Virus record (IMG/VR): IMGVR_UViG_3300044452_000161
Length of the DNA: 64,000 nt
Origin: a virus
Reading direction: 5' to 3' (one strand)
Part shown: piece after piece, positions 1 through 64,000 of the stretch
How the letters are laid out: each line of letters starts with the position of its first letter
Numbering within the stretch: the stretch's first letter is position 1
Notes under the pieces: generated by a model
The model's input: only the letters and a program-made list of their open reading frames with translations
Database searches by the model: none
Told to the model about the DNA's origin: nothing
Made by a program: the position numbers and the translations under genes

Positions 1-205
1 CACCATGAATGGTTCCTTTAATAGGTTTATCATCCAGTTCCATCCCGTCTGCGCCTGCGTCAACTGCCTCACAATACGTCTTTAGGACATCCAAAAACGA
101 AACGTTGACGTGCTCATGAGGTTCTTCGGTAAGCCTTAAAACGGTCCCGAACTCTCCGCAGTTATGGATAGATTCAACGTCGTTCAGGTTAATGTTTACC
201 TTCAT

Positions 206-520
206 CTAGGTAGTTCCCTCTTCAGATAGAGATCGTTTCTGCCAAATGTTCTGGATGATCGACCTCAAGTGTTCGGGGACTGGTAAGACTGTGACCAAAA
301 CACCGTCTGATTTTGAAAAGGTGAAAATACCTGACGGAGTTACTTTGTAGTAAGCGTTTCGCTCAATCGACATCCTATCCAAGTAGCGTCTTAGTTGCCC
401 TGAACACTCGGTGCTGTCGATGCCGTCAAGTGCCCGCTCCACTTCACGTTCGGCTGCTTTCTTGGGAAGCCCCAGGCGTTCACGAATTCGCTTTACGGCG
501 TGGCGACTAATGGTTGGCAT
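206..520 (-). CDS. hypothetical phage protein (N-terminal SRHAVKRIRER motif)
   Basis: 104 aa ORF in co-oriented leftward run of small genes. Confidence 0.75.
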   Translation of the reverse strand: MPTISRHAVKRIRERLGLPKKAAEREVERALDGIDSTECSGQLRRYLDRMSIERNAYYKVTPSGIFTFSKSDGVLVTVLPVPEHLRSIIQNIWQKRSLSEEGTT

Positions 521-556
521 TGCTTGTAACGGGCTTTTTCCTGAATTTTGCCATCA

Positions 557-814
557 CTAAACTGCCTTCCTTAATATGGTTATAGTTTCCACCGCATCTT
601 CATCATTTTCGGACCAATCGTAAGCACAGACTCCTTCTGCGGCGTCCTTCAAAGGTGTCAAGGTTTGGCCCACAAGAAGGGAATACATGTCCCATAAAGA
701 TGCGTTAAGTGCTGTAGATTCGTCCATTTTTCTTTCAAGAAATCGAAGCCGTTCGTGTTTGTCTTCAATCTCTTGAGCGTGACGCATTACGTCCCTTGCA
801 TTTGGAATTTTCAT
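557..814 (-). CDS. hypothetical protein
   Basis: 85 aa ORF, GGAG RBS upstream, tightly packed. Confidence 0.75.
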   Translation of the reverse strand: MKIPNARDVMRHAQEIEDKHERLRFLERKMDESTALNASLWDMYSLLVGQTLTPLKDAAEGVCAYDWSENDEDAVETITILRKAV

Positions 815-884
815 GATACACTCCTTGTCTTGCTTTAGTTAACGTCTGGGGTACGAGCACACGCTTTGGTATCTGGCGATCCCA

Positions 885-1121
885 TCACAGACTTCCGTAG
901 GCAAACATGACGCCAACGCCACCAATGAAGCCAACCATGATCATTAGAAGGGCTATCGTAATGCCAGTCCCAACGCGCAAATGACGAGCGGATTCCAAAC
1001 CTTCTTCATGCCCTTTGGCGTGCGCTGCATCGTATACAGCAACAACAGCTTCCGCGATCTCGGTGTCGCCTTTGAGTTTCTTGTATAGATCAATCTCTGT
1101 TGTATCAGGTCGGTTATCCAT
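885..1121 (-). CDS. small membrane protein
   Basis: 78 aa, C-terminal hydrophobic helix, GGAGG RBS. Confidence 0.75.
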   Translation of the reverse strand: MDNRPDTTEIDLYKKLKGDTEIAEAVVAVYDAAHAKGHEEGLESARHLRVGTGITIALLMIMVGFIGGVGVMFAYGSL

Positions 1122-1142
1122 TGTTCCCTCCTTTAGTCACGG

Positions 1143-1370
1143 TTATCGAACAATTTTTGGTTCTTCTGGACATTCAATAACGAGACGCGCGCCGCACTTC
1201 AGAATTGGTTTATGGGGGCTGTATGTAAGACGAGACCCGGCTGGAAGTTCCACCTCATGACAGTACGTTCCTTTTCCGCTTTTGCTGCTTGCAATGCGAA
1301 CAGGCGCTGCGTCTTCGCCACGTCGAACGTTCTGAGAAATCGTCTGCTTGTTGATGCTGACATAGTACAT
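1143..1370 (-). CDS. conserved-type phage hypothetical protein
   Basis: 75 aa with HEV..P..YSP.KP..CGAR motif recalled from small phage proteins. Confidence 0.75.
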   Translation of the reverse strand: MYYVSINKQTISQNVRRGEDAAPVRIASSKSGKGTYCHEVELPAGSRLTYSPHKPILKCGARLVIECPEEPKIVR

Positions 1371-1373
1371 AGA

Positions 1374-1610
1374 TCAACTATCTCCCTCAGCGTTGCTGCC
1401 ATTCTTTGCATCGACAAATTCGAGGTCCATGGAGATACCAGTCGCGTAGCTAATCTCACCGATATCTCGCAAAGTTATATCTCGCTTTCCTTGCAACATT
1501 TCCCATTGTTGTTTCGTGGGTTGTTTGTGGGATAAGTAGAACGCGTATGCCAACGAACCACGTACACTAATCTCGAACAAATCTGCACGGTCAGTGTCAT
1601 TGTAAAGCAT
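1374..1610 (-). CDS. hypothetical protein
   Basis: 78 aa ORF abutting neighbours. Confidence 0.65.
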   Translation of the reverse strand: MLYNDTDRADLFEISVRGSLAYAFYLSHKQPTKQQWEMLQGKRDITLRDIGEISYATGISMDLEFVDAKNGSNAEGDS

Positions 1611-1639
1611 ATTGGACCCCTTTCGAGCGTCGTTGGATT

Positions 1640-1840
1640 TCAGATAAGGCCCTTGTCGTATGCCATCACAACGTCCGTGGTTAGTTGGACATATTCACCA
1701 CGCAATGGAGCCGCCTCATCGATTTCGAAGCGCGACTTTGGTATCCAAATATCCGGACCGTCTTCTTCTTCTCTGACGCATACCGCAGCATCTGTTTCGA
1801 ATTGATATTGGACTTGAATATTTACCAAGCTAAGGGCCAT
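1640..1840 (-). CDS. hypothetical protein (IWIPKS motif)
   Basis: start moved to MALSL ATG at 1840 to avoid overlap; 66 aa. Confidence 0.7.
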   Translation of the reverse strand: MALSLVNIQVQYQFETDAAVCVREEEDGPDIWIPKSRFEIDEAAPLRGEYVQLTTDVVMAYDKGLI

Positions 1841-1850
1841 GGATTCTCTC

Positions 1851-2060
1851 CTAGCGTTTGTTGTTTGCGGTTTCTGGGAAATGGGTATCAAGATATTGTC
1901 GTATCTCTGCAGCCGAACGCGCATCTATCTTGGCACTAATCAGTATCGTACCCGATCCGTCGTAGTGTCCTCCGGCGAGACGGTATCCACCATCGTCGTC
2001 ATCGATACTCATCTGCGGCTGGCCCGCACCATTACGTCCGGCTGTCAAATAAAGTCCCAA
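1851..2060 (-). CDS. hypothetical protein
   Basis: 69 aa ORF in operon-like run. Confidence 0.6.
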   Translation of the reverse strand: MGLYLTAGRNGAGQPQMSIDDDDGGYRLAGGHYDGSGTILISAKIDARSAAEIRQYLDTHFPETANNKR

Positions 2061-2071
2061 TTCGTTTCTCC

Positions 2072-2308
2072 CTATTTTGCCAACGTATCGCGTGCGATCT
2101 TTGCGGACACATTATCCGGATCGCGCTCCGCAATCTCTTCCAACGCCTCTCGCATCAGGGTGGCTTTAGCCAACAACGGATCGAACATGATGCACATGGC
2201 GTTGTATTGTTGTTTCTCGTTGAGGCTGTTCCAGAAGGCGTCCGCTTCTGCCATATCTATGACCAGCGTCCCTTCTTCGTTGATGTATGCGCCTTTATTC
2301 GCTTGCAT
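2072..2308 (-). CDS. hypothetical protein
   Basis: 78 aa, GGAGG RBS. Confidence 0.7.
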   Translation of the reverse strand: MQANKGAYINEEGTLVIDMAEADAFWNSLNEKQQYNAMCIMFDPLLAKATLMREALEEIAERDPDNVSAKIARDTLAK

Positions 2309-2311
2309 TGT

Positions 2312-2602
2312 TTATTCCTCCGCTTCGCGCTGAACAGAGGCTTGCCATCCTGTATGTTCAAATTTTGGGGTCACGCTCTGCATCAAGGGTGTTCCGTGAT
2401 CAGGGAAAGAACACAGCCGATAATGAACGCCGCTCTGATAAACACCGAACAAAGTAATTGGCCAATCGTCGTATCCCCCTTCATGTTTCCAAGCATCCAC
2501 TAGAGACCAATTCCCAATGATGTCCGGATAGTGTTCTTCCATTAAATGGTTGAGTTTATCCTGCATCCTGCCAGTCAACTTTGGTTTGCGCATTTCAACC
2601 AT
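2312..2602 (-). CDS. hypothetical protein
   Basis: start moved to MVEMRK ATG at 2602, just downstream of methylase stop. Confidence 0.65.
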   Translation of the reverse strand: MVEMRKPKLTGRMQDKLNHLMEEHYPDIIGNWSLVDAWKHEGGYDDWPITLFGVYQSGVHYRLCSFPDHGTPLMQSVTPKFEHTGWQASVQREAEE

Positions 2603-2607
2603 ATCGG

Positions 2608-3258
2608 TCACGCCGCCAGTGGTGAGGACTCCGCAAAGGACCCCCACTGATCTGCCATTGCTTTCGCGATCCCGGGGAAGAACCGGCTGCGTTCTTTCCA
2701 GCGATCCGCACCGGGGCTGGCCTTGTGGACGCTGTCGCGCGCGGTTGTGCCATCAAGTGTTCCAGTGGGAACAAGATTGGGGAGGCCACGCAGCCACAAA
2801 CATGTCCGCTTCTTTTCGTTGTCTGGTCCTTCAGGATCGTCTCCGAACTGCCACGGCTGGATCGACTGAGAGAATGGCTGGTAGTTACGGATGCGCACCT
2901 TCGCGTGTTTGTGCATCACTGGGTTCTCTACCGCGACCATCGGGATGGATGTGTTCCAGCAATCAGAGAAAAGGGCAGCCCCTGCTTCCAGTTCATCCCA
3001 CATCTCGTCGCGAGTACGACCGGGAGGCGGTTGATGTAACCACCGCACGCCACTGTTACAGAGACGGGTGCATGGTGGATGCATCACGCAGAGTAGGTCC
3101 CATGTCTCCCAATTCATAACGTCTCGGACGTCGCCAACAATATGACGATTGGAAGGACGCTCCGCTGGAAGGATGTCACAACTCCACGCGTCATGTCCTG
3201 CTTCGAGGAACGCGTCCCGCACGACGCCTGATTGTTCACAGCCGATGAGTACTCGCAT
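2608..3258 (-). CDS. DNA cytosine methyltransferase-like protein (phage type)
   Basis: MRVLIGCEQSG (SAM-binding-like), HPPCT (catalytic PC), VENPV motifs. Confidence 0.75.
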   Translation of the reverse strand: MRVLIGCEQSGVVRDAFLEAGHDAWSCDILPAERPSNRHIVGDVRDVMNWETWDLLCVMHPPCTRLCNSGVRWLHQPPPGRTRDEMWDELEAGAALFSDCWNTSIPMVAVENPVMHKHAKVRIRNYQPFSQSIQPWQFGDDPEGPDNEKKRTCLWLRGLPNLVPTGTLDGTTARDSVHKASPGADRWKERSRFFPGIAKAMADQWGSFAESSPLAA

Positions 3259-3269
3259 CGTCCTGCCTC

Positions 3270-3437
3270 TCAGTCCAACATCATTTGCGCGGTGATCATG
3301 ACGGCTTCCTCACGGGTGAACCCGGCGTACTCAAACTCTTTCACCGTTTTGAAATAAAGTTCCGCGATCTCTTTCAGGAGATCACTTTCAGAGACTGCAG
3401 CGATCTCTTCCCGCATCTGCGTAATTTGGTTCAGCAT
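3270..3437 (-). CDS. hypothetical protein
   Basis: GGAGGG RBS before ATG 3437; 55 aa. Confidence 0.65.
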   Translation of the reverse strand: MLNQITQMREEIAAVSESDLLKEIAELYFKTVKEFEYAGFTREEAVMITAQMMLD

Positions 3438-3689
3438 ATCTGTGGCACCCTCCATGAGGTTCGAATCGATGACACAGATATGTCAGAATTAATGACGATA
3501 GGCAAGAAGAAATGACGCCAGACACCGGGCGTTAGGTGGTTACGTTTGTAACTGCTTGTGTGTTTTGTGATCACAAATCTATCGAGAGCGCGCGCAGTTG
3601 GAGAGCGGTAAGATAGTGGATCAGGAGGGGAGGCAAAAATGGGGGAGGAGAGTAGGCTTGTATTAGATCGCCTCTAGGGTGTGCTAAAA

Positions 3690-4630
3690 TAAGTCATTTT
3701 GTGATCAAATGTTACGTTTTGTAATACACCAGCTAAGTCATTGTTTTTATTGGGGTGGGGGTGTAACACCTCTGGAACTTATTGAAATCATTAGATATTT
3801 GATACACCAGCATAAGGCACTGATTTTAAACGATATGTTTGAAAAAGGGTGTAACGCCTCTGGAAGTATCTGAAAACATTAGTTAAAAATTCGGGCAGTG
3901 ATACACCGATTTGAGTTAATTCGAAGAACAAAAGCGGAACTGATCACGAAAACACTGGTGTATCAAAAATCGTTTAGAATCAACGGGTTCTGGAGGTGTT
4001 ACACCCGTTTTAAAGAAAATCGTTTAAAATCAACGTTGTAGGGTGGTGTAACGAAAATTGTTTGAAATCAATGGGTTGTGGAGGTGTTACACCTGATGCA
4101 CCAGGTGAGAGTAAAGAAAAGTATAATGAAATCATATATTTATGGATTTGGTCGGTGTGCGGGTGTATCTGGTGTATCAAATTTGGTCCCCCGGCATATA
4201 GATTCTATTTTATTTACGCGGGACGGGACGCGTCGCAGGCGCTTATTTTGGAGGCGTTAGCGGGTCGTTGCGATAGGAGCGAAGCTCGTAAATAAAATAA
4301 ATTTCATATTTGACTGACGGTAGATAGATACACCTGTTACACCCTTTTTGACTAAGTATTTGAAATCATTGAATTTGTCTCTTGCCGAAAGGTGTATCAC
4401 CTCTGGAAGCCTTTGATTCGAAAGGATTCTTGGTGCATATGGGTAAGTCCTTGTTTTCGAACGTTATTCCGAAAATCTGGTGTATCACCTCTGGAAGCCA
4501 TTGATTCGAAAGGATTTTTGATACACCCGCCTAAGTGATTGTTTTTTCAGGATTTTGTTCCAAAAGGGTGTATCACCTCTGGAAGCCATTGAATTTAAAG
4601 GAGTTTTTCTGGAGGGGTGTTACACCCGGG
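3690..4630. repeat. AT-rich iteron-like array of GGTGTWWCACCTCYRGAA repeats in both orientations (putative origin or packaging-related site)
   Basis: copies at 3760, 3848, 3988(rc), 4077(rc), 4391, 4479, 4567, 4607(rc) plus half sites; no credible ORF. Confidence 0.8.
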
Positions 4631-4818
4631 TTTCGGTCGTGAAAATTGGTCTATGCCCGCGTTAGCGGGGCGGGGATTGGGACTTAGGAGTTAGCGCTTA
4701 GGACTTAGGACTTAGAAGGTGCCCGCGTCAGCGGGTCGTTCCATTCCGTCGGTTTCATTGACATTTGTCATTTTAAATGACACGATTTCTGCAACAGACG
4801 TAATGGTCGAGCAGAACC

Positions 4819-5397
4819 GTGAACTTCCCCCAACGTCCGCAATGGAACGATCCTCAAGTAAAGGATGAGGCCGCAAAAGCGGTGTTCGACGACTTTCGGT
4901 CGTGGGCATTGTCTCGTGGTGTTATTGAGGATGGTGAAGACGACGCACAAGTCCTCGCGGCGCTCTCATTCGCTCTGTACTCCGGCGCGGATGGTTATGG
5001 TGCCGCTCGTGAATTGGAAAGAGCATTTCAATGGCCTTCGGATGGGAAGCTCGTTGATATCCTCTCCATCGCTTATCGCCGAATGGTGTTTATCGTCCCG
5101 CACTTCGTTCGTGAATGGGTCATGGAAAACAATGTTCGGTTTCCGGCGGACAAAGGGGTTCTTATCTGTTTCCGTCGCCACGGCTCACTAGAGGCGAAAG
5201 GAGTGGTGATCGAGATCATCTCTCGCGAGGCTCGAGCCATCGTTAAGGTTGGGAAGAAGGACAAGCCTTCACATATCTCGGTGAACGCGGAGGACGTCGT
5301 TAACCATCTTCAAATTGTTTCTCTGTCCGGTAAGCCTAAACCACCAACTGGTGGATCGCCCGCTAACGCGGGCCATTCGAAAGTTGAAAAGCCATGA
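4819..5397 (+). CDS. hypothetical protein
   Basis: 192 aa; stop overlaps start of resolvase (ATGA). Confidence 0.75.
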   Translation: MNFPQRPQWNDPQVKDEAAKAVFDDFRSWALSRGVIEDGEDDAQVLAALSFALYSGADGYGAARELERAFQWPSDGKLVDILSIAYRRMVFIVPHFVREWVMENNVRFPADKGVLICFRRHGSLEAKGVVIEIISREARAIVKVGKKDKPSHISVNAEDVVNHLQIVSLSGKPKPPTGGSPANAGHSKVEKP

Positions 5398-5912
5398 GCC
5401 ACACGATTATCGGGGTGGACCCTGGCAACAACGGAGCAATCGCGATCCTTGACCCAGACGAAGCGGTCATGCGCATCGTTGATATGCCGACATTCGAGTA
5501 CGAGACCACTAAGAGACGTGTGAAGATCGATCCGTTCGGTATTTCACGCTCGCTAACCGAACAACCGGTTTCGAACCTGTACATTGAAGATGTTAACGCT
5601 TCACCACAGATGGGGGTCGTTTCTGCGTTCTCCTTTGGTGAAGGCAAAGGCATTCTTCTAGGTGCTGCTGCCGCGCTTGGTATCCCGACCACATTGGTCA
5701 AGCCTACGCAGTGGAAGAAGCAGATGCGCGTACCCGCAGATAAGCGGGCAACCGTGCAACGTGCATCTCAATTGTTCCCGGCAATTGCCTCCCAGTTCAA
5801 AGGCCCTCGTGGTGGGGTTTTTGACGGGAGGGCGGAAGCCTGTCTTGTCGCTCTTTACGGAGCCATGGAGGTGGGACGTACACCCACAAAGCCTATTGAG
5901 GCGTGGGTTTAA
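5394..5912 (+). CDS. ruvC: RuvC-like Holliday junction resolvase
   Basis: IIGVDPG, IEDV...MGVVSAFSFG, PTQWKK, DGRAEA motifs. Confidence 0.9.
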   Translation: MSHTIIGVDPGNNGAIAILDPDEAVMRIVDMPTFEYETTKRRVKIDPFGISRSLTEQPVSNLYIEDVNASPQMGVVSAFSFGEGKGILLGAAAALGIPTTLVKPTQWKKQMRVPADKRATVQRASQLFPAIASQFKGPRGGVFDGRAEACLVALYGAMEVGRTPTKPIEAWV

Positions 5913-5942
5913 TCGGCCTTCGAATTTTGAAAGGGAGCCGGG

Positions 5943-6233
5943 ATGAGAAAGTCCTGTCGCGATGTGCATCCGGATGAGCATTTCAATGATTACTATGATG
6001 AAGAAGAAGAGTTTTATGATGACAGTGTAGCGGCGGAGTTTGTTGAAACTGGGCCAGCCTTTGCACCGGTTTGGACAGGGCTATTAGATGCTGAAGGTGA
6101 ACCAATTCTACGCCACCCAATTACAGTTCGGGTTGGCTTTCACCCGGAGCACCGCCGCTACCACACACCTACCCTAGAGACAGACGATATTCCTACATCT
6201 GAGGCTGTCGTTGGTTGGGTATACGAGGCATAA
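5943..6233 (+). CDS. acidic hypothetical protein
   Basis: 96 aa, GGAG RBS. Confidence 0.7.
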   Translation: MRKSCRDVHPDEHFNDYYDEEEEFYDDSVAAEFVETGPAFAPVWTGLLDAEGEPILRHPITVRVGFHPEHRRYHTPTLETDDIPTSEAVVGWVYEA

Positions 6234-6234
6234 C

Positions 6235-6528
6235 ATGGGAAAAAGTAACGACAGTTTCTCTACTGATTTTTCGACATCCTATCCCCAGGTTCTGTTGATT
6301 TGTGAGACGGGTTCTCAGGTCCATATGTTCCGAAGGTTGATGGGAGATCATTGGATGATCCGACAGATGGGTGCCTCCCTATCAGGTCACCGACTGCACG
6401 CGATCTTCCTTTGCGGTAAAGCAGCGGAATTATCCCAGAATTGGGTAGACATACATCTACGTCCGAGACTTGCGTCAGGATGTACTGACAATATCTTTTA
6501 TCTTGATCATGCCTCCTTTGCCAAATGA
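6235..6528 (+). CDS. hypothetical protein
   Basis: ATG at 6235 directly after previous stop. Confidence 0.65.
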   Translation: MGKSNDSFSTDFSTSYPQVLLICETGSQVHMFRRLMGDHWMIRQMGASLSGHRLHAIFLCGKAAELSQNWVDIHLRPRLASGCTDNIFYLDHASFAK

Positions 6529-6754
6529 GAAGCATGAGATTTTTGCCCACGCCATCGCCCGTGGAAATGATCCGCTAACTGCATTCATAGTCTTGGGGCG
6601 AACACCCAACCCAGGTGTTGCGGAAGCGCTCGCCTCTAACCGTGCAATTCAGGAACGCATCCTTGAATTAATCCCGCAGTACGAAGACCAGCTTCCACGA
6701 GGGGTTGCGAAGCAAATAATTGACAGAGTGAAGGCCAAATCATGGCACGTCTAG
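6509..6754 (+). CDS. terminase small subunit-like HTH protein (short paralogue)
   Basis: LPNEKHEIFAHAIARG mirrors N-terminus of next gene. Confidence 0.6.
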   Translation: MPPLPNEKHEIFAHAIARGNDPLTAFIVLGRTPNPGVAEALASNRAIQERILELIPQYEDQLPRGVAKQIIDRVKAKSWHV

Positions 6755-7284
6755 AGAACCCAAAACATGAGGAGTACGCACTTCTGCTGGCCCAAGGGCT
6801 GACGCAGAAGAAAGCTTACGTGCAAGCAGGGTATTCAGACAATCCGCAAGCTGCGTCCAAGCTAGCCCAAGCGCCTAAATTCAAGAAGCGTGTTAAAGAG
6901 CTAAAGCAAGAAATAGCTCAGCAAATTCAAACAGCTATGGCGGAGCCATCTGTTGAAAATTGGGAGAGCCTGTCTGAGATGGGCCTGACCATGGAATGGG
7001 TCGCCCGACAGTATCAAGAAGTGTACAAGCAATCTCTCGACGCTGGAGCCTTTGCTCCTGCCAATACTGCTTTGCAGAATATCCAAAAGCTCATTGAAAT
7101 GGAGAACGACGCTAAGGGGGCTGAGGACACCTCGAAAGACGCATTGATCCCTGTTTCCGCTGTGACTGAGATGCTGACAGATATGCGTGGCGTGTTTGAG
7201 GCAAAGGCTAACGCAGAAGCGTCTATCGAAGTCGGTGAGCAACTTCTCGAAGACATGAAGGACATTACCCCCGATGCTGGATAA
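6742..7284 (+). CDS. terS: terminase small subunit
   Basis: LENPKHEEYALLLAQGLTQKKAYVQAGYS HTH motif; directly upstream of terL. Confidence 0.75.
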   Translation: MARLENPKHEEYALLLAQGLTQKKAYVQAGYSDNPQAASKLAQAPKFKKRVKELKQEIAQQIQTAMAEPSVENWESLSEMGLTMEWVARQYQEVYKQSLDAGAFAPANTALQNIQKLIEMENDAKGAEDTSKDALIPVSAVTEMLTDMRGVFEAKANAEASIEVGEQLLEDMKDITPDAG

Positions 7285-8956
7285 TGGGGGTGTTCTCATA
7301 ACTCAGGATGAGCGGGCACAGTATCGGAAGCTGCTGTCAGAGCTAGAGTTCTACATTGAAAAGATCGATGACCACATCCTGGGTAAGGCTGTGCTTCCCT
7401 CAGAGGTTTTGGCGAGTTTTGAGTCCAGACTTGGCACGTCTGATCCAGCCGCAGCTTTACGTGCGTTTCAATCCATGCGGACGGCTTACGATGAAGAATA
7501 CGATGAAAAGCTACGCTACGCGGCGCAGTTTCGTTTCTCTCCGTTCTGCGAGTACATGCGGCGCGAAGAAGTCCCAGCACAGCACCACGAATTTCTGATC
7601 GATCACCTTGAAGAAATTCATGAGTACGCCGCCACACGGGGCAAAAACGGAATCGAAAGACTGGCCATATCACTTCCGCCAGGATCGGCGAAGACGTCTT
7701 ACAGTTCCCACCGTTTTCCTGCTTGGCATTTAGGCCGTCGCCCCAATGATCGGTGGCTTCAGGGGGCACACACCCAAACATTCGCCAAAGACCGACTAGG
7801 CAAGGTTGTTCGCAACCTGGTCCAAGAGAAACGTTATCTGGATGTGTTCTCTGAGATGTCGCTGTCGATTGGTAGTTCTGCAGCGGATTATTTCGAATTC
7901 ACTGCGGGACACGGGTACTACAAAGCCGTGGGTGTAGGTGTGGGTATCTCTGGATACCGTTCCGATATCAGCGGGATCGACGATCCAATTGCGTCTCGCG
8001 AAGATGCTGAAAGCCCTACAGTAAGAAGAAAATTGAAAGACTGGTACGAGGATGACTTTGGGACGCGACCCATGCCAGGATCGCCTTTGTTCATCGTCGC
8101 AACTCGCTGGCATGAAGATGATTTGATTGGTGCTCAGCTAACCAAAGAGAAAGAGGGTAAGGGCGATAAGTTTGTTGTTGTTAATATCCCTGCGCTCGCT
8201 AACGCGGATGATCCGCTCGGGCGCACTGAGGGAGAAGGTCTCTGGCCTGAAGTCTTCGGGACTGAATTCTACCTAAACAAAAAGCGGTCAATGACCGGAC
8301 GCTCTTGGAACAGCCTTTACCAGGGCAATCCAGTTGACGAAGAGGGAGGCGTCCTAAAGCGGGAAGACGTTCGACGATACCAAAACATGCCTGCCGATGT
8401 CATTGAAAATGGCGAGGTGGTCAAGAAGATCGTCAAGAAGATCAGTTTGTCCGTTGACTGTGCTGAGAAAGCTACCCAGCGATCAGACTACACAGCTTGT
8501 ACAGTTTGGATCGAGACCACCGATAAGAAGCACTATCTGGTGCACGCAGACCGCACGAAGAAAGAGTTCGTCGAAATGGTCGAATGGATAGAGACCATCG
8601 CAAGAACTTGGCAGGTCAATCAGATACTTGTGGAAGACCGAGGGGCAGGTACTCAGTACATTCAGGTGAGAGAAAAAGCACCAGGACCCGCACCGGTTAT
8701 CTCTATTGCTACCCAACAGAAGTCCAAAGAGTTCCGGTTTGATGGTGTCACGCCGATGTTCGCTGCTGGGGAAGTGTTTCTGCCGGATACTGGTACAGAT
8801 TGGATAGCCGATATCGAGGCAGAACTATTCGCATTCCCCAATGGACGGAATGATGACTACGTGGACAGTGTTTCCCAATATTTGGCAAAAGCGCGTGAAC
8901 AATCTGGAAACAGGCGCGGTGTACGTAAGATGCGTAGTTCTACGTACGCTCGTTAG
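7274..8956 (+). CDS. terL: terminase large subunit
   Basis: Walker A PPGSAKT, Walker B GIDDP, ATRWHEDD, C-terminal nuclease DDYVDS. Confidence 0.95.
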   Translation: MLDNGGVLITQDERAQYRKLLSELEFYIEKIDDHILGKAVLPSEVLASFESRLGTSDPAAALRAFQSMRTAYDEEYDEKLRYAAQFRFSPFCEYMRREEVPAQHHEFLIDHLEEIHEYAATRGKNGIERLAISLPPGSAKTSYSSHRFPAWHLGRRPNDRWLQGAHTQTFAKDRLGKVVRNLVQEKRYLDVFSEMSLSIGSSAADYFEFTAGHGYYKAVGVGVGISGYRSDISGIDDPIASREDAESPTVRRKLKDWYEDDFGTRPMPGSPLFIVATRWHEDDLIGAQLTKEKEGKGDKFVVVNIPALANADDPLGRTEGEGLWPEVFGTEFYLNKKRSMTGRSWNSLYQGNPVDEEGGVLKREDVRRYQNMPADVIENGEVVKKIVKKISLSVDCAEKATQRSDYTACTVWIETTDKKHYLVHADRTKKEFVEMVEWIETIARTWQVNQILVEDRGAGTQYIQVREKAPGPAPVISIATQQKSKEFRFDGVTPMFAAGEVFLPDTGTDWIADIEAELFAFPNGRNDDYVDSVSQYLAKAREQSGNRRGVRKMRSSTYAR

Positions 8957-9069
8957 TATTACTTTTGTTTGGGTCCTTCCGCATTGGAAGCTTCGATACT
9001 ATGACCGGAAACAAAGCCAAGAAAACCAAAATCAGAACGAAAAATTCAATCATACTCTTACGCCTTTCT

Positions 9070-9303
9070 TTACGACGACAATCCCGACAGGACTGCTATC
9101 TCTACACGGTCGAGTAAGTTCGCAGGATAACGGGCTTGTTCAAGTTCAAACCATGAAACCTGTTTTCTAATGTGATTGCCACCAGTAGACGCTGAAAGCA
9201 CAAGTCCTGAACTTCCTACATACCATTCAGCAAACACACCGTAGTTTTCTTCCCAGTTTGACACGCGTTCTGCAGACGCTTTGAGGATTGCAATATTTGG
9301 CAC
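9070..9303 (-). CDS. hypothetical protein
   Basis: 77 aa, GTG start with GGAGG RBS. Confidence 0.65.
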   Translation of the reverse strand: MPNIAILKASAERVSNWEENYGVFAEWYVGSSGLVLSASTGGNHIRKQVSWFELEQARYPANLLDRVEIAVLSGLSS

Positions 9304-9317
9304 GATAATAACCCTCC

Positions 9318-9509
9318 CTACCGCACTGCGTTCAGGGCGGCATTGATGCGCGTTATTTGTTCAATGTCGCAGCTACCTTCGCCAAGTATCCTGCTCAACT
9401 GACCATGCATACTATCCGACGTTTCTGTATAGCAGAAGTACTTCAGGAGTCGGGCTAACGCGTCCTCTTCAAGAACTGTCATTTCAAGCGTAATCCGTTT
9501 GTCTGCCAT
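9318..9509 (-). CDS. hypothetical protein
   Basis: 63 aa in leftward run. Confidence 0.7.
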   Translation of the reverse strand: MADKRITLEMTVLEEDALARLLKYFCYTETSDSMHGQLSRILGEGSCDIEQITRINAALNAVR

Positions 9510-9511
9510 AG

Positions 9512-9886
9512 CTAAGCCCCTTTTCGTTCGTACCCAGTATGACGCCCAACAGGGGCCATCGTCTGAGTTTTCATGTCGTTGAAAAACTCTTCGTTGAAGC
9601 GTTTTATTGTGTATGCGTGCCTACCTGCAAAATAGACGGCAGCGGCAGCGCCTTGCATCACCACTACAACGTCGCCTGTAGTCATACTTGCGCCGCCAAT
9701 CCCGCCGAAGCCTAAGGCTGTTGACCCCCATGTTTGCGGGAAAAGGTGAACGTCTATTTCGCCTTCATGTGGTCGGCGTTCGCTTTTCGATCCGTCTCGT
9801 CGCTCGAACTCGATGTCCGGCAAATCGCGATCAATCGCCCTTGTAACTGACATCGCCAATGAAGTGATTGGGTCTCCTGCACGCAT
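9512..9886 (-). CDS. conserved-type phage hypothetical protein
   Basis: 124 aa with FPQTWGSTALGFGG motif. Confidence 0.75.
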   Translation of the reverse strand: MRAGDPITSLAMSVTRAIDRDLPDIEFERRDGSKSERRPHEGEIDVHLFPQTWGSTALGFGGIGGASMTTGDVVVVMQGAAAAVYFAGRHAYTIKRFNEEFFNDMKTQTMAPVGRHTGYERKGA

Positions 9887-9899
9887 GATTTAATACACC

Positions 9900-10133
9900 C
9901 TATGAAGATAGTTCTTGCGCTTTGAATTCTGCGGTGATGGGCTGCATGTCTAGCCCAAGGTATCTCACCTTGATCATTGGCTTATGTCCCGCAGCCCGGT
10001 TGCAGTTCGGATCAGTGTAAACAACGTGCATCGGCACATCGGGACGCGATTTCAAATACACCACATCCCCCACTTCGGCTTTTTTGGCGATGTGGCGCTT
10101 TTCGTAGCATTCCACTTTGAACATGTGCGGCAT
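9900..10133 (-). CDS. hypothetical protein
   Basis: 77 aa. Confidence 0.65.
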   Translation of the reverse strand: MPHMFKVECYEKRHIAKKAEVGDVVYLKSRPDVPMHVVYTDPNCNRAAGHKPMIKVRYLGLDMQPITAEFKAQELSS

Positions 10134-10145
10134 GTCATTGGTCCT

Positions 10146-10355
10146 TTATGCAGACAGGTGTTCGATTACGCGATGCGGACCCCAAGCACAGTTGGGATGT
10201 GGATCGCCGCTCTGCTTCATTACCCGCACAACGCGCTTCCCTTTTTTCTCGGCCAGCATCATGTCGCCGTTGATGTTGTAGTAGATGCAGGTTGTGTCGA
10301 ACTGTTCGCCTGTTTTCACATCCTCAACTCGATAGTCTTTGAAACGCTCAATCAT
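10146..10355 (-). CDS. hypothetical protein
   Basis: start moved to MIERF ATG at 10355. Confidence 0.6.
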   Translation of the reverse strand: MIERFKDYRVEDVKTGEQFDTTCIYYNINGDMMLAEKKGKRVVRVMKQSGDPHPNCAWGPHRVIEHLSA

Positions 10356-10368
10356 TCTTTTTGGGGTA

Positions 10369-10521
10369 TCACTCTGTCGTCTCATAGAATCCGGGCTCGA
10401 CAAACCCCTGCGTGGCTTCATCGTAGGTAAAGCCTGCTGCTTCTAAGGCCGCGATAACCTTATTGATTGTATCCTCGTCGGCCTCAAATCGAGCTTCGTT
10501 GATGTAGATGATGTGTTTCAT
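10369..10521 (-). CDS. 50 aa hypothetical protein (not in ORF track)
   Basis: MKHIIYINEARFEADEDTINKVIAALEAAGFTYDEATQGFVEPGFYETTE; GGAG RBS; first gene of leftward run. Confidence 0.7.
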   Translation of the reverse strand: MKHIIYINEARFEADEDTINKVIAALEAAGFTYDEATQGFVEPGFYETTE

Positions 10522-11232
10522 AGGGCGGCTCCTGTAACGGTATGACATTTAAAATGACATGATTCGACTTGGGGGGCAACAAAAAATAACAATTCAACAA
10601 GTAACGAGATGCACTAGTCTGACATTGAATCAGTGGCGGAGGGAAAAAATTCCAAAAATGCCTCTCTGGAAGAAAAATTTACCGAATCACTTGATCGCCT
10701 GACGCAAAGATTCGCGCCGATTCCCCGGTTAGTGCCCGATGTGCCTTTTTGTACAACACGTGCTTTTCGATGTGCCAATTTGTCATTTGAAAAGGGGGCT
10801 ACACACCACCGCTCGTAAGTTATTGATTTTAAACGCGATAAAAAGTCACATGAACGAAAATATGTGACAAAAGTACGAATTTAGCACATTTAAGAGTGGC
10901 GTATGATCTCCCGGAAGCCGGGAATCGGTGATTCTCCAGGCTATGCAGGGAGCGAGTGGTTGACCCTTAGTGATTCGTTTGGGTTGAAAAGTTCTTCAAA
11001 ATGGGGAATATTTCCCGCTGACGCGGGCAGGGACCCTCTGAAATTGATGATGGGGCGGGAACCTGTTAAAACGATGTCAGGGACCCTAACGAATTGAAGA
11101 CTGGGTACCCCTCGTTTTAGGCAACAAGCCGCAGACGAAGCGGCATACGTGCCGTGTTTGTTGACAAGCCAATTCAGGGCCTATCAATAGTCGGTTCGAC
11201 CGCGCCTGAGAGGTGCGGAATGGAGGAATGCT

Positions 11233-11589
11233 TTGGCAAACGTCAAAGATGAATGGTGGCACACGTCAGAAGACGGACGCCGGATAGGCTGGATATGGCC
11301 TGAAGACTTTGAGGCGATCCTTGAGGCCCGATACGGGCATAGAAAGTGGATCAAAGGCTTCTGTGAGGACTTTGGGTATTCAAGGTCGACCGTTGATCGA
11401 TGGAAGCTAGGCCAGGAGCCAATCCCCAAACATGTTGCCCAAATCCTGGAAATGATAAGTGCGATGACCTCACGTAAGATTCCACTTGAAAAGATACAGG
11501 CAGACTGGCTCCCGCTCTCGCCGAATACTTCCAAAGGACGGAAGCCTACTTCAGAAGATCGTATCCGTGATATGGTCAACAAGCTCTGA
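11233..11589 (+). CDS. HTH-containing putative transcription regulator
   Basis: FCEDFGYSRSTVDRWKLG resembles a Cro/XRE helix-turn-helix; GGAGG RBS, TTG start. Confidence 0.6.
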   Translation: MANVKDEWWHTSEDGRRIGWIWPEDFEAILEARYGHRKWIKGFCEDFGYSRSTVDRWKLGQEPIPKHVAQILEMISAMTSRKIPLEKIQADWLPLSPNTSKGRKPTSEDRIRDMVNKL

Positions 11590-11747
11590 CAGTGTGGGAG
11601 CGGTGATCGAATGTATCATGACGTGATACACCCGCTGACGCGGGCCATTGCCAATTCACCATGTTACAAAGATACCAGGGTTGTCATACGACAACTTAGC
11701 AATGTTCTGTGTGCAGACGTGGTGTCTCAGCCTGATTGACGGTCGAG

Positions 11748-11841
11748 TTTTGACGAGTCGCTGTTTTTACGTTTTCTCGTTTTGACGATCTCACGATTTT
11801 TGACGATGGATCAGTTTTGACGAGTCGTCATTTTTTGACAC
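11748..11841 (+). repeat. TTTTGACGA short direct repeats
   Basis: copies at 11748, 11780, 11798, 11815 and variant TTTTGACAC at 11833. Confidence 0.8.
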
Positions 11842-12208
11842 GAGCAGGCTTTGATTTTCGGAAATCAAACAAAAAATAGAGTTTTTGTTGGGCAGGTTCC
11901 GCTGTGTCCGCGAGGGTCGGTCCAAGGGTCTGATGGAGACTTGCCGTTCACCTAGCCGCCCGCGTATTCCGTTTGGCTATACTGTAGACTAGTGTGATTC
12001 TATGTGACAATGCAAGCAAAAATGACAACGCATTTTCACACGATCCGAAACGATTCACGTTTTCGCCTTACCTCACAATCCGCCGAAAGGCGTTTATATC
12101 TTTCGGCGCGTTCCTCTTTTGTGGCGTAGATGGAATCGCCTGAATAGTCTTTCAGGATCAAGTCTAAGTCTGTTTCAGATATGGGCGGGTGTAGATCAAC
12201 AACGTTTG

Positions 12209-12379
12209 TCATTGATCCACCTCACAAGACAAAACACCGTTGATTTGATCCGCAAAGGCTTGCCAATCTAGGACGCGCGCGGCGCAATCTTGCGGCGTCA
12301 AATCGTGGTCCAGAACCGCGACCGCGTTGCCGTGTGGTATTGCAGCGGTGAGGAAAAGGGCAAGGGTTTGGGCTAACAT
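12209..12379 (-). CDS. small secreted or membrane hypothetical protein
   Basis: start moved to MLAQT ATG 12379 with GGAG RBS; hydrophobic N-terminus. Confidence 0.65.
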   Translation of the reverse strand: MLAQTLALFLTAAIPHGNAVAVLDHDLTPQDCAARVLDWQAFADQINGVLSCEVDQ

Positions 12380-12485
12380 GTGGTGACTCCTTTCAAGGGA
12401 AAAAGGCGCGCTGACGCGCGCCCTATCGGTTAGAAATGCCCCAGCACGACAAGCATGCATGCGGCGAAAAAGAGAATAATCACAT

Positions 12486-13235
12486 TCAAGCGGCAACCCT
12501 TTCGGCAAAGGCTTTAACTTTGGCCTTGCTACCATGTGCGGGGATAAAGACGCTTGCCTTGTTTGGGCTAGACGTTCCACCGCACGCGAGACATTGCGCG
12601 CAGTTTACTTTTTTTCCGGCCTCTTCACTAGCAGGGCAAAGGAATTCGCCGCGCGCGTGTTTTTCCGCGAACGTTCCGACTCGGAATGTGCGGTAACCCA
12701 TTGCTTGCGCCGCTAGCGCCTCACAAGCGGAGTCGGCGCTTGCCATGCAATACTTTGCAAAGCCAGGGTCACAATTCAACCATTGGTGAGTGTAACCCGT
12801 GCCCTTGTCAGCGTGAACCAAAGCACATTCCCAAACCCAAAGCGGGACGGCGGCAGGGTCACCATATGCGCCCAAACGGACATTACGTTGCGCGAGGTGA
12901 AGCTTTCCTAAATCCGCAGCAAGTGGATACTTACCCGCGCGGTAGGTTTTCCAGACGCTAAGCGGCGCTTGAAACACTGTCACATAGCAAGAACGCGAAA
13001 CGTTCTTACCGTCTACAATTTCACCACGATGCGGACACTTGCCACAGATCGATTCATCATCGCCAGTGTGAATGGCTTCATGAGGTGCAATGTCTTGACG
13101 CAAAATCCACGTTTGAATCAGATTGCCGGTTTTTGCGTTTTGGGAAGAACGACCTTTGATACCGGTTGCAATGACCACGATAGGCTTACCGTCTATCTCG
13201 CTAGGGCCTTCCCACAAAATTACTCCGTTTGCCAT
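12486..13235 (-). CDS. Cys-rich putative metal/Fe-S-binding phage protein
   Basis: CGKCPHR..CYV, VRLGAYGDP, YTHQW, CPAS...NCAQCLACGG motifs; 249 aa. Confidence 0.8.
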   Translation of the reverse strand: MANGVILWEGPSEIDGKPIVVIATGIKGRSSQNAKTGNLIQTWILRQDIAPHEAIHTGDDESICGKCPHRGEIVDGKNVSRSCYVTVFQAPLSVWKTYRAGKYPLAADLGKLHLAQRNVRLGAYGDPAAVPLWVWECALVHADKGTGYTHQWLNCDPGFAKYCMASADSACEALAAQAMGYRTFRVGTFAEKHARGEFLCPASEEAGKKVNCAQCLACGGTSSPNKASVFIPAHGSKAKVKAFAERVAA

Positions 13236-13238
13236 GTG

Positions 13239-13481
13239 TTAACCCTCCACACTTGTGGTTGAGAGTTTTTCAATGACCCAATCTACTTCGATTCCGTATT
13301 CGTTTATCAGATTGACGAGGTCTTCTTCGTTTTTTGGTTCGTCACAGTCATAGGCACCCGCGACCCAATCCATATCGTCAAGCAAGGCTTTTTCAGCGCT
13401 TTGTCTGTTTTGGAATATGTGACCGGGTCCAATCGTTCCGATTACGTAGTCAGACCTTACTATTACAATGTATCCAGCCAT
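13239..13481 (-). CDS. hypothetical protein
   Basis: 80 aa, GAGG RBS, own promoter upstream. Confidence 0.75.
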   Translation of the reverse strand: MAGYIVIVRSDYVIGTIGPGHIFQNRQSAEKALLDDMDWVAGAYDCDEPKNEEDLVNLINEYGIEVDWVIEKLSTTSVEG

Positions 13482-13501
13482 GTCAGTTTTCCTCTATATA
13501 G

Positions 13502-13612
13502 CGTTTCGGTATTGTCAGAATAAGTGACACATGGGTGAGTCGCAAGAACAAAATGTCACATTTTGTGATTGACGAATGTTAGCGAATCGGACAAATTCAA
13601 CTTACCGAAACG
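13502..13612. promoter_or_regulatory. divergent sigma70-type promoter pair with TGTCA-N7-TGACA box (13513-13529), GANTC sites and ACCGAAACG leader motifs
   Basis: minus strand TTGCGA-17-TATTCT; plus strand TTGACG(13569)-17-CAAATT. Confidence 0.65.
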
Positions 13613-13633
13613 CCAAATGAAAGGTTTACTGAC

Positions 13634-13759
13634 ATGGCACCACATTCACATATGCATGAACATTTCCCTCGCGGGCGGCATGGCGGAAAAGACGCTCGCC
13701 GCGCCGCACGACGCCTTAAACACGCTCAGCGCGCCCTTTTCGCGGGTACATACTCATGA
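13634..13759 (+). CDS. 41 aa basic hypothetical protein (not in ORF track)
   Basis: MAPHSHMHEHFPRGRHGGKDARRAARRLKHAQRALFAGTYS; AAAGG RBS; ATGA overlap with next gene. Confidence 0.65.
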   Translation: MAPHSHMHEHFPRGRHGGKDARRAARRLKHAQRALFAGTYS

Positions 13760-14061
13760 GCACATATCCCCGTCCAAAAACGCTTGATCCTAGCCTAGTG
13801 GCGATTTTGTTGGACGCTGTAGGCACGCAATTTTTGACTGTGGAATATGTCAAAAAAGACGGGAACATAGGCCGCACGAATGGCTTGCTACGCGCCACGT
13901 CGCGCCTTGTGGGCAATGCACGGGGGCAGACACAAGGAAACGCAATGAAGGATCGCGGGCAAGTGTGGATTGCCAAAAGTCGCGGGGGAAGCGCGAGCTT
14001 CTTTCTTGATCGTGTGACCTCAATTCAGTGTCGCGGGGCAGGAATAGACGCACGCGCCTAA
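13756..14061 (+). CDS. hypothetical protein (FLTVEYVKKDG motif, SH3/WYL-like fold possible)
   Basis: 101 aa; motif typical of small early phage proteins. Confidence 0.75.
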   Translation: MSTYPRPKTLDPSLVAILLDAVGTQFLTVEYVKKDGNIGRTNGLLRATSRLVGNARGQTQGNAMKDRGQVWIAKSRGGSASFFLDRVTSIQCRGAGIDARA

Positions 14062-14082
14062 CGGCTTCAAAAAGAATGACAT

Positions 14083-14105
14083 GGCCCGCTAACGCGGGCC
14101 TTTTC
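14083..14105 (+). terminator. intrinsic terminator
   Basis: GGCCCGC-TAAC-GCGGGCC followed by TTTT. Confidence 0.75.
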
Positions 14106-14318
14106 ACTTACACGCGCCAGAAAATATGGCCAGATTCCGCACTCCTAGCCCGTCCCCTACTTGCCTTGTCGGCTTTCCTGACCTCACATACACAGTAATG
14201 CGATTCTAGCTGTCTGATCAATCACAATAAGACAGATTTTGTGACAAATTGTACTTGCGGCAGGCAAGCGAATCGGACACAGTGAGGATACCGAAACGCA
14301 AATCATGGGAATTGACCA

Positions 14319-14570
14319 ATGAGTAACGAACAGAAAACACGCCTTGTAAACGTAACCGCTACGATGATTTCTGACCTTGCCGCCACCGTGCGTGTGCCCA
14401 GTGATGTCACGGATGATCAAGTGTTAGAATGGTATCGGGACAACGGCGCGTCCGGAGAATTCATTGAGGACGGATGGGGCGCTTGGGAATGGGGAAGTGC
14501 AAGCTCTGTAGAGACCAATGAGGTAGAGGATGGTGCGGCCATCCACGATCTCACGGGGGAATTTGCGTGA
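14319..14570 (+). CDS. acidic hypothetical protein
   Basis: 83 aa downstream of GANTC-type promoter. Confidence 0.75.
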   Translation: MSNEQKTRLVNVTATMISDLAATVRVPSDVTDDQVLEWYRDNGASGEFIEDGWGAWEWGSASSVETNEVEDGAAIHDLTGEFA

Positions 14571-15139
14571 TGTTGGAAGAGGTGAAATTCAGTGTAACGT
14601 TCACTGCGTCGTGTGATGTGGAATACGCACCGACAGAACAACGGCAGCGATTCAGTAATTACATCGAAAGGGCTATATCTGAAGGGTGGACTGAATTTGG
14701 TATTGATTTGATAGATGCCACGGTGGGGCGAACTGTACCAGAGTCAGAAATCTACGGCACAAATCTGCAACCTGATCCGTTAGAGCTATTGGATCACAGC
14801 ACCGTAGCGGAGAACGCTATGTGTTTGTGGGAAGCCTATTTGGACGCAGGACCTGTAGAGACGCCAGACACCACCGAAGGATGGCTCAAAAGCCTTCGAT
14901 TGTGGCACGAAAGTGTGGGGTTTGCCGAGGCGCGTACCCATTTGTCGCGGTTTGCTGTGTCTGTAGAGAAAGCATTCGAAGAGGCGACAGCGGCAGGCTA
15001 CGGTGATCCGTTTGATTGGGAATTCTGCCCTTGGTTTTTGTCTGCCTGTATTGATTGGACAGCAAGCACTCCGACGCTGAACCCGGATTATTTGAAGCTA
15101 TCAAAAGCAATTGGAAAGGCGTTTGGCAATGCGGCCTGA
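14567..15139 (+). CDS. hypothetical protein
   Basis: 190 aa, GTGA overlap with previous gene. Confidence 0.75.
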   Translation: MMLEEVKFSVTFTASCDVEYAPTEQRQRFSNYIERAISEGWTEFGIDLIDATVGRTVPESEIYGTNLQPDPLELLDHSTVAENAMCLWEAYLDAGPVETPDTTEGWLKSLRLWHESVGFAEARTHLSRFAVSVEKAFEEATAAGYGDPFDWEFCPWFLSACIDWTASTPTLNPDYLKLSKAIGKAFGNAA

Positions 15140-15368
15140 CTTTGAAATCCTGAACTATTGGACCATGTGGCTTGTATATCCCAAGACAGAAGCAGCAGCA
15201 GAACATGCAAAGATAGTGTTCCCTGACAGGGAGTGGCTTGGGCCAATGGTGGCGTGTGAGGCGTGTCAACTAGAGAGTACCGCACAACGGCTGCGAGCAG
15301 ATGGTTTCATTGTATCTGTTGATGGTGCAACGGGGGCGATACCGGACGTGTTACCTATGTTTGCCTAA
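15129..15368 (+). CDS. hypothetical protein
   Basis: start moved to MRPDF ATG 15129. Confidence 0.65.
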   Translation: MRPDFEILNYWTMWLVYPKTEAAAEHAKIVFPDREWLGPMVACEACQLESTAQRLRADGFIVSVDGATGAIPDVLPMFA

Positions 15369-15445
15369 GAGATGTCATAAATACTTGCCTAATGGGCGCG
15401 AATCTTGTAAGAATAACTTACCGAAACGCTCATTAGGACAAGTCT

Positions 15446-15691
15446 ATGGCATACGCAAATATCAATCTAACAATTGAAACAAAGGCCGCTTCGTTTGATA
15501 TTGAGGTGGTTGCAGAGGGTGAAATCGTGACCGGGGGAAGCAATCGCTACGGTAGCGATGAGCCAGCTTACTGTGAGGTGCAGGATATGAGGGTTTATCG
15601 CAAAGACTTCTCACCTCTTCCGCCAATGCTGCGCGATCACATTCTTGATCGATACGATGATATCCTCACGGATCATATCGTCCACGCTTAA
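15446..15691 (+). CDS. hypothetical protein
   Basis: 81 aa, AGGA RBS, own promoter. Confidence 0.75.
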   Translation: MAYANINLTIETKAASFDIEVVAEGEIVTGGSNRYGSDEPAYCEVQDMRVYRKDFSPLPPMLRDHILDRYDDILTDHIVHA

Positions 15692-16492
15692 CTAAGCAAA
15701 AACAATCTAAGTGTTTAGGGCCTTCCCTGCGTGACAGCAGCGGAAGGCTTTGCTGTGTCTTGTATCAAGTAAAGCGTAGAAGAAATGTGTTGACAAACCT
15801 GGAATCAAAGAGGGACCCAACGGGGGGTATGGGGGTGGGGTGATTCGCGCGCGTAGGTGCTACACGAATTTATGTGGCGTACTTGATGGAATCCGGGGGA
15901 CCCTGGAGAAACTGGCACCCCCCTTTGTTCATGAAATATGCCGTTAAAAAAAAAATTTCGGAGTTATCAAAATGGTGTTGCTGAAATGTCACAATTTATG
16001 ACAAGGCGAGATGATCAGCGGCAATGTTGACGTTTTGACCCGTTGTTCAGTCAGAAATATTGACATTTTAGGGGGGTTGGACTAAGTCAGGTTCACCGAA
16101 ACACCTTTTCCCCCCTCATTTTCACGATTTTTAGGGCCTCGAGGTAACCAATCCGGCGAATTTTGTCCGCTGTAAAAACCTCTAGAAGGCCATTTGACAG
16201 AAATACTGTCATTTTTGCGTTGACGGGTAAGTAAGAATCACTTAAACACATCTTCACGGACGCCAATCGCGGTGTTCGGTGATAGGTACGCCTGGCGGTG
16301 ACAGCAAATCTGGCAGGTGGTGAGTAATAGGATTGTTTCACTAACCATGAGGCAGTCTCGCCAGTTTGGCGAACGTTTTTTGACATAGATGTGTGGTGCA
16401 TCGTTTATATTCTGAAAACACAACTGGAACGAGTTGTGTACACTTGTAGGACGACACGTTTCGACGCCGAGAGCCGATAATCGAGTGAATTT

Positions 16493-16569
16493 GGGGCGTT
16501 GGTCTAGCGGTCGAGGATACTGCACTTTCAATGCGGTGGTCACGGGTTCGAATCCCGTACGCCCTACCA
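16493..16569 (+). tRNA. tRNA-Glu(TTC)
   Basis: cloverleaf, loop CT-TTC-AA, encoded CCA. Confidence 0.92.
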
Positions 16570-16574
16570 TTATT

Positions 16575-16677
16575 CAGATACTTTGCAGGTGCACTCCTCG
16601 ATGTTTTGTTCAGTTTCCATCGAGTTTGAGCGGGCGTTTCGGTCATTCTCCGCTCGAGTGCATCTTTGAAGTGTCTG
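16575..16677 (+). ncRNA. three-way-junction structured RNA candidate
   Basis: long terminal stem enclosing CTCGATG/CATCGAG and GAGCGG/CCGCTC helices; strand assumed from flanking tRNAs. Confidence 0.5.
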
Positions 16678-16684
16678 TTAATTT

Positions 16685-16760
16685 GGTGTCATAGCTCAGT
16701 TGGTAGAGCACCCGGCTCATATCTGGGAGCGCGGTGGTTCGAACCCACCTGACACCACCA
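16685..16760 (+). tRNA. tRNA-Met(CAT), elongator-like
   Basis: cloverleaf, loop CT-CAT-AT, CCA. Confidence 0.88.
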
Positions 16761-16862
16761 AACACAAGTTCCTGGTACAGAGGTCCTCAAAACTCGGTTT
16801 TCGAAGACCGACAACCCTCTGTTAAAACGCTCGGGTCGAAGGCGGGTAGTGCCCATAACGAA

Positions 16863-17135
16863 TACGACGTAGCTCAATCGAAAGCCAAACGTCAGTATGA
16901 AAGGCCTAGAAAACGGCGAGATAAGGCTCCCAGTAGGCGTGATCGTAACAAATGCAAGGTGTAAGAAACGTTGAGCGGGTTAAACGCCCGACAGACGATC
17001 CCGAACGAACAGGGAGATAAGGCGCTCGGAGTACGAAAGTTCGAGTACTACTGATTGTAGCGAGTCGCGGGTAGAGCACCAGCATTCACATTGCATCAGG
17101 GCTGGAGATGCGGGGTTCGAGGCCCGCCGTCGTTG
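16863..17135 (+). ncRNA. tRNA-like RNA with about 190-nt D-loop insertion and 17-nt anticodon loop
   Basis: ACGACG/CGTCGT acceptor, GCTC/GAGC D stem, CCAGC/GCTGG stem, TTCGA T loop. Confidence 0.6.
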
Positions 17136-17193
17136 CCGATTAGGTTTGCAGTCTGCGCAGACGATTATAGCCGGGTTAACACGGCGAAAGATA

Positions 17194-17260
17194 TGACGTT
17201 CTGGCTTCGTCGGCAGAGGAAGCTGGAGTGGAATCTAAGGTTCGAGTCCTTAGGGCGTCA
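17194..17260 (+). ncRNA. tRNA-like element lacking one arm
   Basis: TGACGTT/GGCGTCA acceptor, CTAAGG-TTCGAGT-CCTTAG T arm, single internal hairpin. Confidence 0.5.
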
Positions 17261-17273
17261 GGCAAACCTATAT

Positions 17274-17349
17274 CAGGGTGTAGCTCAGTTGGTAGAGTGC
17301 CGCACTTGGAATGCGGAGGTCGTCGGATCGTGACCGACCACCCTGACCA
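17274..17349 (+). tRNA. tRNA-Pro(TGG)
   Basis: cloverleaf, loop CT-TGG-AA, CCA. Confidence 0.92.
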
Positions 17350-17706
17350 AACTCAAACGATGTCGTCCGAAACCGTTCCTAGAACCGTTCGGAGGGCTAT
17401 CGACTGCGCGGTGGCATCCCTGCAGGTAGTACCTGTGAACGTCGCAGTATAAAATGGGTCGCCACACTAACAGAAAACTCGCTTACTCCGGAGTATTACC
17501 TCCCGAGGCGCATAGGTAAGACGCAGTATAGCGGGGGTTTGGTTGGAGTTTGTAGCTGGGGAGCAGACTAGCCTCAGCATCCAAGTTTCGGAGAGACTGC
17601 GCCGAGAGGGGCCGCGCCATAGTTTACTCCAAGTAGTTCACATTCAGCGCCGAAGTATGTCCCCCTGTGTGATTGAAAAGGCTTCTGATCAAACCATTCA
17701 CCCTTT

Positions 17707-17782
17707 TGCGGGATGGAGAAGTAGTCATCTCGCTTGGTTCATGTCCAAGAGATCGTCGGTGCAAATCCGGCTCCCGCAACCA
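17707..17782 (+). tRNA. tRNA-Met(CAT), initiator-like body
   Basis: body resembles bacterial fMet tRNA but T1-A72 is paired and the anticodon stem lacks three G-C pairs. Confidence 0.8.
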
Positions 17783-17930
17783 TTCTGAAATAGCCTGCCC
17801 TCTCCTTCACACCCTCCCGGCAGGTGAACCTCCGGTGCCCAAACCGCAGTCCTCGCGGGCGTCCGAAAGGGCAGACGTTGGTGTCACGTTTTACCTGGCA
17901 CCAAGAGTAGGCTCGGAGGAAAAAATCTAT

Positions 17931-18033
17931 ACTGGCGTAGCTCAGAGGTAGAGCGCTGAGACGTAAACACTCTCGGAGACGCAGAGACACGGGCAGCACA
18001 CCGTGTTGGGTTCAAATCCCGCCGCCAGTTCCA
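17931..18033 (+). ncRNA. aberrant tRNA-like RNA (9-nt anticodon loop, extra arm)
   Basis: perfect acceptor ACTGGCG/CGCCAGT plus TCCA, canonical D arm, TTCAAAT T loop. Confidence 0.65.
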
Positions 18034-18051
18034 ACCCCGAAAATGTAACCC

Positions 18052-18603
18052 TTGGAGGATTATTTTATGTTAGCTGGTATCTTTGCCTTGGGTTTCTGGC
18101 CCTTGGCGTTCTTTGTTCTGTGTATTGCAGGCCTTTTCTGGGGCACAATCGCAGAGTCAGCCGTTGGACTAGCCATCGTCATTGCGATTGCTGTAGCGGC
18201 AGCAACTTTTTCTGGATACGACCCCCTTGGGTATCTTTTCCAGTCCCCGTCTCTATTCTTTTCGGGAGTGGTTCTTTACCTCCTGCTGGGCCTTGGATGG
18301 GCTGGTTGGAAATGGCGACGCTACTTGAAAAAGCCTGAGATTTTCAAACAGATTTCTCAAGCCAAACAGGACTTTTTCGACCAGTCTCCGTCACTGAGTA
18401 TTGATGACTTCATGGACAGTGAACTTTACCCAGACGTAGCTTGGCTTTCGAACAACAAAGATCGGATCATTAGCTGGTGGATGATGTGGCCACTGTCTGC
18501 ATTCTGGTATGTCCTCGGCGACATGCTCGTCGAAGCCTTCAACTGGCTGTACGGCAAGACAGCAGGCTTGTTCCGAAGCATCAGCCGATCAACGATTTCA
18601 TAG
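18052..18603 (+). CDS. membrane protein
   Basis: 183 aa with multiple hydrophobic segments; GGAGG RBS suggests ATG at 18067. Confidence 0.8.
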   Translation: MEDYFMLAGIFALGFWPLAFFVLCIAGLFWGTIAESAVGLAIVIAIAVAAATFSGYDPLGYLFQSPSLFFSGVVLYLLLGLGWAGWKWRRYLKKPEIFKQISQAKQDFFDQSPSLSIDDFMDSELYPDVAWLSNNKDRIISWWMMWPLSAFWYVLGDMLVEAFNWLYGKTAGLFRSISRSTIS

Positions 18604-18749
18604 ATTTTTTGCCGGAGCACGGCGCATCAACTGACGCGCATTCCTTCTCGGATGTAAGTCGCGTCAACTTTTCAGATATACGTCAAAGCGTATATTCATC
18701 AGTTATACGCTTCAGCGTATGGAGCTTTATGATCCGTAACACATAATCG

Positions 18750-19253
18750 ATGTTTATGTGTTATCGACCATAAAACTATGGAATTCCCTTCGGGGAATGG
18801 GCTGTATGAGGTCCTTAGAATATGACCGGGTGACCGGAGAAAAGGGAAAGGCGCTCCCCGCGTCCCCGCCTGAAAAGGTTCAATCATACAAACTCCGATC
18901 CACTTCGCCGGTAGCAGTGCCCCGTAGCGTTGTGTGTCCAGCCCCAACTGGGCAATAGTCGGTAAGTTTGGGAACCCGGTCCGAAAGGATAAGTGAAGCC
19001 TCAAAAGGGCGGATCGAAGTAGATTGGCGTCTACACCCTGTTCATGCCAGCCAAACGAACGATGAGGATTAAGGAGTAGATCGAACACAGTCCAACTGTT
19101 CGCGCAGAAGGGCGAGAGATCATCATGAACGAGGAAGGGCCGACAAGGCCCCCATCCGTGAAATGACGTCGACTAGGCCGCAAGCCGAAAGACATAGATA
19201 CGTGTTGTATTCTTGGTCTAACAAGACTGGGAGCAACCGAGCCAGCACGTGTC
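18750..19253 (+). ncRNA. large structured ncRNA candidate (ROOL/GOLLD-class hypothesis)
   Basis: about 500 nt without credible plus-strand ORF, many hairpins, inside tRNA cluster. Confidence 0.5.
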
Positions 19254-19265
19254 AGGGGTTAAACT

Positions 19266-19340
19266 ACGTTAGTAGCTCATTTGGATAGAGCAACAGTCTG
19301 ATAAAACTGTGGGTAGTGGGTTCAATTCCCATCTTACGTC
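19266..19340 (+). tRNA. tRNA-Ile(GAT)-like with 8-nt anticodon loop (atypical or pseudo)
   Basis: ACAGT-CTGATAAA-ACTGT arm; acceptor with one T-T mismatch; no encoded CCA. Confidence 0.6.
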
Positions 19341-19344
19341 AAAA

Positions 19345-19811
19345 AGCAAAAGACTGGCTCGGTGTCGCGTGAAAGGTGATTAATGCCCGGCTCTTCGGAG
19401 AACTGGGTGGGTTGGAGGCCGCAAGCCAAAGACCTTTGTTCAAGATCAATTCGTAGATCGTTAGCGCGGTCGAACTGCTCGCAAGGCAGACGTGGAGAGA
19501 CAGGACGATTATCGCGACATGACAGGACTACAGCCTTGGTCCTCAAAAACGGCATCACTGAGTGGTACATTGGCACCCTTGACGGGGCCAACGTGGATAT
19601 CTCCTAACCAAGCCTGTAGCAGGGTCCTTGGATACGGGTAGGTAAAGCTATCTCATGGCGACGGTGTAATCTCAGCCGCTGCTACCCATAATCAGCTTTT
19701 TCTGGGGTGACCGGACGCAGGCTTTAGGCTCGTAACCGGGTCTGCGGTCCTATTCTCTCACAGGGCGAACCGGGCGGAGTGAGAGCCGCCCCCACTTATC
19801 CGGCCCCACCA
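19345..19811 (+). ncRNA. second large structured ncRNA candidate ending in CCCCACCA
   Basis: TGTCGCG/CGCGACA enclosing multiple hairpins; GGGG-(TGA)-CCGG pairs with terminal CCGGCCCC. Confidence 0.45.
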
Positions 19812-19849
19812 AAAGAAGCTGTTCAATGAAAGAGTTAAGGAGTGGAGAT

Positions 19850-20089
19850 ATGAAGGTACGACTTACTGTAACGGTCGATATAGAAGACCCAAATTACTAC
19901 CCTTTGGACGAAAATGGATGGGCCTGCGGCGATCCTATCGACAAATTGGATCGAGACGAGGTTGGACAGTATGTATCCGAAGCTATCCTGACTTGGGGTG
20001 GATCAGGACCTCCCCATGGTGTCTTCAATCCTTCGAACATCAACTCCGTCCGTGTACAAGGTACCAACTTCGACACAACGTATCAGTGA
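19850..20089 (+). CDS. hypothetical protein
   Basis: GGAG RBS before MKVRL. Confidence 0.7.
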   Translation: MKVRLTVTVDIEDPNYYPLDENGWACGDPIDKLDRDEVGQYVSEAILTWGGSGPPHGVFNPSNINSVRVQGTNFDTTYQ

Positions 20090-20100
20090 GGAAATCATCT

Positions 20101-20334
20101 ATGATCGACATCAAGCGCGCCGTCACAGGCGGCAGAAAAGTGGTTTTCTCTCATTATGCTGATGGAGACCTTTGGTATAAAACTGAGTTTGGTGAACAGT
20201 TTCCAGTACCGGTCAGCGATGCGGGAACAGCAACTTTTCACGCCAAAGACAAAGCACTCTTGTTCATGCGCTATATGCGTAAGTGGAACGAAAACACTAC
20301 GGCACAAACGATGGAACGTTTGGCCTGTGTCTGA
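20101..20334 (+). CDS. conserved-type phage hypothetical protein
   Basis: MIDIK start, GAGG RBS; LWYKTEFGEQFPVPV..G.ATF...DKA..FMRYMRK motif. Confidence 0.75.
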   Translation: MIDIKRAVTGGRKVVFSHYADGDLWYKTEFGEQFPVPVSDAGTATFHAKDKALLFMRYMRKWNENTTAQTMERLACV

Positions 20335-20344
20335 TCCCTTCGGG

Positions 20345-20416
20345 GATAAAACGCACGTATATCTACGGAGCTTGGATGATTTCTGGACCCGGGGGCGGTA
20401 CCCGGCGGCTCCACCA
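20345..20416 (+). ncRNA. ssrA: tmRNA acceptor piece (permuted two-piece gene); 5' end approximate
   Basis: T arm with GGCGGTA loop then CGGCTCC-A-CCA; pairs with GGGGCCG at 20511 giving G3-U70. Confidence 0.85.
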
Positions 20417-20510
20417 CGTGCACACTGTTCTCAAAACTGCCTTGGAAAGACACGCGAGACGATGCATGCCTCTCGTTTGTTCGCGGAAAAATCTACAGTG
20501 TGTACTTGAT

Positions 20511-20720
20511 GGGGCCGATATAGGATCGACAGGGTTTGAAGGGAAAGTGGCGTGTCGGTGAGAAACCACCGTTATCGGTTCAAAAACCATAGTTGCAAAT
20601 GTAAACGCAGCACCATCGGAGATGGCACTTGCAGCCTAACGCTTGTCGTTACGCTGCCTGAAAGCTTCCCTCCATTGGGCTTCCCGGCGTGCCTAGAAAC
20701 AGAAACGTCGGACCAGTTTC
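20511..20720 (+). ncRNA. ssrA: tmRNA coding piece; tag (A)ANVNAAPSEMALAA* at 20595-20639; 3' end approximate
   Basis: GGGGCCGATATAGGATCGAC 5' end; ATAGTTGCA resume context; LAA terminus. Confidence 0.88.
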
Positions 20721-21052
20721 TCTAGAGGGTTGAGTTCCCCACACAATATGAGTGGTGCATCATCTTCGGTATCGCCGAAACCGCGTTTGACGCAGGTAAC
20801 CGCATACCCAGTTGAACGACAAGAATATTGGAAACCCAACTCGCCGCCGGGCGTGTGACTTAGCGGGTTACAAATAGGTATCACACACCTTTTCGAACGA
20901 GAAGCGGTGGTGGCCCCGTTGGTAGGGCCATCCTTGACTTGCCGCCTCGTCTCTCCGGCTCCGTGAGAGAACTTAGTGAACGGGCCGCGCACGTAGTATA
21001 ACTCCGAAACCGTCCGCAGCGAAATGTGGAGCCGGAGCCGTTACCGGCAGAT

Positions 21053-21262
21053 TTACTTCTTACCCTTACGGCCTTTGGAACTTGGCAGTTTGGAAAGAGG
21101 ACGCTTCTTGAGGCCGATGGCTACACGAAGTTCGTTCACATAGTTCTCGGCTTTTTCGAGTTCTTGCATCGCAAGAGCTTTCTTCTTGTCGGCGATTGCC
21201 TGGGTCAGTTCGTCCAGTTCGCCGATGTCGAGAGAGGAAATGTCGATTGATTTGTTAGCCAT
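21053..21262 (-). CDS. truncated H-NS-like protein (oligomerisation domain plus basic tail)
   Basis: IDISSLDIGELDELTQAIADKKK...ELEKAE pattern of H-NS/HvrA N-termini; no DNA-binding C domain. Confidence 0.6.
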   Translation of the reverse strand: MANKSIDISSLDIGELDELTQAIADKKKALAMQELEKAENYVNELRVAIGLKKRPLSKLPSSKGRKGKK

Positions 21263-21316
21263 GAGTTTCATCCAGTTTCTTGAGACTGGATTGCGATAGC
21301 AGGAAAGGTCTCCGAC

Positions 21317-22324
21317 ATGAATACCCAAATCTACCGGACAACCGCTGGTTCTTTCTTGTTTGGTGCATCAACGCCTTCGTCAGATCGCGATTACAAGTCG
21401 GTTCATCTGCCAGATGCGCGTTCAATCCTGTTGGGAACAGCGAACAAAGTGAGTGATAAGAGCACTGGAGGTAAGGATCGGAAGAACTCAGCCGATGATG
21501 TTGATGAGACGTCTTTTCCGCTTCAAAAGTACCTCAAAAATCTTGCGAGTATGGAAACCAATGCCATCGAAATTTTGTTTTCATATCGTCTAGAAGATTT
21601 TCCCGATGATGGAACGTTCGGATGGTATATTTGGAACGAAATCTATCAAAATCGGATGAGAATTCTCAACAGCAACAAGCAGAGCTTTCTTGGATACGCC
21701 AAGGCGCAGGCCATGAGGTACAGCGTTCGAGGAGAACGTCTGAAAGCGCTGAAAGCAATAATTGAATTCCTGAAGTCCCAGGATGCTTCAGCCCGGATCA
21801 GAGACCTCAATCTCAGCCCTGTGTTGTGGGAATTTGAAGGAATTCGAGTGCATGATCGGCAAATTCGCGATCAAAACGGCAGTTTTTACGCGATGCCGCA
21901 CATTTGTGTTCACGGGAGGCAAACACCGATCACTTCTACTGTGTCAGAAGCGCTGAAAGTCTACGAAAAGCCTTTGAAGAACGCGAGCCATCGAGCCGAA
22001 GCGGCTGTAGAGGATGGAGCGGACTGGAAAGGCATGTATCATGCTCAACGGATCGTACACGAAGGCATAGAGTTGTTTTCGACAGGTAACCTTGTCTTTC
22101 CTTGCCGACACGCTCCGTATTACCTTGATATTCGAAACGGTGTTATTTCTCTTGATGAGGTTTTGAACCGTTTTGACGAGTCTTTACTTGAACTCGAAGG
22201 AATAGACCCAGCGAAACACTTTCGAAGCCACGCCGATCACAAGTGGATCGATGAGTTTGTTTATGCTGCGCATGAACAGCAGGTCGTTTCTGCATACGAA
22301 AGTAACATTATTCAAGAACAATAG
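21317..22324 (+). CDS. Pol-beta superfamily nucleotidyltransferase (RlaP-like)
   Basis: GSFLFGASTPSSDRDYK catalytic motif; helical C-terminus WKGMYHAQRI. Confidence 0.8.
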   Translation: MNTQIYRTTAGSFLFGASTPSSDRDYKSVHLPDARSILLGTANKVSDKSTGGKDRKNSADDVDETSFPLQKYLKNLASMETNAIEILFSYRLEDFPDDGTFGWYIWNEIYQNRMRILNSNKQSFLGYAKAQAMRYSVRGERLKALKAIIEFLKSQDASARIRDLNLSPVLWEFEGIRVHDRQIRDQNGSFYAMPHICVHGRQTPITSTVSEALKVYEKPLKNASHRAEAAVEDGADWKGMYHAQRIVHEGIELFSTGNLVFPCRHAPYYLDIRNGVISLDEVLNRFDESLLELEGIDPAKHFRSHADHKWIDEFVYAAHEQQVVSAYESNIIQEQ

Positions 22325-22504
22325 GCCTTTGGCACGCGGTTAGAAGGATGTGCCATCCGACGGGGAAGTACCAACGCCGACTGAGTTGCATCTACAGTTC
22401 GCGGTCCGTGAGACCCTAGGAGTGAGCCGGGCATTAGGAGGGGCCATCCACGCGGTCCCGCACCCGGTAGGCGTGGGTACGGCGGTGCTGCAACACCGTC
22501 CTAT

Positions 22505-22593
22505 GGGTAGGTTCAGCCGCTGGTCGCGGCATGCGGGTTGTAACCCCGTTCCGTGTAATGCGGGCGCAGTTCGATTCTAGCACCTACCCACCA
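22505..22593 (+). tRNA. tRNA-Tyr(GTA), non-canonical 8/4-like fold
   Basis: loop TT-GTA-AC, long variable arm, 8-bp acceptor, 4-bp bulged T stem, A-CCA. Confidence 0.75.
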
Positions 22594-22601
22594 GTTTTCA
22601 C

Positions 22602-22677
22602 GTGCAGGTAGCTCAGTTGGTAGAGCGCGGGATTGAAGTTTCTGGCGTCGGGGGTTCGAGTCCCTCTCTGCACACCA
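22602..22677 (+). tRNA. tRNA-Phe(GAA)
   Basis: cloverleaf, CCA. Confidence 0.9.
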
Positions 22678-22832
22678 ATTCGCAAAGGGCATCAGGAGAG
22701 CGTTTGCCGCAAGCACATAGCTCTTCTTTCGGCGGCGGTGTCAGCGGCGACACCGTAACTCACGAGGCCTGTGAAGGCCGCTCCGAACCCCTGGGCTAAG
22801 GAAGCGCCGCTAGTGAGATTTAACAAGGAGGT

Positions 22833-23471
22833 GTGATGTCCAAACGTTCTGACTTTATTCGTATCGAGAAGGACAAGTACATGACCCCGGCTGAGGGTGC
22901 CACACCTCTTATTCGCTTTTTGCCAACCGGCATCTTCCACTACGTTGAGCCGTGTGCTGCGCAAGGTGGGCTTGTTGCACATTTTCTCCATCAATCTGGT
23001 GGGCGTTCTCGCTGCACCCACATGTCAGATATTGAACCAGAGATCGCTTCTATCAAGCGAATGGATGCCAGAAACCTTGGTCCTGAGCACCTCTTTGATG
23101 CGGACTTGATAATTACGAACCCGCCTTGGGATCGATCTAAGAAGTCCGGGTATCTGCTGCACGAATTGATCGAGGTATTTTCTAACCTGCGGCCTACCTG
23201 GTTGTTGTTTGACAGTGACTGGGTCCAGACAGTCCAAGCGGGTCCTTACATGTCGAGATTGGTGGCAACCGTGTCTGTTGGACGCCTGAAGTGGATGCCT
23301 GGAACCAAACATACCGGAAAAGACAATTGCCAGTGGCACCTGTTCGCGAAGAACGCACGAGAGATCACTGATGCACCAGAGCACTTCGGTCGAAATGTGG
23401 GTCCATATCCTCACTTTGTTAGTCGATACATGCGATTGGCATACCGTGAGAGGGTGACAGAAGCAGCATAA
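22833..23471 (+). CDS. DNA N6-adenine methyltransferase-like protein
   Basis: DKYMTP, EPCAAQG (motif I-like), IITNPPW (motif IV). Confidence 0.8.
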   Translation: MMSKRSDFIRIEKDKYMTPAEGATPLIRFLPTGIFHYVEPCAAQGGLVAHFLHQSGGRSRCTHMSDIEPEIASIKRMDARNLGPEHLFDADLIITNPPWDRSKKSGYLLHELIEVFSNLRPTWLLFDSDWVQTVQAGPYMSRLVATVSVGRLKWMPGTKHTGKDNCQWHLFAKNAREITDAPEHFGRNVGPYPHFVSRYMRLAYRERVTEAA

Positions 23472-23474
23472 TTT

Positions 23475-23550
23475 ACCCGGGTAGCTCAGTGGTAGAGCGG
23501 CGTCCTTACACGTCGTGACAGCGGTGGTTCGATCCCACCTCCGGGTACCA
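23475..23550 (+). tRNA. tRNA-Val(TAC)
   Basis: cloverleaf with one anticodon-stem mismatch, CCA. Confidence 0.88.
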
Positions 23551-23557
23551 AACAGAT

Positions 23558-23633
23558 GGGGCCTTAGCTCAGCGGTAGCAGCGCTTGCTCGACACGCAAG
23601 AGGTCACTGGTTCGATCCCAGTAGGCCCCACCA
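23558..23633 (+). tRNA. tRNA-Val(GAC)
   Basis: cloverleaf, CCA. Confidence 0.9.
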
Positions 23634-23669
23634 AACAATCTAGAAAACCTAGTTTTCTCCAAGTTTCTT

Positions 23670-23743
23670 GGGGGACGTCTATGGGTAGCGGCTGATCCTT
23701 GCAAGATTGGCGTCACGGGGTTCGATTCCCCGGTCTTCCACCA
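23670..23743 (+). tRNA. tRNA-Ala(TGC) with reduced D arm
   Basis: loop CT-TGC-AA, G3-U70, A73-CCA. Confidence 0.75.
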
Positions 23744-23750
23744 TCATCAT

Positions 23751-23826
23751 TCGGGTGTAGCTCAGTTGGTAGAGCAAACGGCTGTTAACCGTTGTGTCGG
23801 GGGTTCGAAACCCTCCTCCCGAGCCA
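23751..23826 (+). tRNA. tRNA-Asn(GTT)
   Basis: cloverleaf, G73-CCA. Confidence 0.92.
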
Positions 23827-23844
23827 ATTCAAAAGGAGTGCCTC

Positions 23845-23964
23845 ATGGTAACGTTTCTTATCGGTGTCGCTGTCGGCACTTTCATCCCAACCCCTTACCA
23901 AGCTGCGATCCACGCAGTTGTGAAGAAGGCGTGGACCTGGTTTACGTCTTTGACGAAATCTTGA
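23845..23964 (+). CDS. 39 aa membrane peptide (not in ORF track)
   Basis: MVTFLIGVAVGTFIPTPYQAAIHAVVKKAWTWFTSLTKS; AAGGAG RBS. Confidence 0.65.
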   Translation: MVTFLIGVAVGTFIPTPYQAAIHAVVKKAWTWFTSLTKS

Positions 23965-24163
23965 CTAACGGCCTGTAGAGGCCTATCAACATGGCATTCG
24001 CATGTGTAGTACCCCTACAAGTGCGTTTCGGTGGCGTTTTCGTGAGAGGTGTGCGCCTGAAAAACCTCTCACATTATTTTTGCCTTGTGATGTAAGTAAT
24101 ATTGACACACTTTGGGTGTTCATGTATTGTTTTACTAACAAATGAGGCCTGGCGTCACATAAA

Positions 24164-24502
24164 ATGTCAAAGAAAGAAACCGCTTTCTGTCCGACGTGTG
24201 GAAGACCAAATCCCATACGGCACTCTCCTGAATGGCTTATAGCTAGCTTTCGCGGGGTCATGGCTAAGATTCTGGCGTGCTTGATACAGTGTCGCAGAGA
24301 ACATCGGGCAGCGACAAAAGATGAACTCATCTTGTCCGCTTACCCTGACCACGGAGACGAGCCACCTATTGGTGGTGGCGATGTGGTTATTCAAACAATC
24401 CAACAAGCTCGCAAAAGGCTTCAGAAGATGGGTTGGGACGTTGTTGGGCCTAAGACGACAGGACATGGATACATGCTTGTATCCCTGGAACGAAACCTTT
24501 GA
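24164..24502 (+). CDS. zinc-knuckle plus winged-helix-like putative regulator
   Basis: CPTC; TKDELILSAY...IQQARKRL..GW....GHGY resembles OmpR-type wHTH. Confidence 0.6.
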   Translation: MSKKETAFCPTCGRPNPIRHSPEWLIASFRGVMAKILACLIQCRREHRAATKDELILSAYPDHGDEPPIGGGDVVIQTIQQARKRLQKMGWDVVGPKTTGHGYMLVSLERNL

Positions 24503-24503
24503 T

Positions 24504-24578
24504 GGACCGGTAGCTCAGCGGTAGAGCGGGGGACTCTTAATCCCTGTGTCGTGGGTTCAACCCCCACCCGGTTCTCCA
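24504..24578 (+). tRNA. tRNA-Lys(CTT)
   Basis: cloverleaf, CCA. Confidence 0.9.
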
Positions 24579-24598
24579 CAGTAAGAAACGGGACTCCG

Positions 24599-24895
24599 AT
24601 GCTTGTACCTATTATCGCATTTTGTGCCATTATTGATGGTGATGTTACGCAATATTGCACAACCATCGAGGACACCAAAAACACCTACCAAGTGGTGAAA
24701 GAATGCGAAAAGCGTGCAACGGAAGTCAAAGATTCTCGTCTCATCCAGTTCCAAGCCATTGAAAATATTCGGAGACAGATTGGACCGGTGTGGGACAACA
24801 AGATGTCCTTCGATCTTTTCTGCATAGATGAAAAGAATGTCAGTGACTTTTTGCTGAAGAAATACGGAATTTTAGCCGACGATGTGGCTATATAG
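24599..24895 (+). CDS. hypothetical protein
   Basis: start moved to MLVPII (the track start lies inside the tRNA). Confidence 0.65.
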   Translation: MLVPIIAFCAIIDGDVTQYCTTIEDTKNTYQVVKECEKRATEVKDSRLIQFQAIENIRRQIGPVWDNKMSFDLFCIDEKNVSDFLLKKYGILADDVAI

Positions 24896-24983
24896 TCTGG
24901 TGACGGAACGGTAACGTGTCGGATTGCAAATCCGAAGCCTCTTAAACCTCAGAGTACGGGTTCGAGTCCCGTCCAGACTTCCA
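24894..24983 (+). tRNA. tRNA-Cys(GCA) with long variable arm
   Basis: loop TT-GCA-AA, U73-CCA, 20-nt variable region. Confidence 0.85.
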
Positions 24984-24987
24984 ATAT

Positions 24988-25064
24988 GCTGGTCAAGTGT
25001 TGCAGGTGTACACGTGTGGTTGTGGACCACACATAGAAGGGTTCGAGTCCCTCGGCCAGTTCCA
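24988..25064 (+). tRNA. tRNA-His(GTG), no G-1, U73
   Basis: loop TT-GTG-GA; base before position 1 is T; T-CCA end. Confidence 0.82.
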
Positions 25065-25085
25065 ATGAATTGTAACGACAGGAGT

Positions 25086-25136
25086 ATGTCTATGCCCAGG
25101 AAAGGCAAAGGCTACGGCAAAGGTAAGAAGAAATAG
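25086..25136 (+). CDS. 16 aa basic micropeptide MSMPRKGKGYGKGKKK
   Basis: AGGAG RBS; fills gap between two tRNAs. Confidence 0.45.
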   Translation: MSMPRKGKGYGKGKKK

Positions 25137-25211
25137 GCCCTACGCGCGTCTGGTGATGCGACCCGGCTGTCTACCGGGTGAGGGTGGGTTCGATTCCCCC
25201 TAGGGTCGCCA
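25136..25211 (+). tRNA. tRNA-Asp(GTC)
   Basis: CCCGG-CTGTCTA-CCGGG, G73-CCA. Confidence 0.85.
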
Positions 25212-25230
25212 CAAAACGCGGAGGGAGGCC

Positions 25231-25581
25231 ATGATTGTTCTGATCACTGGTGATCGAGACTACCGAAATCAACGTGAAATGTGGGCCGTTCTTGATCGTG
25301 TCCATGCACAGCAACCGTTTAGCTACTTAGTTCACGGTGATCAAAGTGGCGCTGATCAAATGTCCCATCGATGGGCCAAGAAACGGGGCGTTCCGCCTGT
25401 GGCAATGGAAGCACTGCGGGACGTTGAAGGACCAGATGCTGGACCAATTCGAAACGGCAGAATGTTAGAGTTCGCAAAGCCTTATCTGGTTATTGCTTTC
25501 AGCGGAGGTCGAGGGACCAACAATATGATTAAACAGGCGGTAGACAAGGGTATCCCTGTAATCGACGTGGAGGACTTATGA
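25231..25581 (+). CDS. SLOG-family (DUF2493-like) protein
   Basis: LITGDRDY, VHGDQSGAD, GPIRNGRML, AFSGGRGTNNMI motifs. Confidence 0.85.
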   Translation: MIVLITGDRDYRNQREMWAVLDRVHAQQPFSYLVHGDQSGADQMSHRWAKKRGVPPVAMEALRDVEGPDAGPIRNGRMLEFAKPYLVIAFSGGRGTNNMIKQAVDKGIPVIDVEDL

Positions 25582-26021
25582 CCTTTGGATTTACGCAGTT
25601 TAGTGTGGCGGTGACGTTGGGAACAGTTTTGGGTTTTGGATACCTCCAAGGACAAAGCACATTCCCTGCCGCAAAGCCTTATGAGAATGCTGCCGTAAAA
25701 TCCTTTGAACAGACAGATAGTGGGTACGACTTTGTAGCCAGTTTTCGTCAAACAACATGCGAACTCGTTCGCCTGGGTGTAAGGGGAGATGATTTCGGTA
25801 TTTGGAAAGAAATCAAATTCTCGCACAACGATGACGAAGAAGATCGCGTAAAGGGCTGGGAAATCATCGACATATCTCTTGACGTTCCAGAACACGATTA
25901 TGACGTCATTGAAATCCGCATGAGACATCTCTGCGACGATGCATTTGTAGACAGCGTTCTTGCGGCGTGGGACGTCAGCAACGAACAAATAACATCCTTG
26001 GGCCAGCGGAACTGGTGGTGA
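25578..26021 (+). CDS. hypothetical protein with N-terminal membrane anchor
   Basis: 147 aa; 3' end overlaps tRNA-Arg-like gene. Confidence 0.7.
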   Translation: MTFGFTQFSVAVTLGTVLGFGYLQGQSTFPAAKPYENAAVKSFEQTDSGYDFVASFRQTTCELVRLGVRGDDFGIWKEIKFSHNDDEEDRVKGWEIIDISLDVPEHDYDVIEIRMRHLCDDAFVDSVLAAWDVSNEQITSLGQRNWW

Positions 26022-26068
26022 GCTTGCGAAGCTCGCTTACGAAGGTTCGACTCCTTCCCTGAGGGCCA
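25996..26068 (+). tRNA. tRNA-Arg(GCG), atypical D arm
   Basis: TGAGC-TTGCGAA-GCTCG arm, GAAGG-TTCGACT-CCTTC T arm, G-CCA. Confidence 0.65.
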
Positions 26069-26078
26069 CCATTAATAT

Positions 26079-26154
26079 GCGGGCTTAGCTCAATCGGTAG
26101 AGCGCCACCTTGCCAAGGTGGAGGTAGCGGGATCGTAACCCGCAGTCCGCTCCA
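26079..26154 (+). tRNA. tRNA-Gly(GCC)
   Basis: cloverleaf, U73-CCA. Confidence 0.92.
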
Positions 26155-26163
26155 ACTATCTGT

Positions 26164-26237
26164 TGGGATGTAGCCAAGTGGTAAGGCAAGAGGCTTTGGT
26201 CCTCTGATCGGCGGTTCGAATCCTCCCATCCCAACCA
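26164..26237 (+). tRNA. tRNA-Gln(TTG)
   Basis: cloverleaf, T1-A72, CCA. Confidence 0.9.
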
Positions 26238-26244
26238 ACCTTTC

Positions 26245-26318
26245 GCGGGCGTAGCTCAGTGGTAGAGCATCGGGTTTCCACCCCGTGTGCGTGAGTTCGA
26301 TCCTCATCGTCCGCTCCA
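26245..26318 (+). tRNA. tRNA-Gly(TCC)
   Basis: cloverleaf, U73-CCA. Confidence 0.9.
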
Positions 26319-26459
26319 ACAAAATAAGTCGACTTAGTCGACTTCGAGTTCCTCCTTGAGCCAAGGCACGATTGGCTATGACGGGATGGATAGGTAGCCC
26401 CTCAGGCTCGGGTAGGACCGTAACATCCTCGCGTGGTTCCACGGTAAGAGCCACATTTT

Positions 26460-26535
26460 TGTGGCGTAGCTCAGTTGGTAGAGCGCCGAGCCGATAACTC
26501 GGAGGTCGTGGGATCGTGACCCACCGCCACAACCA
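26460..26535 (+). tRNA. tRNA-Ile(GAT)
   Basis: cloverleaf, CCA. Confidence 0.92.
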
Positions 26536-26543
26536 GGTTTTTT

Positions 26544-26630
26544 GCGGATGTGGCGGAATTGGCAGACGCGCTAGGCTTAGGTCCTAGTGTCCCTCGTGAC
26601 GTGGAGGTTCGACCCCTCTCATCCGTACCA
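26544..26630 (+). tRNA. tRNA-Leu(TAG)
   Basis: type II cloverleaf, A73-CCA. Confidence 0.92.
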
Positions 26631-26637
26631 TTATTTT

Positions 26638-26714
26638 GCGGTCGTGGCGAAATGGTAAACGCAGCAGGCTTAAACCCTGTACATCTGCGGGTTCGACCCC
26701 CGCCGACCGTACCA
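26638..26714 (+). tRNA. tRNA-Leu(TAA) with short variable region
   Basis: Leu-type D arm, loop CT-TAA-AC, 6-nt variable loop. Confidence 0.85.
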
Positions 26715-26715
26715 T

Positions 26716-26790
26716 GGTCCTGTAGCTCAGTGGTAGAGCGGGGCGCTCATAACGCTTTGGTCGCAGGTTCGATCCCTGCCGGGACCACCA
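26716..26790 (+). tRNA. tRNA-Ile2(CAT)-like
   Basis: body resembles bacterial lysidine-modified Ile2 tRNA; loop CT-CAT-AA. Confidence 0.8.
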
Positions 26791-26797
26791 AGGAAAT

Positions 26798-26873
26798 GCT
26801 GTCATAGCTCAGTTGGTAGAGCAGCGAACTTGTAATTCGAAGGCCCGGGGTTCGATCCCTCGTGACAGCACCA
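26798..26873 (+). tRNA. tRNA-Thr(TGT)
   Basis: cloverleaf, CCA. Confidence 0.9.
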
Positions 26874-26879
26874 AAACAT

Positions 26880-26965
26880 GTGGGAGTGGCGAAATGGTAG
26901 ACGCGCCAGGTTCAAATTCTGGTGTCCTTAGCGGCGTGCGGGTTCGATCCCCGCTTCCCATACCA
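26880..26965 (+). tRNA. tRNA-Leu(CAA)
   Basis: type II cloverleaf, CCA. Confidence 0.92.
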
Positions 26966-26971
26966 ATCAAT

Positions 26972-27058
26972 GGAAAGTGAACTCAGCGGGTGCTGGGGAC
27001 TGGTTGCTAACCAGATCGGACTTTAGGGTCTGGGGATCGAGACCTCCTCTTTCCGCCA
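26972..27058 (+). tRNA. tRNA-Ser(GCT)
   Basis: type II cloverleaf, G73-CCA. Confidence 0.9.
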
Positions 27059-27059
27059 T

Positions 27060-27146
27060 GGACAGTAAACTGGGGAGGTCCCCGGGACCGCCTTGAAAGC
27101 GGAGCGCACATTCGTGTGTGGGGTTCGAGTCCTCTGCTGTCTGCCA
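27060..27146 (+). tRNA. tRNA-Ser(TGA)
   Basis: type II cloverleaf, G73-CCA. Confidence 0.9.
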
Positions 27147-27152
27147 AATCTT

Positions 27153-27229
27153 GGACCGGTAGCTCAGTTGGTCAGAGCGGTTGACTTTTAATCTTCGCGT
27201 CGGGGGTTCAAATCCCTCCCGGTTCACCA
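27153..27229 (+). tRNA. tRNA-Lys(TTT)
   Basis: loop CT-TTT-AA; two T-T mismatches in anticodon stem; CCA. Confidence 0.85.
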
Positions 27230-27556
27230 ACCTGTTTCGTTCTTCTCTAAACAGAACTCACCGATGTATTTTCGAAATGAATCCGTTAGTTCTTTTTTCT
27301 CGGAATCTACGAATAGAACGGGTTGATTGTAAGCTACGTGGACGACAGTGCGAAGAATAGTTTCTCTAAGGTCGTCTCCACCAGATTGGATGGACACCGA
27401 CTTCATAACATCTTCTTTGGGATGCATTGACTGACGTGTTACCATGATCTGTTCAGCAACATTGACGAGATCGGCACAGTTAATCTGCACTTCGTCAGCG
27501 TAGACGGGAAACCCAAAAAGAACTCCCGATATGGATGCGATAACCGTGTTTCTCAC
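27224..27556 (-). CDS. putative secreted hypothetical protein
   Basis: GTG start 27556 with GGAG RBS; signal-peptide-like VIASISGVLFGFPVYA; antisense to tRNA cluster. Confidence 0.65.
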   Translation of the reverse strand: MRNTVIASISGVLFGFPVYADEVQINCADLVNVAEQIMVTRQSMHPKEDVMKSVSIQSGGDDLRETILRTVVHVAYNQPVLFVDSEKKELTDSFRKYIGEFCLEKNETGW

Positions 27557-27631
27557 CGTTTCTTCTCCCTTTTGATATATGGTTACATATCTAACCATCA
27601 TTTTGATACATTCAAATATATCAGCGAATAC

Positions 27632-27707
27632 GCTTCCGTAGCTCAGTGGACAGAGCGCCGGTCTTCTACACCGGGCGTCGTGGGTTCGAATCCTACCGGG
27701 AGTACCA
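27632..27707 (+). tRNA. tRNA-Arg(TCT)
   Basis: cloverleaf, CCA. Confidence 0.92.
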
Positions 27708-27714
27708 TTTTCAT

Positions 27715-27789
27715 ATGAGTGTAGCTCAGGGGTAGAGCAGCGGTCTCCAAAACCGCGTGTCGGGGGTTCGAATCCCTCCACTCATGCCA
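27715..27789 (+). tRNA. tRNA-Trp(CCA)
   Basis: cloverleaf, G73-CCA. Confidence 0.92.
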
Positions 27790-27851
27790 ATTGGGTACCT
27801 TCTGAGTTGTAGAAGGCTAAGCCGCCCGGCTGAAAGCGGGCAGGGCCTTTT

Positions 27852-27928
27852 GCTGTCGTAGCTCAGGTGGTTAGAGCGCGTTCTTGGTATGGACGAGGTC
27901 ATTGGTTCGAAACCAGTCGACAGCACCA
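27852..27928 (+). tRNA. tRNA-Thr(GGT)
   Basis: cloverleaf, CCA. Confidence 0.9.
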
Positions 27929-28026
27929 AGTTATCCACAGTAATGTTCGCTCTATGTTCTTGTCGAATCGTTCCAGAAATGGCATGTAAGAATTGCTAGC
28001 GTCGAGCCGCTCGGCTCCGCGACACA

Positions 28027-28218
28027 ATGCGTAAACGGTATGACATTGAGGGCGACCTTTCATTGGTTACAGCCCGCCTGCACGAGCTAGCGATATGCGG
28101 CATCGATGCAGGGAATTTGAATGATATTCGCCGCCTTACTGAGGCGGTGAATACGCTTGTAAGAGAAGCGGACATGTATGCTCCGCAAATCATTAATTTT
28201 CCTGCCGATGGAAGGTGA
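28027..28218 (+). CDS. hypothetical protein
   Basis: 63 aa. Confidence 0.55.
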   Translation: MRKRYDIEGDLSLVTARLHELAICGIDAGNLNDIRRLTEAVNTLVREADMYAPQIINFPADGR

Positions 28219-28296
28219 ACTCAGTAGGTACTGAGGCTCGCTTCGAAAGCGATGCGGACTTTCGAGTCTGGGGATCGAGACCTCCGCCTTCTGCCA
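28210..28296 (+). tRNA. tRNA-Ser(CGA)
   Basis: type II cloverleaf, G73-CCA. Confidence 0.88.
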
Positions 28297-28319
28297 TACC
28301 GACACCGAAGGAGTTCAAC

Positions 28320-28709
28320 ATGAGTGAACCAACTCTCTACATTTTGATGCGCACTGATCTCGAATCTATGAATCCAGGTAAGGGGATGGCGCAAGCAGCC
28401 CACGCAGCAAATCAATTCGTTCACGAGTATTCCAAGCTTTCAGAATTTGGTGACTGGGCAAAACAAGCAGAGGGTTTTGGGACAACCATCGTACTAGGTG
28501 GAGGTAATGAAGAAGATATTGCGAGAGTGGCCTCAGACTGCGCTTACCGAGAAGGTTTTGTGGCTGGACTGGTTCGCGATCCAACTTATCCGGTCAAAGA
28601 CGGGGAGGCCGTTCACCTAATCAGTCTGGTGACATGTGCATACGTTTTCACGCCATGCCGGATCACAAACCCAGTCCACGAACTTCAGGACTTGTGCCTA
28701 CATCATTGA
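28320..28709 (+). CDS. pth2: peptidyl-tRNA hydrolase type 2
   Basis: LYILMRTDLESMNPGKGMAQAAHAA, GTTIVL, VRDPTY motifs; AAGGAG RBS at true start 28320. Confidence 0.85.
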   Translation: MSEPTLYILMRTDLESMNPGKGMAQAAHAANQFVHEYSKLSEFGDWAKQAEGFGTTIVLGGGNEEDIARVASDCAYREGFVAGLVRDPTYPVKDGEAVHLISLVTCAYVFTPCRITNPVHELQDLCLHH

Positions 28710-28722
28710 AAGGAGTTTTGTG

Positions 28723-29214
28723 ATGTTGCGAGAAAAGAAAGTACAAGAAATCAAAGAGTACCTGACATCGGTCTCGATGGAGTCCAAGGTGTATATCGGG
28801 TGCGATAGCTCGCGTCATCGCAACAAGCAGGATGAATGGTTCGCGTCTTATACAACGGCGGTCGTTGTGCATATCAACAACTCGAACGGTTGTCGTGTGT
28901 TCTGTGATACCGAAGTTTTGAGAGACTATGACCAAAGAGAGGATCGACCAGCCCTCCGAATGATGAACGAAGCCTATAAAGCTGTTGAAGCATACGAGCA
29001 GCTTGAGGAAGAACTCATCGACCGAGATGTTGAAGTACACTTGGACATCAACGCGGACCCTAAGCACGGATCAAACTGCGCTCTAGGGGCTGCCAGAGGC
29101 ATTGTACTCGGCTCTACGGGACGACCTGTAAGGGTTAAGCCTGATGCTTTCGCAGCTTCGTACGCTGCAGACCATGGCGTTAGACAAGGCTTCAACCGCC
29201 GTAGAGCGGCTTAA
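28723..29214 (+). CDS. RNase H-like (YkuK-type) protein
   Basis: VYIGCDS, TAVVVH, RMMNEA, EVHLDIN, KPDAFAASYAAD motifs; AGGAG RBS. Confidence 0.85.
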   Translation: MLREKKVQEIKEYLTSVSMESKVYIGCDSSRHRNKQDEWFASYTTAVVVHINNSNGCRVFCDTEVLRDYDQREDRPALRMMNEAYKAVEAYEQLEEELIDRDVEVHLDINADPKHGSNCALGAARGIVLGSTGRPVRVKPDAFAASYAADHGVRQGFNRRRAA

Positions 29215-29228
29215 GGCCAACAAAAAAT

Positions 29229-29315
29229 GGACGGTGAACTGATCAGGTGATCAGCATCGCTTGGAAAGCGATTGGGGCCAACGAGCCTGGGGATCGAGAC
29301 CTCCGCCCTCCGCCA
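29229..29315 (+). tRNA. tRNA-Ser(GGA)
   Basis: type II cloverleaf, G73-CCA. Confidence 0.9.
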
Positions 29316-29539
29316 TTTGTGTTTTCAGAATAGATTTACTGGCTATCGGAATCACTTAGATTTCGGCAGTCTGTAGGCAACGCCACGGCACTTCGTGCGA
29401 TCACACACGCACATCCTTCGTGGTGCAGTAAGTTGGCGGCTATCCATGATCAACGATATAACATCAAAACACTACATGTAGTTGTTCATTAAAACATCCT
29501 TAGCTGCTATTGTGTTAACCGAGCAGTAAGGTCGGCATA

Positions 29540-30235
29540 ATGCTGGAAGACAGTATATCGAAGTTAGGTCTACTCGCGCTATCGAGAGTGGCGCGCCAAG
29601 GCCTATCTGTACGTGCCACAGAAGATATTGAGTTGTTTGAGGCATCTCTCCGAGACATCGGGAAGAAAGAAAACTACCCGATGTTGTCCCCAAGGTGGCA
29701 GGAGATACCCAAGGGGCATGCTTTCGGGCTTATCTTAAGCGATCCTGACGGAAATGTTATCGGAGGTGTCGCGGCACGTTATGTTGACCTTGGTAAAGGC
29801 ACATTGGCTGATCATATCAAGTCGACGTACAAACGCATTTACGGCGGTGGCGTACGAGACGCTGTAGAAGTACGTGTCGAGATCGCATACGAGGTGAGAG
29901 GCACTGTTGTTTATCTGGGTGAGCTTTATCTAGATAAGAATTGGCAGCGTGGTCGAGTAAACACTTCGGCACTGTTGTTTTACATGCAGTATCTTTGTGT
30001 GATGAAGTGGCGACCTGATTACCTATACGGATTCATACGTAACAAAGGCATCCACAGAAGCCCGTGGTATGGTTTCTCCAATCAGACGCATGGCTCTGTG
30101 CAATGGTTGGTAGACGTCTCTGATAGAGGCGAAGAAGAGTGTTTGGTCATTTCTCGACCGGCAGACTTGGCATCTGCCGGTGACCATTTCTTCACTCACA
30201 AAGACGAATTTCCTAAATCGGAAAGCAATAGCTAA
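29540..30235 (+). CDS. GNAT-fold / N-acyltransferase-like protein
   Basis: VVYLGELYLDKNWQRG...LL...W.PDYLYGF resembles GNAT motif A/B layout; weak. Confidence 0.5.
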   Translation: MLEDSISKLGLLALSRVARQGLSVRATEDIELFEASLRDIGKKENYPMLSPRWQEIPKGHAFGLILSDPDGNVIGGVAARYVDLGKGTLADHIKSTYKRIYGGGVRDAVEVRVEIAYEVRGTVVYLGELYLDKNWQRGRVNTSALLFYMQYLCVMKWRPDYLYGFIRNKGIHRSPWYGFSNQTHGSVQWLVDVSDRGEEECLVISRPADLASAGDHFFTHKDEFPKSESNS

Positions 30236-30977
30236 GGATGAACCTGTTTCCATTTGGTGTGTGACCAGGCAATTGTATACGCATGAAATCCACACCATGA
30301 GTGATGTCCAGGTCATAGTCTGAGGCGATTGTTGCTCTCAGAGGTTGGCTGAACACCGGTACCTCAGACAAAGACGCAACATAGTATGTTTTCGCCAACT
30401 CTCGTTGATCATTGGCAGTCATCTTGTCGATCACACGGGAACGAAAGTCGTTCGTGTCAGTTGAGTTTAACTCCATCGAAGCCATGCTTAGAGGACCCAT
30501 TCGCATAGGCACAACTGTTTCGTCTTTCTCCTTTGGAATACCAATCCAATCGAATGCTTGTTCTACCTTGTTGTCTCCGAGTAACAGTCCTCTAGTCGAA
30601 TACCACCAAGAAATAACATCTCCAGGGCCGGGACGGCTGCCTTGCACAGATAACCGTGTTTGAACGATTCCAAGAATCTCCTGAATGATCTTTGTGGTTT
30701 GTTCCTCGACCATGCCTCCCTTCGGCTGCAGATGCGATGAGACTGACACAGTACCAGAACCGGACATAAGCTCTTCCATAGAGCTTCCTGTTACCTCTGA
30801 TACTATCTTTAGTGTCGTCGCACTGGGCGTAGGAACCCTTGCGTTTGAGTTACGCGCTTTTGAAAAAATCTGTGAAAAGTAACCGTCTTCCTTCCCGCAA
30901 GCACGGCTAACTGTTGTGTTGGAGACTCCCTTCGTTCGGAAGATAGACTCCCATCTCAATAATACATTTCTATCCAT
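30213..30977 (-). CDS. HTH regulator with C-terminal putative ligand-binding domain
   Basis: N-terminal VSNTTVSRACGKEDGYFSQIF...PSATTLKIVSEVTGSSMEEL is XRE-like; C-terminal about 150 aa alpha/beta domain. Confidence 0.6.
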   Translation of the reverse strand: MDRNVLLRWESIFRTKGVSNTTVSRACGKEDGYFSQIFSKARNSNARVPTPSATTLKIVSEVTGSSMEELMSGSGTVSVSSHLQPKGGMVEEQTTKIIQEILGIVQTRLSVQGSRPGPGDVISWWYSTRGLLLGDNKVEQAFDWIGIPKEKDETVVPMRMGPLSMASMELNSTDTNDFRSRVIDKMTANDQRELAKTYYVASLSEVPVFSQPLRATIASDYDLDITHGVDFMRIQLPGHTPNGNRFILSYCFPI

Positions 30978-31181
30978 GCCAAGGTTGTAGCACTTTGGAT
31001 ATATCCAAGCAATACCTATTTATAGTTGACCATTTTCGCGCATCGCAGCATAAAGGAATCAATCGGAGATAGGTAAAACTTGTCTGGGGGATTTTGATTG
31101 AGAAAGATGGTCTTTCTCAGGGGGATTTTTCAGACATCCTGCGTGCTGGTGGGTTCTTTGGATTAGGTATGGAGTTCCTTA

Positions 31182-31472
31182 GTGACTAACTTGACTACAA
31201 CTGTGCTTCTTTCAACAGAGTTCGTACGCACTGAAACGCAGGATTCTGAAGGAAATCAAAACGTCCAATACACACTGGAAAAAAGTACACCCTTTGGTCG
31301 ACTTTCTTCAACAGCAAATGTGTGCCGCAAGGTCTATGAAAGTGCAGGGGCAGCACAGATGGACGGAAAAATTTTTGTGCAGCTTGCTGAGCGATTGAAT
31401 GCGGAAGAGACGAACATGTTGGTGATGTATTCAGCAAATACGCAGTTCGGACTCGATCAAATGATCGCATAG
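31182..31472 (+). CDS. hypothetical protein
   Basis: 96 aa, GTG start with GGAG upstream. Confidence 0.6.
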   Translation: MTNLTTTVLLSTEFVRTETQDSEGNQNVQYTLEKSTPFGRLSSTANVCRKVYESAGAAQMDGKIFVQLAERLNAEETNMLVMYSANTQFGLDQMIA

Positions 31473-31519
31473 ATAATCACGTGGAGCGGCGTCACAAAGG
31501 TTGACGTCGCTACCCAAAT

Positions 31520-31536
31520 TGTCACAAATATTGACA
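31520..31536. promoter_or_regulatory. TGTCA-N7-TGACA operator-like palindrome upstream of portal
   Basis: TGTCACAAATATTGACA; right half is TTGACA. Confidence 0.6.
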
Positions 31537-31579
31537 TCCGCCCCCCTATCCAGTAGATTTTGAGAAGATTACATAGGCC

Positions 31580-33247
31580 TTGTGGCTGTCCTCAAATCTG
31601 CCGTTAGGGCGACCTTTATCCGTGACAACAGTACTTAATCCGAAGGCGAAAGCCATTGCCGACGCCGTGTACGCGTCCTCTCCAGCCGTGCATCCTGACT
31701 ATGTCTACTGGTCCCCGGTGTGGCAGATGATCCGGGACGCTGAGATCGGAGAGATTGAAATCAAGCGGAAAGGGCAAACATATTTGCCCAAACTCCAAGG
31801 ACACGACGACAAGCAGTACCTTTCGTACCTGCATCGCGCCGTTTTCTTTAACATGACAGCCAAGACCCTAAGCGCTCTGTACGGAACAATGTTTCGGCGC
31901 AATCCAAAGGTCACTGGTCTGTCTAAAGCGCTTATGCGTCGATCCAAGAAATTCTCCAAAGACGGGATGTCTTTGCACCTGACTGCCAAAACTGCTGCGA
32001 AAGAAGTTTTGTCTGTCGGGCGATTTGGCATGCTTGTAGATGCGGCTCCTTCGGGGCGAGGAGGGGCTTACGTCGCCACGTACACCGCAGAGAACATCAT
32101 TGACTGGAAGATGACTGAAGTGGGAGGCGAGTGGCGCTTCTCTCGCGTTATCCTTCGAGAGATATCGTATGATGATAGCTTTGCGGCAACGATGCATGAG
32201 TTCAAGGTTCGTTACCGAGTTCTTCGTCTTATGCCTGTAGCGGACGGCACCTATGTATACGAACAGCACATATACGAAGACCGTGAACTAACGGGCACAG
32301 TAGACGTAGACGCAGCGCCCGACGATATATTGGTTCCGACCGTTCGTGGTCAAAAATTAGATTACATTCCTTTTGTCATTCTTGGACCGTTCACGAACCA
32401 TCCTGATGTTCAGAAACCACCTATACTCGACATCGTAACACTCAACTTGAGTCACTACTTGTCGTACGCTCAGCTTGAGCAAGGACGCTTCTACACTGCC
32501 AATCCCGTTTACACTGTTTCCAGCGGTGTCGCTGATGACAGCACAGGCGAGTACTATGTTGGACCTGATGTTGTTTGGGAATTGGGCAAAGACGGTAAGG
32601 CCGCAATTCTCGAATTCAATGGTCATGGGCTTAGAACGCTAGAGAACGCACTGGATCAGAAAGAGTCCCAGATATCTGCAATCGGCGGACGTATGATGCC
32701 TGGACACTCTCGTGGAGCCGCTGAATCTGATAACGCGTTGCGTTTGAAAGAGTCCAACGAACAAACGCTGCTCCAAAATCTCTCTGACACCACGGATGAG
32801 GGTTTTACCCAAACAATGAAATGGTGGGCAGACTGGAACAACGAGTCTGTAGATTCAATCGATAACATAGAGTTTGAAGTAAACCGGGACTTCTTGATCC
32901 GGAATGTTGGTGCTCGCGAGTTCCGGGCGATCCATCAAATGTATGCCGATGGTGCAATTCCAGTAGACGTTCTCTATGAGTACCTTCGCCGCGCCGAGGT
33001 TGTTCCAGATTGGATGGAGTTGGACGAGTTTAAGAGGCTTCTGGAAGACTCTAAGCAGTTCCCTAATGTTGTGGACGTTCTGGCAAGAATGAACAACTTC
33101 CCGGACGCAGAGACGATGTTTGAATACATCAACCAGATTCAGAAAAACGGACCTCAGGAAGTTCAACCGGCTGCAAATGATCCGGATGATCCATCAATCC
33201 CTCGACAAGTAACTGATCTACGTTCGGCACAAGCGAGGGGAAGATAA
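31580..33247 (+). CDS. portal protein (DUF4055-type); start uncertain (alternative GTG 31622)
   Basis: YLPKL...YL.RAVFFNMT..TL..L.G, GRFGMLVD, IPFV, PPILDI..LNLSHY motifs; first gene of head module. Confidence 0.9.
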   Translation: MWLSSNLPLGRPLSVTTVLNPKAKAIADAVYASSPAVHPDYVYWSPVWQMIRDAEIGEIEIKRKGQTYLPKLQGHDDKQYLSYLHRAVFFNMTAKTLSALYGTMFRRNPKVTGLSKALMRRSKKFSKDGMSLHLTAKTAAKEVLSVGRFGMLVDAAPSGRGGAYVATYTAENIIDWKMTEVGGEWRFSRVILREISYDDSFAATMHEFKVRYRVLRLMPVADGTYVYEQHIYEDRELTGTVDVDAAPDDILVPTVRGQKLDYIPFVILGPFTNHPDVQKPPILDIVTLNLSHYLSYAQLEQGRFYTANPVYTVSSGVADDSTGEYYVGPDVVWELGKDGKAAILEFNGHGLRTLENALDQKESQISAIGGRMMPGHSRGAAESDNALRLKESNEQTLLQNLSDTTDEGFTQTMKWWADWNNESVDSIDNIEFEVNRDFLIRNVGAREFRAIHQMYADGAIPVDVLYEYLRRAEVVPDWMELDEFKRLLEDSKQFPNVVDVLARMNNFPDAETMFEYINQIQKNGPQEVQPAANDPDDPSIPRQVTDLRSAQARGR

Positions 33248-33248
33248 A

Positions 33249-33449
33249 ATGCCTGCCATTCAAGCGTCTGTTTTTCATGAACTTGTATATGAAATGCGCC
33301 AATTGAAGAAGGTTGTATCCAGGCCCGTATCGGGGTTGGCCTATATGGGCCTGTCCTGTGTAAGATGCGGGCGCGTTTCTGAAACAGAAATGTGTTCACA
33401 TACAGACTGCGCGGCGCAAGCAAGCACCCTTCGAGGCGACGCTTTATGA
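33249..33449 (+). CDS. small Cys-containing hypothetical protein
   Basis: 66 aa between portal and next gene; CVRC..C...C. Confidence 0.5.
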   Translation: MPAIQASVFHELVYEMRQLKKVVSRPVSGLAYMGLSCVRCGRVSETEMCSHTDCAAQASTLRGDAL

Positions 33450-33652
33450 AGGTCAGGTATGGGTTGAACCCGGACTTTGCGGATTTCGATGAGTTGGATT
33501 CAGATGTTCTGGAGGCTTTCGAAGATTACGACTCAGGTTCCATAACTTTAGATGAATTGGCTATCCTTGTGGGTGCGGAGGCAGCAGAACAGCACGCTTC
33601 AATGCATTCCGATACGTACTTTCAATTGTTAGACGATCCGGAGTTTTTGTGA
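33446..33652 (+). CDS. acidic hypothetical protein
   Basis: MKVRY start with GAGG RBS. Confidence 0.6.
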   Translation: MKVRYGLNPDFADFDELDSDVLEAFEDYDSGSITLDELAILVGAEAAEQHASMHSDTYFQLLDDPEFL

Positions 33653-33856
33653 CTCGCTAAGACATTTTTGCTTGCATTACCGACCGAACCGTCAGTATAC
33701 TTGACATTTTATCTGCGTTTGGTTATTGATGCTGTCAATGGAGCTACTTTGTTGCAGAAGCTCCGCCAGAGGGTATCCGCTCTCGCATTGCATCGGGGAT
33801 GCAGTTTTTCTTCAGCATAAGGACACCTTGCGGGGCAAGGTAGTAGTACACGCAGT

Positions 33857-34660
33857 ATGGCAACGCTTACATATCCGACTCTTGCGGACGTTCCTGAGGA
33901 CCTTCGGGAAGCAGTATCGGAAGGGGATGATGGTCAGTTCACAGTAAAGGTAGCACCGCAGGTAAAAATTGCGGAGTTCAGAGACAACAATATCAAGGTG
34001 GTACAAGAGCGCGACAATCTGGTCGCAAAAATGACCGCCTACGAGCAGGTTACCGGAGTATCCTTAGAGGACTTCGAAAACGGAAAACTCGATGATTTCG
34101 CGAGTATGTTGACCTCGCTTCGCGAAACGAAACAACGGGTCGAGGATGGCAATCTAATCGAGAGCACATCACTCGAAGAAGCTGCAAATCAGCGTGTTGC
34201 TGATGCGCAGAAGCAAATTAAAGAACAACTCGCCGCAATGGCGAAAGACCGAGACGCTCACGCAGAGCGAGCACGATCAGCCGAAGAAGCTGCAGACCGA
34301 ATGAAGGTCGAAAACGCTCTTCGTTTGGTAGCAGGTGATCCAGATGTGGCCATGCTTGAAAAAGCTGTAACCCATGTCTTGAACGAAGCACAGGCTGTGT
34401 TCCGCGTGGAGGAAGGCAAGATTGTTCCGAAATCAGGCGATGGAACAATCCTATACGGGTCAGACGGGATCAACCCGATGACCATGAAGGAATGGTTAAT
34501 CAAGTATCGTGAAGACAACGATTTCTTGTTCAAAGGATCACAAGGCGGTGGTGCGGCAGGTAATGACCAAAAGCTCGCCGGACGGATCACACAGGCTGAA
34601 TTGGAGGCGATGTCTCCACAACAGCGCATCAACTACGCCCGTAAACACGGGCTTGCATAA
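33857..34660 (+). CDS. capsid scaffolding protein
   Basis: coiled-coil, EFRDNN, LFK.SQGGGA motif; directly upstream of MCP. Confidence 0.8.
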   Translation: MATLTYPTLADVPEDLREAVSEGDDGQFTVKVAPQVKIAEFRDNNIKVVQERDNLVAKMTAYEQVTGVSLEDFENGKLDDFASMLTSLRETKQRVEDGNLIESTSLEEAANQRVADAQKQIKEQLAAMAKDRDAHAERARSAEEAADRMKVENALRLVAGDPDVAMLEKAVTHVLNEAQAVFRVEEGKIVPKSGDGTILYGSDGINPMTMKEWLIKYREDNDFLFKGSQGGGAAGNDQKLAGRITQAELEAMSPQQRINYARKHGLA

Positions 34661-34698
34661 CTGAATTAACCTTAGGGCGCTTATTTTGCGCCCTTAGG

Positions 34699-34715
34699 TG
34701 TCACAAATACTGACA
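34699..34715. promoter_or_regulatory. TGTCA-N7-TGACA palindrome upstream of major capsid gene
   Basis: TGTCACAAATACTGACA after a terminator-like hairpin at 34671-34698. Confidence 0.6.
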
Positions 34716-34863
34716 CAATTGCCTGCGGTGCAAGCTAAAGTGTCAAGACGCAATGTCTGCGGCAGCAAGGGCTGAGCCGTCGACGTGCTTCAGGCTCGGG
34801 GAGCCTGCCTCACAGCCCACTCCGAACCAACTGAAGCAACCTCTATTTTTGGGAGAAATCGAC

Positions 34864-35790
34864 GTGATTACCCTTTTGGAAGCCGCAAAGCACAATAACG
34901 GTGAAGTGCTTCGCAACACAATTATCGAGCACTTCGCTCGTTCCTCGGACTTGCTGCGCGCGACGCCGTTTATCGACGTTCCAGGCGGTGCATATGTTTA
35001 CAACCGTGAAGGCGTTCTACCAGGTGTAGCGTTCCGTGGTGTAAACCAGTCCTACACACCAACACATGGAATCGTTAACCCGCAGACAGAAACTCTGCGC
35101 ATCTCCGGTGGCGAACTGGTTGTCGACAAGGCAATCTTGAAAATGCAGGGCGACGATGTACGCTCTCGCAACGAACTGATGCAGGTCAAGTCTCTGGCTC
35201 TGAAGCTTGGTGACAAGATCATCAACGGTGACTCCACATCGAACGCACTTGAATTCGATGGTCTCCGCAAGCGCATCACAGGCGATCAGCTTATGGACGC
35301 AGGTAGCACAGACGGCGGCGACGCACTGTCTGTTGGTCTTCTTCGTGACCTTATCGACCAGGTGGACGAACCAACTCACCTGATCATGTCAAAGAAGATG
35401 CGCAACCTTCTTTCTGCGGCTGCTACCGATACAACAATCGGTGGTTACATCGCATACGACAAGGACGAGTTCGGTCGTCGTGTCACAATGTTTGACGGAC
35501 TTCCTATCCTCGTAACCGACTATAACGGTCAGGACGAGCAAGTGATCTCCTTCAACGAAGTCGGTTCCGGTGGTGCCACCGCAACTGCAACATCCATCTA
35601 CTGTGTCAAGTTCGGCGACGAAGGTGTTGTTGGCCTTCAGAACGGAACCATGGAGGTTAACGACCTCGGCGAGATGGAAAGCAAGCCTGCGATGCTGACA
35701 CGCGTTGAATGGCTTGTTGGAATGGCCGCTCTGCACGGTCGTTCTGCAGCACGCCTTCGCGGCATCGCGAACGCCGCAGTCGTCAAGTAA
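34864..35790 (+). CDS. major capsid protein
   Basis: ITLLEAAK...PFIDV.GGAY.YNRE..LPGVAFRGVN, EFDGLRKRI; GTG start with GGAG RBS; strong codon bias. Confidence 0.92.
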   Translation: MITLLEAAKHNNGEVLRNTIIEHFARSSDLLRATPFIDVPGGAYVYNREGVLPGVAFRGVNQSYTPTHGIVNPQTETLRISGGELVVDKAILKMQGDDVRSRNELMQVKSLALKLGDKIINGDSTSNALEFDGLRKRITGDQLMDAGSTDGGDALSVGLLRDLIDQVDEPTHLIMSKKMRNLLSAAATDTTIGGYIAYDKDEFGRRVTMFDGLPILVTDYNGQDEQVISFNEVGSGGATATATSIYCVKFGDEGVVGLQNGTMEVNDLGEMESKPAMLTRVEWLVGMAALHGRSAARLRGIANAAVVK

Positions 35791-35857
35791 TTGATGGGGG
35801 TTAAACAGCCCCCAACTCACCCCTCCACCCCTTCAAGCTCAAGGAAAAATATCCGAA

Positions 35858-36289
35858 ATGGCTCGTTCCGAAGTAAACCGCATCTATGATGAAGCAACCA
35901 AGTTCCGCGCGCCGGGGTCGGCGGCGGTAACTTCCGCAGGCGCAATTGGCGTCGTAACTCTAGACAAAATGACCACTGCACGTGGTGATCTGAAAAACAA
36001 GCTCGGCGCAGAAGGCTACGAAGTGGTCATCGTCGTTGAGACGGCAGACACTCCAGCAACGGAAGAGTACAACTTCTCCGTTGAAGTAGGCGCCGCAGGT
36101 TCGGCATCTACTGTAGTAGCAGGTCCAATTAACTGCGACTCTCCTGGACAATTCGTTCTGTCCCTGGACGCAGCGACCATCGAAAAGTTGGACGCGAACT
36201 ATGTTGAGATGGAATTGAACCTGGCGTTCGGTGACACACCAACGAGCAACGAGAGCATCACGTTCTCCGCTTGGCTGATCTCAGCTTAA
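35858..36289 (+). CDS. minor capsid / decoration protein
   Basis: beta-rich 143 aa directly after MCP with similar codon bias. Confidence 0.65.
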   Translation: MARSEVNRIYDEATKFRAPGSAAVTSAGAIGVVTLDKMTTARGDLKNKLGAEGYEVVIVVETADTPATEEYNFSVEVGAAGSASTVVAGPINCDSPGQFVLSLDAATIEKLDANYVEMELNLAFGDTPTSNESITFSAWLISA

Positions 36290-36304
36290 ACCAAATTTGA
36301 TCGG

Positions 36305-36327
36305 GGGCGGCTATTGCCGCCCTTTTT
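36305..36327 (+). terminator. intrinsic terminator
   Basis: GGGCGGC-TATT-GCCGCCC-TTTTT. Confidence 0.8.
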
Positions 36328-36353
36328 CCCTTTCCCCCTGACGGAGAATCCCC

Positions 36354-36755
36354 GTGCAACCAATTACAAACGCCGCAACCCAAACAACTATCGTCACCGG
36401 ACCAGATGGTAGTACCTTTGAAACATCGATCCTCAATGCCCAAGAACTGGTTGGCCTTGCAAAAGGCTACAAAATGGGTAGCGCTACGGATGAACCGCCA
36501 GTTGATGAAGATGCTTCAGATGAACAATCAGGCCAAGCCGAACAGTCTAGCTCAACCGAAGCCGACGAACAGAAAACGTTGGTCGAGCAAATGGCATTCG
36601 AAAATGGCTATGCAACAATAGAAGAATACTTGAACACCTTTGACGTGGAATCGCTGCGCCATTTCGCAGCAGATCAGTTCGAAGAAAAGGTTCATCATAA
36701 GACTGGTAAAGAAACGTTGGTGGCTCGCATTATCGAGCTTGATAAGGCCGCATAA
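36354..36755 (+). CDS. hypothetical structural-module protein
   Basis: 133 aa, GGAG RBS, GTG start. Confidence 0.7.
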   Translation: MQPITNAATQTTIVTGPDGSTFETSILNAQELVGLAKGYKMGSATDEPPVDEDASDEQSGQAEQSSSTEADEQKTLVEQMAFENGYATIEEYLNTFDVESLRHFAADQFEEKVHHKTGKETLVARIIELDKAA

Positions 36756-36789
36756 AGTTACCCAGCACACCCTAATGTCTGCAAACTAC

Positions 36790-36813
36790 GCCGCCCATTT
36801 GGGCGGCTTTTTT
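36790..36813 (+). terminator. intrinsic terminator
   Basis: GCCGCCC-ATTT-GGGCGGC-TTTTTT. Confidence 0.8.
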
Positions 36814-36903
36814 CATGGGTGACCGTTCTGGTGGTCATCGTGACATTTTGCCAGTTTTGTGCTATACAAAAATCAATAATACGACCATTACGGGAGATGT
36901 GTC

Positions 36904-37089
36904 ATGTATGTTAAAATTTACGCACCAGATGGTGAAATGGTCGAAGTAACTCGTCAGAAAGCCGATGAGTTAATCCTCAATTTTGGATGGACTCAAAACG
37001 CTCCTGTTTTCGAAGACCCGGACGAAGGAAGTGACTGGTCCTTTGATGAAGAGGTCGTTGAAGATTCCGAAGAAGTTGACGACGAATAG
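36904..37089 (+). CDS. acidic hypothetical protein
   Basis: 61 aa, GGAG RBS. Confidence 0.7.
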   Translation: MYVKIYAPDGEMVEVTRQKADELILNFGWTQNAPVFEDPDEGSDWSFDEEVVEDSEEVDDE

Positions 37090-37109
37090 TCTATCAAGAG
37101 AGGTAGACT

Positions 37110-37556
37110 ATGAGCAACTTTGAAAATACGGATGGTCGTGACTTTGTGGGGCAGTTTGTGCTCTCCGAGTTGCGCGACATTCGAAAATCTCAGGAGGAGA
37201 GAGATAGAGAAACGCAACGATTGTTCGAACAGCGTGATCAGGAAACACGCGCTGTTCTCTCTCAAACACAAGCCTCTATTGCAGCATTGACCGAGGCTGT
37301 AACAGGTACCCAAACGCACCGGGATGCAATGCAAAAGAGCATCGACTCAATCATCGAAAAAGTTACAGATGTGCGAACTGACTTGGATGAGTTGATTTCT
37401 GAGAATGACATCAGTCGTAAGGTTGCCAGTTCTCGTTGGGATGGTCCTAAATCCATCATGCGAACAGTCATTTTCGTAGGTTCAACGGCTGCGGCGGTGG
37501 CTGCCATAATCTCGATAGCGCCTCATATGGGCACTATATTTACGGTAGGCCAGTAA
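37110..37556 (+). CDS. coiled-coil protein with C-terminal transmembrane helix
   Basis: heptad pattern then IFVGSTAAAVAAIISIA. Confidence 0.7.
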   Translation: MSNFENTDGRDFVGQFVLSELRDIRKSQEERDRETQRLFEQRDQETRAVLSQTQASIAALTEAVTGTQTHRDAMQKSIDSIIEKVTDVRTDLDELISENDISRKVASSRWDGPKSIMRTVIFVGSTAAAVAAIISIAPHMGTIFTVGQ

Positions 37557-37573
37557 CAACAACCACTATATAG

Positions 37574-38413
37574 ATGGAAGTCATCATGAACGATGATATC
37601 CTTGTAGCGGATGGGTTCTTGGAAGAACCATCGGAAGCTACTGAAGGAAAGAGTGCGAAAGCAATTCGACGCCAACAACGAAAAGAGGCTCGGAGGGCTA
37701 AGCAGGACAAAAGAAACCCCAAACCTCTAGAGCCAAGGACTGATCGTCAATCGCTGTACATAAACAGCATAAAAAACAGCGAACTCACTATAGCTATTGG
37801 GCCTGCTGGGGCAGGGAAAACGTATGTCCCTTCCCGAATATATGGCGAGATGGCTGCCGCTGGTGAGATTTCCAAGGTCTATATTGCAAGACCGAATGTT
37901 TCCAAAGCCAAACACAGAAATGGCTTCTTGCCGGGAAGTGCTGAAGAGAAAACCGCTCCCTGGCTGGTTCCGATTTTTGAAGGCCTCTCTGATGCGATGG
38001 GTTCTCAAACTTTTCAACAACTGAAGAACGGAAAGGTTTTTGAAGAGGTCCCATTCGAGTTCATCCAAGGCCGTACCTTCAAAGATGCAGCTTGCATTGT
38101 AGATGAAGCAGAGAACTTGGATTTGGATGATTTGTACATCACGCTCACACGTCAAGGCGAAAACCTGCGGATGGTACTGGCAGGCGACATCCATCAAGCC
38201 AGGATTCCAAACAGCGGACTGGCTGAAGTCGTGCAGATGGCACGCATGGATCATATGGAAGGTAATTCGGTGATTGAATTCACTGAAGATGACATCGTCA
38301 GAAGTCGCCAGGCGCGACAATGGGCAAAGGCTTTCCGAAATCATTGGGCAGATGGGGGCGACGCCTCAGGGTCTGTATTGGCGGATATGCCGTTGTTTGA
38401 AAGGGTAAGGTAG
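37574..38413 (+). CDS. phoH: PhoH-like ATPase
   Basis: GPAGAGKT, RPNV, GFLPG, PFEFIQGRTF, IVDEAENL, LTRQGE, GDIHQ. Confidence 0.95.
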   Translation: MEVIMNDDILVADGFLEEPSEATEGKSAKAIRRQQRKEARRAKQDKRNPKPLEPRTDRQSLYINSIKNSELTIAIGPAGAGKTYVPSRIYGEMAAAGEISKVYIARPNVSKAKHRNGFLPGSAEEKTAPWLVPIFEGLSDAMGSQTFQQLKNGKVFEEVPFEFIQGRTFKDAACIVDEAENLDLDDLYITLTRQGENLRMVLAGDIHQARIPNSGLAEVVQMARMDHMEGNSVIEFTEDDIVRSRQARQWAKAFRNHWADGGDASGSVLADMPLFERVR

Positions 38414-38414
38414 C

Positions 38415-38933
38415 ATGGCATTCTCATTCTCTGTTGAAGACGGGTCCGGAGTAGCGGATGCAACTTCGTACGTTTCGGTTCAGGACGCCGATGATATCCT
38501 TACCGTTAACATTCACGCAGGACCGGAATGGACGGCTGCGAGCAATGATGACAAGGAAAGGCTTCTTTCTTGGGCTTCGCGATATTTGGATGAACGTGCA
38601 CGGTGGTTCGGGACTAAAGCAGTAGAAACATCGGCTCTTCGTTGGCCTAGAAGCGGCGTCAAAGATCAAGACGACATAGAGATTTCAGACGACGTTATTC
38701 CTCGGCAATTGCAAATAGCAACGGCGGAGATGGCTCGATACCTGCTTTCTGACGACCGAAGCGTTGAGCGTGACCAAGATGGCCTCGAACGATTGAAGGC
38801 GGACACGATTGAGTTGGAATTTGCTGATGGTTATCGGCTACCGGCAGTTCCAAGTCACATTGGATATTTGATCAAAGGTTTGGGTACCATCGGCTCTGGT
38901 AATGGAACCACCTTTGCTCGGATCATTAGATAA
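38415..38933 (+). CDS. head-tail adaptor (DnaT-like domain)
   Basis: VEDGSGVADATSYVSV..AD, ALRWPR, IP..L..ATAE.A motifs. Confidence 0.8.
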   Translation: MAFSFSVEDGSGVADATSYVSVQDADDILTVNIHAGPEWTAASNDDKERLLSWASRYLDERARWFGTKAVETSALRWPRSGVKDQDDIEISDDVIPRQLQIATAEMARYLLSDDRSVERDQDGLERLKADTIELEFADGYRLPAVPSHIGYLIKGLGTIGSGNGTTFARIIR

Positions 38934-39319
38934 TGGGTTTCAAGTCTCTCATAGAACGTCAGGTCCAAGGGGCCATGAGAACACTGGGCACGGACAGTGA
39001 TGGGCTGGCACGTGCTCAGACGTATATCGAAGTTACTCAAGGCGTATATGATCCGGTTACGAGAAGCACCCAGGCGTCTACTGTCTCACATGCAGACGTT
39101 CCCATGGTCTTGGCACGATTTTCCATTGAAGACATGGACAGAGAAGTGCGGCCAAAAACAGACCGAAAACTACTGATTGCCGCATTGGACCTTACTCCCA
39201 TCCCAAAAGAAGATGACCGAGTGTTGTTGGAGGACGGAAGCACTTACGATGTAGTTCGCCTTATGTCTGATCCAGCATCGGCGCTTCATACAGTACATGT
39301 GAGATTCCGGTCAGTGTAG
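38933..39319 (+). CDS. head closure / stopper protein
   Basis: position; GVYDP, D.KLLIAA motifs. Confidence 0.7.
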   Translation: MGFKSLIERQVQGAMRTLGTDSDGLARAQTYIEVTQGVYDPVTRSTQASTVSHADVPMVLARFSIEDMDREVRPKTDRKLLIAALDLTPIPKEDDRVLLEDGSTYDVVRLMSDPASALHTVHVRFRSV

Positions 39320-39795
39320 TGTCTGTTGTTGTCAATGCGAATGAATTCATAAAAGGCCTTGAGGCATACGAAAAAAGGTTTCACCTTAAGTTCCGAAACC
39401 GAGTCTCTATGCTGGTCACAGAGGGCATGCTTAGACTGCTTCGAAAAACTCCGGTTCACACCGGGCAAGCGGTAATGAACTACGTTGCATCCGTTGGAAC
39501 TCCTTATGGTGGTTCGGCTAAACAAGCGGGGGAACCGGTGGAAGCCACAAACCGCCTTCGACTGGGGCAGGAAACGCTTAGAGGCCCAGCAGAGAGAGTA
39601 GCTCTAGCCACACTATCGTCAGTGAGTTTTGCCGATCCATACAAGACTTACTTCATCAGCAACAACGCTCCACACATAGGTGGACTGGAGTATGGTAGCC
39701 TTCCGGGCGATCCTTATACTCCTCGATCACCAGCAGGGATGTTTGGGGTCACATTGCAGGAGTTAAAGCTCCTACTAGCTAGCGGAAAAATCTAA
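39319..39795 (+). CDS. neck / tail completion protein (HK97 gp10-like)
   Basis: TPVHTGQA..NY, ISNNAPHI..LEYG..SP.GM. Confidence 0.75.
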   Translation: MSVVVNANEFIKGLEAYEKRFHLKFRNRVSMLVTEGMLRLLRKTPVHTGQAVMNYVASVGTPYGGSAKQAGEPVEATNRLRLGQETLRGPAERVALATLSSVSFADPYKTYFISNNAPHIGGLEYGSLPGDPYTPRSPAGMFGVTLQELKLLLASGKI

Positions 39796-40226
39796 TGACG
39801 CCGAACATGACAACAGCGGTCGAGACGCACTTCCAGACGTATATGGATACAAATCATCCTGGCGTTTCTGTTATCTATGACAACGTGGACATACCAAGTG
39901 ATGAATCTGTTTATGTTTTGATATCAATATTGGCGTCTGACGAGTCTGTTCCTGTAGGCATGGGTAAGACGGCGAAATCCAGAAACGTTGGTTTGATACA
40001 AGTAGACGCTATGTCCCCAAGTGGCATTGGTGCGGGCAGGGCGCAAGACTTGGCACAGGCTGCTGCCAATGCTTTTGCACGAATGGAGTTGTCCGTGCCG
40101 TCAGAAGGACAACTAACATTTGGCGATCCAACCGTAATTCCTGGAGAGGGGGATAAGACCACTTATCGCCGCATAATGCGTGTTCCTTATTCCTACGACT
40201 TTACGCTGCCAGTAAACAACGCCTAG
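39795..40226 (+). CDS. tail terminator protein
   Basis: position; GLIQVD..SP.G.G motif. Confidence 0.7.
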   Translation: MTPNMTTAVETHFQTYMDTNHPGVSVIYDNVDIPSDESVYVLISILASDESVPVGMGKTAKSRNVGLIQVDAMSPSGIGAGRAQDLAQAAANAFARMELSVPSEGQLTFGDPTVIPGEGDKTTYRRIMRVPYSYDFTLPVNNA

Positions 40227-40425
40227 GCGTTGTCACAAATTATCACACCGCTTGACCGTTTGGCTGCAAATATTGACTTTTGTAGCTGAAATAGATAGTG
40301 TGTGTGACACATAGCTAAGCTATGGACCAGCATGCTGACACTCGGCGGGGCCGTGCCGTCAGGTAACAACCCAGATTTACCCATTTGAGAGGCGTTGGCC
40401 TCCAAAAGCCAAGGAGGCTAACCGA

Positions 40426-41880
40426 GTGTCATTCGCTGATGCAAACCGTGCGAGCATCCGTGTCGTTGAAGAGAGCGTATGGGGAACCACGCCAGCGTCC
40501 GGAAACACACGAGAAATTCGCCTTACATCTTCTTCTCTTGCCGCAAACAAGGAAACCGCAATCTCTGACGAACTTCGTTCCGACCGCATGGTTTCGGATA
40601 TGTCGGAAGTTGCAGCGTCTTCTGGTGGCGACATTAACTTTGAATTCAGTGCAGGCGCACAAGACGAATTCATTGCTGCTATTCTCATGGGTGCATGGAC
40701 GCGCCCAATGGAGCGCGACTTTTTTAAAGGCGTGAATGTTGCAGTTGCTTCTACATCGACCTTTACTGTTTCAGGTGGTGATTACACAGATTACTTCGTC
40801 GTAGGCCGTCGCGTCCGTCTTGCCGGGTTCACAGACCCTGCTAACAGCACGTACCACGAAATCCAAGGTGTTGCGCACTCCGGCGGGGTTACGACCGTAA
40901 CTATCACTGACACCGACTTGGTAGTTGAAGCGGGAAGCGCAACCACTGCCGTGTTTGATGCCAACGACGTTGTCGTAATGTCAGATACGACCATTCAGGC
41001 AACAGCAAATGGTTTCTCTTCTACGGGAACTCCGTTTGCCACTGCGCGCGCAGCAGGACAACTTGTTCCTGGGCAAAAGATTCATGTCAGTGGTCTTACA
41101 GGCGCTGAAGGATATTTTACCATCGTCACGGTAGCAGACGATGAGATCACAACGAACCCTGTACCTGGTTCCGTGGTTTCTGCTGGTGACCCCGTCACAG
41201 TGAAAGGGTCGCTTCTGCGTAACCCAAGTGATGTTGCAAACATCATTCAGCGCATGTTCACTATCGAGACGGCTTTCTACGACATCAACCAGTATCAAAT
41301 CCAAACAGGTATGGTACCGGGCAGCATGTCCCTAGAGGTTTCTACGGGCGCAATCATCAACGGTACAATTGGGTTCCAAGGCCGCGAAACATCTATGAGC
41401 GGAACGGAAACACTCACGACCGGCGGTTACAATGTTCTGGATACTGTTCCAGGTGAAGTGGTCAACGCGACGACCAACATCGGCTCTTTGACCAAGAATG
41501 GGCTGGATCTGGCATCAGCTATTCAATCTTTGTCTCTAACGGTCGAAGGCAACCTTCGTACACAAAGCGCGATTGGTAGCAAGTTTGCCCGTGGTATTGG
41601 TGCAGGACGTCTGAACATCACCGGCAGCATGTCCGTCTATTTTGAAGACGCGGCTCTGTTCACAGACTTCTTGAACCACTCGACTGTCTCGCTCTCGTTC
41701 ACGATCACTGATGCAGATGGACAAGTTTACATTATCACGATCCCTGCATTGAAGATCGCTCAGAACCAAATTTCTCCAGAAGGCATCGACCAAGACGTCA
41801 TGGAGACAATTGAATTCACTGCGATCCGCGATCCTGACACCGACTGCCAAATCCAAATCGACCGTTTCTCGCCTGCTTAA
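40426..41880 (+). CDS. major tail tube protein with inserted beta domains
   Basis: EESVWGTTP...IRLTSSSL, GDINFEFS, SMSVYFEDAAL; GGAGG RBS, GTG start. Confidence 0.85.
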   Translation: MSFADANRASIRVVEESVWGTTPASGNTREIRLTSSSLAANKETAISDELRSDRMVSDMSEVAASSGGDINFEFSAGAQDEFIAAILMGAWTRPMERDFFKGVNVAVASTSTFTVSGGDYTDYFVVGRRVRLAGFTDPANSTYHEIQGVAHSGGVTTVTITDTDLVVEAGSATTAVFDANDVVVMSDTTIQATANGFSSTGTPFATARAAGQLVPGQKIHVSGLTGAEGYFTIVTVADDEITTNPVPGSVVSAGDPVTVKGSLLRNPSDVANIIQRMFTIETAFYDINQYQIQTGMVPGSMSLEVSTGAIINGTIGFQGRETSMSGTETLTTGGYNVLDTVPGEVVNATTNIGSLTKNGLDLASAIQSLSLTVEGNLRTQSAIGSKFARGIGAGRLNITGSMSVYFEDAALFTDFLNHSTVSLSFTITDADGQVYIITIPALKIAQNQISPEGIDQDVMETIEFTAIRDPDTDCQIQIDRFSPA

Positions 41881-41977
41881 GGCGAGGAGCACCCCGACAT
41901 CTTGAATTTCAAGAATGCCTAGGCCGGTGGGTGCAGTGTCGGGGCTGCGCCCACCAACTTCTCCCGACGAGGTTCAC

Positions 41978-42418
41978 ATGACTAAACAAACCCCAATCCC
42001 AGTAACAAATATCCATGCCATCTTCCAAACTGACAAAAACCTGGAAGAGAACGGCGCTTGGGTCACGGTTAACGAGCTATATGGTCTAAAGATCAAAGTT
42101 CGCCGTATTCGCTCTAAAGCTGCTTTGCAGGCATATGAGAACATCGTTCGAGAAACGTATGGCGAAGGCAAACTACGCCGTCCGCAAGACCTGAGCGAAG
42201 AGGATGCTACGGAAGTTACAAAGCGGCAGTTGGCAGAAGCGGTTTTGATCGACTGGAAGAATCTGCGCGACGTCGATACAGGCGAAACAATTCCGTACAG
42301 CAAAGAAGCCGCGTTGGAGCTTATGGAGGTCGATGACTTCCGTGAGTTTGTATTCCAAGCTGCCAATGAGCGTGACACTTTCCGCACTGCACATGATGAG
42401 GACGGTGAGGGAAACTAA
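41978..42418 (+). CDS. tail assembly chaperone (G-like)
   Basis: LEENGAWV, VLIDWK...YSKEAA; ends in slippery GGGAAAC. Confidence 0.8.
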   Translation: MTKQTPIPVTNIHAIFQTDKNLEENGAWVTVNELYGLKIKVRRIRSKAALQAYENIVRETYGEGKLRRPQDLSEEDATEVTKRQLAEAVLIDWKNLRDVDTGETIPYSKEAALELMEVDDFREFVFQAANERDTFRTAHDEDGEGN

Positions 42419-42810
42419 TCGCGTTCTTGAAGTGGCACCTGGAGAAAAGCAAAACCGCTTCAGATGATGCTTGGAAGAGAAAACTCTACGAAGAGGGCCA
42501 CATTAGTAAGTTGCCCACTTCTCTTCAAGAACGACAGCCCACCCTTTTTCCTGACTTGATTTGGGTATGGCAGGCATTCTGCTTACTAGATGGCCAACGC
42601 GCCACAGGACCCAACGGACCTATCCCGATATCTCTATCTGACATGGCTGCTTATCTCGAATTGGATGGGCGGTCAGACGATCCTGAATCGCGCCGACAAA
42701 TTCTCCGTTTCATCCCTCCACTAGATCGTTTCGCCCTACGGGATTTCTACGACCGTCAGGCGGCTGAAATGAAAAAAATAGCGAAGACAGGCACCAAAAG
42801 GCACCGCTAA
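42409..42810 (+). CDS. tail assembly chaperone -1 frameshift extension (GT-like)
   Basis: -1 frame open from the slippery site (LIAFLKWHLEK...) to 42810; P.L...VWQAF..L..QR...GP.PI motif. Confidence 0.75.
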   Translation, partial: GKLIAFLKWHLEKSKTASDDAWKRKLYEEGHISKLPTSLQERQPTLFPDLIWVWQAFCLLDGQRATGPNGPIPISLSDMAAYLELDGRSDDPESRRQILRFIPPLDRFALRDFYDRQAAEMKKIAKTGTKRHR

Positions 42811-45800
42811 TGGCTGAGACCCACGAACTTAGGTTGAAAATCGACGCCGCCGCAGCGAAGCGCGGTGGTAAGGAATTTTCTGCCGCCATTCGTGCCATTA
42901 TTCAGAATGTGCGTGACCTTGAACGGACTTCCACCGGAACGTTCGCCAAACTCCAGAAATCAATAAAAGACACGGCAAAGACTGCTGGTGGAAGCAAACT
43001 TCGGTTTGCTGACGCCACCATGAAAAAAGAACTTCGCGATATCATAAAACTTCATCGCGATCTTAATGCTGTAATGCGCCGAAGCCGAGATTGGGCGGCG
43101 AAGACAAGTACTGAGATGAAGAACTTGTCTGCTGCGTACAAGCAGGTACGTGGATCGTCTCGACAGGCTTTGACGCCTATCCAAGGATATCAACAAACCA
43201 CCAAGCTATTGGTGCAGGCAATTCGTCAATTGTCGAAGGTGCAAGCTGCACAGGCGCAACAAACGCGTGCACTGTCTCAGCAACAGCGTGCCACATCTAG
43301 TAGCGCTCGCGCTTTGGAGCGAGACATGCGGGCGGCGGGAAGTGCGACAAGCGCCGCTTCACGTTCTTTCCGCGAAGCGACTGGCAGCCTACGCGGCCTC
43401 GAGAATGCTTTCTCTGGCACATATCAGGCCGGTAGTCTTTTCCGCACGCTTCTTGGAAGTATAACTTTTGGCACTTTCACGCAGTCTGTTTATCAGGCCG
43501 GTAACGCTTTGGACCAATTCCGCGTTACCATGCAAGTGGCATCCGACACAGAACAGGAAGCTGCAGAGAACATTCAGTTCGTCAGCGATCTGGCACGTGA
43601 CTTGGGTACTTCTCTTCGTGGTGCCCGTGAAGACTTCTCCAAGTTTGCGGTATCATCAGACATTGCAGGCGTTTCTGCACAGACAACGCGAGATATTTTC
43701 AGTTCTGTAGCTATGGCGATGTCCGTTCTCGGTAAAGGGGCGGAAGACCAACGACTGGCATTTATGGCTTTGGAACAGATGATGTCGAAGGGCAAAGTCA
43801 GTTCTGAAGAACTTCGCCGTCAGTTGGGTGAACGTTTGCCAGGTGCCGTGAATATCATGGCAAAGGCTTTGAATGTTACTACTGGAGAATTGCAGGACCT
43901 TTTGAAGGCAGGTGCAATTGACTCCGCTGACGCGCTGCCGAAGTTCGCTCAAGAAGTTCGGACCATTTTTGGACCTGGGTTCCAATCCGCTACGCAGCGT
44001 GCTGGTTACAACATCGGAACGTTCCGAAACGAGATCGAGTTCTTCCTCGAAACCGCAGCACAGTCAGGACTGATGCAAGAGTTGGCTGTGCAGTTCCGTG
44101 AACTGACAGACGTTATGCGGTCGGGAGATGCTCAGGAAGCAGCAAGACTGTTGGGACGAGGTTTTGCTGACGCCGCCCGCATTGCGGGTGACGCTCTTCA
44201 GTTCATTGTGCAGAACATTGAAGAATTAGGTCGTGTCGCTAAGGCAATCTTTACGGGTGTTGTGATCAGGCAATCCCTGTTGATGTCCAATGCCTTGGTA
44301 TCTAGCGCTCAGCGCATGGTTGCTTTCACAGCCGCTATGGGGTCTTCCTCTGTTGCGGCTGCAAGCTATCAGGCGGGGATGGCTAGCAGCGCCGTTGCTA
44401 CAGGCGCGCTTGGTGCACAGGCAGCAACCACCACAACACAACTAACAGGCCTAGCAGCAGCACAGAGCCGTCTTGGTGCCTTGTCTCGTGGACTTAGTGC
44501 TTTCGCTGGACCTGCAGGACTGGCGTTTGCAGGTCTGTCGCTTCTGCCGATGTTGTTCCGCGAAACGTCTGTCGAGGCAGAAAGAGCGGCGTCTGATTAT
44601 GAAGATGCTATGCTCCGAATGGGTACGTCGTCTCTAAGCTTCATCACCCGCGCGCGTGAAGTGAATGAAGCATCAGACTTTGATAAGGTTCAACAAAATA
44701 TCTCCGACCTTATCAGGTCTTACGACGAACTGGATAAACTTCGTCGAAATGAATCTATCGTTAGTGGGGCGCTATCTGCGGCAGACAACCTTGAGCCATT
44801 TTCCTTGGCTAAAGGTGCACAGCGTGATGCCCTAACAGAACTTCGACAAGCAGCGGCAGAGTTTGTTACCTTTGGCGGCTCTATTCAGGAACAGTCCAAA
44901 CTTATCCCTGAATTGAGCCAGGCGTTTGATTTGGCCTTCCGTCGTGTTCCAGAGAGATCGGACGAGATCAAGGCACTTGATTCGGCTATCCAAGATTTCT
45001 TCAGAACTGTCGAAACGGGTGCAAGAAGTCAGAGCGCGGCGGAGAAGATCGCCGGGCCAGAAATAATCCAAAACATATACGATCAAGAAACCGCACTGCG
45101 AGAACTGCAGCGTGCCTTTGATGTAATCTTCACCGGACAATCTGCCGGAGGAATTGAGGATACGCCGCTTGGCAACCTCCAAGAGCTTCTAAACGCGTCG
45201 GGCGGCGACATGCTGACGCTTCTAGACAACTTGGAGCAATCTTTGACAGCGCTGGCAGGAACTGGAGACACAGCCGCTCTAAGCTTTCTGCAAAGCTTGC
45301 GAAACCAGATCGAAAGTTTCTCTGGAAGCCGCAACGATCTCACAGAGCTTCGCGACACGCTTCGAAAGGTAGTCGCTAACCTAGAGTCGAGTGACCTTGC
45401 AGCGCTTTCTGCTGCAGGCGGCATTATGCAGTTGATAGATGCCGCAGAGGGTGCCCACGACGCCCTAGATGCACAAGCAGCGGCAGCGGACGCCGCTAAT
45501 GCAACCTTGAACAATATCGCCGGGGCAATGGCGGGAGCCTCCGCAGAAACGCGAGGGTTGATCAACGAAGTTCAAGGCCTGATATCAGCGCTGCATCAAA
45601 TACCTAACATCCAGCTAAGCATGCGCCAAACTGTTCAGGGTGCTCTGGACGGGCTGAATGAACGCATTCGATTGGCTGGAATTACTGACCAAACAGAGAA
45701 CCGTGTTCAGCGTGAATTGTCGGGCAGTGATGCACTCCAGAAACTACGTCAAGATTATACACGTGCGACAGAACTTCTCGATGCTCAAGCAGGTTCCGGA

Positions 45801-47249
45801 AACCCAGCACTGCAAGGGCTGCGAGACGAGGTAACAAAAACCTATCAAGCATACCAAGACGGTGCAGCGAAGATTGAAGACGCGACACGCCGAGCGATCA
45901 AAGCTGAAGAAGCACAGAGAAAGAGTTTCAGAAAAGGAAGTAGAGGAGGAGGGGGAACCACTCCTACTCAAGAGGTCCTCAAAGATCGCAAGCGTTTGGT
46001 CGAAGAAACGCAACGCTATATTGCGGTAGCTCAAGCAGAGTATGATGTACTGGCACTACAAGCGACCGGGCAGCTTGAGTCTGCGCGTGCTGTAGAATTC
46101 CTTGCGGAGTCGATGGCCCTAGGCCGCGACATGAACGACGAGTTCACTGCTTCTTTGGTTCGTCAGATAGAAGAAGTTGAGCGTGTCAAAGAAGCCATGC
46201 TCACACTTGCGAACGATCCTGTCAAAGCTTGGATGGATTCCGTTCCGGGATGGCTGGAGGCTGGACAAGTAATTGAGAAAGATGTTGTCCAGAGTCTGAG
46301 TGACACGATCTCCAACTTCATTCAAACGGGCGAGTTGGATTTCCGAGGTTTGGCATCATCGATCATCTCTTCGATGGCTGATGTTATGGCGGATCAGGCT
46401 GTCAACTGGCTTCTAGAAACCTTTGGTCGCGGAGACGGGTTTGGTCTTGGCGGGTTCCTTCAAAAGACATTCGGAAAGCAAGACTCCCCAGAAGGACAAG
46501 CTCTGAGCCTATCCTCCCAAGTTGCTGGTCAAAATATTTCTGCAGCGATGATCAATGCCGGACAGGTTGTATCTCAGCAAATCCAGTCTGCAATGGTTTC
46601 GGGAGGTACGAGCACAGGAACAGCGATCCAGACTGCAGGTGCCACTACCGCTGCTACGGTGGGTGCCCAAGTACAGACCGCTGGTACGATTGCTGCGACC
46701 AACATGGGAACGCAGGTGCTTCAAGGTGGTACCGTAGCGGCTCAGCAGATGCATGCGGGTGTTACAGCAGGCGGAGCGAACGCAGCGGCACAGATCGCGG
46801 GATCAAATGCGGGTGGCGGGTTCTTGTCCGGAGGCGGGCTACTGGGAATTATCGCAGGATTCTTCTCAGAAGGGGGATACTCAAACAAGCCGGTTTCGAC
46901 TGGAGCAATTCCAGTTTCAGCGTTTATGAACGCTCCCGCTTATGCAGAAGGCACCGCCAATACATCCGGCGGTATGCCAGCAATTCTCCACGATAACGAA
47001 GCTGTCGTTCCGCTGAGCCGAGGTCGAAAAATCCCAGTCGACTTGTCCGGCTCTGGTGGCATGTCAGGAATTAGCGTTTCGTTCGGGGACATTAATGTGT
47101 CCGTCGAGACCGGGGGCGATATCGGAACAGCGGAACAAGGCGCAGTTATCGGTGAACAGATCGCCGCGACCATAGATTACCAAATCAATGAAAAACTGTC
47201 CCGTCACCTACAGTACGGTGGCATGCTATCGCCACGTGGTGGAGCCTAA
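42810..47249 (+). CDS. tail tape measure protein
   Basis: 1479 aa helical; QMMSKGKVSSEELRRQLGERLPGA tape-measure domain; position. Confidence 0.95.
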   Translation: MAETHELRLKIDAAAAKRGGKEFSAAIRAIIQNVRDLERTSTGTFAKLQKSIKDTAKTAGGSKLRFADATMKKELRDIIKLHRDLNAVMRRSRDWAAKTSTEMKNLSAAYKQVRGSSRQALTPIQGYQQTTKLLVQAIRQLSKVQAAQAQQTRALSQQQRATSSSARALERDMRAAGSATSAASRSFREATGSLRGLENAFSGTYQAGSLFRTLLGSITFGTFTQSVYQAGNALDQFRVTMQVASDTEQEAAENIQFVSDLARDLGTSLRGAREDFSKFAVSSDIAGVSAQTTRDIFSSVAMAMSVLGKGAEDQRLAFMALEQMMSKGKVSSEELRRQLGERLPGAVNIMAKALNVTTGELQDLLKAGAIDSADALPKFAQEVRTIFGPGFQSATQRAGYNIGTFRNEIEFFLETAAQSGLMQELAVQFRELTDVMRSGDAQEAARLLGRGFADAARIAGDALQFIVQNIEELGRVAKAIFTGVVIRQSLLMSNALVSSAQRMVAFTAAMGSSSVAAASYQAGMASSAVATGALGAQAATTTTQLTGLAAAQSRLGALSRGLSAFAGPAGLAFAGLSLLPMLFRETSVEAERAASDYEDAMLRMGTSSLSFITRAREVNEASDFDKVQQNISDLIRSYDELDKLRRNESIVSGALSAADNLEPFSLAKGAQRDALTELRQAAAEFVTFGGSIQEQSKLIPELSQAFDLAFRRVPERSDEIKALDSAIQDFFRTVETGARSQSAAEKIAGPEIIQNIYDQETALRELQRAFDVIFTGQSAGGIEDTPLGNLQELLNASGGDMLTLLDNLEQSLTALAGTGDTAALSFLQSLRNQIESFSGSRNDLTELRDTLRKVVANLESSDLAALSAAGGIMQLIDAAEGAHDALDAQAAAADAANATLNNIAGAMAGASAETRGLINEVQGLISALHQIPNIQLSMRQTVQGALDGLNERIRLAGITDQTENRVQRELSGSDALQKLRQDYTRATELLDAQAGSGNPALQGLRDEVTKTYQAYQDGAAKIEDATRRAIKAEEAQRKSFRKGSRGGGGTTPTQEVLKDRKRLVEETQRYIAVAQAEYDVLALQATGQLESARAVEFLAESMALGRDMNDEFTASLVRQIEEVERVKEAMLTLANDPVKAWMDSVPGWLEAGQVIEKDVVQSLSDTISNFIQTGELDFRGLASSIISSMADVMADQAVNWLLETFGRGDGFGLGGFLQKTFGKQDSPEGQALSLSSQVAGQNISAAMINAGQVVSQQIQSAMVSGGTSTGTAIQTAGATTAATVGAQVQTAGTIAATNMGTQVLQGGTVAAQQMHAGVTAGGANAAAQIAGSNAGGGFLSGGGLLGIIAGFFSEGGYSNKPVSTGAIPVSAFMNAPAYAEGTANTSGGMPAILHDNEAVVPLSRGRKIPVDLSGSGGMSGISVSFGDINVSVETGGDIGTAEQGAVIGEQIAATIDYQINEKLSRHLQYGGMLSPRGGA

Positions 47250-47596
47250 TGCCTTTAACAACGTTTCCCAACATACTACCTGACCGTTCTTCAAAACGAA
47301 CCAAGTTCAACCGAATCCTGAAAGCGGATTTCGGAGATGGGTACGGGCAAACCGCGCTGGATGGACTCAACACAGAAGTCGAAGAATGGGATTTATCGTT
47401 TAAGGATTACCCTGCTGCAGATGTGACAACAATCACTGACTTCTTAGATGCCCGTGCCAACAACGAGAGCTTTCTTTGGACCGCACCAGGCGATTTGGTT
47501 GAGAAAAAATGGAAGCAGTTGGACGAGTATGAAACCACGTTCCCGGGTCATGAAACAATGACACTTAAGGTTACCCTAAAAAGAGTTTACGTCTAA
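47249..47596 (+). CDS. distal tail protein (lambda gpM-like)
   Basis: ADFGDGYGQ...GLN, FLD....ESFLWT. Confidence 0.85.
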   Translation: MPLTTFPNILPDRSSKRTKFNRILKADFGDGYGQTALDGLNTEVEEWDLSFKDYPAADVTTITDFLDARANNESFLWTAPGDLVEKKWKQLDEYETTFPGHETMTLKVTLKRVYV

Positions 47597-48306
47597 TGAG
47601 TATAGAAGAAGAAGTACAGAAGCTGGATGGAGACGCTTTGGTGTCTCTGTATGTTCTGGACACGCAACCTTTGGGTGGAACAGATATCTTCCGGTTCACT
47701 ACTATGCAGGAAGGCGAAGCAGATGTAGTGCATGACGGATACACTTACCAGCCAATTGATATCGAAGCGACCGGCTTTGCATGGGACGGGCAGGGAGGGT
47801 TTCCTCAGCCGAAAATCCGCATTGCGAACATTGGTAATGTAATCAGTTCTGCAATTATTGGTTTCGGAGATATCGTCGGCTCCAAATTCATTCGTGTTCG
47901 TACCTTTGCACGACACTTGGATAACGGGTCCCATCCAGACCCTACAGCTATCTTTCCATATGAAATATTCACCGTTGATCAACGTACTTCACAGAACAAG
48001 ATGTTTGTTGAATGGAGGCTTAAGTCCTCACTTGAACATGGTGGCATAAAGCTCCCCCGACGCCAAGTTGTGCGAGATACCTGTACGCATTCTTATCGTA
48101 TCTACAACGGTGTAGATTTTGATTATCAAGATGCAACCTGCCCATACATTGGTGGAAGATTCTACGATGAAGAGGGTAATGTAACAACCATCGATAAAGA
48201 TGTGTGTGGGCGAAAGCTATCCGATTGTAAGGCTCGTGATCCTTATGGAAACGGCGTTCTCCCCTCTCGTGCTTTTCCTGGCGTGTCACGAAATAGAGTA
48301 TCGTAA
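47596..48306 (+). CDS. tail tip protein (lambda gpL-like)
   Basis: YQPIDIEATGF, LPRRQV..DTC, C.Y.G, DVCGR.LSDCKAR...FPG. Confidence 0.9.
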   Translation: MSIEEEVQKLDGDALVSLYVLDTQPLGGTDIFRFTTMQEGEADVVHDGYTYQPIDIEATGFAWDGQGGFPQPKIRIANIGNVISSAIIGFGDIVGSKFIRVRTFARHLDNGSHPDPTAIFPYEIFTVDQRTSQNKMFVEWRLKSSLEHGGIKLPRRQVVRDTCTHSYRIYNGVDFDYQDATCPYIGGRFYDEEGNVTTIDKDVCGRKLSDCKARDPYGNGVLPSRAFPGVSRNRVS

Positions 48307-49059
48307 ATGTTTGGCCCCGACGTAGACAAAGTTATCCTACAAGAAGCGTTGAAAACTTCTCAAGAAATCTGTGGAATTGTACAGAATGGTAAAGTTGTTT
48401 TCCTTCCCAACGAAAGCGAAGACCCAGAAGAACACTTCCTCTTAAGTACTATTCCTGATGATGCACAAGCAGTGTTTCACTCGCATCCAAACGGTCCGTT
48501 TTATCCGTCCAAACTTGACATGGAACAACAGTATGCTACGATGATCCCATGGGGCATTGCAGCATACTCCTCTATCGAAAGTGGAGTTTTCTGGTGGGGA
48601 GATGATGTTCCAATTCCTGAGTTAATTGGAAGACCATTTAGACATGGTGTTACCGATTGCTACGCACTAATCAAGGATTTTTATAAGCTTCAACACGGAG
48701 TGGATTTGCCTGAGTACCCACGCAGTTGGGAATGGTGGGACGAAGGTGAACGTCTGTATGAAGACGGATTTACGTCTGCTGGCTTTGTTGAAATAGATTC
48801 GTCTCTCATTGAACCCGGAGACGTGTTCCTAGCAGCCATTCGAAGCCCTACCTCCAACCATGGCGGAATATACTTGGGCAATGGTTTGATCCTCCACCAC
48901 ACCGCTGGACGGGGTGGATACGACAAGATGCGGCTCAGCAATGTTGAGCCAGGATCAAGGTGGTTCAAGTTTCTCTCCAAGGTTCTACGGTATGAAAACT
49001 CTCCAATTGACAGGACGCCTGGCCAAGGAGTTTGGCCCCGAGTTTCGGCTCGACATTAG
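48307..49059 (+). CDS. tail assembly protein (lambda gpK-like, JAB plus NlpC/P60)
   Basis: EICG, FHSHP...PSKLD, GRPFRHGVTDCY, NHGGIY. Confidence 0.9.
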   Translation: MFGPDVDKVILQEALKTSQEICGIVQNGKVVFLPNESEDPEEHFLLSTIPDDAQAVFHSHPNGPFYPSKLDMEQQYATMIPWGIAAYSSIESGVFWWGDDVPIPELIGRPFRHGVTDCYALIKDFYKLQHGVDLPEYPRSWEWWDEGERLYEDGFTSAGFVEIDSSLIEPGDVFLAAIRSPTSNHGGIYLGNGLILHHTAGRGGYDKMRLSNVEPGSRWFKFLSKVLRYENSPIDRTPGQGVWPRVSARH

Positions 49060-49669
49060 TTCGCCAGCGGAAGGTATCCGCGCGCTCTGTCACCAAATTC
49101 CAAACTTTGAGCCTGAACTCCGAAAAGGATCGTATCGCGTAACGATCCTCTACGATGACGCCGAGGATATGGACATCGATGCGGATGCGCTCGGTATCAA
49201 TCTCGGACGTGCATCTGGTTTTCGTGTCGAACCTGTTATTGCCGGTGCAAAGAAAAGCGGGCTGGGTAAGATCATTCTTGGTGGTCTTCTCATATTCAGC
49301 GCTTTCAGCTTTGCGCCCGTTGTAGGAGGTGCTGCAAACCTGTCCGCTGGTATTGGTGGTTCTACCATATTTACGTACAGCAACCTTGCGAACGTCGGTC
49401 TTATGATGGCCCTTCGCGGTGCCTCTTCAATTTTGACACCGACTGTCGAAACACCAGACACAGTCGAAGACGAAGACAGTTTCATCATCGATGCAACAGG
49501 GAACCTTGTTGAGCAGGGCCACGCGATCCCGCTGGTCTACGGCGAGTGCTTTACCGGCTCGGTTTTGGTCTCCAGCGGCATATCCCCAGAAGACATCGAA
49601 ATAACGACCGAAGTTGCGGCTGAGACAACACCGGAACTTATCCCCGACACCCACGCCGACGACGTATAG
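48992..49669 (+). CDS. tail assembly protein (lambda gpI-like)
   Basis: LTGRLAKEFG...SPAEGIRAL, QGHAIPLVYGE; start moved to MKTLQ. Confidence 0.85.
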   Translation: MKTLQLTGRLAKEFGPEFRLDISSPAEGIRALCHQIPNFEPELRKGSYRVTILYDDAEDMDIDADALGINLGRASGFRVEPVIAGAKKSGLGKIILGGLLIFSAFSFAPVVGGAANLSAGIGGSTIFTYSNLANVGLMMALRGASSILTPTVETPDTVEDEDSFIIDATGNLVEQGHAIPLVYGECFTGSVLVSSGISPEDIEITTEVAAETTPELIPDTHADDV

Positions 49670-49675
49670 GAATCC

Positions 49676-52600
49676 ATGAAAGACTTTGTAGACATCCAAG
49701 GCTTTAAGAAGGGTCAATCCGATCCTCCAGTTGAAGAGGCAAATACTCTTCGATCCAATTCTGTTGCAAAGCTGATCGATGTCATTTCGGAAGGGCCGTG
49801 TGAGGGCATTGTTGGAGGCACGAAAGGTGCTTATCTCGATGGAACTGTCATCACCAATGATGACGACACCTACAACTTTGAAGGCCTGCAACTTCAGGAA
49901 CGCCTGGGTGAGCCGGGGCAAGGTTGGGTTTGGGGCTTCCCGCAGGTCGAAAGCGAAGTCAACGTCGGTACTGAAGTAACCGCTGTCGCGCCGATCACAC
50001 GTACAATCAATGATCAAACTGCTGACGCCGTCCGTGTCAAGATCACCGTACCCCAACTTACAGACCTAGATACCGAAACAGGTGACCTTCGGGGCAGCCG
50101 TGTCGAGTTGGAGATTTTGCTGAAGACCGCAAGCGGACCCACATTCAACGTGGTCCACAACATGGTCATCGAAGGCAAGAACACGTCGACATATGAGCGA
50201 GGTGTTCGGATAGGCCTGCCGCCGGGACAGGGGCCGTGGGATATTCGTGTGCGTCGTGTAACACCGGACAGCACAACGTCTGACCTTTCCAACGCGACAT
50301 TCTGGTCTGGGTACACGCTCATCGTAGACGCCAAGATGCAGTATCCTGACACTGCGTATGCCGCGCTTATTGTTGATGCGCAGCAGTTTGGCTCTCGCGT
50401 TGCAGAACGTACCTACAAGTACCGTGGTATCATCTCGAGCGTTCCTAGCAACTATGATCCAATCACGCGGGTCTATACCGGCATCTGGGACGGCACTTTC
50501 AAGCAAGCCTGGCACAATAACCCTGCCTGGGTTTTGTACGACCTACTATCCAATAACCGATATGGTTTGGGAGACTTAATACCACCGTCTTCCATCGACC
50601 GATTTGGTCTCTACGCCATCGGACAATATTGTGACGAATTGGTGCCCGACGGCTTCGGCGGAACTGAGCCACGTTATACGTTCAACGGTGTTATTCGATC
50701 TCGAGAAGATGCGGCGAAAGTCTTGGACAATGTCGCATCGGTTTTCCGGGGGATGATCTATTGGGGCGCTGGCGCTGTCATGACGACAGCAGACCAACCT
50801 GGAACCCCTGCAAAGCTAGTCACACCAGCCAACGTAATCGACGGTGAATTCAATTATTCTGGTTCGCCGCTGTCTTCTCGGAGTTCCAGCGTAGCGGTCA
50901 CGTGGAATGACCCTGTCGACCTTGGTAAGTCATCTGTCATAATCGTCCAACGAGACGATCTTATACGAAAGTTCGGAGATCGCCGCCGCGAAGTGACTGC
51001 CGTTGGGTGTACTTCTCGTGGACAGGCACAGCGTGTCGCTGATTGGATTCTGTACACTGAAGAATATGAAACCGAGATGGTTTCGTACCAAGCCTCGCTG
51101 GACCACGCTGACGTCCGCCCTGGGCAGATTATCTCCATCGCAGACCCTTCTTATGCAGGCGCGCGTTTTGGTGGACGCCTTCGCTCGGCTACATCAGTTA
51201 GCAACGTCGCTACATTTGAACTTGATGGTCCTGTCACGATGCAGACCGGAGAGACCTATTCCATCACGGTCGTTGAACCTGACGGGTCGTTGACGTCATA
51301 CGACTTGGTGAATGAAGAAGCGACGGTAACAACAGTCACTGCGACCACAGACTTTGCAGCGGATTCGAACATTCCAATCGACAATGCTGTATGGATCGTA
51401 ACTGCGTCGGACGTCCAACCTCGTGAGTTCCGTGTCGTTTCCAATACGGAGAAGGCCAAGAACATCTACGAGATTACGGCGGTAATCTACAACAACAGCA
51501 AGTACGATTTCGTAGAACGCGACATCGACCTAGATGCCGGAGACTTCACTGTCTTTGACGACTACGTCGTGGTCAAACCTGTTACCGGGTTGACCGCTTC
51601 CACGTATCTCAAGCCACAAAGTGGGGGCGTATCCTCTCTTCGTTTTGTTCTTGGTTGGGACACGCCAACAGGAGTTTACAGCCAACGCTACCGAGTGTGG
51701 CTGACCGAGCCAAATGAAGCACGACGCCTTGTAGAAGTCACCGAAGCAACGAACATCGAGATTGCTGCGGAGCGAGCACTTGAGGGGTCATACACGATCA
51801 CTGTTCAAGCCGTGGGTCTCAATGACGCGGTTTCCCCGGTCGCCGAAATTGTTGTCGATACAACAGGAGTTTTCGCGCTTTCTCAGGCTCCTACAGGATG
51901 GACAGGAGAGGGCACTCTTGATGGTGTAATCCTAACTGGGGACGCCTCGACCAACCCTGCGTTCAAAGCATTCCGGATTTACGGTGCAACAGATGCAGAC
52001 CCGACTCTTATTTTCCTTGCGGATGTCAGCGAGGCTGTCTTTGTTCGTTTTTCTGGTGAAAGCGACAACATAACACGTTACAAAGTCAGTGAGATTGACC
52101 ACAACAGCGATGCCGGGTCGGCACTCACAGACTTTATCACGGTTTCGAAATTGGCTGACTTCACTGAAGTCGAAGGTCGCGTCGGAATTCTTGAAGCCAA
52201 CGAAACGGTCTTCTCCACGGCTGATCTCAATCTGGCTCTTCAGGACCTAACTGACCAAGCTTACAACGCTGAAGAGCGTACGCGAATTCAAGACCTCCTG
52301 CAGGCGGCGATTGACGGTGTGGAAGCCACACTGGAAACCGAATACCTTGTCGCTGCAGATGTCGACCTGGCGTTGGCACTGTTTCGACAAGAGCTTACCG
52401 CACAGCTTGGCCAGCGGAACCTTATCAACACTCCATACCCGTACACCGGATCATCGGACGTGTTCGGAGGTTGGAACAATCTTGTCGAAGACGCCAGCAT
52501 ACCAGTCTGGGCACCAGTTGGTGCCACATCTTTTCAAGCAACGAATACCTGGGCCTTCGAGACGCCAGTCATATCTGGCGACGCAGATGGGAAATCGTTC

Positions 52601-55600
52601 TCAATTGAGTTAGATTGTGAAACGCTAGGCGCTCCATCTGGCATACAGGTGGGAATATTTTCTGGTTCGGTAGGAGCGCCTAACCTCATCTCTTCTGTTG
52701 TCTTTCCGGGCAACGCCAACTGGACCGCTGTTTCTGATTCATTTGGGCCTCTGTCTGGAACAACGACTGAGTACTTTTTTGGTGTACGCGCCGCTGGAGC
52801 CGGAGAGGATGTTCGTTTCCGCAATCTGGTGATTTTGGACGACTCCGAGAAGGCAGGAATTTACTCCGACATTGAAACGGTCGAGGTCGCAGCGGCTAGC
52901 GCGAACCAAGCTATTGCGCAACAGAGCCTTGAGCTTCAGTCGAGCTTCAAACCAGGCGATTACATCATAACCAACTCTCCCCGGACCGGAACAATCAATC
53001 CTACCGGCCAATGGCAGAATGTAACAGTTGTCGCGAACCGTCCATCGAGCGCTCCATCTTTTGCAGAGTCCTTCCAAGTTGGAGGAACTGCTGCATACGA
53101 AAACCCACGTCGAATAGCGAACTTGAACGGCAGAACGTTGGAGTTCACGAGCCAAATAGATTTCACCAACGCCCCGTCGGGAGTTGTATTTGAAATTGTT
53201 GGAACGTTGTCCACTGATCTCTCTGACCCAAGCAATTCAGTCATTGAATCACACACGTTAAGCGGAAGTGGATGGACGGCGATAACTCATCGTTTTACGC
53301 CATCGGTAGACACTGTTAACTGGGTTCCGCGTCTTCGTTGTTTGAACGGTGGAGAGACAGCGGATTTCTACAACGCAGAACTCTTCGAGCAGACTGACGC
53401 TGAAATTGCCAACGCTGCGATCCAGCAGGAAGCATCAACGCGGGCGGCTGAAGACGCTTCTCAAGCTTCCTTGATAACGACACTGCAAAGCGATCTCACT
53501 GACGCTGAAACAGACATCTCTAATCTGAGTTCTGACCTATCGGTCAACTACTACACCAAAACACAAGTCTACACTCAGGCGCAGACGAATTCTCAGATCA
53601 GCAGCACGATTGCTGGTTATAACCTCGACCTGAACTCTGACTTCGCCAATTTGAAAGACGATGTACAAGATGCGGAGAGTGATATTTCCGGCATCAACTC
53701 CAATCTCAGCATCAATTATTATACCAAGGCTGAGACCGATGGTGAGATCAGTACAGGAGTCTCCCAAGGACTGGCGACTTACACAGTCAACTTGGGGGGA
53801 AGCAACGTAACGTTGCAGCAGCTTTCCTCGGCTGTCGATGGCGTGCGCGGTGAGTGGTCGGTTGTTGTCAACAACAACGGCGTTGTGTCCGGCATACAGT
53901 TGCTCTCCGAGCAGGTTGATGGTGGAGGTTCTTCAAGCCAACTCACCATTCAGGCTGACAAATTCCGCGTTGTTTCCAATACAGCATCCTCAACAAGTGG
54001 AGCAAAAACTCCGTTTGAAATCAGCGGTAGTTTCGTACGTCTATCGGGAGATGTGCTGATCGACGGCTCACTAACGTTGATCAGCGATATCAACAAAGGG
54101 TCGTTCGATAGCGCAACAGAAAGCCAACTCGATGACGCATCTGCTGATGCAGCAACGGCACAACTCGCCGCCAATGCCGCTCAGACCACGGCAGACAGTA
54201 AGCCAGATACGTACCGACAATCGTCTACACCGAGTTCCCCAAACACTGGGGATATCTGGATCGATACCTCCAACAACAAAGTAAAGCGTTACAACGGATC
54301 AAGTTGGCAGACCGCTGTTCTGGAGGCAGAAAGTGTTGTTGCAGGCTGGGTCTACACAGGTTCGCTGTCGGCTGCACAGGTTAATGCTGTTGCAATCAAT
54401 GCGAGCAGTATCAGCACAGGCACGCTGAATGCGTCTCGTCTGGCATTGAACGGCTCCTTTTTGGAAGTAGGCACCGGAGGCGTTCTACAAATTGCTGACG
54501 ACGCCATTGATACTGATCAGTTGGCGAATGACGCCGTAGGTTCGACGCAGCTTGCAAACGATGTTGTTAATGACATCCAAACCGGAGTGACCGATAGTGC
54601 ACAGGCGCTAACAGACGCTTCGAATGCACAGAGCGACGCCACACAAGCCATCGGCGATGCCGCTACCGCGCAGGCCACGGCGGACAGTAAGAATGAAACC
54701 TTTATCCAGTTCAGTGCTCCGACAGCGACCGGAGTTGGAGACCTTTGGTTTGATACTAGCGGCGGATTTGGTTCCTACATCCTGAAGCGCTGGAGTGGGT
54801 CGTCCTGGGTCGAGGCAACTATCCAGGCGTACGAAGTGCGTTCCGATTGGGTATATGCAGGGACACTAACAGCGTCACAGGTCAACGCTGTTGCGATCAA
54901 TGCAGGGTCTATTACGGCAGGCGTTCTCAGCGCGACTGTTCTGAACTTGAACGGCACGATGTTTACCGCCGCCGGTAACACACTAGAGATTGCTGACGAT
55001 GGTATCGACACTGCACAGATCGCGAACGACGCTATCGAAAACGCACAGATCGCGAACAACGCTGTTCAGTCAGATCAACTCAGTGCCAATGCTGTCACAG
55101 CAGGTAAAATCGCCGCCAATGCGGTGACGGCAACTGAAATCAATGTAACCAATCTTTCCGCCATCAACGCCGACCTTGGCACGATCACGGGCGGCTCGCT
55201 CGACATCGGCACGTCTTCGCAGGGCCTAGAAGTGAACGTGTTGGGCAAAGAAAACTCAGTCTATGCGAACCAAAACCATATCAATAACTATGCGCTGTAT
55301 GCTGAGAACCACTTCGACAACAACAGCTTTGCATCTGGGGCAATGTTCATCCGGTCGCACAATGGCTACACCTTGCAGATTGTGCAGACCGACAACGTGA
55401 CCAACAACGTCGCGGCTAGTATCCAAAACTCAGGATCGGGCGGCGGCAACGCCGAAATCGGCTGCGCAGGACTGACAGGTGGTTACGCGTTCGAAGCAAT
55501 TAGTGGTGGTTACTATGACACGTCGGGTGATGGTTATGCACCCTTCACCGGGAAACACGAGGCGTATATGCGCGCCAACCTCGAGGCACAAGTGCAGCCG

Positions 55601-56092
55601 GGAGATATCGTTTGTGACCGTATTGTTGTTGCTCGTAAAGGCGTTTCGGATGCAATCACCATTGTTAGACCATGCACCAAAGTAGCTGATAAAACGGCAG
55701 TTGGTGTGTATTCCAACACACGACCTGACACGGTTATACCTTCTGCCATGATTGACCGCGACAACATGGGCGGAAAACGCGGAAATGACTTTACCGAAGA
55801 CGATGTGAAAAAGCTTCGTAAAGCGCGTGACAAAACCATGCTGGAAAACCGTCGGGCAAACGCCAAGCTGATTTATATGAACTCACTTGGTGAAGGATTG
55901 GTCAATGTATGCGGACGCAACGGAGATTTCGAAGCAGGCGACCTTGTTGTGACCAGTGATTTGCCAGGTAAGGGCCAGAAGCAGGCTGACGACGTCATTC
56001 GAAACTATACTGTTGCTAAGGTCCGTGAGCCAGTGACGTTCTCACATCCTGATGAAGTTAAGACCGTGGCCTGCATCTACCTCTGCGGCTGA
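49676..56092 (+). CDS. central tail fibre / host specificity protein (lambda gpJ-like)
   Basis: DVISEGPCEGIV, YPDTAY, W..NPAWVLYD, EPRY..NG, GCTSRGQAQR; long C-terminal extension. Confidence 0.93.
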   Translation: MKDFVDIQGFKKGQSDPPVEEANTLRSNSVAKLIDVISEGPCEGIVGGTKGAYLDGTVITNDDDTYNFEGLQLQERLGEPGQGWVWGFPQVESEVNVGTEVTAVAPITRTINDQTADAVRVKITVPQLTDLDTETGDLRGSRVELEILLKTASGPTFNVVHNMVIEGKNTSTYERGVRIGLPPGQGPWDIRVRRVTPDSTTSDLSNATFWSGYTLIVDAKMQYPDTAYAALIVDAQQFGSRVAERTYKYRGIISSVPSNYDPITRVYTGIWDGTFKQAWHNNPAWVLYDLLSNNRYGLGDLIPPSSIDRFGLYAIGQYCDELVPDGFGGTEPRYTFNGVIRSREDAAKVLDNVASVFRGMIYWGAGAVMTTADQPGTPAKLVTPANVIDGEFNYSGSPLSSRSSSVAVTWNDPVDLGKSSVIIVQRDDLIRKFGDRRREVTAVGCTSRGQAQRVADWILYTEEYETEMVSYQASLDHADVRPGQIISIADPSYAGARFGGRLRSATSVSNVATFELDGPVTMQTGETYSITVVEPDGSLTSYDLVNEEATVTTVTATTDFAADSNIPIDNAVWIVTASDVQPREFRVVSNTEKAKNIYEITAVIYNNSKYDFVERDIDLDAGDFTVFDDYVVVKPVTGLTASTYLKPQSGGVSSLRFVLGWDTPTGVYSQRYRVWLTEPNEARRLVEVTEATNIEIAAERALEGSYTITVQAVGLNDAVSPVAEIVVDTTGVFALSQAPTGWTGEGTLDGVILTGDASTNPAFKAFRIYGATDADPTLIFLADVSEAVFVRFSGESDNITRYKVSEIDHNSDAGSALTDFITVSKLADFTEVEGRVGILEANETVFSTADLNLALQDLTDQAYNAEERTRIQDLLQAAIDGVEATLETEYLVAADVDLALALFRQELTAQLGQRNLINTPYPYTGSSDVFGGWNNLVEDASIPVWAPVGATSFQATNTWAFETPVISGDADGKSFSIELDCETLGAPSGIQVGIFSGSVGAPNLISSVVFPGNANWTAVSDSFGPLSGTTTEYFFGVRAAGAGEDVRFRNLVILDDSEKAGIYSDIETVEVAAASANQAIAQQSLELQSSFKPGDYIITNSPRTGTINPTGQWQNVTVVANRPSSAPSFAESFQVGGTAAYENPRRIANLNGRTLEFTSQIDFTNAPSGVVFEIVGTLSTDLSDPSNSVIESHTLSGSGWTAITHRFTPSVDTVNWVPRLRCLNGGETADFYNAELFEQTDAEIANAAIQQEASTRAAEDASQASLITTLQSDLTDAETDISNLSSDLSVNYYTKTQVYTQAQTNSQISSTIAGYNLDLNSDFANLKDDVQDAESDISGINSNLSINYYTKAETDGEISTGVSQGLATYTVNLGGSNVTLQQLSSAVDGVRGEWSVVVNNNGVVSGIQLLSEQVDGGGSSSQLTIQADKFRVVSNTASSTSGAKTPFEISGSFVRLSGDVLIDGSLTLISDINKGSFDSATESQLDDASADAATAQLAANAAQTTADSKPDTYRQSSTPSSPNTGDIWIDTSNNKVKRYNGSSWQTAVLEAESVVAGWVYTGSLSAAQVNAVAINASSISTGTLNASRLALNGSFLEVGTGGVLQIADDAIDTDQLANDAVGSTQLANDVVNDIQTGVTDSAQALTDASNAQSDATQAIGDAATAQATADSKNETFIQFSAPTATGVGDLWFDTSGGFGSYILKRWSGSSWVEATIQAYEVRSDWVYAGTLTASQVNAVAINAGSITAGVLSATVLNLNGTMFTAAGNTLEIADDGIDTAQIANDAIENAQIANNAVQSDQLSANAVTAGKIAANAVTATEINVTNLSAINADLGTITGGSLDIGTSSQGLEVNVLGKENSVYANQNHINNYALYAENHFDNNSFASGAMFIRSHNGYTLQIVQTDNVTNNVAASIQNSGSGGGNAEIGCAGLTGGYAFEAISGGYYDTSGDGYAPFTGKHEAYMRANLEAQVQPGDIVCDRIVVARKGVSDAITIVRPCTKVADKTAVGVYSNTRPDTVIPSAMIDRDNMGGKRGNDFTEDDVKKLRKARDKTMLENRRANAKLIYMNSLGEGLVNVCGRNGDFEAGDLVVTSDLPGKGQKQADDVIRNYTVAKVREPVTFSHPDEVKTVACIYLCG

Positions 56093-56193
56093 CCGTTCTA
56101 CTTACCCTCCTTGTCAACCATTCTGTCGTGTGTTAGTTATTATGACACATGGCGTAGAGATAATTATCTCCGCTCAACTTTCCGAGGAATTAC

Positions 56194-59100
56194 ATGTCTT
56201 CTTGGGTTCGTACCGGAACCGTAGACCTTACAAATGGGTCAACCACCGTCACAGGTAATGGCACTTCTTGGCTATCCGAAGTAAACGTCGGATGGGCTTT
56301 TGTTGGTGCGGACTCCGAACTTTACGAGATCACCGCAGTTGTCTCTGACACCGAGATTGAAATCGATAACGCGTACGCTGGCGTAACGACCACGTTCGCG
56401 CCTTATATTGTATTTCCGACTCTTGGCCTGGTGCGCGATCTGACGACTGAAGTCCAGGCACTCATTGCGGACTTTCAGTACGCTGTTGTGGGTTTCCGCA
56501 ACGCAAAAGCATTCTTCAATACGCAAGCTAACATGCTGGCGGATACCAACGACTATACCTTCTACCAGGCAGGGGACCTTGTATGGGGGGCAGGCATTCC
56601 ATATCAAGTTGCGCCCCAAGGTGCGACTGACCACGACGTCATCTCTGTATCTGGTGTTAAGTTTTACAGTAGTTTTGCGAATAGCAACGCGGTAGGTGCA
56701 CCAGTTCAGGGTCCTGCTGGGCCAGGGTTCACAGGAGGCACTTACAACAGCGGCGACGGCACCATTACGTTCACTTCCAACGATGGAATTGGCTTCACGA
56801 CCGGAGATGTCCGAGGCGAAGATGCGTATCAAGTATGGTTAGACGCGGGTAATACAGGAACCGTTAACGACTTCTTGGACGACCTGTCGCAGGGCGCGGT
56901 CGCTCTAGCGCAAGCCGCGCAGGTTCTGGCTGAAGCTGCAAGAGACGATGCACAGACTGCCGAGACAAACGCCGCCGCTTCTGCCGCAACTGCAGCGGGA
57001 CATGAAACTACTTCCGGAACGAACGCATCTAATGCGGCAACGAGTGCTGCAAACGCAAGCGCATCAGAGATTCTAGCCCAGAGATGGGCGGCTGAGGATG
57101 AAGACGTTGTCGTAAGCACAGGCCTTTATTCTGCACTTCACTATGCTGCGAAAGCTGCCGCCGATGCGGCGCTCACTGCAGCCGACTCCTCGTCCACCAG
57201 TGGCGATGTGTTACTTGCTCAAACATACCGCGACCAGGCGCAAGCAGCACTTACCAGCGTTGAAACCATTTTTGACAATTTCGATGATCGTTTCCTAGGA
57301 ACGAAGACAAGCGATCCGACGGTTGACAACGATGGCGATCCTATTGTCGCGGGGGCTGTATATTACAACAGCACAGCCGACGAAGTTCGCTTCTACAATG
57401 GTGCAACCTGGGATAGCCCAGAAGCGCAGGCAGCGACTAGCGCAGCAGCCGCGCTTGCCAGCCAAACCGCTGCCGCCTCTAGTGAAGCAAATGCTGCAAC
57501 CAGTGAATCCAATGCAGCAGCTAGCCAGACAGCCGCAGCCGGACACGCCAGCGATGCCGATGCTGATCGTATTGCAGCCGACCAACACCGTATCGATGCC
57601 GAAGCGGCAGAAACGGCTGCGGTAGCAGCACGCGTTTCTTCTGAGGCAGCCCGTGACCTAGCTGAAGATTGGGCAGAACAGCCGGAAGACGTTGAAGTCA
57701 CAACCGGAAAGTATTCAGCCCTTCACCATGCTGCAAAAGCTCTTACTGCGCAAACCGCAGCGGAGGCCGCACAGGCTGTCTCTCTTGTAGCACAAGCTGC
57801 TGCTGAAACAGCGGAAACCGATGCACAAACGGCCCAAGGATTGGCAGAAGCCGCTCGTGATGCGGCGCAGTTGGCTCAGACCGCAGCAGAAACTGCACGC
57901 AACCAGGCACAATCTGCTCAATCCGCTGCGGAAACTGCAGAGACTAACGCGGCAGGACACGAGAGTGCTGCGGATGCGGATAGAATAGCGGCTGAGGCAG
58001 CTAGAGTGGCAGCCCAAGCGGCACAGTCAGCAGCAGAAACCGCGCAGTCTGCATCCGAGACAGCACGTGACTTAGCACAGTCTTGGGCTGCTGAAGCTGA
58101 AGACGTAGTTGTCTCTGGAGGACTTTACTCCGCACTTCACTATGCAGCGAAAGCAGCGGCAGACCGCGCCCTTGCACAGACGGCGGCTAGCGATGCTGCA
58201 AACAGTGAGACGAATGCGAATGCATCTGCGGCTGCGGCGGCGAGTGCACTATCCTCAATCCAAGCCGTTTCTGTAGGTAACTTTGCCAATGATACAGCAG
58301 CGGATTCCGCAGCGCCGACAGCGCCGGTAGGGGCGTTCTACTTCAACACTACGACAGACACTCTTCGAGTGAAAACATCGTCTGGGTGGGATGACGCTGT
58401 TCTGGATGCAGGAGGGTTTCTTGCATCCGCTAACAACCTGTCTGAAATCACCAACGCAGCCACGGCACGCACAAACCTTGGACTTGGTAGCGCAGCCCTG
58501 AACAATACGGGCGACTTCGCTACAGCGGCACAGGGCACGAACGCCGACACCGCACATGGATGGGGTGATCACAGTGCAGCAGGCTACCTGACATCTGTTG
58601 CACAAGGTGACGTGACCCAGCATCAAAGTGCGTTGACGATCAACACCGCGCAGATCGGCGACTTGCCTGCATTTCTGACGTCGGTTGCTTTCGGGGATAT
58701 CGACAGTGGGGCAGTGATCACATCGGCAGAAGCGTTCGCGGACAGCGACGTGGTCTTGATGACGGCGGCGGCCATCGACGATCTGATCCTGTCGAAAGGG
58801 TACAGCGTCGTCGGTCACACGCATGTCATCGCAGACATCACAGACTTTACTGACAACAGCACGGATTGGGATACAGCCTTCGGATGGGGAGATCACAGTG
58901 GGGTATACCTGCCTATAGGGGGTGGCACGCTAACGGGTAACTTGGAACTGGGCACCGATGGCGCTGTTCTTACCATTCAGTCGTCTACAGCGGGCCGCGA
59001 AGTCACAATATACGGCGATAATAACGCGGAACTAAGACATAATGTCGGCGGTGCGCGTCTGCGAAGCGGGACAAACCAGCTTCTGCATATCGGGGGTACG

Positions 59101-62100
59101 GAAGACAGCTACGTATTTACGCAGGGTTACGACTTCGACATTCGCCCCGGTGTGGGCGATGCTACCATTGACGGTGTGCGTATCCTTACGACAGATGACG
59201 GGGCGACCTTTATCCCGAACAGTGAAAAGGGATCAGCCAACGGCGTGGCTACCTTGGACGGCAGCGGCAAGGTTACGCTGTCCCAGATGCCTGACGGCTT
59301 CGACAACTACGAAGAACACGCAGACTTCGCCAGCTTTCCCGGCACAGGCGTTGCCGCAACCATCTATGTGGCGTTGGATACGAACTATCTATATCGCTGG
59401 TCTGGGTCGCAGTACAACCAAGTTGGCGGCGGAGGCAGCGGTGTTAATGCGGTCGAACTGACACACACCAACGGCGTGATTGCGTTGGATGTATCAGCGG
59501 GTACACACTTCCGGTTTGACACAGATATTTACACCGGGGCCGATCCGACAGTTCCTATTCTTGAGTTTGACACAAGTTTCTCGTCAGGAACCAACAATCT
59601 ACCAGCGGGTCTGCAAGAAAACGACGATGTGTTTTTGTTGATCGGCAACGACAACGCGACCACGATCACTATTGACGAAGCTGGTTGGAACTTTGTGTGT
59701 CAGACACGGCGTAACAACCGATACATGCACGTCTACCACAAGCGCATGGGTCCCGAACCAGACGCCACATTCAGCACTAACTCTTCAACAGAAGACGGCT
59801 TCATTGCAGTCTATCGTGGTCTGAAGGTGAACCCAGCTACACTGACCGAACCTAATCCGGCGGTGGATTGGCCAGCGCCCGATGTGACGCTGGGTGCGGG
59901 CGGTCATGGAAGCGCTTTTACATTCGACACAACCACCACCAAGGGTGCGTCGATCCGGCGTAACTCACTATTCCTTTTTGAAGACGTTGTGTTCGATGCG
60001 ACACCGAAAGGTATCATCATCCAGACCGGTCCCGGCGATACCAACGATTACCTGTTCTGGATGGGTTGCCGTGACGACAACAGCAACATGGAAATCGGCC
60101 TGCAATACGAAAACAGTGCCATCACAAACGGCAATGGTATCGCAGAAGCTATCAACGACACAGTATTCGCGGGCAAGACGGTTGATATTTATGTCGCGGT
60201 GCAGGCACACCCCCATTGTGAATTGCGGGTGGCGATGTTCGAAGCAGGCGTGCTGATCTTCAACGAAGTGTATCAGGCCGACAACACTGCCGATGCAGCT
60301 TACAGCACCGGATGGTCGGAGAACCTTACGGGTGCAAATGTCGGGCAAGGATCGGCAGGATATCAACCTGTGCAGGTGCTTCAAAGTTCTGGGTTGATCG
60401 ACAACCAGCATAGCGGCATCACGTTGGGCGGGACTAAATTCTGGAACCAGCAAGTGCCGTGGCCAGAATTTTATGGTGTCCTAAACACGCCTGTCGCCAA
60501 CTGGAAGCATGAAGAAAACTATGGCACTGGTACTGTGTACACACCGTTTTCCACAGGTATCGCAGAACCTGTGTCTGTCGATCCTGCTTACCTGATCTTT
60601 AGTCAGCTTGGTCCTTCATCTGATGGGGTGGTTCCCGACTTCATGACACCGGATGACGATGGTGACTGGGACACTGAAAATTTTGTCGCAGGTGAAAGCA
60701 CCAACGCTGTTATCGCGTTCCACTCAGATGGTCGGATTACGGATGGCGAGTACCCTACATATTCCGTCCGGTACAACGCCCCGTACATTGGCGGTCATTA
60801 TGGCACAATCGGTCTGGAACTGTTGACCCTACAGCCATCCGAAACCGGCTATCGAAACTTCACAATCAACTTGTCAAACTTGCCTGACATCACTGAACCG
60901 GCAACGCTGGAATTGAATGTGCGCGATGCAGGTGGCGGGTTCGTAATCAATGGTCTGACCGGGTGGATCGGACAGGTGCCGCAGTGGAACAAGGTCGGCA
61001 AGTATTCGATCTTGCTGCTGCCGTCTGATGATGGCGTCTATGCGGTACATCTGGGCAGCGGCGAAGAAAAGACAGAACGGTTCCAAGCACAGACGCTGAC
61101 CCACGCAGCAGGTGCGGTGCAGGTCGATCTTGGTGCAGCCAACATGTTCACGTTCGCAGCGGACACCTACAACGCAGGCACACCGGAATTCATCGGGGCG
61201 AACCTTGCGTCGAACTTCAATCATGGTGATGCGACCCCTATTGGTGGTGCGCGACCGGGCGACATCTTGGTGCACGTGCACAGCAGCCACTTCGGCAGCG
61301 CCCCGGCACCGGGTGCCGATCCTAACGTGGACGATGGCCACCCCCAGAACTATCCATCGTGGGTGCGACTTGACGACGGTTCCGAGGGCACCGGCATCTA
61401 TGTATCTGCACACTTGATCACTGCCGACACCATTACATCGGGTGGCCAAGATTTGCGCGGCTGGACAGGCAACTATCCTGAACAGTGCACCATGTTGTTC
61501 CGTGGTGCGGCATGGCCGGTTGAAAGTTTTGCGTATGAGAACGCGGCCCCTGAAAACCCTATGCAGAGTGAAGCCGTCACCAAGGTAACAGAAGGCGCAC
61601 GGGCCTACCAATACTTCCACATGGGCGCACAATCGAACGACCGCTGGCAGAACGACAGTGGCATGGACGACATCGCGTTTGCTAACTACGATCAGGTCTA
61701 TCTGGAAAAGCGGGATAAAGGTGGCTTTGGTTCATCGCGCGATGTCTTTTCAGCCTTGTTCGAAGAACGTGCAGACAGCCCCACACGTGACACAGGAACG
61801 ACGCCATCGGTATCGGAAACGACTGCCGATAATATGTCGGATGCGACCCTATCCCACCGTGTGTCGTTCGCCCTTGCCCCCGGTGCATCTAGCGGTGTTC
61901 TGACCTACAATATCACGTTCGCCAACCGGCCCACAGGTGAGTACGCCCACGGCTACCTGTTCCTTGAGTTGAAAGATGCTCTACAGAACTTTGACTTTGG
62001 TGGTTCCGAAGAATGGCTAAACGATAACGAGCCAACGTTCACGATTCCCGGCCTGTACACAATTGAGTATTGGGTAAGCGACACCCAAACCCGATTGCTG

Positions 62101-64000
62101 TACCACAAGACCGCTCTGGGAGGATTGCCTTACGCCTCAGAGGCACAAGGAACGAACGCAGATACAGCTTTTGGTTGGGGCGATCACGCCGCAGCCGGTT
62201 ATCAACTAGAGCCAACGGAAGGCGCATTTCAAGACGGTGACAAAACCAAACTGGACGGCATTCAAGCGGGCGCAGAAGTTACTGACACCGCAGCCGTAAC
62301 CGCAGCCGGGGCGTTGATGGACAGTGAAGTTGTCAATCTCGCAGCGGTGAAGGCGTTTGATCCGGCAGACTACGCGACGGCGGCGCAAGGCGCACTGGCG
62401 GATAGCGCCCTTCAATCGGTGGCAGAAGGTGATGTGACACAGCATCAAGCCGCATTGTCGTTCACCGTGTCGCAGGTTTCCGACTTCGATCCTGCCAACT
62501 ACGCGGCGTTAGCAGGTGCAACGTTCACAGGCGACGTAACTCTAAACAACGCAGTAAATTTCTCTTCGAACAACCTGAACACCGACCATGAGGCCGCAAG
62601 TACTTCGAAAGGATTGCAGGTTTGGATGATGACAAACGCCTTTACGGGCGACCTTCCGAATTACTCACACAACACTGTCCTGCATTTTGGTTTAGACCAA
62701 GTCCGTTGGGCGGAACTCGCAGTACCCTTTGGGGACAACAGTTCGTTGTTTTTCCGGCAGCACACAGACAGTTCGGGAGTTACTGATTGGAAGGAAATTT
62801 GGAACGAAGCCACCTTTAATCCAGACAACTATGCGGCAAGGTCGGGTGCGACGTTCACAGGCACTGTAACAATCGACAATGCCGAGCCTACGCTTAAACT
62901 GACGGAAAATGATACAACCACGGCGGCACGACTTATACTGTCGGCTGGTGATCTTTTCATCCAATCCGGTGCACAAGGGGGTGGAGAAACTTCCGGTGCT
63001 GGAGATATAAGATTTTCTGGTTATTTCGCCAATGATATCGGTGAATTTCAGGTGCTTCATTCTGGGGCTTGGCGGGATATCTGGCACGAGGGAAACCTCA
63101 ACCCCACCAATTACGCAGCCTTGTCGGGTGCAACGTTCACAGGCGACGTAACCCTCTCAACCAACGCGGATACAATCTTTACGGTGACTGCGGGTGACGA
63201 ATCCAATGCAATTATTGACCTCGGGAAAACATCGGATACCGACGGTGCCCGCATTGCTTACGACCCAGATGAAAACCTGTGGTTCTCAACAGACTCTACC
63301 GAACGCTTGCGCTTAAAGAAAAACGGAGACGCGCTGTTTAGCGGTTCTGTGCAAACCACGGGCGACCTAACCGTCAGCAACGTAAACAATGATCTAGCCC
63401 GCATAGAAAGTGACAGTGACCGTGGACGTCTACGTCTGTACCGTGCCGGTGCAACCGCCTACGGTCAGATAATTCACGACGGCACAAACTTCACTTTGTC
63501 CACCACAGCCGGTGTGGTTAAGGCAGACGGTGCTGCGGAAGTAACCGGCGATCTGACCGTTGGCAACTTGGTGTTCGACAGCACAACGGCTATGGGCGCA
63601 AGCGAAGACAACTATGTCCTGACCTACGATCACGCGGCTGGAAAAATCGGTCTTGAAGCTGCGTCGGGTGGCGGGTCAGGTGGCTTGTCTTTCAGTACCA
63701 TTTCTAGCGCGACAACTGCGCTATCGGGAAGTGGTTACATTGCCGATACCACAGGTGGTGCATTCACTGTAACACTTCCTGCAACTCCAGTTGCCGGAGA
63801 CCGTGTTGTCATTACTGACGCGACCGGAGATTGGGGCACGAACAATCTAACAGTTGGTAGAAACTCCAGCACAATTGAAGGGTTGGCAGAAGACCTTGTT
63901 CTAAACGTTAGCGACTTGTACGTGACGCTTCTTTATAGCGGATTGACTTGGCAAGTTTACGCAGAAGCACGTTCTTACGATGGGACTGCACCGGTTACAG
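56194..64000 (+). CDS. giant tail fibre / adhesin, partial (at least 2602 aa, no stop in window)
   Basis: ATG 56194 after GAGGA; MSSWVRTGTVDLTNGSTTVTGNGTSW fibre N-terminus; frame open wherever spot-checked through 64000 and absent from the stop-delimited track. Confidence 0.85.
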   Translation, partial: MSSWVRTGTVDLTNGSTTVTGNGTSWLSEVNVGWAFVGADSELYEITAVVSDTEIEIDNAYAGVTTTFAPYIVFPTLGLVRDLTTEVQALIADFQYAVVGFRNAKAFFNTQANMLADTNDYTFYQAGDLVWGAGIPYQVAPQGATDHDVISVSGVKFYSSFANSNAVGAPVQGPAGPGFTGGTYNSGDGTITFTSNDGIGFTTGDVRGEDAYQVWLDAGNTGTVNDFLDDLSQGAVALAQAAQVLAEAARDDAQTAETNAAASAATAAGHETTSGTNASNAATSAANASASEILAQRWAAEDEDVVVSTGLYSALHYAAKAAADAALTAADSSSTSGDVLLAQTYRDQAQAALTSVETIFDNFDDRFLGTKTSDPTVDNDGDPIVAGAVYYNSTADEVRFYNGATWDSPEAQAATSAAAALASQTAAASSEANAATSESNAAASQTAAAGHASDADADRIAADQHRIDAEAAETAAVAARVSSEAARDLAEDWAEQPEDVEVTTGKYSALHHAAKALTAQTAAEAAQAVSLVAQAAAETAETDAQTAQGLAEAARDAAQLAQTAAETARNQAQSAQSAAETAETNAAGHESAADADRIAAEAARVAAQAAQSAAETAQSASETARDLAQSWAAEAEDVVVSGGLYSALHYAAKAAADRALAQTAASDAANSETNANASAAAAASALSSIQAVSVGNFANDTAADSAAPTAPVGAFYFNTTTDTLRVKTSSGWDDAVLDAGGFLASANNLSEITNAATARTNLGLGSAALNNTGDFATAAQGTNADTAHGWGDHSAAGYLTSVAQGDVTQHQSALTINTAQIGDLPAFLTSVAFGDIDSGAVITSAEAFADSDVVLMTAAAIDDLILSKGYSVVGHTHVIADITDFTDNSTDWDTAFGWGDHSGVYLPIGGGTLTGNLELGTDGAVLTIQSSTAGREVTIYGDNNAELRHNVGGARLRSGTNQLLHIGGTEDSYVFTQGYDFDIRPGVGDATIDGVRILTTDDGATFIPNSEKGSANGVATLDGSGKVTLSQMPDGFDNYEEHADFASFPGTGVAATIYVALDTNYLYRWSGSQYNQVGGGGSGVNAVELTHTNGVIALDVSAGTHFRFDTDIYTGADPTVPILEFDTSFSSGTNNLPAGLQENDDVFLLIGNDNATTITIDEAGWNFVCQTRRNNRYMHVYHKRMGPEPDATFSTNSSTEDGFIAVYRGLKVNPATLTEPNPAVDWPAPDVTLGAGGHGSAFTFDTTTTKGASIRRNSLFLFEDVVFDATPKGIIIQTGPGDTNDYLFWMGCRDDNSNMEIGLQYENSAITNGNGIAEAINDTVFAGKTVDIYVAVQAHPHCELRVAMFEAGVLIFNEVYQADNTADAAYSTGWSENLTGANVGQGSAGYQPVQVLQSSGLIDNQHSGITLGGTKFWNQQVPWPEFYGVLNTPVANWKHEENYGTGTVYTPFSTGIAEPVSVDPAYLIFSQLGPSSDGVVPDFMTPDDDGDWDTENFVAGESTNAVIAFHSDGRITDGEYPTYSVRYNAPYIGGHYGTIGLELLTLQPSETGYRNFTINLSNLPDITEPATLELNVRDAGGGFVINGLTGWIGQVPQWNKVGKYSILLLPSDDGVYAVHLGSGEEKTERFQAQTLTHAAGAVQVDLGAANMFTFAADTYNAGTPEFIGANLASNFNHGDATPIGGARPGDILVHVHSSHFGSAPAPGADPNVDDGHPQNYPSWVRLDDGSEGTGIYVSAHLITADTITSGGQDLRGWTGNYPEQCTMLFRGAAWPVESFAYENAAPENPMQSEAVTKVTEGARAYQYFHMGAQSNDRWQNDSGMDDIAFANYDQVYLEKRDKGGFGSSRDVFSALFEERADSPTRDTGTTPSVSETTADNMSDATLSHRVSFALAPGASSGVLTYNITFANRPTGEYAHGYLFLELKDALQNFDFGGSEEWLNDNEPTFTIPGLYTIEYWVSDTQTRLLYHKTALGGLPYASEAQGTNADTAFGWGDHAAAGYQLEPTEGAFQDGDKTKLDGIQAGAEVTDTAAVTAAGALMDSEVVNLAAVKAFDPADYATAAQGALADSALQSVAEGDVTQHQAALSFTVSQVSDFDPANYAALAGATFTGDVTLNNAVNFSSNNLNTDHEAASTSKGLQVWMMTNAFTGDLPNYSHNTVLHFGLDQVRWAELAVPFGDNSSLFFRQHTDSSGVTDWKEIWNEATFNPDNYAARSGATFTGTVTIDNAEPTLKLTENDTTTAARLILSAGDLFIQSGAQGGGETSGAGDIRFSGYFANDIGEFQVLHSGAWRDIWHEGNLNPTNYAALSGATFTGDVTLSTNADTIFTVTAGDESNAIIDLGKTSDTDGARIAYDPDENLWFSTDSTERLRLKKNGDALFSGSVQTTGDLTVSNVNNDLARIESDSDRGRLRLYRAGATAYGQIIHDGTNFTLSTTAGVVKADGAAEVTGDLTVGNLVFDSTTAMGASEDNYVLTYDHAAGKIGLEAASGGGSGGLSFSTISSATTALSGSGYIADTTGGAFTVTLPATPVAGDRVVITDATGDWGTNNLTVGRNSSTIEGLAEDLVLNVSDLYVTLLYSGLTWQVYAEARSYDGTAPVT

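What the first reader, a model, noticed from the sequence alone, without database searches (positions are those of the whole stretch)
11985..16250. Promoter class with GAATC at an invariant position: TTGNNN-N9-GAATC
Seen: six promoter-like sites have the G of GAATC exactly 15 nt after the first T of a TTG(A/C) -35 box: 13569/13584, 14255/14270, 15385/15400 and 16220/16235 on plus; 12015/12000 and 14221/14206 on minus. Further YGAKTCG-type sites occur at 10560, 10683, 10971, 11754, 11821, 13536 and 15841. Established: GANTC is the alphaproteobacterial CcrM methylation site read by the sigma70 cofactor GcrA. Inference: early phage transcription is wired to host or phage GcrA and to methylation state, so it could sense the cell cycle or whether incoming DNA is methylated.
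Basis: partly seen in the sequence, partly recalled or inferred. Interest (0 to 1): 0.75.

Follow-up and report, generated by a model that had tools for sequence, protein, structure and literature searches.

The report
Phage promoters with GcrA-type GAATC box
A marine roseobacter phage and its cultured relatives drive many small non-structural genes from promoters carrying GAATC, a CcrM-type GANTC methylation site, at one of two fixed spots matching where the host cell-cycle cofactor GcrA docks on RNA polymerase, so these phages probably borrow a host epigenetic reader; this is untested.

Summary
All six TTGNNN-N9-GAATC sites exist: 7 in the window against 2.8 expected, six of them within 4.3 kb. 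All seven extra YGAKTCG sites check out.

The window is a DSS3phi8-type roseophage of about 150 kb, and the motif is family-wide. In five complete relatives plus the window I found 128 promoters with TTG 35 nt before a conserved ACCGAAAC start box.
- 51 carry GAATC starting at -22..-19.
- 60 carry a GANTC site, GAATC in 58, at -32..-29.
- None carries both; 17 carry neither.
- The box always has the same orientation, and 82 of 111 fit the GcrA heptamer YGAKTCK.

Published structures place GcrA boxes at -20±1 and -30±2 with GCGAATC on the non-template strand, so the match is close, with a 1-2 bp offset. Related Erythrobacter and Sphingobium phages carry the exact GcrA optimum TGATTCG. Phage MD18 encodes a GcrA DNA-binding domain.

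No start-site, methylome or binding data exist, no phage CcrM was found, and a phage-encoded reader is not excluded.

Verdict: a GcrA-box sigma70 promoter class, likely but unproven. This scan has noted similar boxes in phages of at least 20 other genomes; I found no published description.

The parts
13569..13613 (+). Class-A promoter: TTGACG 13569-74, GCGAATCG box (GAATC 13584-88), weak -10 CAAATT 13592-97, start box ACCGAAACGC 13604-13. Serves ORFs 13634-13759 and 13756-14061.
   Evidence: score 37 with a matrix built from the relatives only; best shuffle 9.5
14255..14299 (+). Class-A promoter: TTGCGG, GCGAATCG (GAATC 14270-74), CACAGT 14278-83, ACCGAAACGC 14290-99. Serves ORFs 14319-14570, 14567-15139 and 15111-15368.
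   Evidence: score 44
15385..15429 (+). Class-A promoter: TTGCCT, GCGAATCT (GAATC 15400-04), TAAGAA 15408-13, ACCGAAACGC 15420-29. Serves ORF 15446-15691.
   Evidence: score 33
16220..16260 (+). TTGACG-N9-GAATC (AGAATCA) promoter without a clean ACCGAAAC box, heading the tRNA operon (first tRNA at 16493).
11975..12015 (-). TTGCAT-N9-GAATC (AGAATCA) promoter-like site. The -10 is ambiguous (CTAGTC or TACAGT) and the product is unknown.
14075..14221 (-). TTGATC-N9-GAATC (AGAATCG) promoter at 14221->14202. It is followed from about 14186 by a conserved GAGGTCAGGAA... unit that ends at the two-way terminator hairpin 14083-14100.
13501..13545 (-). Class-B promoter: TTGCGACTC (GACTC 13541->13537, heptamer TGAGTCG), TGTCA-N7-TGACA palindrome 13513-13529 over the -10, ACCGAAACGC 13510->13501. 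Serves ORFs 13239-13481 and 12486-13235.
10541..10579 (-). TTGCCC-N8-GAATC (G 14 nt after the first T; heptamer TGATTCG), CATTTT -10, ACCGTTAC variant start box. Serves the small ORF ending at 10369.
16060..16104 (+). Box-less member: TTGACA-N17-TAAGTC with CACCGAAAC at the same distance and no GANTC.

Best explanation
These are sigma70-type promoters of a DSS3phi8-type roseophage in which a 7-8 bp box, GCGAATC(G/T) on the non-template strand, acts as the docking site for a GcrA-type DNA-binding domain.

Proposed mechanism. Host RNA polymerase holoenzyme arrives with GcrA already bound to sigma70 domain 2. GcrA's tethered N-terminal domain binds the (methylated) GANTC box in the -35/-10 spacer, on the face of the helix away from the polymerase. 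That compensates for the poor -10 (CAnAAn) and helps open-complex formation. Transcripts start about 20 nt after the G of GAATC, at the A of ACCGAAACGC.

Shown here: the motif, its two fixed positions, its orientation, and its conservation across phages.

For: 1. Family-wide class. 128 promoters in the window plus five complete relatives have TTG at -35(±2) from the A of ACCGAAAC. GANTC starts at -22..-19 in 51, at -32..-29 in 60, in both in none, and in neither in 17. All but two boxes are GAATC.
2. Selection rather than descent. GAATC carries about 2 bits per position while the neighbouring spacer carries about 0-0.4. The phages share no megablast-level DNA identity with the window.
3. Published geometry. 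GcrA boxes upstream of the start are centred at -20±1 and -30±2, one per promoter, and are read by a monomer opposite RNAP (PMC9976885; PMC4647560).
4. Same flank and strand as the solved complex. The cryo-EM scaffold has GCGAATC on the non-template strand.
5. Heptamer fit. 82 of 111 boxes fit YGAKTCK, always on the template strand; about 1 in 8 would be expected on a given strand. In the window 5 of the 6 do.
6. Outgroups. Erythrobacter phage L02 has 26 TTGACGAATCA promoters. There TGATTCG, the exact crystal-structure optimum, is the commonest GANTC heptamer (78 of 422). Sphingobium phage Lacusarx has 12 such promoters.
7. A GcrA domain in the family. MD18 encodes a GcrA DNA-binding domain (E 1.5e-16 to PDB 5yiu, R33 and N34 kept).
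8. Background depletion. GANTC is at 0.58-0.81 of expectation genome-wide yet kept in promoters.
9. Weak -10. The -10 hexamers fail an E. coli-type scan, which fits dependence on an activator.
10. Start site. Two unrelated transcript types (ACCGAAAC leaders and the GAGGTCAGGAA unit) both begin their conserved block 20-21 nt after the G of GAATC.
11. Hosts. Rhodobacterales encode GcrA, and roseobacters methylate GANTC.
Against: - No start-site, methylome or binding data exist for any of these phages.
- Counted from the -35 TTG, the class-A box starts at base 15 (sometimes 14). In the Caulobacter PcsM-derived scaffold it starts at base 13. With the predicted +1 the centres are therefore -18/-19 and -28/-29, 1-2 bp off the published optimum for class A.
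- N is almost always A and the 5' GC flank is nearly invariant. That is a tighter word than 'GANTC'. 25 boxes read AGATTCG, outside YGAKTCK.
- No CcrM-family (PF01555) gene is present in any relative or outgroup, so methylation of phage DNA would depend on the host.
- Five Rhodobacterales genomes show no comparable density of TTG-N12-GAATC. In two of them CTTG...CGAATC peaks at another offset, with the G 6 nt after the first T.
- All relatives encode a conserved ~115-aa HTH protein that could be a phage-made reader.
- A published GcrA-matrix scan of alpha-phages saw no positional signal (PMC9437464).
Confidence: 0.55

Rival explanations
1. The GCGAATC box is read by a phage-encoded factor, for example the conserved ~115-aa HTH protein or the ~70-aa module that MD18 fuses to a GcrA domain. 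The promoters would then be middle-type promoters switched on by a phage activator, and the overlap with GANTC would be coincidence or mimicry.
For: - The word is tighter than GANTC: N is always A and the GC flank is fixed.
- A conserved small HTH protein is present in all five relatives.
- Host-type genomes lack this geometry.
- The box-bearing promoters also serve genes outside the terminal small-gene cluster.
Against: - A phage factor would have to share GcrA's asymmetric 7-bp specificity, including the exact TGATTCG in L02.
- The promoters head the first small-gene arrays and the tRNA operon, which need a host-only start.
- The HTH protein shows no specific likeness to GcrA.
Confidence: 0.22
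2. GAATC is a spacer or extended -10 type element contacted by the host sigma70 holoenzyme itself, or a DNA-shape element. It would need no cofactor, and methylation would play no part.
For: - In class A the box abuts a TG at -15/-14 in many relatives.
- The promoters have good -35 boxes.
Against: - The same box works 10-11 bp further upstream, overlapping the -35, in 60 promoters. A sigma region 3 contact cannot do that.
- Host-type genomes do not show the element at this offset.
Confidence: 0.1
3. The promoter is read by an alternative (ECF-like or phage) sigma factor, with GAATC as its -35 and CGAAAC as its -10. Class A has GAATC-N17-CGAA.
For: The 17-nt spacing in class A resembles GGAAC-N16/17-CGTT promoters (own knowledge; geometry).
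Against: - Class B moves the box 10-11 bp while TTG and ACCGAAAC stay put.
- TTG at -35 is near-invariant.
- No sigma70 region 2 gene is present in the relatives.
- The box lacks the AAC core of ECF -35 elements (own knowledge).
Confidence: 0.05

Closest known systems
GcrA-activated, CcrM-methylated sigma70 promoters of Caulobacter crescentus (PcsM, ctrA P1, mipZ; PMC4647560, PMC5887438, PMC9976885)
   Same: - A single asymmetric GANTC box in YGAKTCK context sits inside the -35/-10 spacer at one of two positions one helical turn apart.
- GCGAATC lies on the non-template strand, as in the PcsM-derived cryo-EM scaffold.
- The -10 is weak.
   Different: - The promoters are on phage DNA, in arrays of up to about 30 per genome.
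- The class-A box sits 1-2 bp closer to the -10.
- N is almost always A.
- There is an added conserved start box, ACCGAAACGC, and often a further GANTC at -5..-1, a position not described for GcrA.
- Methylation and GcrA dependence are untested.
Phage-encoded GcrA homologues of phiCbK-like Caulobacter phages (gp222; PMC3556154)
   Same: A phage of an alphaproteobacterium carries GcrA sequence. MD18, a relative of this window's phage, does so too.
   Different: - phiCbK's protein matches nearly the whole GcrA model (positions 2-150).
- MD18 has only the DNA-binding domain, fused to a phage-specific 70-aa module.
- No promoter class was linked to the phiCbK protein. My phiCbK offset peak was a tRNA artefact.
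CtrA-box promoters in alphaproteobacterial phages ('lytic deferment', PMC9437464)
   Same: Phages of Alphaproteobacteria wire their promoters to a host cell-cycle regulator.
   Different: - A different regulator and site (TTAA-N7-TTAA); none occurs in this window.
- That study scanned for GcrA sites and reported no positional signal.
T4 middle promoters (MotA box at -30 with AsiA-remodelled sigma70; own knowledge, PMC2988021 listed)
   Same: A short box near -30 is read by an activator attached to sigma70 and substitutes for a weak core element.
   Different: In T4 the activator is phage-made and the -35 is replaced. Here the -35 is kept and the likely reader is a host cofactor that senses m6A.

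Membership tests
GcrA/CcrM-dependent sigma70 promoters | sigma70-type core (-35 TTGACA-like, about 17 bp, -10) | tested here: met
   TTG at -35 is near-invariant and a CAnAAn hexamer with A at -11 follows after 17 bp. The -10 is too weak for an E. coli-type scan.
GcrA/CcrM-dependent sigma70 promoters | GANTC in the extended context YGAKTCK (optimum TGATTCG) | tested here: met
   5 of 6 window sites and 82 of 111 family boxes fit, all on the template strand. The exact TGATTCG occurs in outgroup phages. 25 boxes read AGATTCG.
GcrA/CcrM-dependent sigma70 promoters | box centred at -20±1 or -30±2 (or +2..+30) from the mapped start | tested here: inconclusive
   With the predicted +1 the centres are -18/-19 and -28/-29. 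The class-A box lies 2 bp further from the -35 than in the PcsM scaffold. No start site is mapped.
GcrA/CcrM-dependent sigma70 promoters | one box per promoter, read by a monomer | tested here: met
   None of the 128 promoters carries both spacer boxes. 28 have a further GANTC at -5.
GcrA/CcrM-dependent sigma70 promoters | N6-adenine methylation of the box by CcrM | not testable with these tools
   No methylome is available. No PF01555 methylase gene is present in the relatives. Roseobacter hosts methylate GANTC (PMC9025767).
GcrA/CcrM-dependent sigma70 promoters | [quoted passage not shown] | not testable with these tools
   Needs ChIP, in vitro transcription or depletion strains.
GcrA/CcrM-dependent sigma70 promoters | host encodes GcrA | tested here: inconclusive
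   GcrA DNA-binding domains at 72-84% identity to MD18's turn up in 516 contigs; the 80 listed are nearly all Rhodobacterales. The hosts of the relatives belong to that order. The window's own host is unknown.
ECF-type sigma promoters | -35 and -10 words at a fixed 16-17 nt spacing, read by a group-4 sigma | tested here: not met
   Class B shifts the box by 10-11 bp with everything else fixed. No sigma region 2 gene was found.
CtrA-regulated phage promoters | TTAA-N7-TTAA box | tested here: not met
   0 matches in the window.

The most novel reading that the evidence does not exclude
A methylation clock. These phages carry no CcrM-type methylase. Only the injected, fully methylated parental genome would then present good GcrA boxes, while newly replicated phage DNA would be un- or hemimethylated. 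The whole box-bearing promoter set would shut itself off as replication proceeds, handing transcription to the box-less late promoters. MD18's fusion of a GcrA domain to a phage module would be a phage-made override or competitor of this switch.
Probability: 0.12. Interest if true: 0.85.

Novelty: new variant of a known kind. Interest (0 to 1): 0.6.

Why it matters
GcrA/CcrM is the textbook epigenetic transcription module of Alphaproteobacteria, yet I found no paper describing phage promoters built around it. The one published scan for GcrA sites in alpha-phages reported nothing.

Here the class is dense, up to about 30 promoters per genome, and conserved across phages of Ruegeria, Phaeobacter, Rhodobacter, Erythrobacter and Sphingobium. 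It also obeys the steric rule derived from cryo-EM.

Several relatives are cultured on tractable hosts: R. pomeroyi DSS-3, R. capsulatus and P. inhibens. The idea that a virus reads its host's methylation and cell-cycle state through GcrA can therefore be tested directly. The arrays also offer a natural set of graded GcrA promoters outside Caulobacter.

Tried and rejected
- Rest of the genome. No whole genome is held for the window. Exact-word scans of viral and metagenome contigs found nothing. A GcrA or methylase gene of this phage's own could therefore not be sought beyond 64 kb.
- Near-DNA search of phage records: no match.
- Expression data. No RNA holder was listed for the 4.4-kb stretch. 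One metatranscriptome run held 5% of the words. Laid on the window, it gave only a 135-nt adapter-flanked fragment inside ORF 14567-15139 and a tRNA piece, which says nothing about starts or expression.
- Host-type genomes. In five Rhodobacterales genomes TTG-N12-GAATC occurs 17-43 times per genome with no GCGAATC bias. CTTG-N(0-20)-CGAATC lists for two genomes, counted by hand, peak only at gap 2 and not at the phage offsets. This is inconclusive, because these are not the actual hosts and the reversed-pattern control is poor.
- phiCbK. The apparent TTG-N13-GANTC peak is made of tRNA T-arms. Mesorhizobium phage Cp1R7A-A1 shows no peak.
- E. coli-type promoter scan: does not call these promoters.
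- Rfam: only tRNAs in 9000-18000.
- PHROGs and Pfam on the downstream ORFs: nothing informative.
- CtrA boxes: none.
- Non-GAATC GANTC at offset 15 in Xuper and Aliso: these are coding-sequence chance matches, not promoters.


Full report
WHAT THE WINDOW IS
The terminase (7274-8956) and the 249-aa gene (12486-13235, minus) find their best matches at 66-78% amino-acid identity in six siphophages of about 147-150 kb. Their hosts are Rhodobacterales: DSS3_MAL1, Phaeobacter phage MD18, Ruegeria phages RpAliso, vB_RpoS-V10 and DSS3P8, and Rhodobacter phage RcXuper. Nothing matches at megablast level. The window therefore comes from a new, lower-GC (51%) member of the DSS3phi8 group. The stretch 10.4-16.3 kb holds small ORFs with no family assignment. 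It lies between the terminase and a tRNA operon.

THE OBSERVATION
The seven extra YGAKTCG sites are also correct. GANTC is depleted in the window as a whole (145 against 288) but concentrated in 10.3-16.3 kb.

In three plus-strand promoters (13569, 14255, 15385) and one minus-strand promoter (13545), the first T of TTG lies exactly 35 nt before the A of a conserved ACCGAAACGC. That box in turn lies 20-30 nt before a ribosome-binding site and a start codon. The minus-strand promoter has its GANTC (GACTC) 11 nt further upstream, overlapping the -35. An eighth member at 10579(-) has the G 14 nt after the first T.

FAMILY-WIDE CLASS
I fetched the five complete relatives and collected every TTG lying 35(±2) nt before the A of ACCGAAAC. 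That gave 128 promoters. GANTC start positions relative to that A fall into two sharp groups:
- -22..-19: 51 promoters, all GAATC.
- -32..-29: 60 promoters, 58 of them GAATC.

None has both and 17 have neither. Information content is about 2 bits at each GAATC position and close to zero in the adjoining spacer, so the box is selected rather than merely inherited.

An anchor-free TTG-to-GAATC offset histogram gives the same peaks, at offset 15 in all six genomes and at offset 4 in the relatives. The opposite orientation, GATTC, gives none from promoters. GAGTC and GACTC matches at offset 15 are coding-sequence noise. A matrix built from the relatives alone recovers the three full window promoters at scores of 33-44, against 9.5 for the best shuffle.

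PREDICTED START SITE
With TTG at -35 and a 17-bp spacer, the hexamer CAnAAn has its conserved A at -11, and the A of ACCGAAAC is +1. Independently, a second kind of unit driven by the same promoter type begins its conserved block (GAGGTCAGGAA) 20-21 nt after the G of GAATC. It remains a prediction.

COMPARISON WITH GcrA
- Site preference. Haakonsen et al. found that GcrA rides on sigma70 and activates promoters whose methylated GANTC fits TGATTCG/YGAKTCK. Sites are 'narrowly centered around -20' or at +2..+30, and almost none occur at the -10 (PMC4647560).
- Structure. Wu et al. give -20±1 and -30±2 for upstream boxes. They explain this by a monomeric DNA-binding domain sitting opposite RNAP, and note that most promoters have one box (PMC9976885).
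- Scaffold. Their scaffold reads TTGACA-CCCGGGC-GAATC-CCTGC-TATAAT on the non-template strand.
- The phage boxes. They read GCGAATC(G/T) on the non-template strand, the same strand and the same GC flank. 82 of 111 fit YGAKTCK, and every one of those fits on the template strand.
- Box positions. The two phage positions are 10-11 bp apart and mutually exclusive.
- The mismatch. The class-A G lies 15 (sometimes 14) nt after the first T of TTG, against 13 in the scaffold. The centres are therefore -18/-19 rather than -20±1.

OUTGROUPS
- Erythrobacter phage L02: 26 promoters read TTGACGAATCA. Most have a second CGAATCA just before the predicted start. TGATTCG is the commonest of all GANTC heptamers in that genome (78 of 422).
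- Sphingobium phage Lacusarx: 12 TTGACGAATCA promoters, which also keep the CACCGAAAC start box.
- phiCbK's apparent peak is made of tRNA T-arms.
- Mesorhizobium phage Cp1R7A-A1 shows nothing.

READERS AND WRITERS
- GcrA (PF07750) is found only in MD18 among the relatives. There it is a 124-aa ORF. Its first 45 residues are about 70% identical to the Caulobacter GcrA DNA-binding domain, and R33 and N34 are kept. The rest is a ~70-aa module that exists as a separate small ORF in the other four phages. No sigma-interacting domain is detectable.
- No CcrM-family methylase is present in any relative or outgroup.
- No sigma region 2 is present. A conserved ~115-aa generic HTH protein is.
- GcrA domains closely similar to MD18's are widespread in Rhodobacterales genomes.
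- PacBio data show GANTC methylation in Sulfitobacter (PMC9025767).
- Agrobacterium GcrA binding is strictly methylation-dependent (PMC13687562).

WHAT WEAKENS THE GcrA READING
- There are no start-site, methylome or binding data.
- The class-A box is offset by 1-2 bp.
- The word is tighter than GANTC.
- 25 boxes read AGATTCG.
- Five Rhodobacterales genomes show no comparable class. Their only offset peak for CTTG...CGAATC is at another position.

I put the GcrA-box reading at 0.55, a phage-made reader at 0.22, a cofactor-free sigma70 element at 0.10 and an alternative sigma at 0.05.

PRIOR KNOWLEDGE
The DSS3phi8 and MD18 papers say nothing about promoters or GcrA. The phiCbK paper discusses only the GcrA gene. 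Mascolo et al. scanned alpha-phages with a GcrA matrix and saw no positional asymmetry. Two further literature searches found no description.

Within this scan, similar 'GcrA-type boxes in phage promoters' have been noted in at least 20 other genomes, mostly uncultured T4-like phages. Those are unchecked notes and I do not count them as evidence. The present case differs in having cultured relatives on known alphaproteobacterial hosts.

Noticed in passing
window 14075-14187 (minus); copies in MAL1, MD18, RpAliso and DSS3P8: A conserved unit: GAGGTCAGGAA(A/C)G, a hairpin whose sequence differs between copies, then AGTAGGGGACGGGTTAGGAGTGCGGAATC(C/T)G. It is driven by a GAATC-box promoter and ends at a two-way terminator. 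The window has one copy and four of the five relatives have 3-4 each; none was found in RcXuper. There is no Rfam match. It is a candidate multi-copy phage small RNA.
   Followed up: partly
L007:1501-1875 (MD18 record 108218-108592): A GcrA DNA-binding domain is fused in frame to a ~70-aa module. That module is a stand-alone ORF after the DnaQ-like exonuclease gene in MAL1, DSS3P8, RpAliso and RcXuper (48-88% identity). No GcrA sigma-interacting domain is present.
   Followed up: partly
relatives only, e.g. DSS3P8 record 61704-61808 (minus): A conserved ~115-aa protein with a sigma70 region 4-like HTH (mostly below Pfam cut-offs) is present in all five relatives. It is a possible phage transcription regulator. 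Its place lies outside this window.
   Followed up: partly
window 13604-13613, 14290-14299, 15420-15429, 13501-13510(-), 16095-16102: ACCGAAACGC sits at the predicted +1 and is conserved across the DSS3phi8 group and in Lacusarx. In relatives it is often preceded by GA(A/C)TC, giving a further GANTC at -5..-1 (28 of 128).
   Followed up: partly
window 16628-16655: A hairpin inside the tRNA operon presents, on the plus strand, a loop reading GCGTTTCGGT (16634-16643). That is complementary to the ACCGAAACGC leader, so it could be an anti-leader RNA.
   Followed up: no
window 13548-13566 and 13513-13529: A 19-bp palindrome, ACAAAATGTCACATTTTGT, lies midway between the divergent promoters. A TGTCA-N7-TGACA palindrome lies over the -10 of the minus-strand class-B promoter. 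RpAliso class-B promoters carry the same kind of palindrome in the spacer. These look like an operator layer on top of the box.
   Followed up: partly
window 11747-11845: Five TTTTGAC(G/A) repeats occur in about 100 bp, two of them as TTGACGAGTCG (a GANTC 5 nt after the TTG). They look like iterons or stacked -35 boxes in an ORF-poor stretch.
   Followed up: no
relatives, -60..-40 of most promoters: In the relatives a GCTT(G/C)AAGC palindrome plus an A/T-rich run sits just upstream of the -35. In the window a TGTCA/TGACA half-site takes that place.
   Followed up: no
window 3422-3470 (minus): Another family-like promoter, scoring 20.6 with the class-B matrix. It has a TGTCA-type palindrome and a GATTC near the predicted start.
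   Followed up: no

What the first reader, a model, noticed from the sequence alone, without database searches (positions are those of the whole stretch)
16490..22830. Dense island of unassigned structured RNAs interleaved with tRNAs
Seen: most of this 6.3 kb is non-coding, yet only 6 canonical-length tRNAs fall in it. Nearly every spacer folds into multi-helix structures (detailed separately), alongside tmRNA, a nucleotidyltransferase and a truncated H-NS. Inference: a phage RNA toolkit released from a polycistronic precursor by tRNA processing, potentially an undescribed RNA-based counter-defence or translation-control system. This is the strongest candidate for new biology in the window.
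Basis: partly seen in the sequence, partly recalled or inferred. Interest (0 to 1): 0.85.

Follow-up and report, generated by a model that had tools for sequence, protein, structure and literature searches.

The report
Roseophage tRNA operon with GOLLD RNA
This gene-poor stretch is the front of a marine phage's tRNA operon; its biggest "unknown" RNA is a known giant phage RNA (GOLLD), and next to it sits at least one undescribed small folded RNA that may switch off the phage's early genes.

Summary
The window comes from a relative of the ~149-kb roseophages DSS3phi8, MD18 and DSS3_MAL1.

**Assigned parts**
- 18781-19678 is a GOLLD RNA (Rfam RF02032: 126.5 bits, E 7e-34, whole model matched). 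A tRNA-like module sits in its linker.
- Nine related phages or contigs carry GOLLD at the same place. Five score above Rfam's cut-off.
- 115 of 217 predicted pairs show compensatory changes.
- Four metatranscriptomes hold GOLLD contigs.
- Also present: a permuted tmRNA, eight tRNA or tRNA-like genes (ARAGORN missed tRNA-Tyr at default settings), and an RlaP-family RNA-repair nucleotidyltransferase.

**Conserved small elements with no family**
- A 105-nt long-stem element after tRNA-Glu has compensatory changes in 17 of its 21 stem pairs. Its exposed GCGUUUCGGU is the exact complement of ACCGAAACGC, the motif at the predicted start of the early mRNAs.
- A cloverleaf-like element follows GOLLD.
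- A 66-nt element precedes tRNA-Tyr.

**Unsupported**
About 1.4 kb of spacers is not conserved, folds no better than coding controls, and includes a tRNA-Val-like gene split by a 191-nt insertion. The "truncated H-NS" was not confirmed.

Verdict: mainly a new member of a known kind, with one interesting new small RNA. The scan has noted similar phage tRNA/small-RNA islands on other DNA before.

The parts
16381..16416 (+). Sigma-70-like promoter of the tRNA operon (TTGACA, 18 nt, TTTATA), about 75 nt upstream of tRNA-Glu
   Evidence: Read by eye. The consensus scan did not list it. Inference only.
16493..16569 (+). tRNA-Glu (UUC)
   Evidence: ARAGORN; Rfam tRNA 64 bits.
16570..16684 (+). Conserved long-stem RNA element. 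A 21-bp closing stem (about 16575-16677) encloses two hairpins; GCGUUUCGGU sits in a 16-nt loop at 16634-16643. I call it the anti-leader element.
   Evidence: MFE z -6.5 to -7.9, and more stable on the + strand. Eight homologues show 97% of cells paired and compensatory changes in 17 of 21 pairs; 0 of 500 shuffles reach this. Covariance models found copies in L014, L007/L005, L009 and L006 that were not in the training set, always downstream of tRNA-Glu. No Rfam family matches at E up to 5.
16685..16760 (+). tRNA-Met (CAU)
16863..17137 (+). tRNA-Val(CAC)-like gene interrupted in its D loop by a 191-nt insertion (16879-17069). Probably a disrupted or decaying tRNA gene.
   Evidence: When the 191 nt are removed in silico, ARAGORN at default settings calls a tRNA-Val(cac). 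No Rfam hit for the insert. Not conserved in relatives.
17219..17259 (+). Acceptor/T-arm minihelix-like remnant (weak)
   Evidence: Rfam mascRNA-menRNA 16.4 bits, E 2.8, which is not significant. It has a T-arm-like GGUUCGAGUCC.
17274..17349 (+). tRNA-Pro (UGG)
17350..17706 (+). Unassigned spacer with no evidence of function
   Evidence: z +0.43. No nucleotide or protein homologue in any relative. No Rfam hit. No RNA contig.
17707..17782 (+). tRNA-Met (CAU), second copy
17931..18033 (+). Aberrant 100-nt tRNA-like gene with an oversized anticodon loop and a long extra arm
   Evidence: Rfam tRNA 35.6 bits against a cut-off of 29. ARAGORN finds it only with relaxed settings.
18067..18603 (+). CDS of 178 aa, a hydrophobic protein of unknown function
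   Evidence: Preceded by a GGAGG ribosome-binding site. 34% identical homologues lie in L009 and L010. No Pfam or PHROG hit.
18604..18780 (.). Two long A/U-rich hairpins or palindromes (18677-18721 and 18724-18777) directly upstream of GOLLD. Role unknown: a processing site, a terminator or an operator.
   Evidence: z -4.7 and -5.1 on the two strands. Inverted repeats I1 and I3. Not conserved in relatives.
18781..19678 (+). GOLLD RNA, 898 nt: 5' domain 18781-19196, 3' domain 19197-19678
   Evidence: RF02032 at 126.5 bits, E 7e-34, model positions 1-416 of 416. Syntenic copies score 128.9-186.9 bits in eight relatives, and L015 holds one by alignment. An 8-sequence alignment gives 217 pairs, 115 of them with compensatory changes. 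Contigs 100% identical to it occur in four metatranscriptomes.
19266..19340 (+). tRNA-like module in the GOLLD linker, with an 8-nt anticodon loop CUGAUAAA. The orthologue is tRNA-Arg(UCU) in four relatives and has anticodon UCA in the 98%-identical contig L008.
   Evidence: ARAGORN; Rfam tRNA 50.3 bits; alignments. Three of the 16 differences between the window and L008 over 1031 nt lie in this loop.
19693..19822 (+). Cloverleaf-like four-way junction just after GOLLD. Its closing stem includes GGGG...CCCCACCA.
   Evidence: Conserved in L008 and in L012/L013: 44 pairs, 4 with compensatory changes. An RNA contig covers 19670-19802 in run X14. Absent at this place in DSS3_MAL1 and MD18.
19850..20089 (+). 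CDS of 79 aa, unknown function, absent from the close relative L008
   Evidence: Ribosome-binding site and ATG; indel against L008.
20101..20334 (+). CDS of 77 aa, phrog_20427, unknown function
   Evidence: An RNA contig covers 20105-20298.
20324..20730 (+). Two-piece (permuted) alphaproteobacterial-type tmRNA, tag ANVNAAPSEMALAA
   Evidence: ARAGORN; RF04321 at 124.6 bits and RF01849 at 117.2 bits.
21053..21262 (-). CDS of 69 aa with a coiled-coil-like N-terminus and a basic tail. Conserved beside the NTase in relatives. Not shown to be H-NS.
   Evidence: No family hit. An RNA contig covers 21085-21252.
21317..22324 (+). RlaP-family Pol-beta-type nucleotidyltransferase, an RNA 3'-end repair enzyme
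   Evidence: Pfam PF10127 at E 3.6e-5; phrog_388 at E 2e-66. 32 homologues, almost all with PF10127. Biochemistry of the family: PMC12776372.
22413..22478 (+). Conserved small structured element upstream of tRNA-Tyr
   Evidence: Conserved in L008, L012 and L014: 18 pairs, 7 with compensatory changes. No Rfam family.
22505..22593 (+). tRNA-Tyr (GUA) with a long variable arm, missed at default settings
   Evidence: ARAGORN -ps90. Orthologous to the tRNA-Tyr of relatives.
22602..22677 (+). tRNA-Phe (GAA)

Best explanation
The stretch is the promoter-proximal part of the tRNA operon of a DSS3phi8-like roseophage. Most of its non-coding DNA is made of RNA genes of known kinds.

**Known kinds**
- An 898-nt GOLLD RNA (18781-19678) with a tRNA-like module in its variable linker.
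- A two-piece tmRNA.
- Eight tRNA or tRNA-like genes, followed by an RlaP RNA-repair nucleotidyltransferase.

**How it most likely works**
- Inferred: the operon is transcribed from a sigma-70-type promoter near 16381 and cut up by the host's tRNA-processing enzymes.
- Inferred from the solved homologue: GOLLD assembles into a 14-subunit RNA cage, with the linker tRNA-like modules inside.
- Inferred from the families' known roles: tmRNA, the extra tRNAs and RlaP keep translation running in the infected cell.

**Conserved elements with no described family**
- The best supported is a 105-nt long-stem RNA directly after tRNA-Glu. Its exposed GCGUUUCGGU is the exact complement of ACCGAAACGC, the conserved motif at the predicted first bases of the phage's early mRNAs.
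- My preferred reading of it, a hypothesis at about one in three, is an antisense RNA that pairs with early mRNA leaders and helps shut early genes off.
- The other two are a cloverleaf-like element after GOLLD and a 66-nt element before tRNA-Tyr.

**The rest**
The remaining spacers, about 1.4 kb, are lineage-specific filler: decaying tRNA genes, hairpins and regulatory DNA.
For: **Phage family and synteny**.

**GOLLD**
- Full-length Rfam match with all signature motifs.
- Eight syntenic copies score 128.9-186.9 bits.
- Conservation runs exactly over 18781-19677.
- 115 of 217 pairs carry compensatory changes.
- 8 of the 10 phage-specific contigs from four metatranscriptomes fall on GOLLD or its 3' extension, which together are about 12% of the stretch laid.
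- The published features match: about 830 nt, a variable 5' domain and a conserved 3' domain, a marine example downstream of Met-tRNA, and tRNAs in the linker, which lies inside the cage (PMC12286853).

**tmRNA and tRNAs**.

**RlaP**; PMC12776372.

**Anti-leader element**
- Stem covariation.
- New copies found by the covariance models, with the + strand scoring 60-105 bits in the seven copies used to build model R2 (37 bits in L006a, which was found anew), against 29-33 bits on the minus strand.
- ACCGAAACG occurs 7 times in the window against 0.85 expected.
- The motif lies downstream of the early promoters in the window and in L001, L002, L005/L007, L012 and L014. Its complement lies inside the element in all 10 copies.
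- In those copies the motif is predicted unpaired, with probability 0.47-0.87.
- The promoter TTGACA-N17-TAAGTC-N6-ACCGAAAC at 16060 places the motif at +1.

**Filler**: ordinary folding z-scores, no homologues, no Rfam hits, and the split tRNA-Val-like gene.
Against: - The window's GOLLD scores below Rfam's curated cut-off (126.5 against 150 bits).
- The RNA evidence consists of assembled contigs from metatranscriptomes of a synthetic community. It cannot show RNA ends, strand or abundance, and DNA carry-over is not formally excluded.
- Cage formation, tRNA-punctuated processing and the promoter are inferred, not shown.
- For the antisense idea, the start of the early mRNAs is predicted, not mapped. 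If ACCGAAACG is a promoter element rather than transcribed sequence, the pairing cannot happen.
- The leader motif is invariant, so there is no covariation between leader and element. Complementarity in the window is only 10-11 nt.
- For the spacers without homologues, absence of evidence is not evidence of absence. The only other copy of spacers 16570-18030 is 99.9% identical.
Confidence: 0.8

Rival explanations
1. One reading: the spacers are a set of undescribed structured RNAs that together form a new RNA-based counter-defence or translation-control toolkit, released from one precursor by tRNA processing.
For: - Four non-tRNA elements show conservation with compensatory changes, and three of them match no Rfam family.
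- Related phages carry further conserved non-tRNA blocks in the same spacers.
- The RlaP repair enzyme and the tmRNA sit in the same operon.
- The anticodon loop of the GOLLD-embedded tRNA changes fast between near-identical phages, as one might expect of a decoy for anticodon nucleases.
Against: - The largest element belongs to a described class, GOLLD.
- About 1.4 kb of the spacers is neither conserved, nor unusually stable, nor seen in RNA contigs.
- Nothing links the elements functionally beyond being neighbours.
- No defence-related protein family was found here.
Confidence: 0.15
2. The long-stem element after tRNA-Glu is only an RNase III-type processing hairpin that separates tRNAs in the precursor. 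The ACCGAAACG/CGTTTCGGT motif is a DNA-level site (a promoter or operator element) that happens to lie in it in reverse orientation.
For: - A 21-bp stem with conserved bulges resembles RNase III substrates such as the processing sites of the T7 early transcript (my own knowledge).
- The motif is tightly coupled to promoters at a fixed distance, so it could be part of promoter recognition.
- On double-stranded DNA the two orientations are the same site.
Against: - The motif lies in the interior of all 10 copies, in regions predicted unpaired, although the interior is otherwise very variable.
- It is always antisense to the operon's direction, whereas at promoters it is always sense to the gene that follows.
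- No promoter geometry (TTG ... GAATC at the fixed distance) accompanies the copy inside the element.
- A second conserved reverse copy near 24024 carries complementarity that in DSS3_MAL1 and MD18 runs from the motif through the ribosome-binding site.
Confidence: 0.3
3. The element after tRNA-Glu is a miniature 6S-RNA-like decoy. It presents the template-strand sequence of the early promoters' start region inside a long duplex and so titrates the RNA polymerase holoenzyme that reads the early promoters.
For: - The shape is a long duplex with an open interior that carries the complement of the early start-site sequence.
- 6S RNA works by mimicking an open promoter (my own knowledge).
Against: - The interior consists of hairpins rather than a 6S-type central bubble.
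- At about 105 nt it is roughly half the size of 6S RNA.
- It gives no match to the Rfam 6S families.
- This is purely an analogy.
Confidence: 0.05

Closest known systems
GOLLD RNA (Rfam RF02032; Weinberg et al. 2009; cryo-EM structure of env-38 in Kretsch et al. 2025, PMC12286853)
   Same: - A full-length match to the conserved 3' domain with its signature motifs.
- A length of about 0.9 kb, with a more variable 5' domain.
- Encoded in a phage beside a tRNA cluster, downstream of a tRNA-Met.
- A tRNA in the variable linker.
- Dense covariation.
   Different: - The score is below Rfam's cut-off in this phage (126.5 against 150 bits).
- The host group (roseobacters, Alphaproteobacteria) is not named in the papers I read.
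- The linker tRNA has lost a normal anticodon loop here (8 nt). It reads UCA in a 98%-identical relative and UCU in more distant ones.
- In this lineage a cloverleaf-like element follows GOLLD directly.
Small stable RNAs of the phage T4 tRNA gene cluster (species 1 and 2, rnaC and rnaD), and the phage tRNA islands with tRNA-derived small RNAs that this scan noted earlier (e1-147168, e1-3261413)
   Same: Non-tRNA structured RNAs encoded between the tRNAs of a phage tRNA operon, and presumably released by the same processing.
   Different: - No sequence or structure relation.
- The comparison with T4 rests on my own knowledge.
- The element here carries a motif complementary to the early leaders, which is not known for the T4 RNAs.
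Trans-acting antisense small RNAs with an exposed seed, including phage-encoded ones; closest for how the element after tRNA-Glu may work
   Same: A conserved 10-nt seed in an unpaired loop, complementary to the 5' leader of a set of mRNAs that share that leader.
   Different: - It is embedded in a tRNA operon inside a 21-bp closing stem, rather than being a stand-alone gene with its own terminator.
- The targets would be the phage's own early mRNAs.
- Pairing has not been shown.
RlaP nucleotidyltransferases (Pfam PF10127; PMC12776372)
   Same: A family match. In the more distant phage contig L018 the homologue lies among RNA ligase and polynucleotide kinase-phosphatase genes, the classical RNA-repair context.
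   Different: - In this phage family it is not next to an RNA ligase. It lies next to tmRNA, GOLLD and tRNAs.
- The Pfam score is only just above the cut-off (24 against 23 bits).
- No solved homologue is detectable by sequence.

Membership tests
GOLLD RNA (RF02032) | Match to the Rfam covariance model at or above the curated gathering score (150 bits) | tested here: not met
   126.5 bits, E 7e-34, model positions 1-416 of 416. The shortfall comes from insertions (the 75-nt tRNA, longer loops), not from missing parts. Orthologues at the same locus score 150.7-186.9 bits in five relatives and 128.9-138.9 bits in three.
GOLLD RNA (RF02032) | Conserved 3'-domain sequence motifs and helices | tested here: met
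   AAAAAGCAAAAG, GAAAGGUGAUUAAU, UCACUGA, GUGGAUA and GGUGUAAUCUCAGCC are all present and aligned to the model at high posterior probability.
GOLLD RNA (RF02032) | About 800 nt or more, with a less conserved 5' domain and a universally conserved 3' domain joined by a variable linker that may hold a tRNA | tested here: met
   898 nt. The 5' domain (18781-19196) is conserved only within this phage group. The linker holds a tRNA in 5 of the 8 aligned sequences. Published description.
GOLLD RNA (RF02032) | Extensive secondary structure supported by covariation | tested here: met
   217 predicted pairs, 115 with compensatory changes, in 8 sequences.
GOLLD RNA (RF02032) | Encoded in phages or prophages, near tRNA clusters | tested here: met
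   It lies inside the tRNA operon of a DSS3phi8-like phage.
GOLLD RNA (RF02032) | Assembly into a 14-subunit RNA-only cage | not testable with these tools
   Known for env-38 only (PMC12286853).
GOLLD RNA (RF02032) | Present as RNA during infection | tested here: inconclusive
   Four metatranscriptome runs each hold contigs 100% identical to GOLLD, and 8 of the 10 phage-specific contigs lie on GOLLD or its 3' extension. Contigs show neither strand, ends nor level, and DNA carry-over cannot be excluded.
Two-piece (permuted) tmRNA (RF04321 / RF01849) | Model match above the cut-off, an acceptor piece upstream of the coding piece, and a tag reading frame | tested here: met
   124.6 bits (cut-off 47) and 117.2 bits (cut-off 50). 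ARAGORN calls a permuted tmRNA with tag ANVNAAPSEMALAA.
RlaP nucleotidyltransferase (PF10127) | Pfam match above the gathering score | tested here: met
   24.0 bits against a cut-off of 23, E 3.6e-5. 31 of the 32 homologues carry PF10127 in precomputed annotation. phrog_388 'nucleotidyltransferase' at E 2e-66.
RlaP nucleotidyltransferase (PF10127) | Adds one or two nucleotides to damaged RNA 3' ends | not testable with these tools
   Shown for two Pseudomonas enzymes (PMC12776372).
   No hit in Pfam (E up to 0.01), PHROGs or NCBIfam (E up to 1) for the 69-aa protein.
ROOL RNA, 6S RNA, group I intron and other Rfam families, for the remaining spacers | Any Rfam match | tested here: not met
   No match at E up to 5 over 16000-23500, nor at E up to 10 over 16761-17706, other than tRNA, tmRNA, GOLLD and chance-level hits.

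The most novel reading that the evidence does not exclude
DSS3phi8-like roseophages may switch off their early genes with RNAs made from the tRNA operon.

- Two conserved elements are involved: the long-stem element after tRNA-Glu (16570-16684) and a second element near 23990-24075.
- Both expose the seed GCGUUUCGGU.
- The seed would pair with the invariant first ten bases (ACCGAAACGC) of every early mRNA. In some relatives the pairing continues through the ribosome-binding site.
- The expected result is blocked translation or triggered decay of the whole early class at once.

Separately, the tRNA tethered inside the GOLLD cage evolves its anticodon loop so fast (UCU, UCA, then an 8-nt loop) that it may serve as bait for host tRNA-cleaving defences rather than as a decoder.
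Probability: 0.3. Interest if true: 0.8.

Novelty: new member of a known kind. Interest (0 to 1): 0.55.

Why it matters
**GOLLD**
- GOLLD is one of the largest bacterial or phage non-coding RNAs. Its cage structure has been solved, but its function is still unknown.
- This phage group offers culturable systems to test it: DSS3phi8, MD18 and RpAliso on Ruegeria and Phaeobacter.
- Close relatives naturally have or lack GOLLD, and have or lack the linker tRNA.
- GOLLD sits in a fixed neighbourhood with tmRNA and an RNA-repair enzyme, which points to a role in translation maintenance or tRNA protection.

**The element after tRNA-Glu**
- It is a well-supported, undescribed RNA motif.
- It comes with a concrete, testable hypothesis: antisense control of a whole class of phage mRNAs through their common 5' end.

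**A caution for readers of raw sequence**
About a quarter of this "RNA island" has no evidence of being structured RNA at all.

Tried and rejected
- **IMG/VR scan with the NTase**: no relative found.
- **Promoter and terminator consensus scan**: counts close to chance (promoter-like sites within 1 sd of the shuffles, terminator-like about 3 sd above) and no clear operon boundaries.
- **ARAGORN at very relaxed settings with introns**: calls appear everywhere, including inside CDS, so I did not use it as evidence.
- **Folding z-scores**: they do not even flag GOLLD (z about -1), so ordinary z-scores cannot exclude structure. I used them only against the claim that the spacers fold better than chance.
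- **Search for a diverged copy of spacers 16570-18030.** The only other contig (L019) is 99.9% identical with no differences there. No covariation test is therefore possible for 16761-17273, 17350-17706 or 17783-17930.
- **Protein-level search of all spacer ORFs against 17 related loci**: hits in 16761-17273 and 17350-17706 are confined to ORF ends that overlap the flanking tRNA genes.
- **Blocks conserved among the relatives' own spacers**: real, but not found in this window, so not pursued.
- **Reading the reverse ACCGAAACG copies as minus-strand promoters:** rejected, because the TTG and GAATC boxes are missing at the fixed distances. In the window only a 5-codon ORF follows the second copy.
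- **H-NS identity of the 69-aa protein:** no support.
- **PDB sequence search with the NTase:** nothing.
- I made no structure or complex predictions, because no claim here depends on them.

Full report
**What the window is.** The stretch matches the ~146-150-kb roseophages DSS3_MAL1, MD18, DSS3P8 (DSS3phi8), vB_RpoS-V10 and RpAliso, but only in patches of 70-80% identity. Their annotated maps show the same order: early genes, a tRNA cluster starting with Glu-Met-Pro-Met, a long unannotated gap, tmRNA, a nucleotidyltransferase, Tyr-Phe, then more tRNAs. I fetched further relatives from metagenomes through the nucleotidyltransferase protein. Two contigs are near-copies of the window: L008 (95-99% identical, covering 18792-23763) and L019 (99.9% identical, covering 12489-18658).

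**Checking the observation.**
- ARAGORN finds six tRNAs of ordinary length and a permuted tmRNA in 16490-22830. Rfam adds a 100-nt aberrant tRNA-like gene at 17931-18030. Slightly relaxed ARAGORN adds tRNA-Tyr at 22505-22593, which is orthologous to the tRNA-Tyr of the relatives.
- Five CDS look real: 18067-18603, 19850-20089, 20101-20334, 21053-21262 (minus strand) and 21317-22324. By my tally they cover about 35% of the stretch, so 'mostly non-coding' holds.
- The nucleotidyltransferase belongs to the RlaP family.
- The 'truncated H-NS' has no family support.
- Against dinucleotide shuffles, only three spacers fold unusually well: 16570-16684, 18604-18780 and 17783-17930. The others fold like coding controls. 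This measure does not flag GOLLD either, so it is a weak test in both directions.

**The main element is GOLLD.**
- An E-value-mode Rfam scan gives GOLLD (RF02032) at 19197-19678 with the whole model aligned, 126.5 bits and E 7e-34. All the conserved motifs are present, and a tRNA is inserted exactly in the model's variable linker.
- The score is under Rfam's cut-off of 150 bits. The same locus scores 150.7-186.9 bits in DSS3P8, V10, DSS3_MAL1, MD18 and contig L017, and 128.9-138.9 bits in L008, L012 and L014. L015 also holds a copy by alignment.
- Nucleotide conservation between the window and these relatives runs from 18781 to 19677 and stops there. That defines an 898-nt RNA whose 5' half is outside the Rfam model.
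- An alignment of eight full-length copies gives 217 predicted pairs, 115 of them with compensatory changes.
- RpAliso and contig L009 lack GOLLD but keep the tmRNA.
- The published description fits. GOLLD RNAs are phage or prophage RNAs often next to tRNA islands, with a conserved 3' region and a variable 5' region. The solved example is marine, 833 nt, and lies downstream of a Met-tRNA. It forms a 14-subunit cage whose unresolved linker points inward, and that linker sometimes contains a tRNA (PMC12286853).

**RNA evidence.** Thirteen public DNA runs hold this phage: one marine metagenome and twelve runs labelled synthetic metagenome. Four metatranscriptome runs hold 5-11% of the stretch's words. 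When laid on 15500-24500, ten contigs are phage-specific and 100% identical.
- Seven lie inside GOLLD (18794-19597).
- One lies on 19670-19802, with sequencing adapters at both ends.
- One lies on the 77-aa CDS and one on the 69-aa CDS.
- None lies on the unsupported spacers.

GOLLD and its extension are about 12% of the stretch laid, so by my own estimate this concentration is unlikely for DNA carry-over. Still, contigs cannot show ends, strand or level.

**The tRNA inside GOLLD.** The linker tRNA is tRNA-Arg(UCU) in DSS3_MAL1, MD18, L012 and L015. It has anticodon UCA in L008, and an 8-nt loop CUGAUAAA in the window. The window and L008 differ at 16 places in 1031 nt, and three of those lie in this loop. 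The window has a separate ordinary tRNA-Arg(UCU) at 27632. The module is therefore kept as a tRNA-shaped structure (50.3 bits) while its decoding end drifts or is under diversifying pressure.

**A new conserved element after tRNA-Glu.**
- The spacer 16570-16684 folds into a 21-bp stem that closes two hairpins (z -6.5). Several G-U pairs make the + strand the better folder.
- DSS3_MAL1, MD18 and L012 have the same architecture with a largely different stem sequence.
- Covariance models built from these found further copies in L014, V10/DSS3P8, L009 and RpAliso (two copies), always just downstream of tRNA-Glu. The + strand scores 60-105 bits in the seven copies that model R2 was built from, and 37 bits in the RpAliso copy it found anew, against 29-33 bits on the minus strand. 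L017 has one by eye.
- In eight copies 97% of cells pair and 17 of 21 pairs show compensatory changes. No shuffle out of 500 reaches this, and slid controls pair at 29-53%.
- The interior is variable except for GYGUUUCGG(U), which is predicted unpaired in all ten copies.

**Its link to the early genes.**
That motif is the exact reverse complement of the element's conserved loop.
- ACCGAAACG occurs seven times in the window against 0.85 expected.
- Four copies follow early promoters at a fixed distance, in the direction of the gene that follows. The same promoter-leader cassette recurs 1-6 times per locus in the early regions of L001, L002, L005/L007, L012 and L014, up to the ribosome-binding site.
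- A consensus promoter, TTGACA-N17-TAAGTC-N6-ACCGAAAC at 16060, places the motif at the transcription start.
- A second reverse copy lies at 24024-24032, outside the finding. It is conserved in nine loci as GCGUUUCGGUGSNGUUU followed by a hairpin whose stem covaries.
- In DSS3_MAL1 and MD18 the complementarity of this second element runs from the first base of the leader through the ribosome-binding site. Duplex energies are -26 to -43 kcal/mol against -14 to -22 for shuffled leaders.
- I therefore propose that both elements are antisense RNAs against the common early leader. This is an inference, and the rivals are listed separately: a processing hairpin plus a DNA-level motif, or a 6S-like decoy.

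**Two more conserved elements.**
- 19693-19822, just after GOLLD, forms a four-way junction closed by a stem that contains GGGG...CCCCACCA. It is conserved in L008 and L012, with 4 compensatory pairs among 44, and is covered by one RNA contig.
- 22413-22478, upstream of tRNA-Tyr, is conserved in L008, L012 and L014, with 7 compensatory pairs among 18.

Both rest on few sequences.

**What remains.**
- The spacers 16761-17273, 17350-17706, 17783-17930, 18604-18780, 20731-21052 and 22678-22835 have no homologue in any relative at DNA or protein level, no Rfam hit and no RNA contig.
- One of them contains the two halves of a tRNA-Val(CAC)-like gene separated by 191 nt in the D loop. With the insert removed, ARAGORN calls the tRNA at default settings. 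It also holds a weak acceptor/T-arm remnant.
- tRNA content between Glu and the second Met differs in every relative, so gain and decay of tRNA genes is the simplest source of this material.
- 18604-18780 consists of two long hairpins or palindromes right before GOLLD. They could be processing sites, but they are not conserved.

**Function of the module.** RlaP enzymes add one or two nucleotides to damaged RNA 3' ends and restore the chargeability of repaired tRNA (PMC12776372). In the distant phage contig L018 the homologue lies among RNA ligase and kinase-phosphatase genes. Together with tmRNA and about 28 tRNAs, the operon reads as a translation-maintenance and tRNA-repair kit. GOLLD is a conserved member of it whose role remains unknown.

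**Verdict.** The new items are an undescribed covarying element with a testable antisense hypothesis, two smaller conserved elements, and the fast-changing anticodon loop of the cage-tethered tRNA. The scan has noted comparable phage tRNA/small-RNA islands on other DNA. None overlaps this phage family.

Noticed in passing
window 23980-24090 (motif at 24024-24032, minus strand): This is a second conserved reverse copy of the early-leader motif. On the + strand it reads GCGUUUCGGUGGCGUUUUCG, followed by a hairpin with a covarying stem and a conserved loop. It is present in nine related loci. In DSS3_MAL1 and MD18 its complementarity to the early leaders extends through the ribosome-binding site.
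   Followed up: partly
window 12000-16260; L001 1-4400; L002 600-4400; L012 300-1450: The early promoters form a repeated cassette: TTGCG, about 8 nt, GCGAATC, about 15 nt, ACCGAAACGC, about 6-10 nt, AAGGA, then ATG. The window copies also carry an upstream TGTGACA box. The cassette is conserved across the phage family.
   Followed up: partly
window 20335-20730 compared with L008 1369-1790: The tmRNA is 11.6% divergent between the window and L008, with 7 indels, while the flanks differ by only 1-2%. This suggests mosaic exchange or fast change of the tmRNA, perhaps in its intervening segment.
   Followed up: no
L001 13412-13485 (DSS3_MAL1); L008 475-548: Relatives carry suppressor-type tRNAs. 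DSS3_MAL1 has a tRNA with anticodon CUA, annotated tRNA-Pyl. In L008 the tRNA inside GOLLD has anticodon UCA.
   Followed up: no
L006 3242-3307 and 3388-3463 (RpAliso): RpAliso lacks GOLLD. Just after its tmRNA it has two weak Y-RNA-like (YrlA) matches of 34.7 and 42.3 bits (cut-off 69), followed by a 718-aa hypothetical gene.
   Followed up: no
L001 6805-7025; L002 8178-8258 and 8624-8747; L009 2696-2792 and 3146-3225; L012 4556-4722; L005 4473-4552; L017 2599-2678: The relatives share several further conserved non-tRNA blocks of 80-120 nt between their tRNAs. One is a highly conserved block of about 85 nt just upstream of GOLLD, and it also occurs in L009, which has no GOLLD. None of these blocks is detectable in this window.
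   Followed up: partly
window 19823-20100 compared with L008 1030-1135: The 79-aa ORF (19850-20089) lies in a 278-nt segment that is replaced by 106 unrelated nt in the otherwise 98%-identical contig L008.
   Followed up: no
L017 2854-2983; L006 1101-1222; window 17931-18033: Over-long tRNA-like genes of 100-130 nt recur in this phage family, in the front part of the tRNA cluster: after the second tRNA-Met in the window and L017, after the first in RpAliso. Rfam tRNA scores are 35.6-47.9 bits.
   Followed up: no

Follow-up and report, generated by a model that had tools for sequence, protein, structure and literature searches.

What might a gene be for that keeps the body of a tRNA, down to an encoded CCA end, but not a usable anticodon loop? 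The question is raised by an element in a 64,000-nucleotide stretch of phage DNA (IMG/VR record IMGVR_UViG_3300044452_000161; this whole stretch is referred to below as the window). The answer that we favor, at a probability of roughly 0.45, is that the element is a processed, non-decoding tRNA mimic that was remodelled from tRNA-Thr(CGU).

A tRNA-shaped element in an RNA-rich phage island

The element lies in the genome of a marine roseobacter phage, a relative of the DSS3P8 group; the portal protein encoded in the window is 65 to 68% identical to those of Roseobacter phage DSS3P8, Ruegeria phages V10 and RpAliso, Phaeobacter phage MD18, DSS3_MAL1, and Rhodobacter phage RcXuper. ARAGORN called 27 tRNAs in the window, which also contains a permuted tmRNA of the alphaproteobacterial type and a tRNA embedded in GOLLD RNA. 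A nucleotidyltransferase gene (21317-22324), annotated in relatives as encoding a tRNA nucleotidyltransferase, matches the Pfam family RlaP, a Pol-beta family of an RNA repair pathway, at 24 bits against a cut-off of 23 bits. An island with a tmRNA, GOLLD, and an RlaP-family enzyme fits a phage invested in RNA maintenance; it assigns no role to the element, but such a neighborhood does speak in favor of the mimic.

Within this island, the element is flanked by a second tRNA-Met and an open reading frame (ORF) (Table 1). The 148-nt spacer between tRNA-Met and the element (17783-17930) has a predicted multi-branch fold (-51.4 kcal/mol, z = -1.9), and neither an Rfam match nor a counterpart in the relatives was found for it. 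The product of the downstream ORF has a hydrophobic N terminus, as judged by inspection, and falls into no Pfam family; among 5.8 billion proteins, we found a single homologue, 99% identical and encoded on a 6169-bp JGI contig.

Table 1. Parts of the tRNA-shaped element and its immediate neighbors in the window
Feature	Position	Strand	Remarks
Second tRNA-Met(CAU), upstream neighbor	17707..17782	+	Synteny anchor common to all relatives
Whole tRNA-shaped gene	17931..18033	+	103 nt including encoded U73-CCA; Rfam RF00005, fold, covariance model R1
Acceptor 5' strand ACTGGCG	17931..17937	+	Pairs with CGCCAGT at 18023-18029; inverted repeat I1; 7/7 Watson-Crick
First acceptor pair			A1-U72
D arm GCTC-AGAGGTA-GAGC	17940..17954	+	Canonical class I type; G18G19 present
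Anticodon-like hairpin	17956..17976	+	6-bp stem CTGAGA/TCTCGG, one U.G
Anticodon-like loop CGTAAACAC	17962-17970	+	9 nt; CGTAA of Thr(CGU) loop inside; without U33
Linker AGACGCAGAG	17977..17986	+	10 nt, purine-rich, single-stranded
Extra hairpin ACACGG-GCAGCACA-CCGTGT	17987..18006	+	Variable-arm-like; inverted repeat I3
Extra-arm strands	17987-17992 / 18001-18006	+	6 bp, 7 counting flanking G.U
T arm TGGG-TTCAAAT-CCCG plus C65	18007..18022	+	Rfam alignment; set against 208 canonical tRNAs
Discriminator U73 and encoded CCA (T-CCA)	18030..18033	+	
Downstream ORF, 178 aa	18067..18603	+	GGAGGA ribosome-binding site; start codon 33 nt past CCA

The initial annotation had described an acceptor stem with CCA, D and T loops of canonical form, a 9-nt loop on a 6-bp anticodon stem, a linker, and an extra arm. 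Each of these features was found at the positions given for it, and the observation of a tRNA-shaped element at 17931-18033 is confirmed. Its helices are all paired (acceptor, 7/7; D, 4/4; anticodon-like, 6/6; extra arm, 6/6), U8, A9, and A14 are present in the body, and the tertiary nucleotides of the D and T loops are unaltered. The T stem has only 4 pairs, with a U49xC65 mismatch and a U50.G64 wobble; the extra arm directly abuts it, nucleotide 48 being missing.

Against the Rfam tRNA model, the element scored 35.6 bits, compared to a curated gathering cut-off of 29, with an E-value of 9e-4 window-wide and 3.6e-6 locally, a match that exceeds chance. Model positions 1-71 of RF00005 are all aligned to the element, its acceptor, D, and T arms included, with 23 nt in its middle passed over. 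The score, the full-length alignment, and the intact helices all argue for the mimic. When E-values up to 10 were admitted, the Rfam scan returned, besides tRNA, only one sub-threshold, unrelated sRNA; ARAGORN, at its default settings, did not call the element as a tRNA.

Compared to shuffled sequences, the extra hairpin has a stability z score of -2.9 (2/500 shuffles) and pair probabilities of 0.92 to 1.0, while the anticodon-like hairpin has a z score of -2.5. The element is also predicted to fold independently of its flanks, joint folding with the upstream spacer included, which again favors the mimic. Weighing against that reading, the predicted ensemble is split: a cloverleaf-like fold has a probability of ~0.4, versus ~0.58 for a competing fold in which positions 11-15 of the element pair with 26-30 (CUCAG of the D arm with CUGAG) and positions 40-43 pair with 53-56 (UCUC of the hairpin with AGAG of the linker).

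The anticodon loop and rejected tRNA readings

A canonical anticodon arm has a 5-bp stem, a 7-nt loop, U33, and a purine at position 37; the element has a 6-bp stem and the 9-nt loop CGUAAACAC. Inspection found no U before any triplet following the stem and no parse with a 7-nt loop, which supports the earlier claim that the element cannot decode normally. This loop, without U33 and without a 7- or 8-nt parse, is the truly aberrant part of the element. A frameshift-suppressor tRNA of the sufD or sufJ type, with an 8-nt loop and U33, was rejected as well, the loop being 9 nt long and having no U33-type position after the stem.

At lowered thresholds, ARAGORN did report the element, reading it as Ser(GGA) interrupted at 31/32 by a 12-nt insert. 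We rejected this reading, since C33, G37, and an A.G mismatch remain in the parse and since GGA is among the four (8/4) Ser tRNAs with which the window is already supplied. We know of no bacterial splicing mechanism at the 31/32 insert position. An intron-containing tRNA was likewise rejected: Rfam gave no match to an intron family, and the only parse is the poor insert at 31/32. Such a tRNA would have its insert at 37/38 or in the loop, show a group I core or a bulge-helix-bulge motif, and be canonical once the insert is removed. A tRNA-Tyr reading, based on ACGUAAA, which is like a Tyr loop, and on the long arm, is at odds with the Thr-type acceptor and D arm and with discriminator U73; moreover, a Tyr(GUA) gene is present elsewhere in the window, at 22505-22593. 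An (8/4) or (9/3) fold fails because U8 cannot pair with C65, and the 7-bp acceptor, 4-bp D stem, and 7-nt D loop exclude the element from the allo-tRNA, or (8/4), class, whose members have a 12-bp acceptor branch split 8/4 or 9/3 and a long D stem with a tetraloop (Mukai et al. 2017). The genuine (8/4) Ser tRNAs of the window do not resemble it. In class II tRNAs, the variable arm is preceded by 1 or 2 unpaired nucleotides and followed by 1, and the D arm is of the class II type. The element, whose D arm is of class I and whose hairpin is preceded by 10 unpaired nucleotides and followed by none, is not a class II tRNA (Ser, Leu, or Tyr). Finally, a pseudoknot between loop and linker (CGU with ACG) would comprise 3 bp only and is sterically implausible. 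A search within the window for partners of the loop, the linker, or the extra-arm loop yielded none beyond chance, a result that counts against the mimic.

The four Ser tRNAs of the window (26972-27058, 27060-27146, 28210-28296, and 29229-29315; anticodons GCU, UGA, CGA, and GGA) are each 87 nt long and have a Sec-like (8/4) fold, with an 8-bp acceptor, a 6-bp D stem with a tetraloop, a 4-bp T stem, a long variable arm, and G73-CCA. They escape default ARAGORN and Rfam at the gathering threshold; the type was previously described for alphaproteobacterial phages (Mukai et al. 2017, PMC5389517). The tRNA-Tyr(GUA), located just before tRNA-Phe, was also missed by both finders. The 3' strand of its T stem reads CTAGCA, compared to CTGCA in DSS3P8, and the resulting one-base bulge is due to either decay or an assembly error.

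Probable origin from tRNA-Thr(CGU)

In a blast comparison with the relatives, 23 consecutive bases of the element were identical to tRNA-Thr(GGU) of RpAliso. Judged by the upper body, the nearest among all tRNAs of nine loci was tRNA-Thr(CGU) of MD18 (MT270409.1 10625-10699; L002:19270-19344), which is identical to the element at acceptor positions 2-7 and 66-71 and has a nearly identical D arm and an encoded CCA as well. A covariance model of the element itself, R1, found its best non-self matches among the relatives, at 47.5 bits, in Thr(CGU) of MD18 and MAL1. Additionally, the loop of the element holds CGUAA, that is, the anticodon and positions 37-38 of the Thr(CGU) loop. A canonical Thr(CGU) gene is present in DSS3P8, MD18, RcXuper, and RpAliso, and in RpAliso it is found in the corresponding neighborhood, adjoining the second tRNA-Met; the window has Thr(UGU) and Thr(GGU) only. 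Because the window phage is without a canonical Thr(CGU), and because of the near-identical acceptor and D arm and the CGUAA in the loop, we consider, with moderate confidence, that the element is probably this phage's Thr(CGU) gene after remodelling. The affinity of upper body, R1 matches, and loop to Thr(CGU), and the presence in four relatives of a gene that the window lacks, also favor the mimic.

Compared to the MD18 tRNA, the element has A1-U72 instead of G1-C72, U73 instead of A73, and a T stem of 4 pairs; in place of the 5-bp stem and 7-nt loop there is a 6-bp stem with a 9-nt loop devoid of U33, and where the MD18 tRNA has AGGUC the element has a variable region of 30 nt that includes a hairpin. 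In the proposed remodelling, the loop would have lost two bases before the anticodon and gained four to five after it, and the variable region would have acquired some 25 extra bases forming a perfect hairpin. In the body, the T stem would have been weakened, G1-C72 would have changed to A1-U72 with compensation, and A73 would have become U73. As a source of the insert, we considered the variable arm found on 88-nt Lys tRNAs and dropped it, the 11-nt match between the two being at chance level. A triple GAGAC repeat in the inserted region and a 9-nt direct repeat flanking the element are at chance level, too.

A singleton with analogues in related phages

The comparison set consisted of the tRNA islands of six relatives (L001-L006) and eight related loci from metagenomes or IMG/VR that were retrieved through the conserved nucleotidyltransferase (L007-L014). 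No copy of the element was found by blastn of 17400-18600 against INPHARED, by scans of IMG/VR with an exact 24-mer and a stem-tolerant Thr-acceptor pattern, or among nucleotidyltransferase-anchored loci in IMG/VR, JGI metagenomes, and GTDB genomes. Similarly, R1 detected no ortholog in 14 related loci, 100 IMG/VR loci, and five whole phage records. With no second copy in five cultured relatives, IMG/VR, or INPHARED, the element stands as a singleton. Since there is no ortholog in the relatives and collections searched, its novel helices are without backing from covariation or conservation, which is the main weakness of any functional claim, the mimic included.

What the relatives do have, in the slot after the second tRNA-Met, is a set of differing tRNA-shaped RNAs without a usable anticodon arm, all ending in U-CCA. 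In DSS3P8 (L001:6986-7043), in V10, and at L011:501-558, a 58-nt mini tRNA-like RNA lacks an anticodon arm but has a short D-like hairpin and a canonical T arm, together with an acceptor, a conserved GUGCACC, and U73-CCA. Its acceptor covaries between two phages (CGCCGCG/CGCGGCG versus CGCCGGA/TCCGGCG). A second family occupies the slot in MD18 (L002:6199-6279), MAL1 (L006:2736-2800), and RpAliso (L004:2136-2215); its members, of 65 to 81 nt, have the acceptor GUCGAGA/UCUCGGC, a non-canonical T-like hairpin, a variable middle, and U73-CCA. These occupants of the slot, and the covarying 58-nt type in particular, argue for the mimic.

In RcXuper, directly after the syntenic tRNA-Met, we found an unannotated, Thr-like 134-nt element (L003:2372-2505; 31.3 bits against the Rfam tRNA model) with the same plan as the window element: a 7-bp acceptor, a GCTC/GAGC D arm, a linker, a 7-bp extra hairpin, and U73-CCA. 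Its 6-bp stem is capped by a 29-nt folded insert, and it is also a singleton. An unannotated, Thr-like element of 140 nt in a metagenomic locus (L007:4066-4205) has a rod for an anticodon loop, an extra hairpin, and G1.U72, and so stands at a G.U intermediate of the compensated change at 1-72, another point in favor of the mimic. An unpaired 49-65 with C65 is common to these two oversize elements and that of the window, versus 10/208 canonical tRNAs, a comparison that was made post hoc and that also lends the mimic some support. A broad pattern scan of IMG/VR returned more than 117 oversize tRNA-shaped genes with the D arm of the element, several of them in recurrent families. A solitary, Thr-like tRNA body of 117 nt was observed in IMGVR_UViG_3300037419_000652 (L054:1944-2060), with A1-U72, U73, the CTCGC/GCGAG anticodon stem of DSS3P8 Thr(CGU), and an AGGTC variable loop. 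In this body, a 47-nt folded insert replaces the anticodon loop, and the 3' end is TCCG, not TCCA.

A singleton of this kind might also be a gene on its way out. Under this explanation, tRNA-Thr(CGU) would have been disabled when indels altered its anticodon loop and its variable region took up an insertion, and it would now await deletion. The absence of the element from the relatives and databases searched is in keeping with this, as is the fast turnover of tRNA content among these phages. The phage could also do without the gene: between them, Thr(UGU) and Thr(GGU) suffice to read the four Thr codons, and ACG, at 180/731 Thr codons, is not used to excess. The changes in the loop resemble two small indels relative to a CU-CGU-AA loop, and the GAGAC repeat hints, weakly, at slippage. 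The decayed T stem points the same way, as does the imperfect tRNA-Tyr, from which it appears that either decay is tolerated or assembly errors are present; both observations weigh against the mimic. However, all helices, both non-canonical ones included, are fully paired, the change at 1-72 is compensated, and the tertiary nucleotides of the D and T loops are untouched. Decay would not typically yield a 25-nt insert with a perfect hairpin, oversize or anticodon-less analogues occupy the slot in relatives, with at least one type conserved with covariation, and dead DNA is quickly purged from phage genomes. On balance, we consider a pseudogene less likely than the mimic, though it is the strongest of the alternatives.

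Going further than the mimic as such, one could regard the slot after the second tRNA-Met in DSS3P8-group roseophages as the home of a fast-diversifying class of non-decoding U73-CCA tRNA bodies, of which the element would be the version built from Thr(CGU). Such RNAs would be matured, perhaps aminoacylated independently of the anticodon, and would serve as bait or competitors for tRNA-directed defense nucleases or sensors of the host. The long arm and U73 might then act as the anticodon-independent charging signal, and the disabled anticodon loop, along with a T stem poor for EF-Tu, might keep the RNAs off the ribosome. We think it very unlikely that this whole scenario holds.

Acceptor end, extra arm, and prospects for charging

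The element had initially been called chargeable-looking, a description that is somewhat too strong: the first pair is A1-U72 and not the Thr-type G1-C72, and the T-stem pairs in contact with EF-Tu are degraded. An encoded CCA is universal among the tRNAs of the phage group, and U73 occurs in 43/205 of them (21%), some Thr tRNAs included; both are ordinary in this phage group and are not special marks of the element. Work on T stems from the Uhlenbeck laboratory is said to allow the prediction of EF-Tu binding from T-stem pairs, and the broken 49-65 and the wobble at 50-64 would predict poor binding.

The extra arm is best read as a class-II-like variable arm and not as something exotic, since these phages also have decoding tRNAs with long arms, for Lys (88 nt) and for Cys (86-90 nt), and since a matching layout exists on a tRNA of the amber-suppressor type. 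That tRNA, the best architectural match (55.2 bits with R1), is 105 nt long and was found in IMGVR_UViG_3300043788_000023 (L086:59-163, minus strand), where it lies in a phage tRNA cluster accompanied by a permuted tmRNA. Like the element, it has a class I D arm, a purine-rich linker of ~10 nt, and U73-CCA, and its variable hairpin is 7 bp long. Unlike the element, it has a 7-nt loop, CUCUAAA (U33, anticodon CUA), and all 5 bp of the T stem, and from these features it appears to be a working amber-suppressor decoder. A search for a portal homologue in this partial record found none, and the phage was taken as unrelated. In this record, a 170-kb phage fragment, three consecutive CUA tRNAs with different bodies (75, 79, and 105 nt) lie near the permuted tmRNA (L132:9807-10283) and may point to TAG reassignment. 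As for the long-arm Cys and Lys tRNAs (window 24894-24983; L003:11855-11942 and 14350-14437; L001:14324-14411), class-II-like arms are unusual for these two specificities, and the Lys tRNAs of the window itself are of normal length.

Could the element, then, be an aminoacylated adaptor, charged by ThrRS or SerRS and used for four- or five-base or frameshift decoding or for non-ribosomal donation? Its acceptor end is intact, and Anderson et al. reportedly found, in 2002, that engineered 9-nt loops read five-base codons. By E. coli rules (G1-C72, C2-G71, and CGU at 34-36), the cues for ThrRS are incomplete: C2-G71 is kept and CGU is present in the loop, where it directly abuts the stem, but G1-C72 is an acceptor determinant of ThrRS in E. 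coli, and A1-U72 removes it. SerRS needs a long variable arm and G73 or U73 (Mukai et al., PMC5389517), which the element offers. The lowered-threshold parse as Ser(GGA) points to serine, too, and the 105-nt U73 tRNA with CUCUAAA, placed among tRNA(CUA) genes, suggests that the body plan is compatible with decoding. Nevertheless, the loop has neither U33 nor a 7- or 8-nt parse, and the ARAGORN parse requires removal of the 12-nt insert, with its C33, G37, and A.G mismatch remaining. The unpaired stretch before the variable hairpin, with nothing after it, is unlike that of Ser tRNAs, the window is already furnished with four (8/4) Ser tRNAs and two Thr tRNAs, and the predicted weakness of EF-Tu binding is a further obstacle. 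We regard an adaptor as the least probable of the readings considered here.

A proposed non-decoding tRNA mimic and its possible action

The reading as a non-decoding mimic starts from the following features of the element. The parts read by processing enzymes and tRNA-binding proteins (the 7-bp acceptor, U8/A14, the elbow formed by G18G19 and T54-C56, and CCA) are retained, the decoding end is a closed 6-bp hairpin, and a class-II-like hairpin is present in addition in the variable region. Promoter and terminator prediction gave no site between the upstream tRNAs and the element or between the element and the downstream ORF. Because no promoter- or terminator-like site separates these neighbors, we infer a single polycistronic transcript, so that the element would be transcribed within a tRNA/ncRNA island. 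It would then be excised by RNase P (U at -1, A at +1), trimmed at the 3' side to CCA, and accumulate as an L-shaped RNA that the ribosome could not use for triplet decoding. Judging from this context, its role would most likely be to occupy, or compete for, proteins that recognize the body of a tRNA and not its anticodon. Candidate targets are host tRNA-targeting nucleases or sensors or a synthetase, e.g., SerRS, which reads the long variable arm. At the minimum, excision would create the 5' end of the downstream mRNA.

That minimum might, in principle, be the entire function, with the tRNA fold kept as a cis-acting signal for RNase P and 3' cutting that parts the upstream structured RNA from the downstream mRNA. 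The ORF starts shortly after CCA, with no promoter- or terminator-like site between it and the tRNA island, and the canonical parts of the element are the acceptor, T, and D arms only, i.e., what RNase P requires. The t-elements of plant mitochondria are an established precedent, in which cleavage by RNase P or RNase Z at a tRNA-like fold beside an mRNA can set transcript ends (PMC1920247). They are, however, usually partial folds without a full D arm and CCA, and both organism and enzymes differ. Furthermore, neighboring true tRNAs would suffice for such processing, tRNA-Met being 148 nt upstream, and the well-formed extra hairpin and the 6-bp anticodon-like hairpin would be left unexplained. 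The ORF is unique to this phage lineage, so its pairing with the element cannot be checked elsewhere. A role confined to processing appears to us quite unlikely.

A mimic would not be without company. The species 1 and 2 RNAs of T4 (rnaC and rnaD) and the RNAs of T5 are small stable RNAs of phage tRNA clusters; those of T4 are larger, and their expression and processing have been demonstrated. The element resembles the T4 type in being a non-decoding, tRNA-related gene that is co-oriented in a tRNA cluster and has a tRNA-type 3' end, and its location and encoded CCA would suit a stable RNA of this kind. YrlA-type Y RNAs have a tRNA-mimicking domain that is a substrate of tRNA enzymes, do not decode, and are tied to RNA repair or surveillance genes (Chen et al. 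2014, PMC4201824). The element, like them, retains an acceptor/T/D body, and the RlaP-family enzyme is encoded 3.3 kb away. It is not itself a YrlA or Y RNA: the Rfam match is to tRNA only, and the termini form an acceptor stem with CCA, not a Ro60-binding stem. The element belongs to a known, if poorly understood, kind, the tRNA-like small RNAs of phage tRNA clusters, and no new category is called for.

Implications

Phage tRNAs have been proposed or shown to escape or replace tRNAs that are cut by host nucleases (PMC10264068, PMC11555353), and phage tRNA clusters are now seen as weapons in a contest over host tRNA. Standard tRNA finders miss real tRNAs of the phages studied here and can be coaxed into false parses. 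If the element is merely a decaying gene, it shows how fast tRNA genes turn over in these phages. If it is a true mimic, a closed decoding end on a tRNA body would represent a different tactic, mimicry instead of replacement, and one genomic slot that is recurrently occupied by such RNAs in cultivable phages is a system in which this can be tested.
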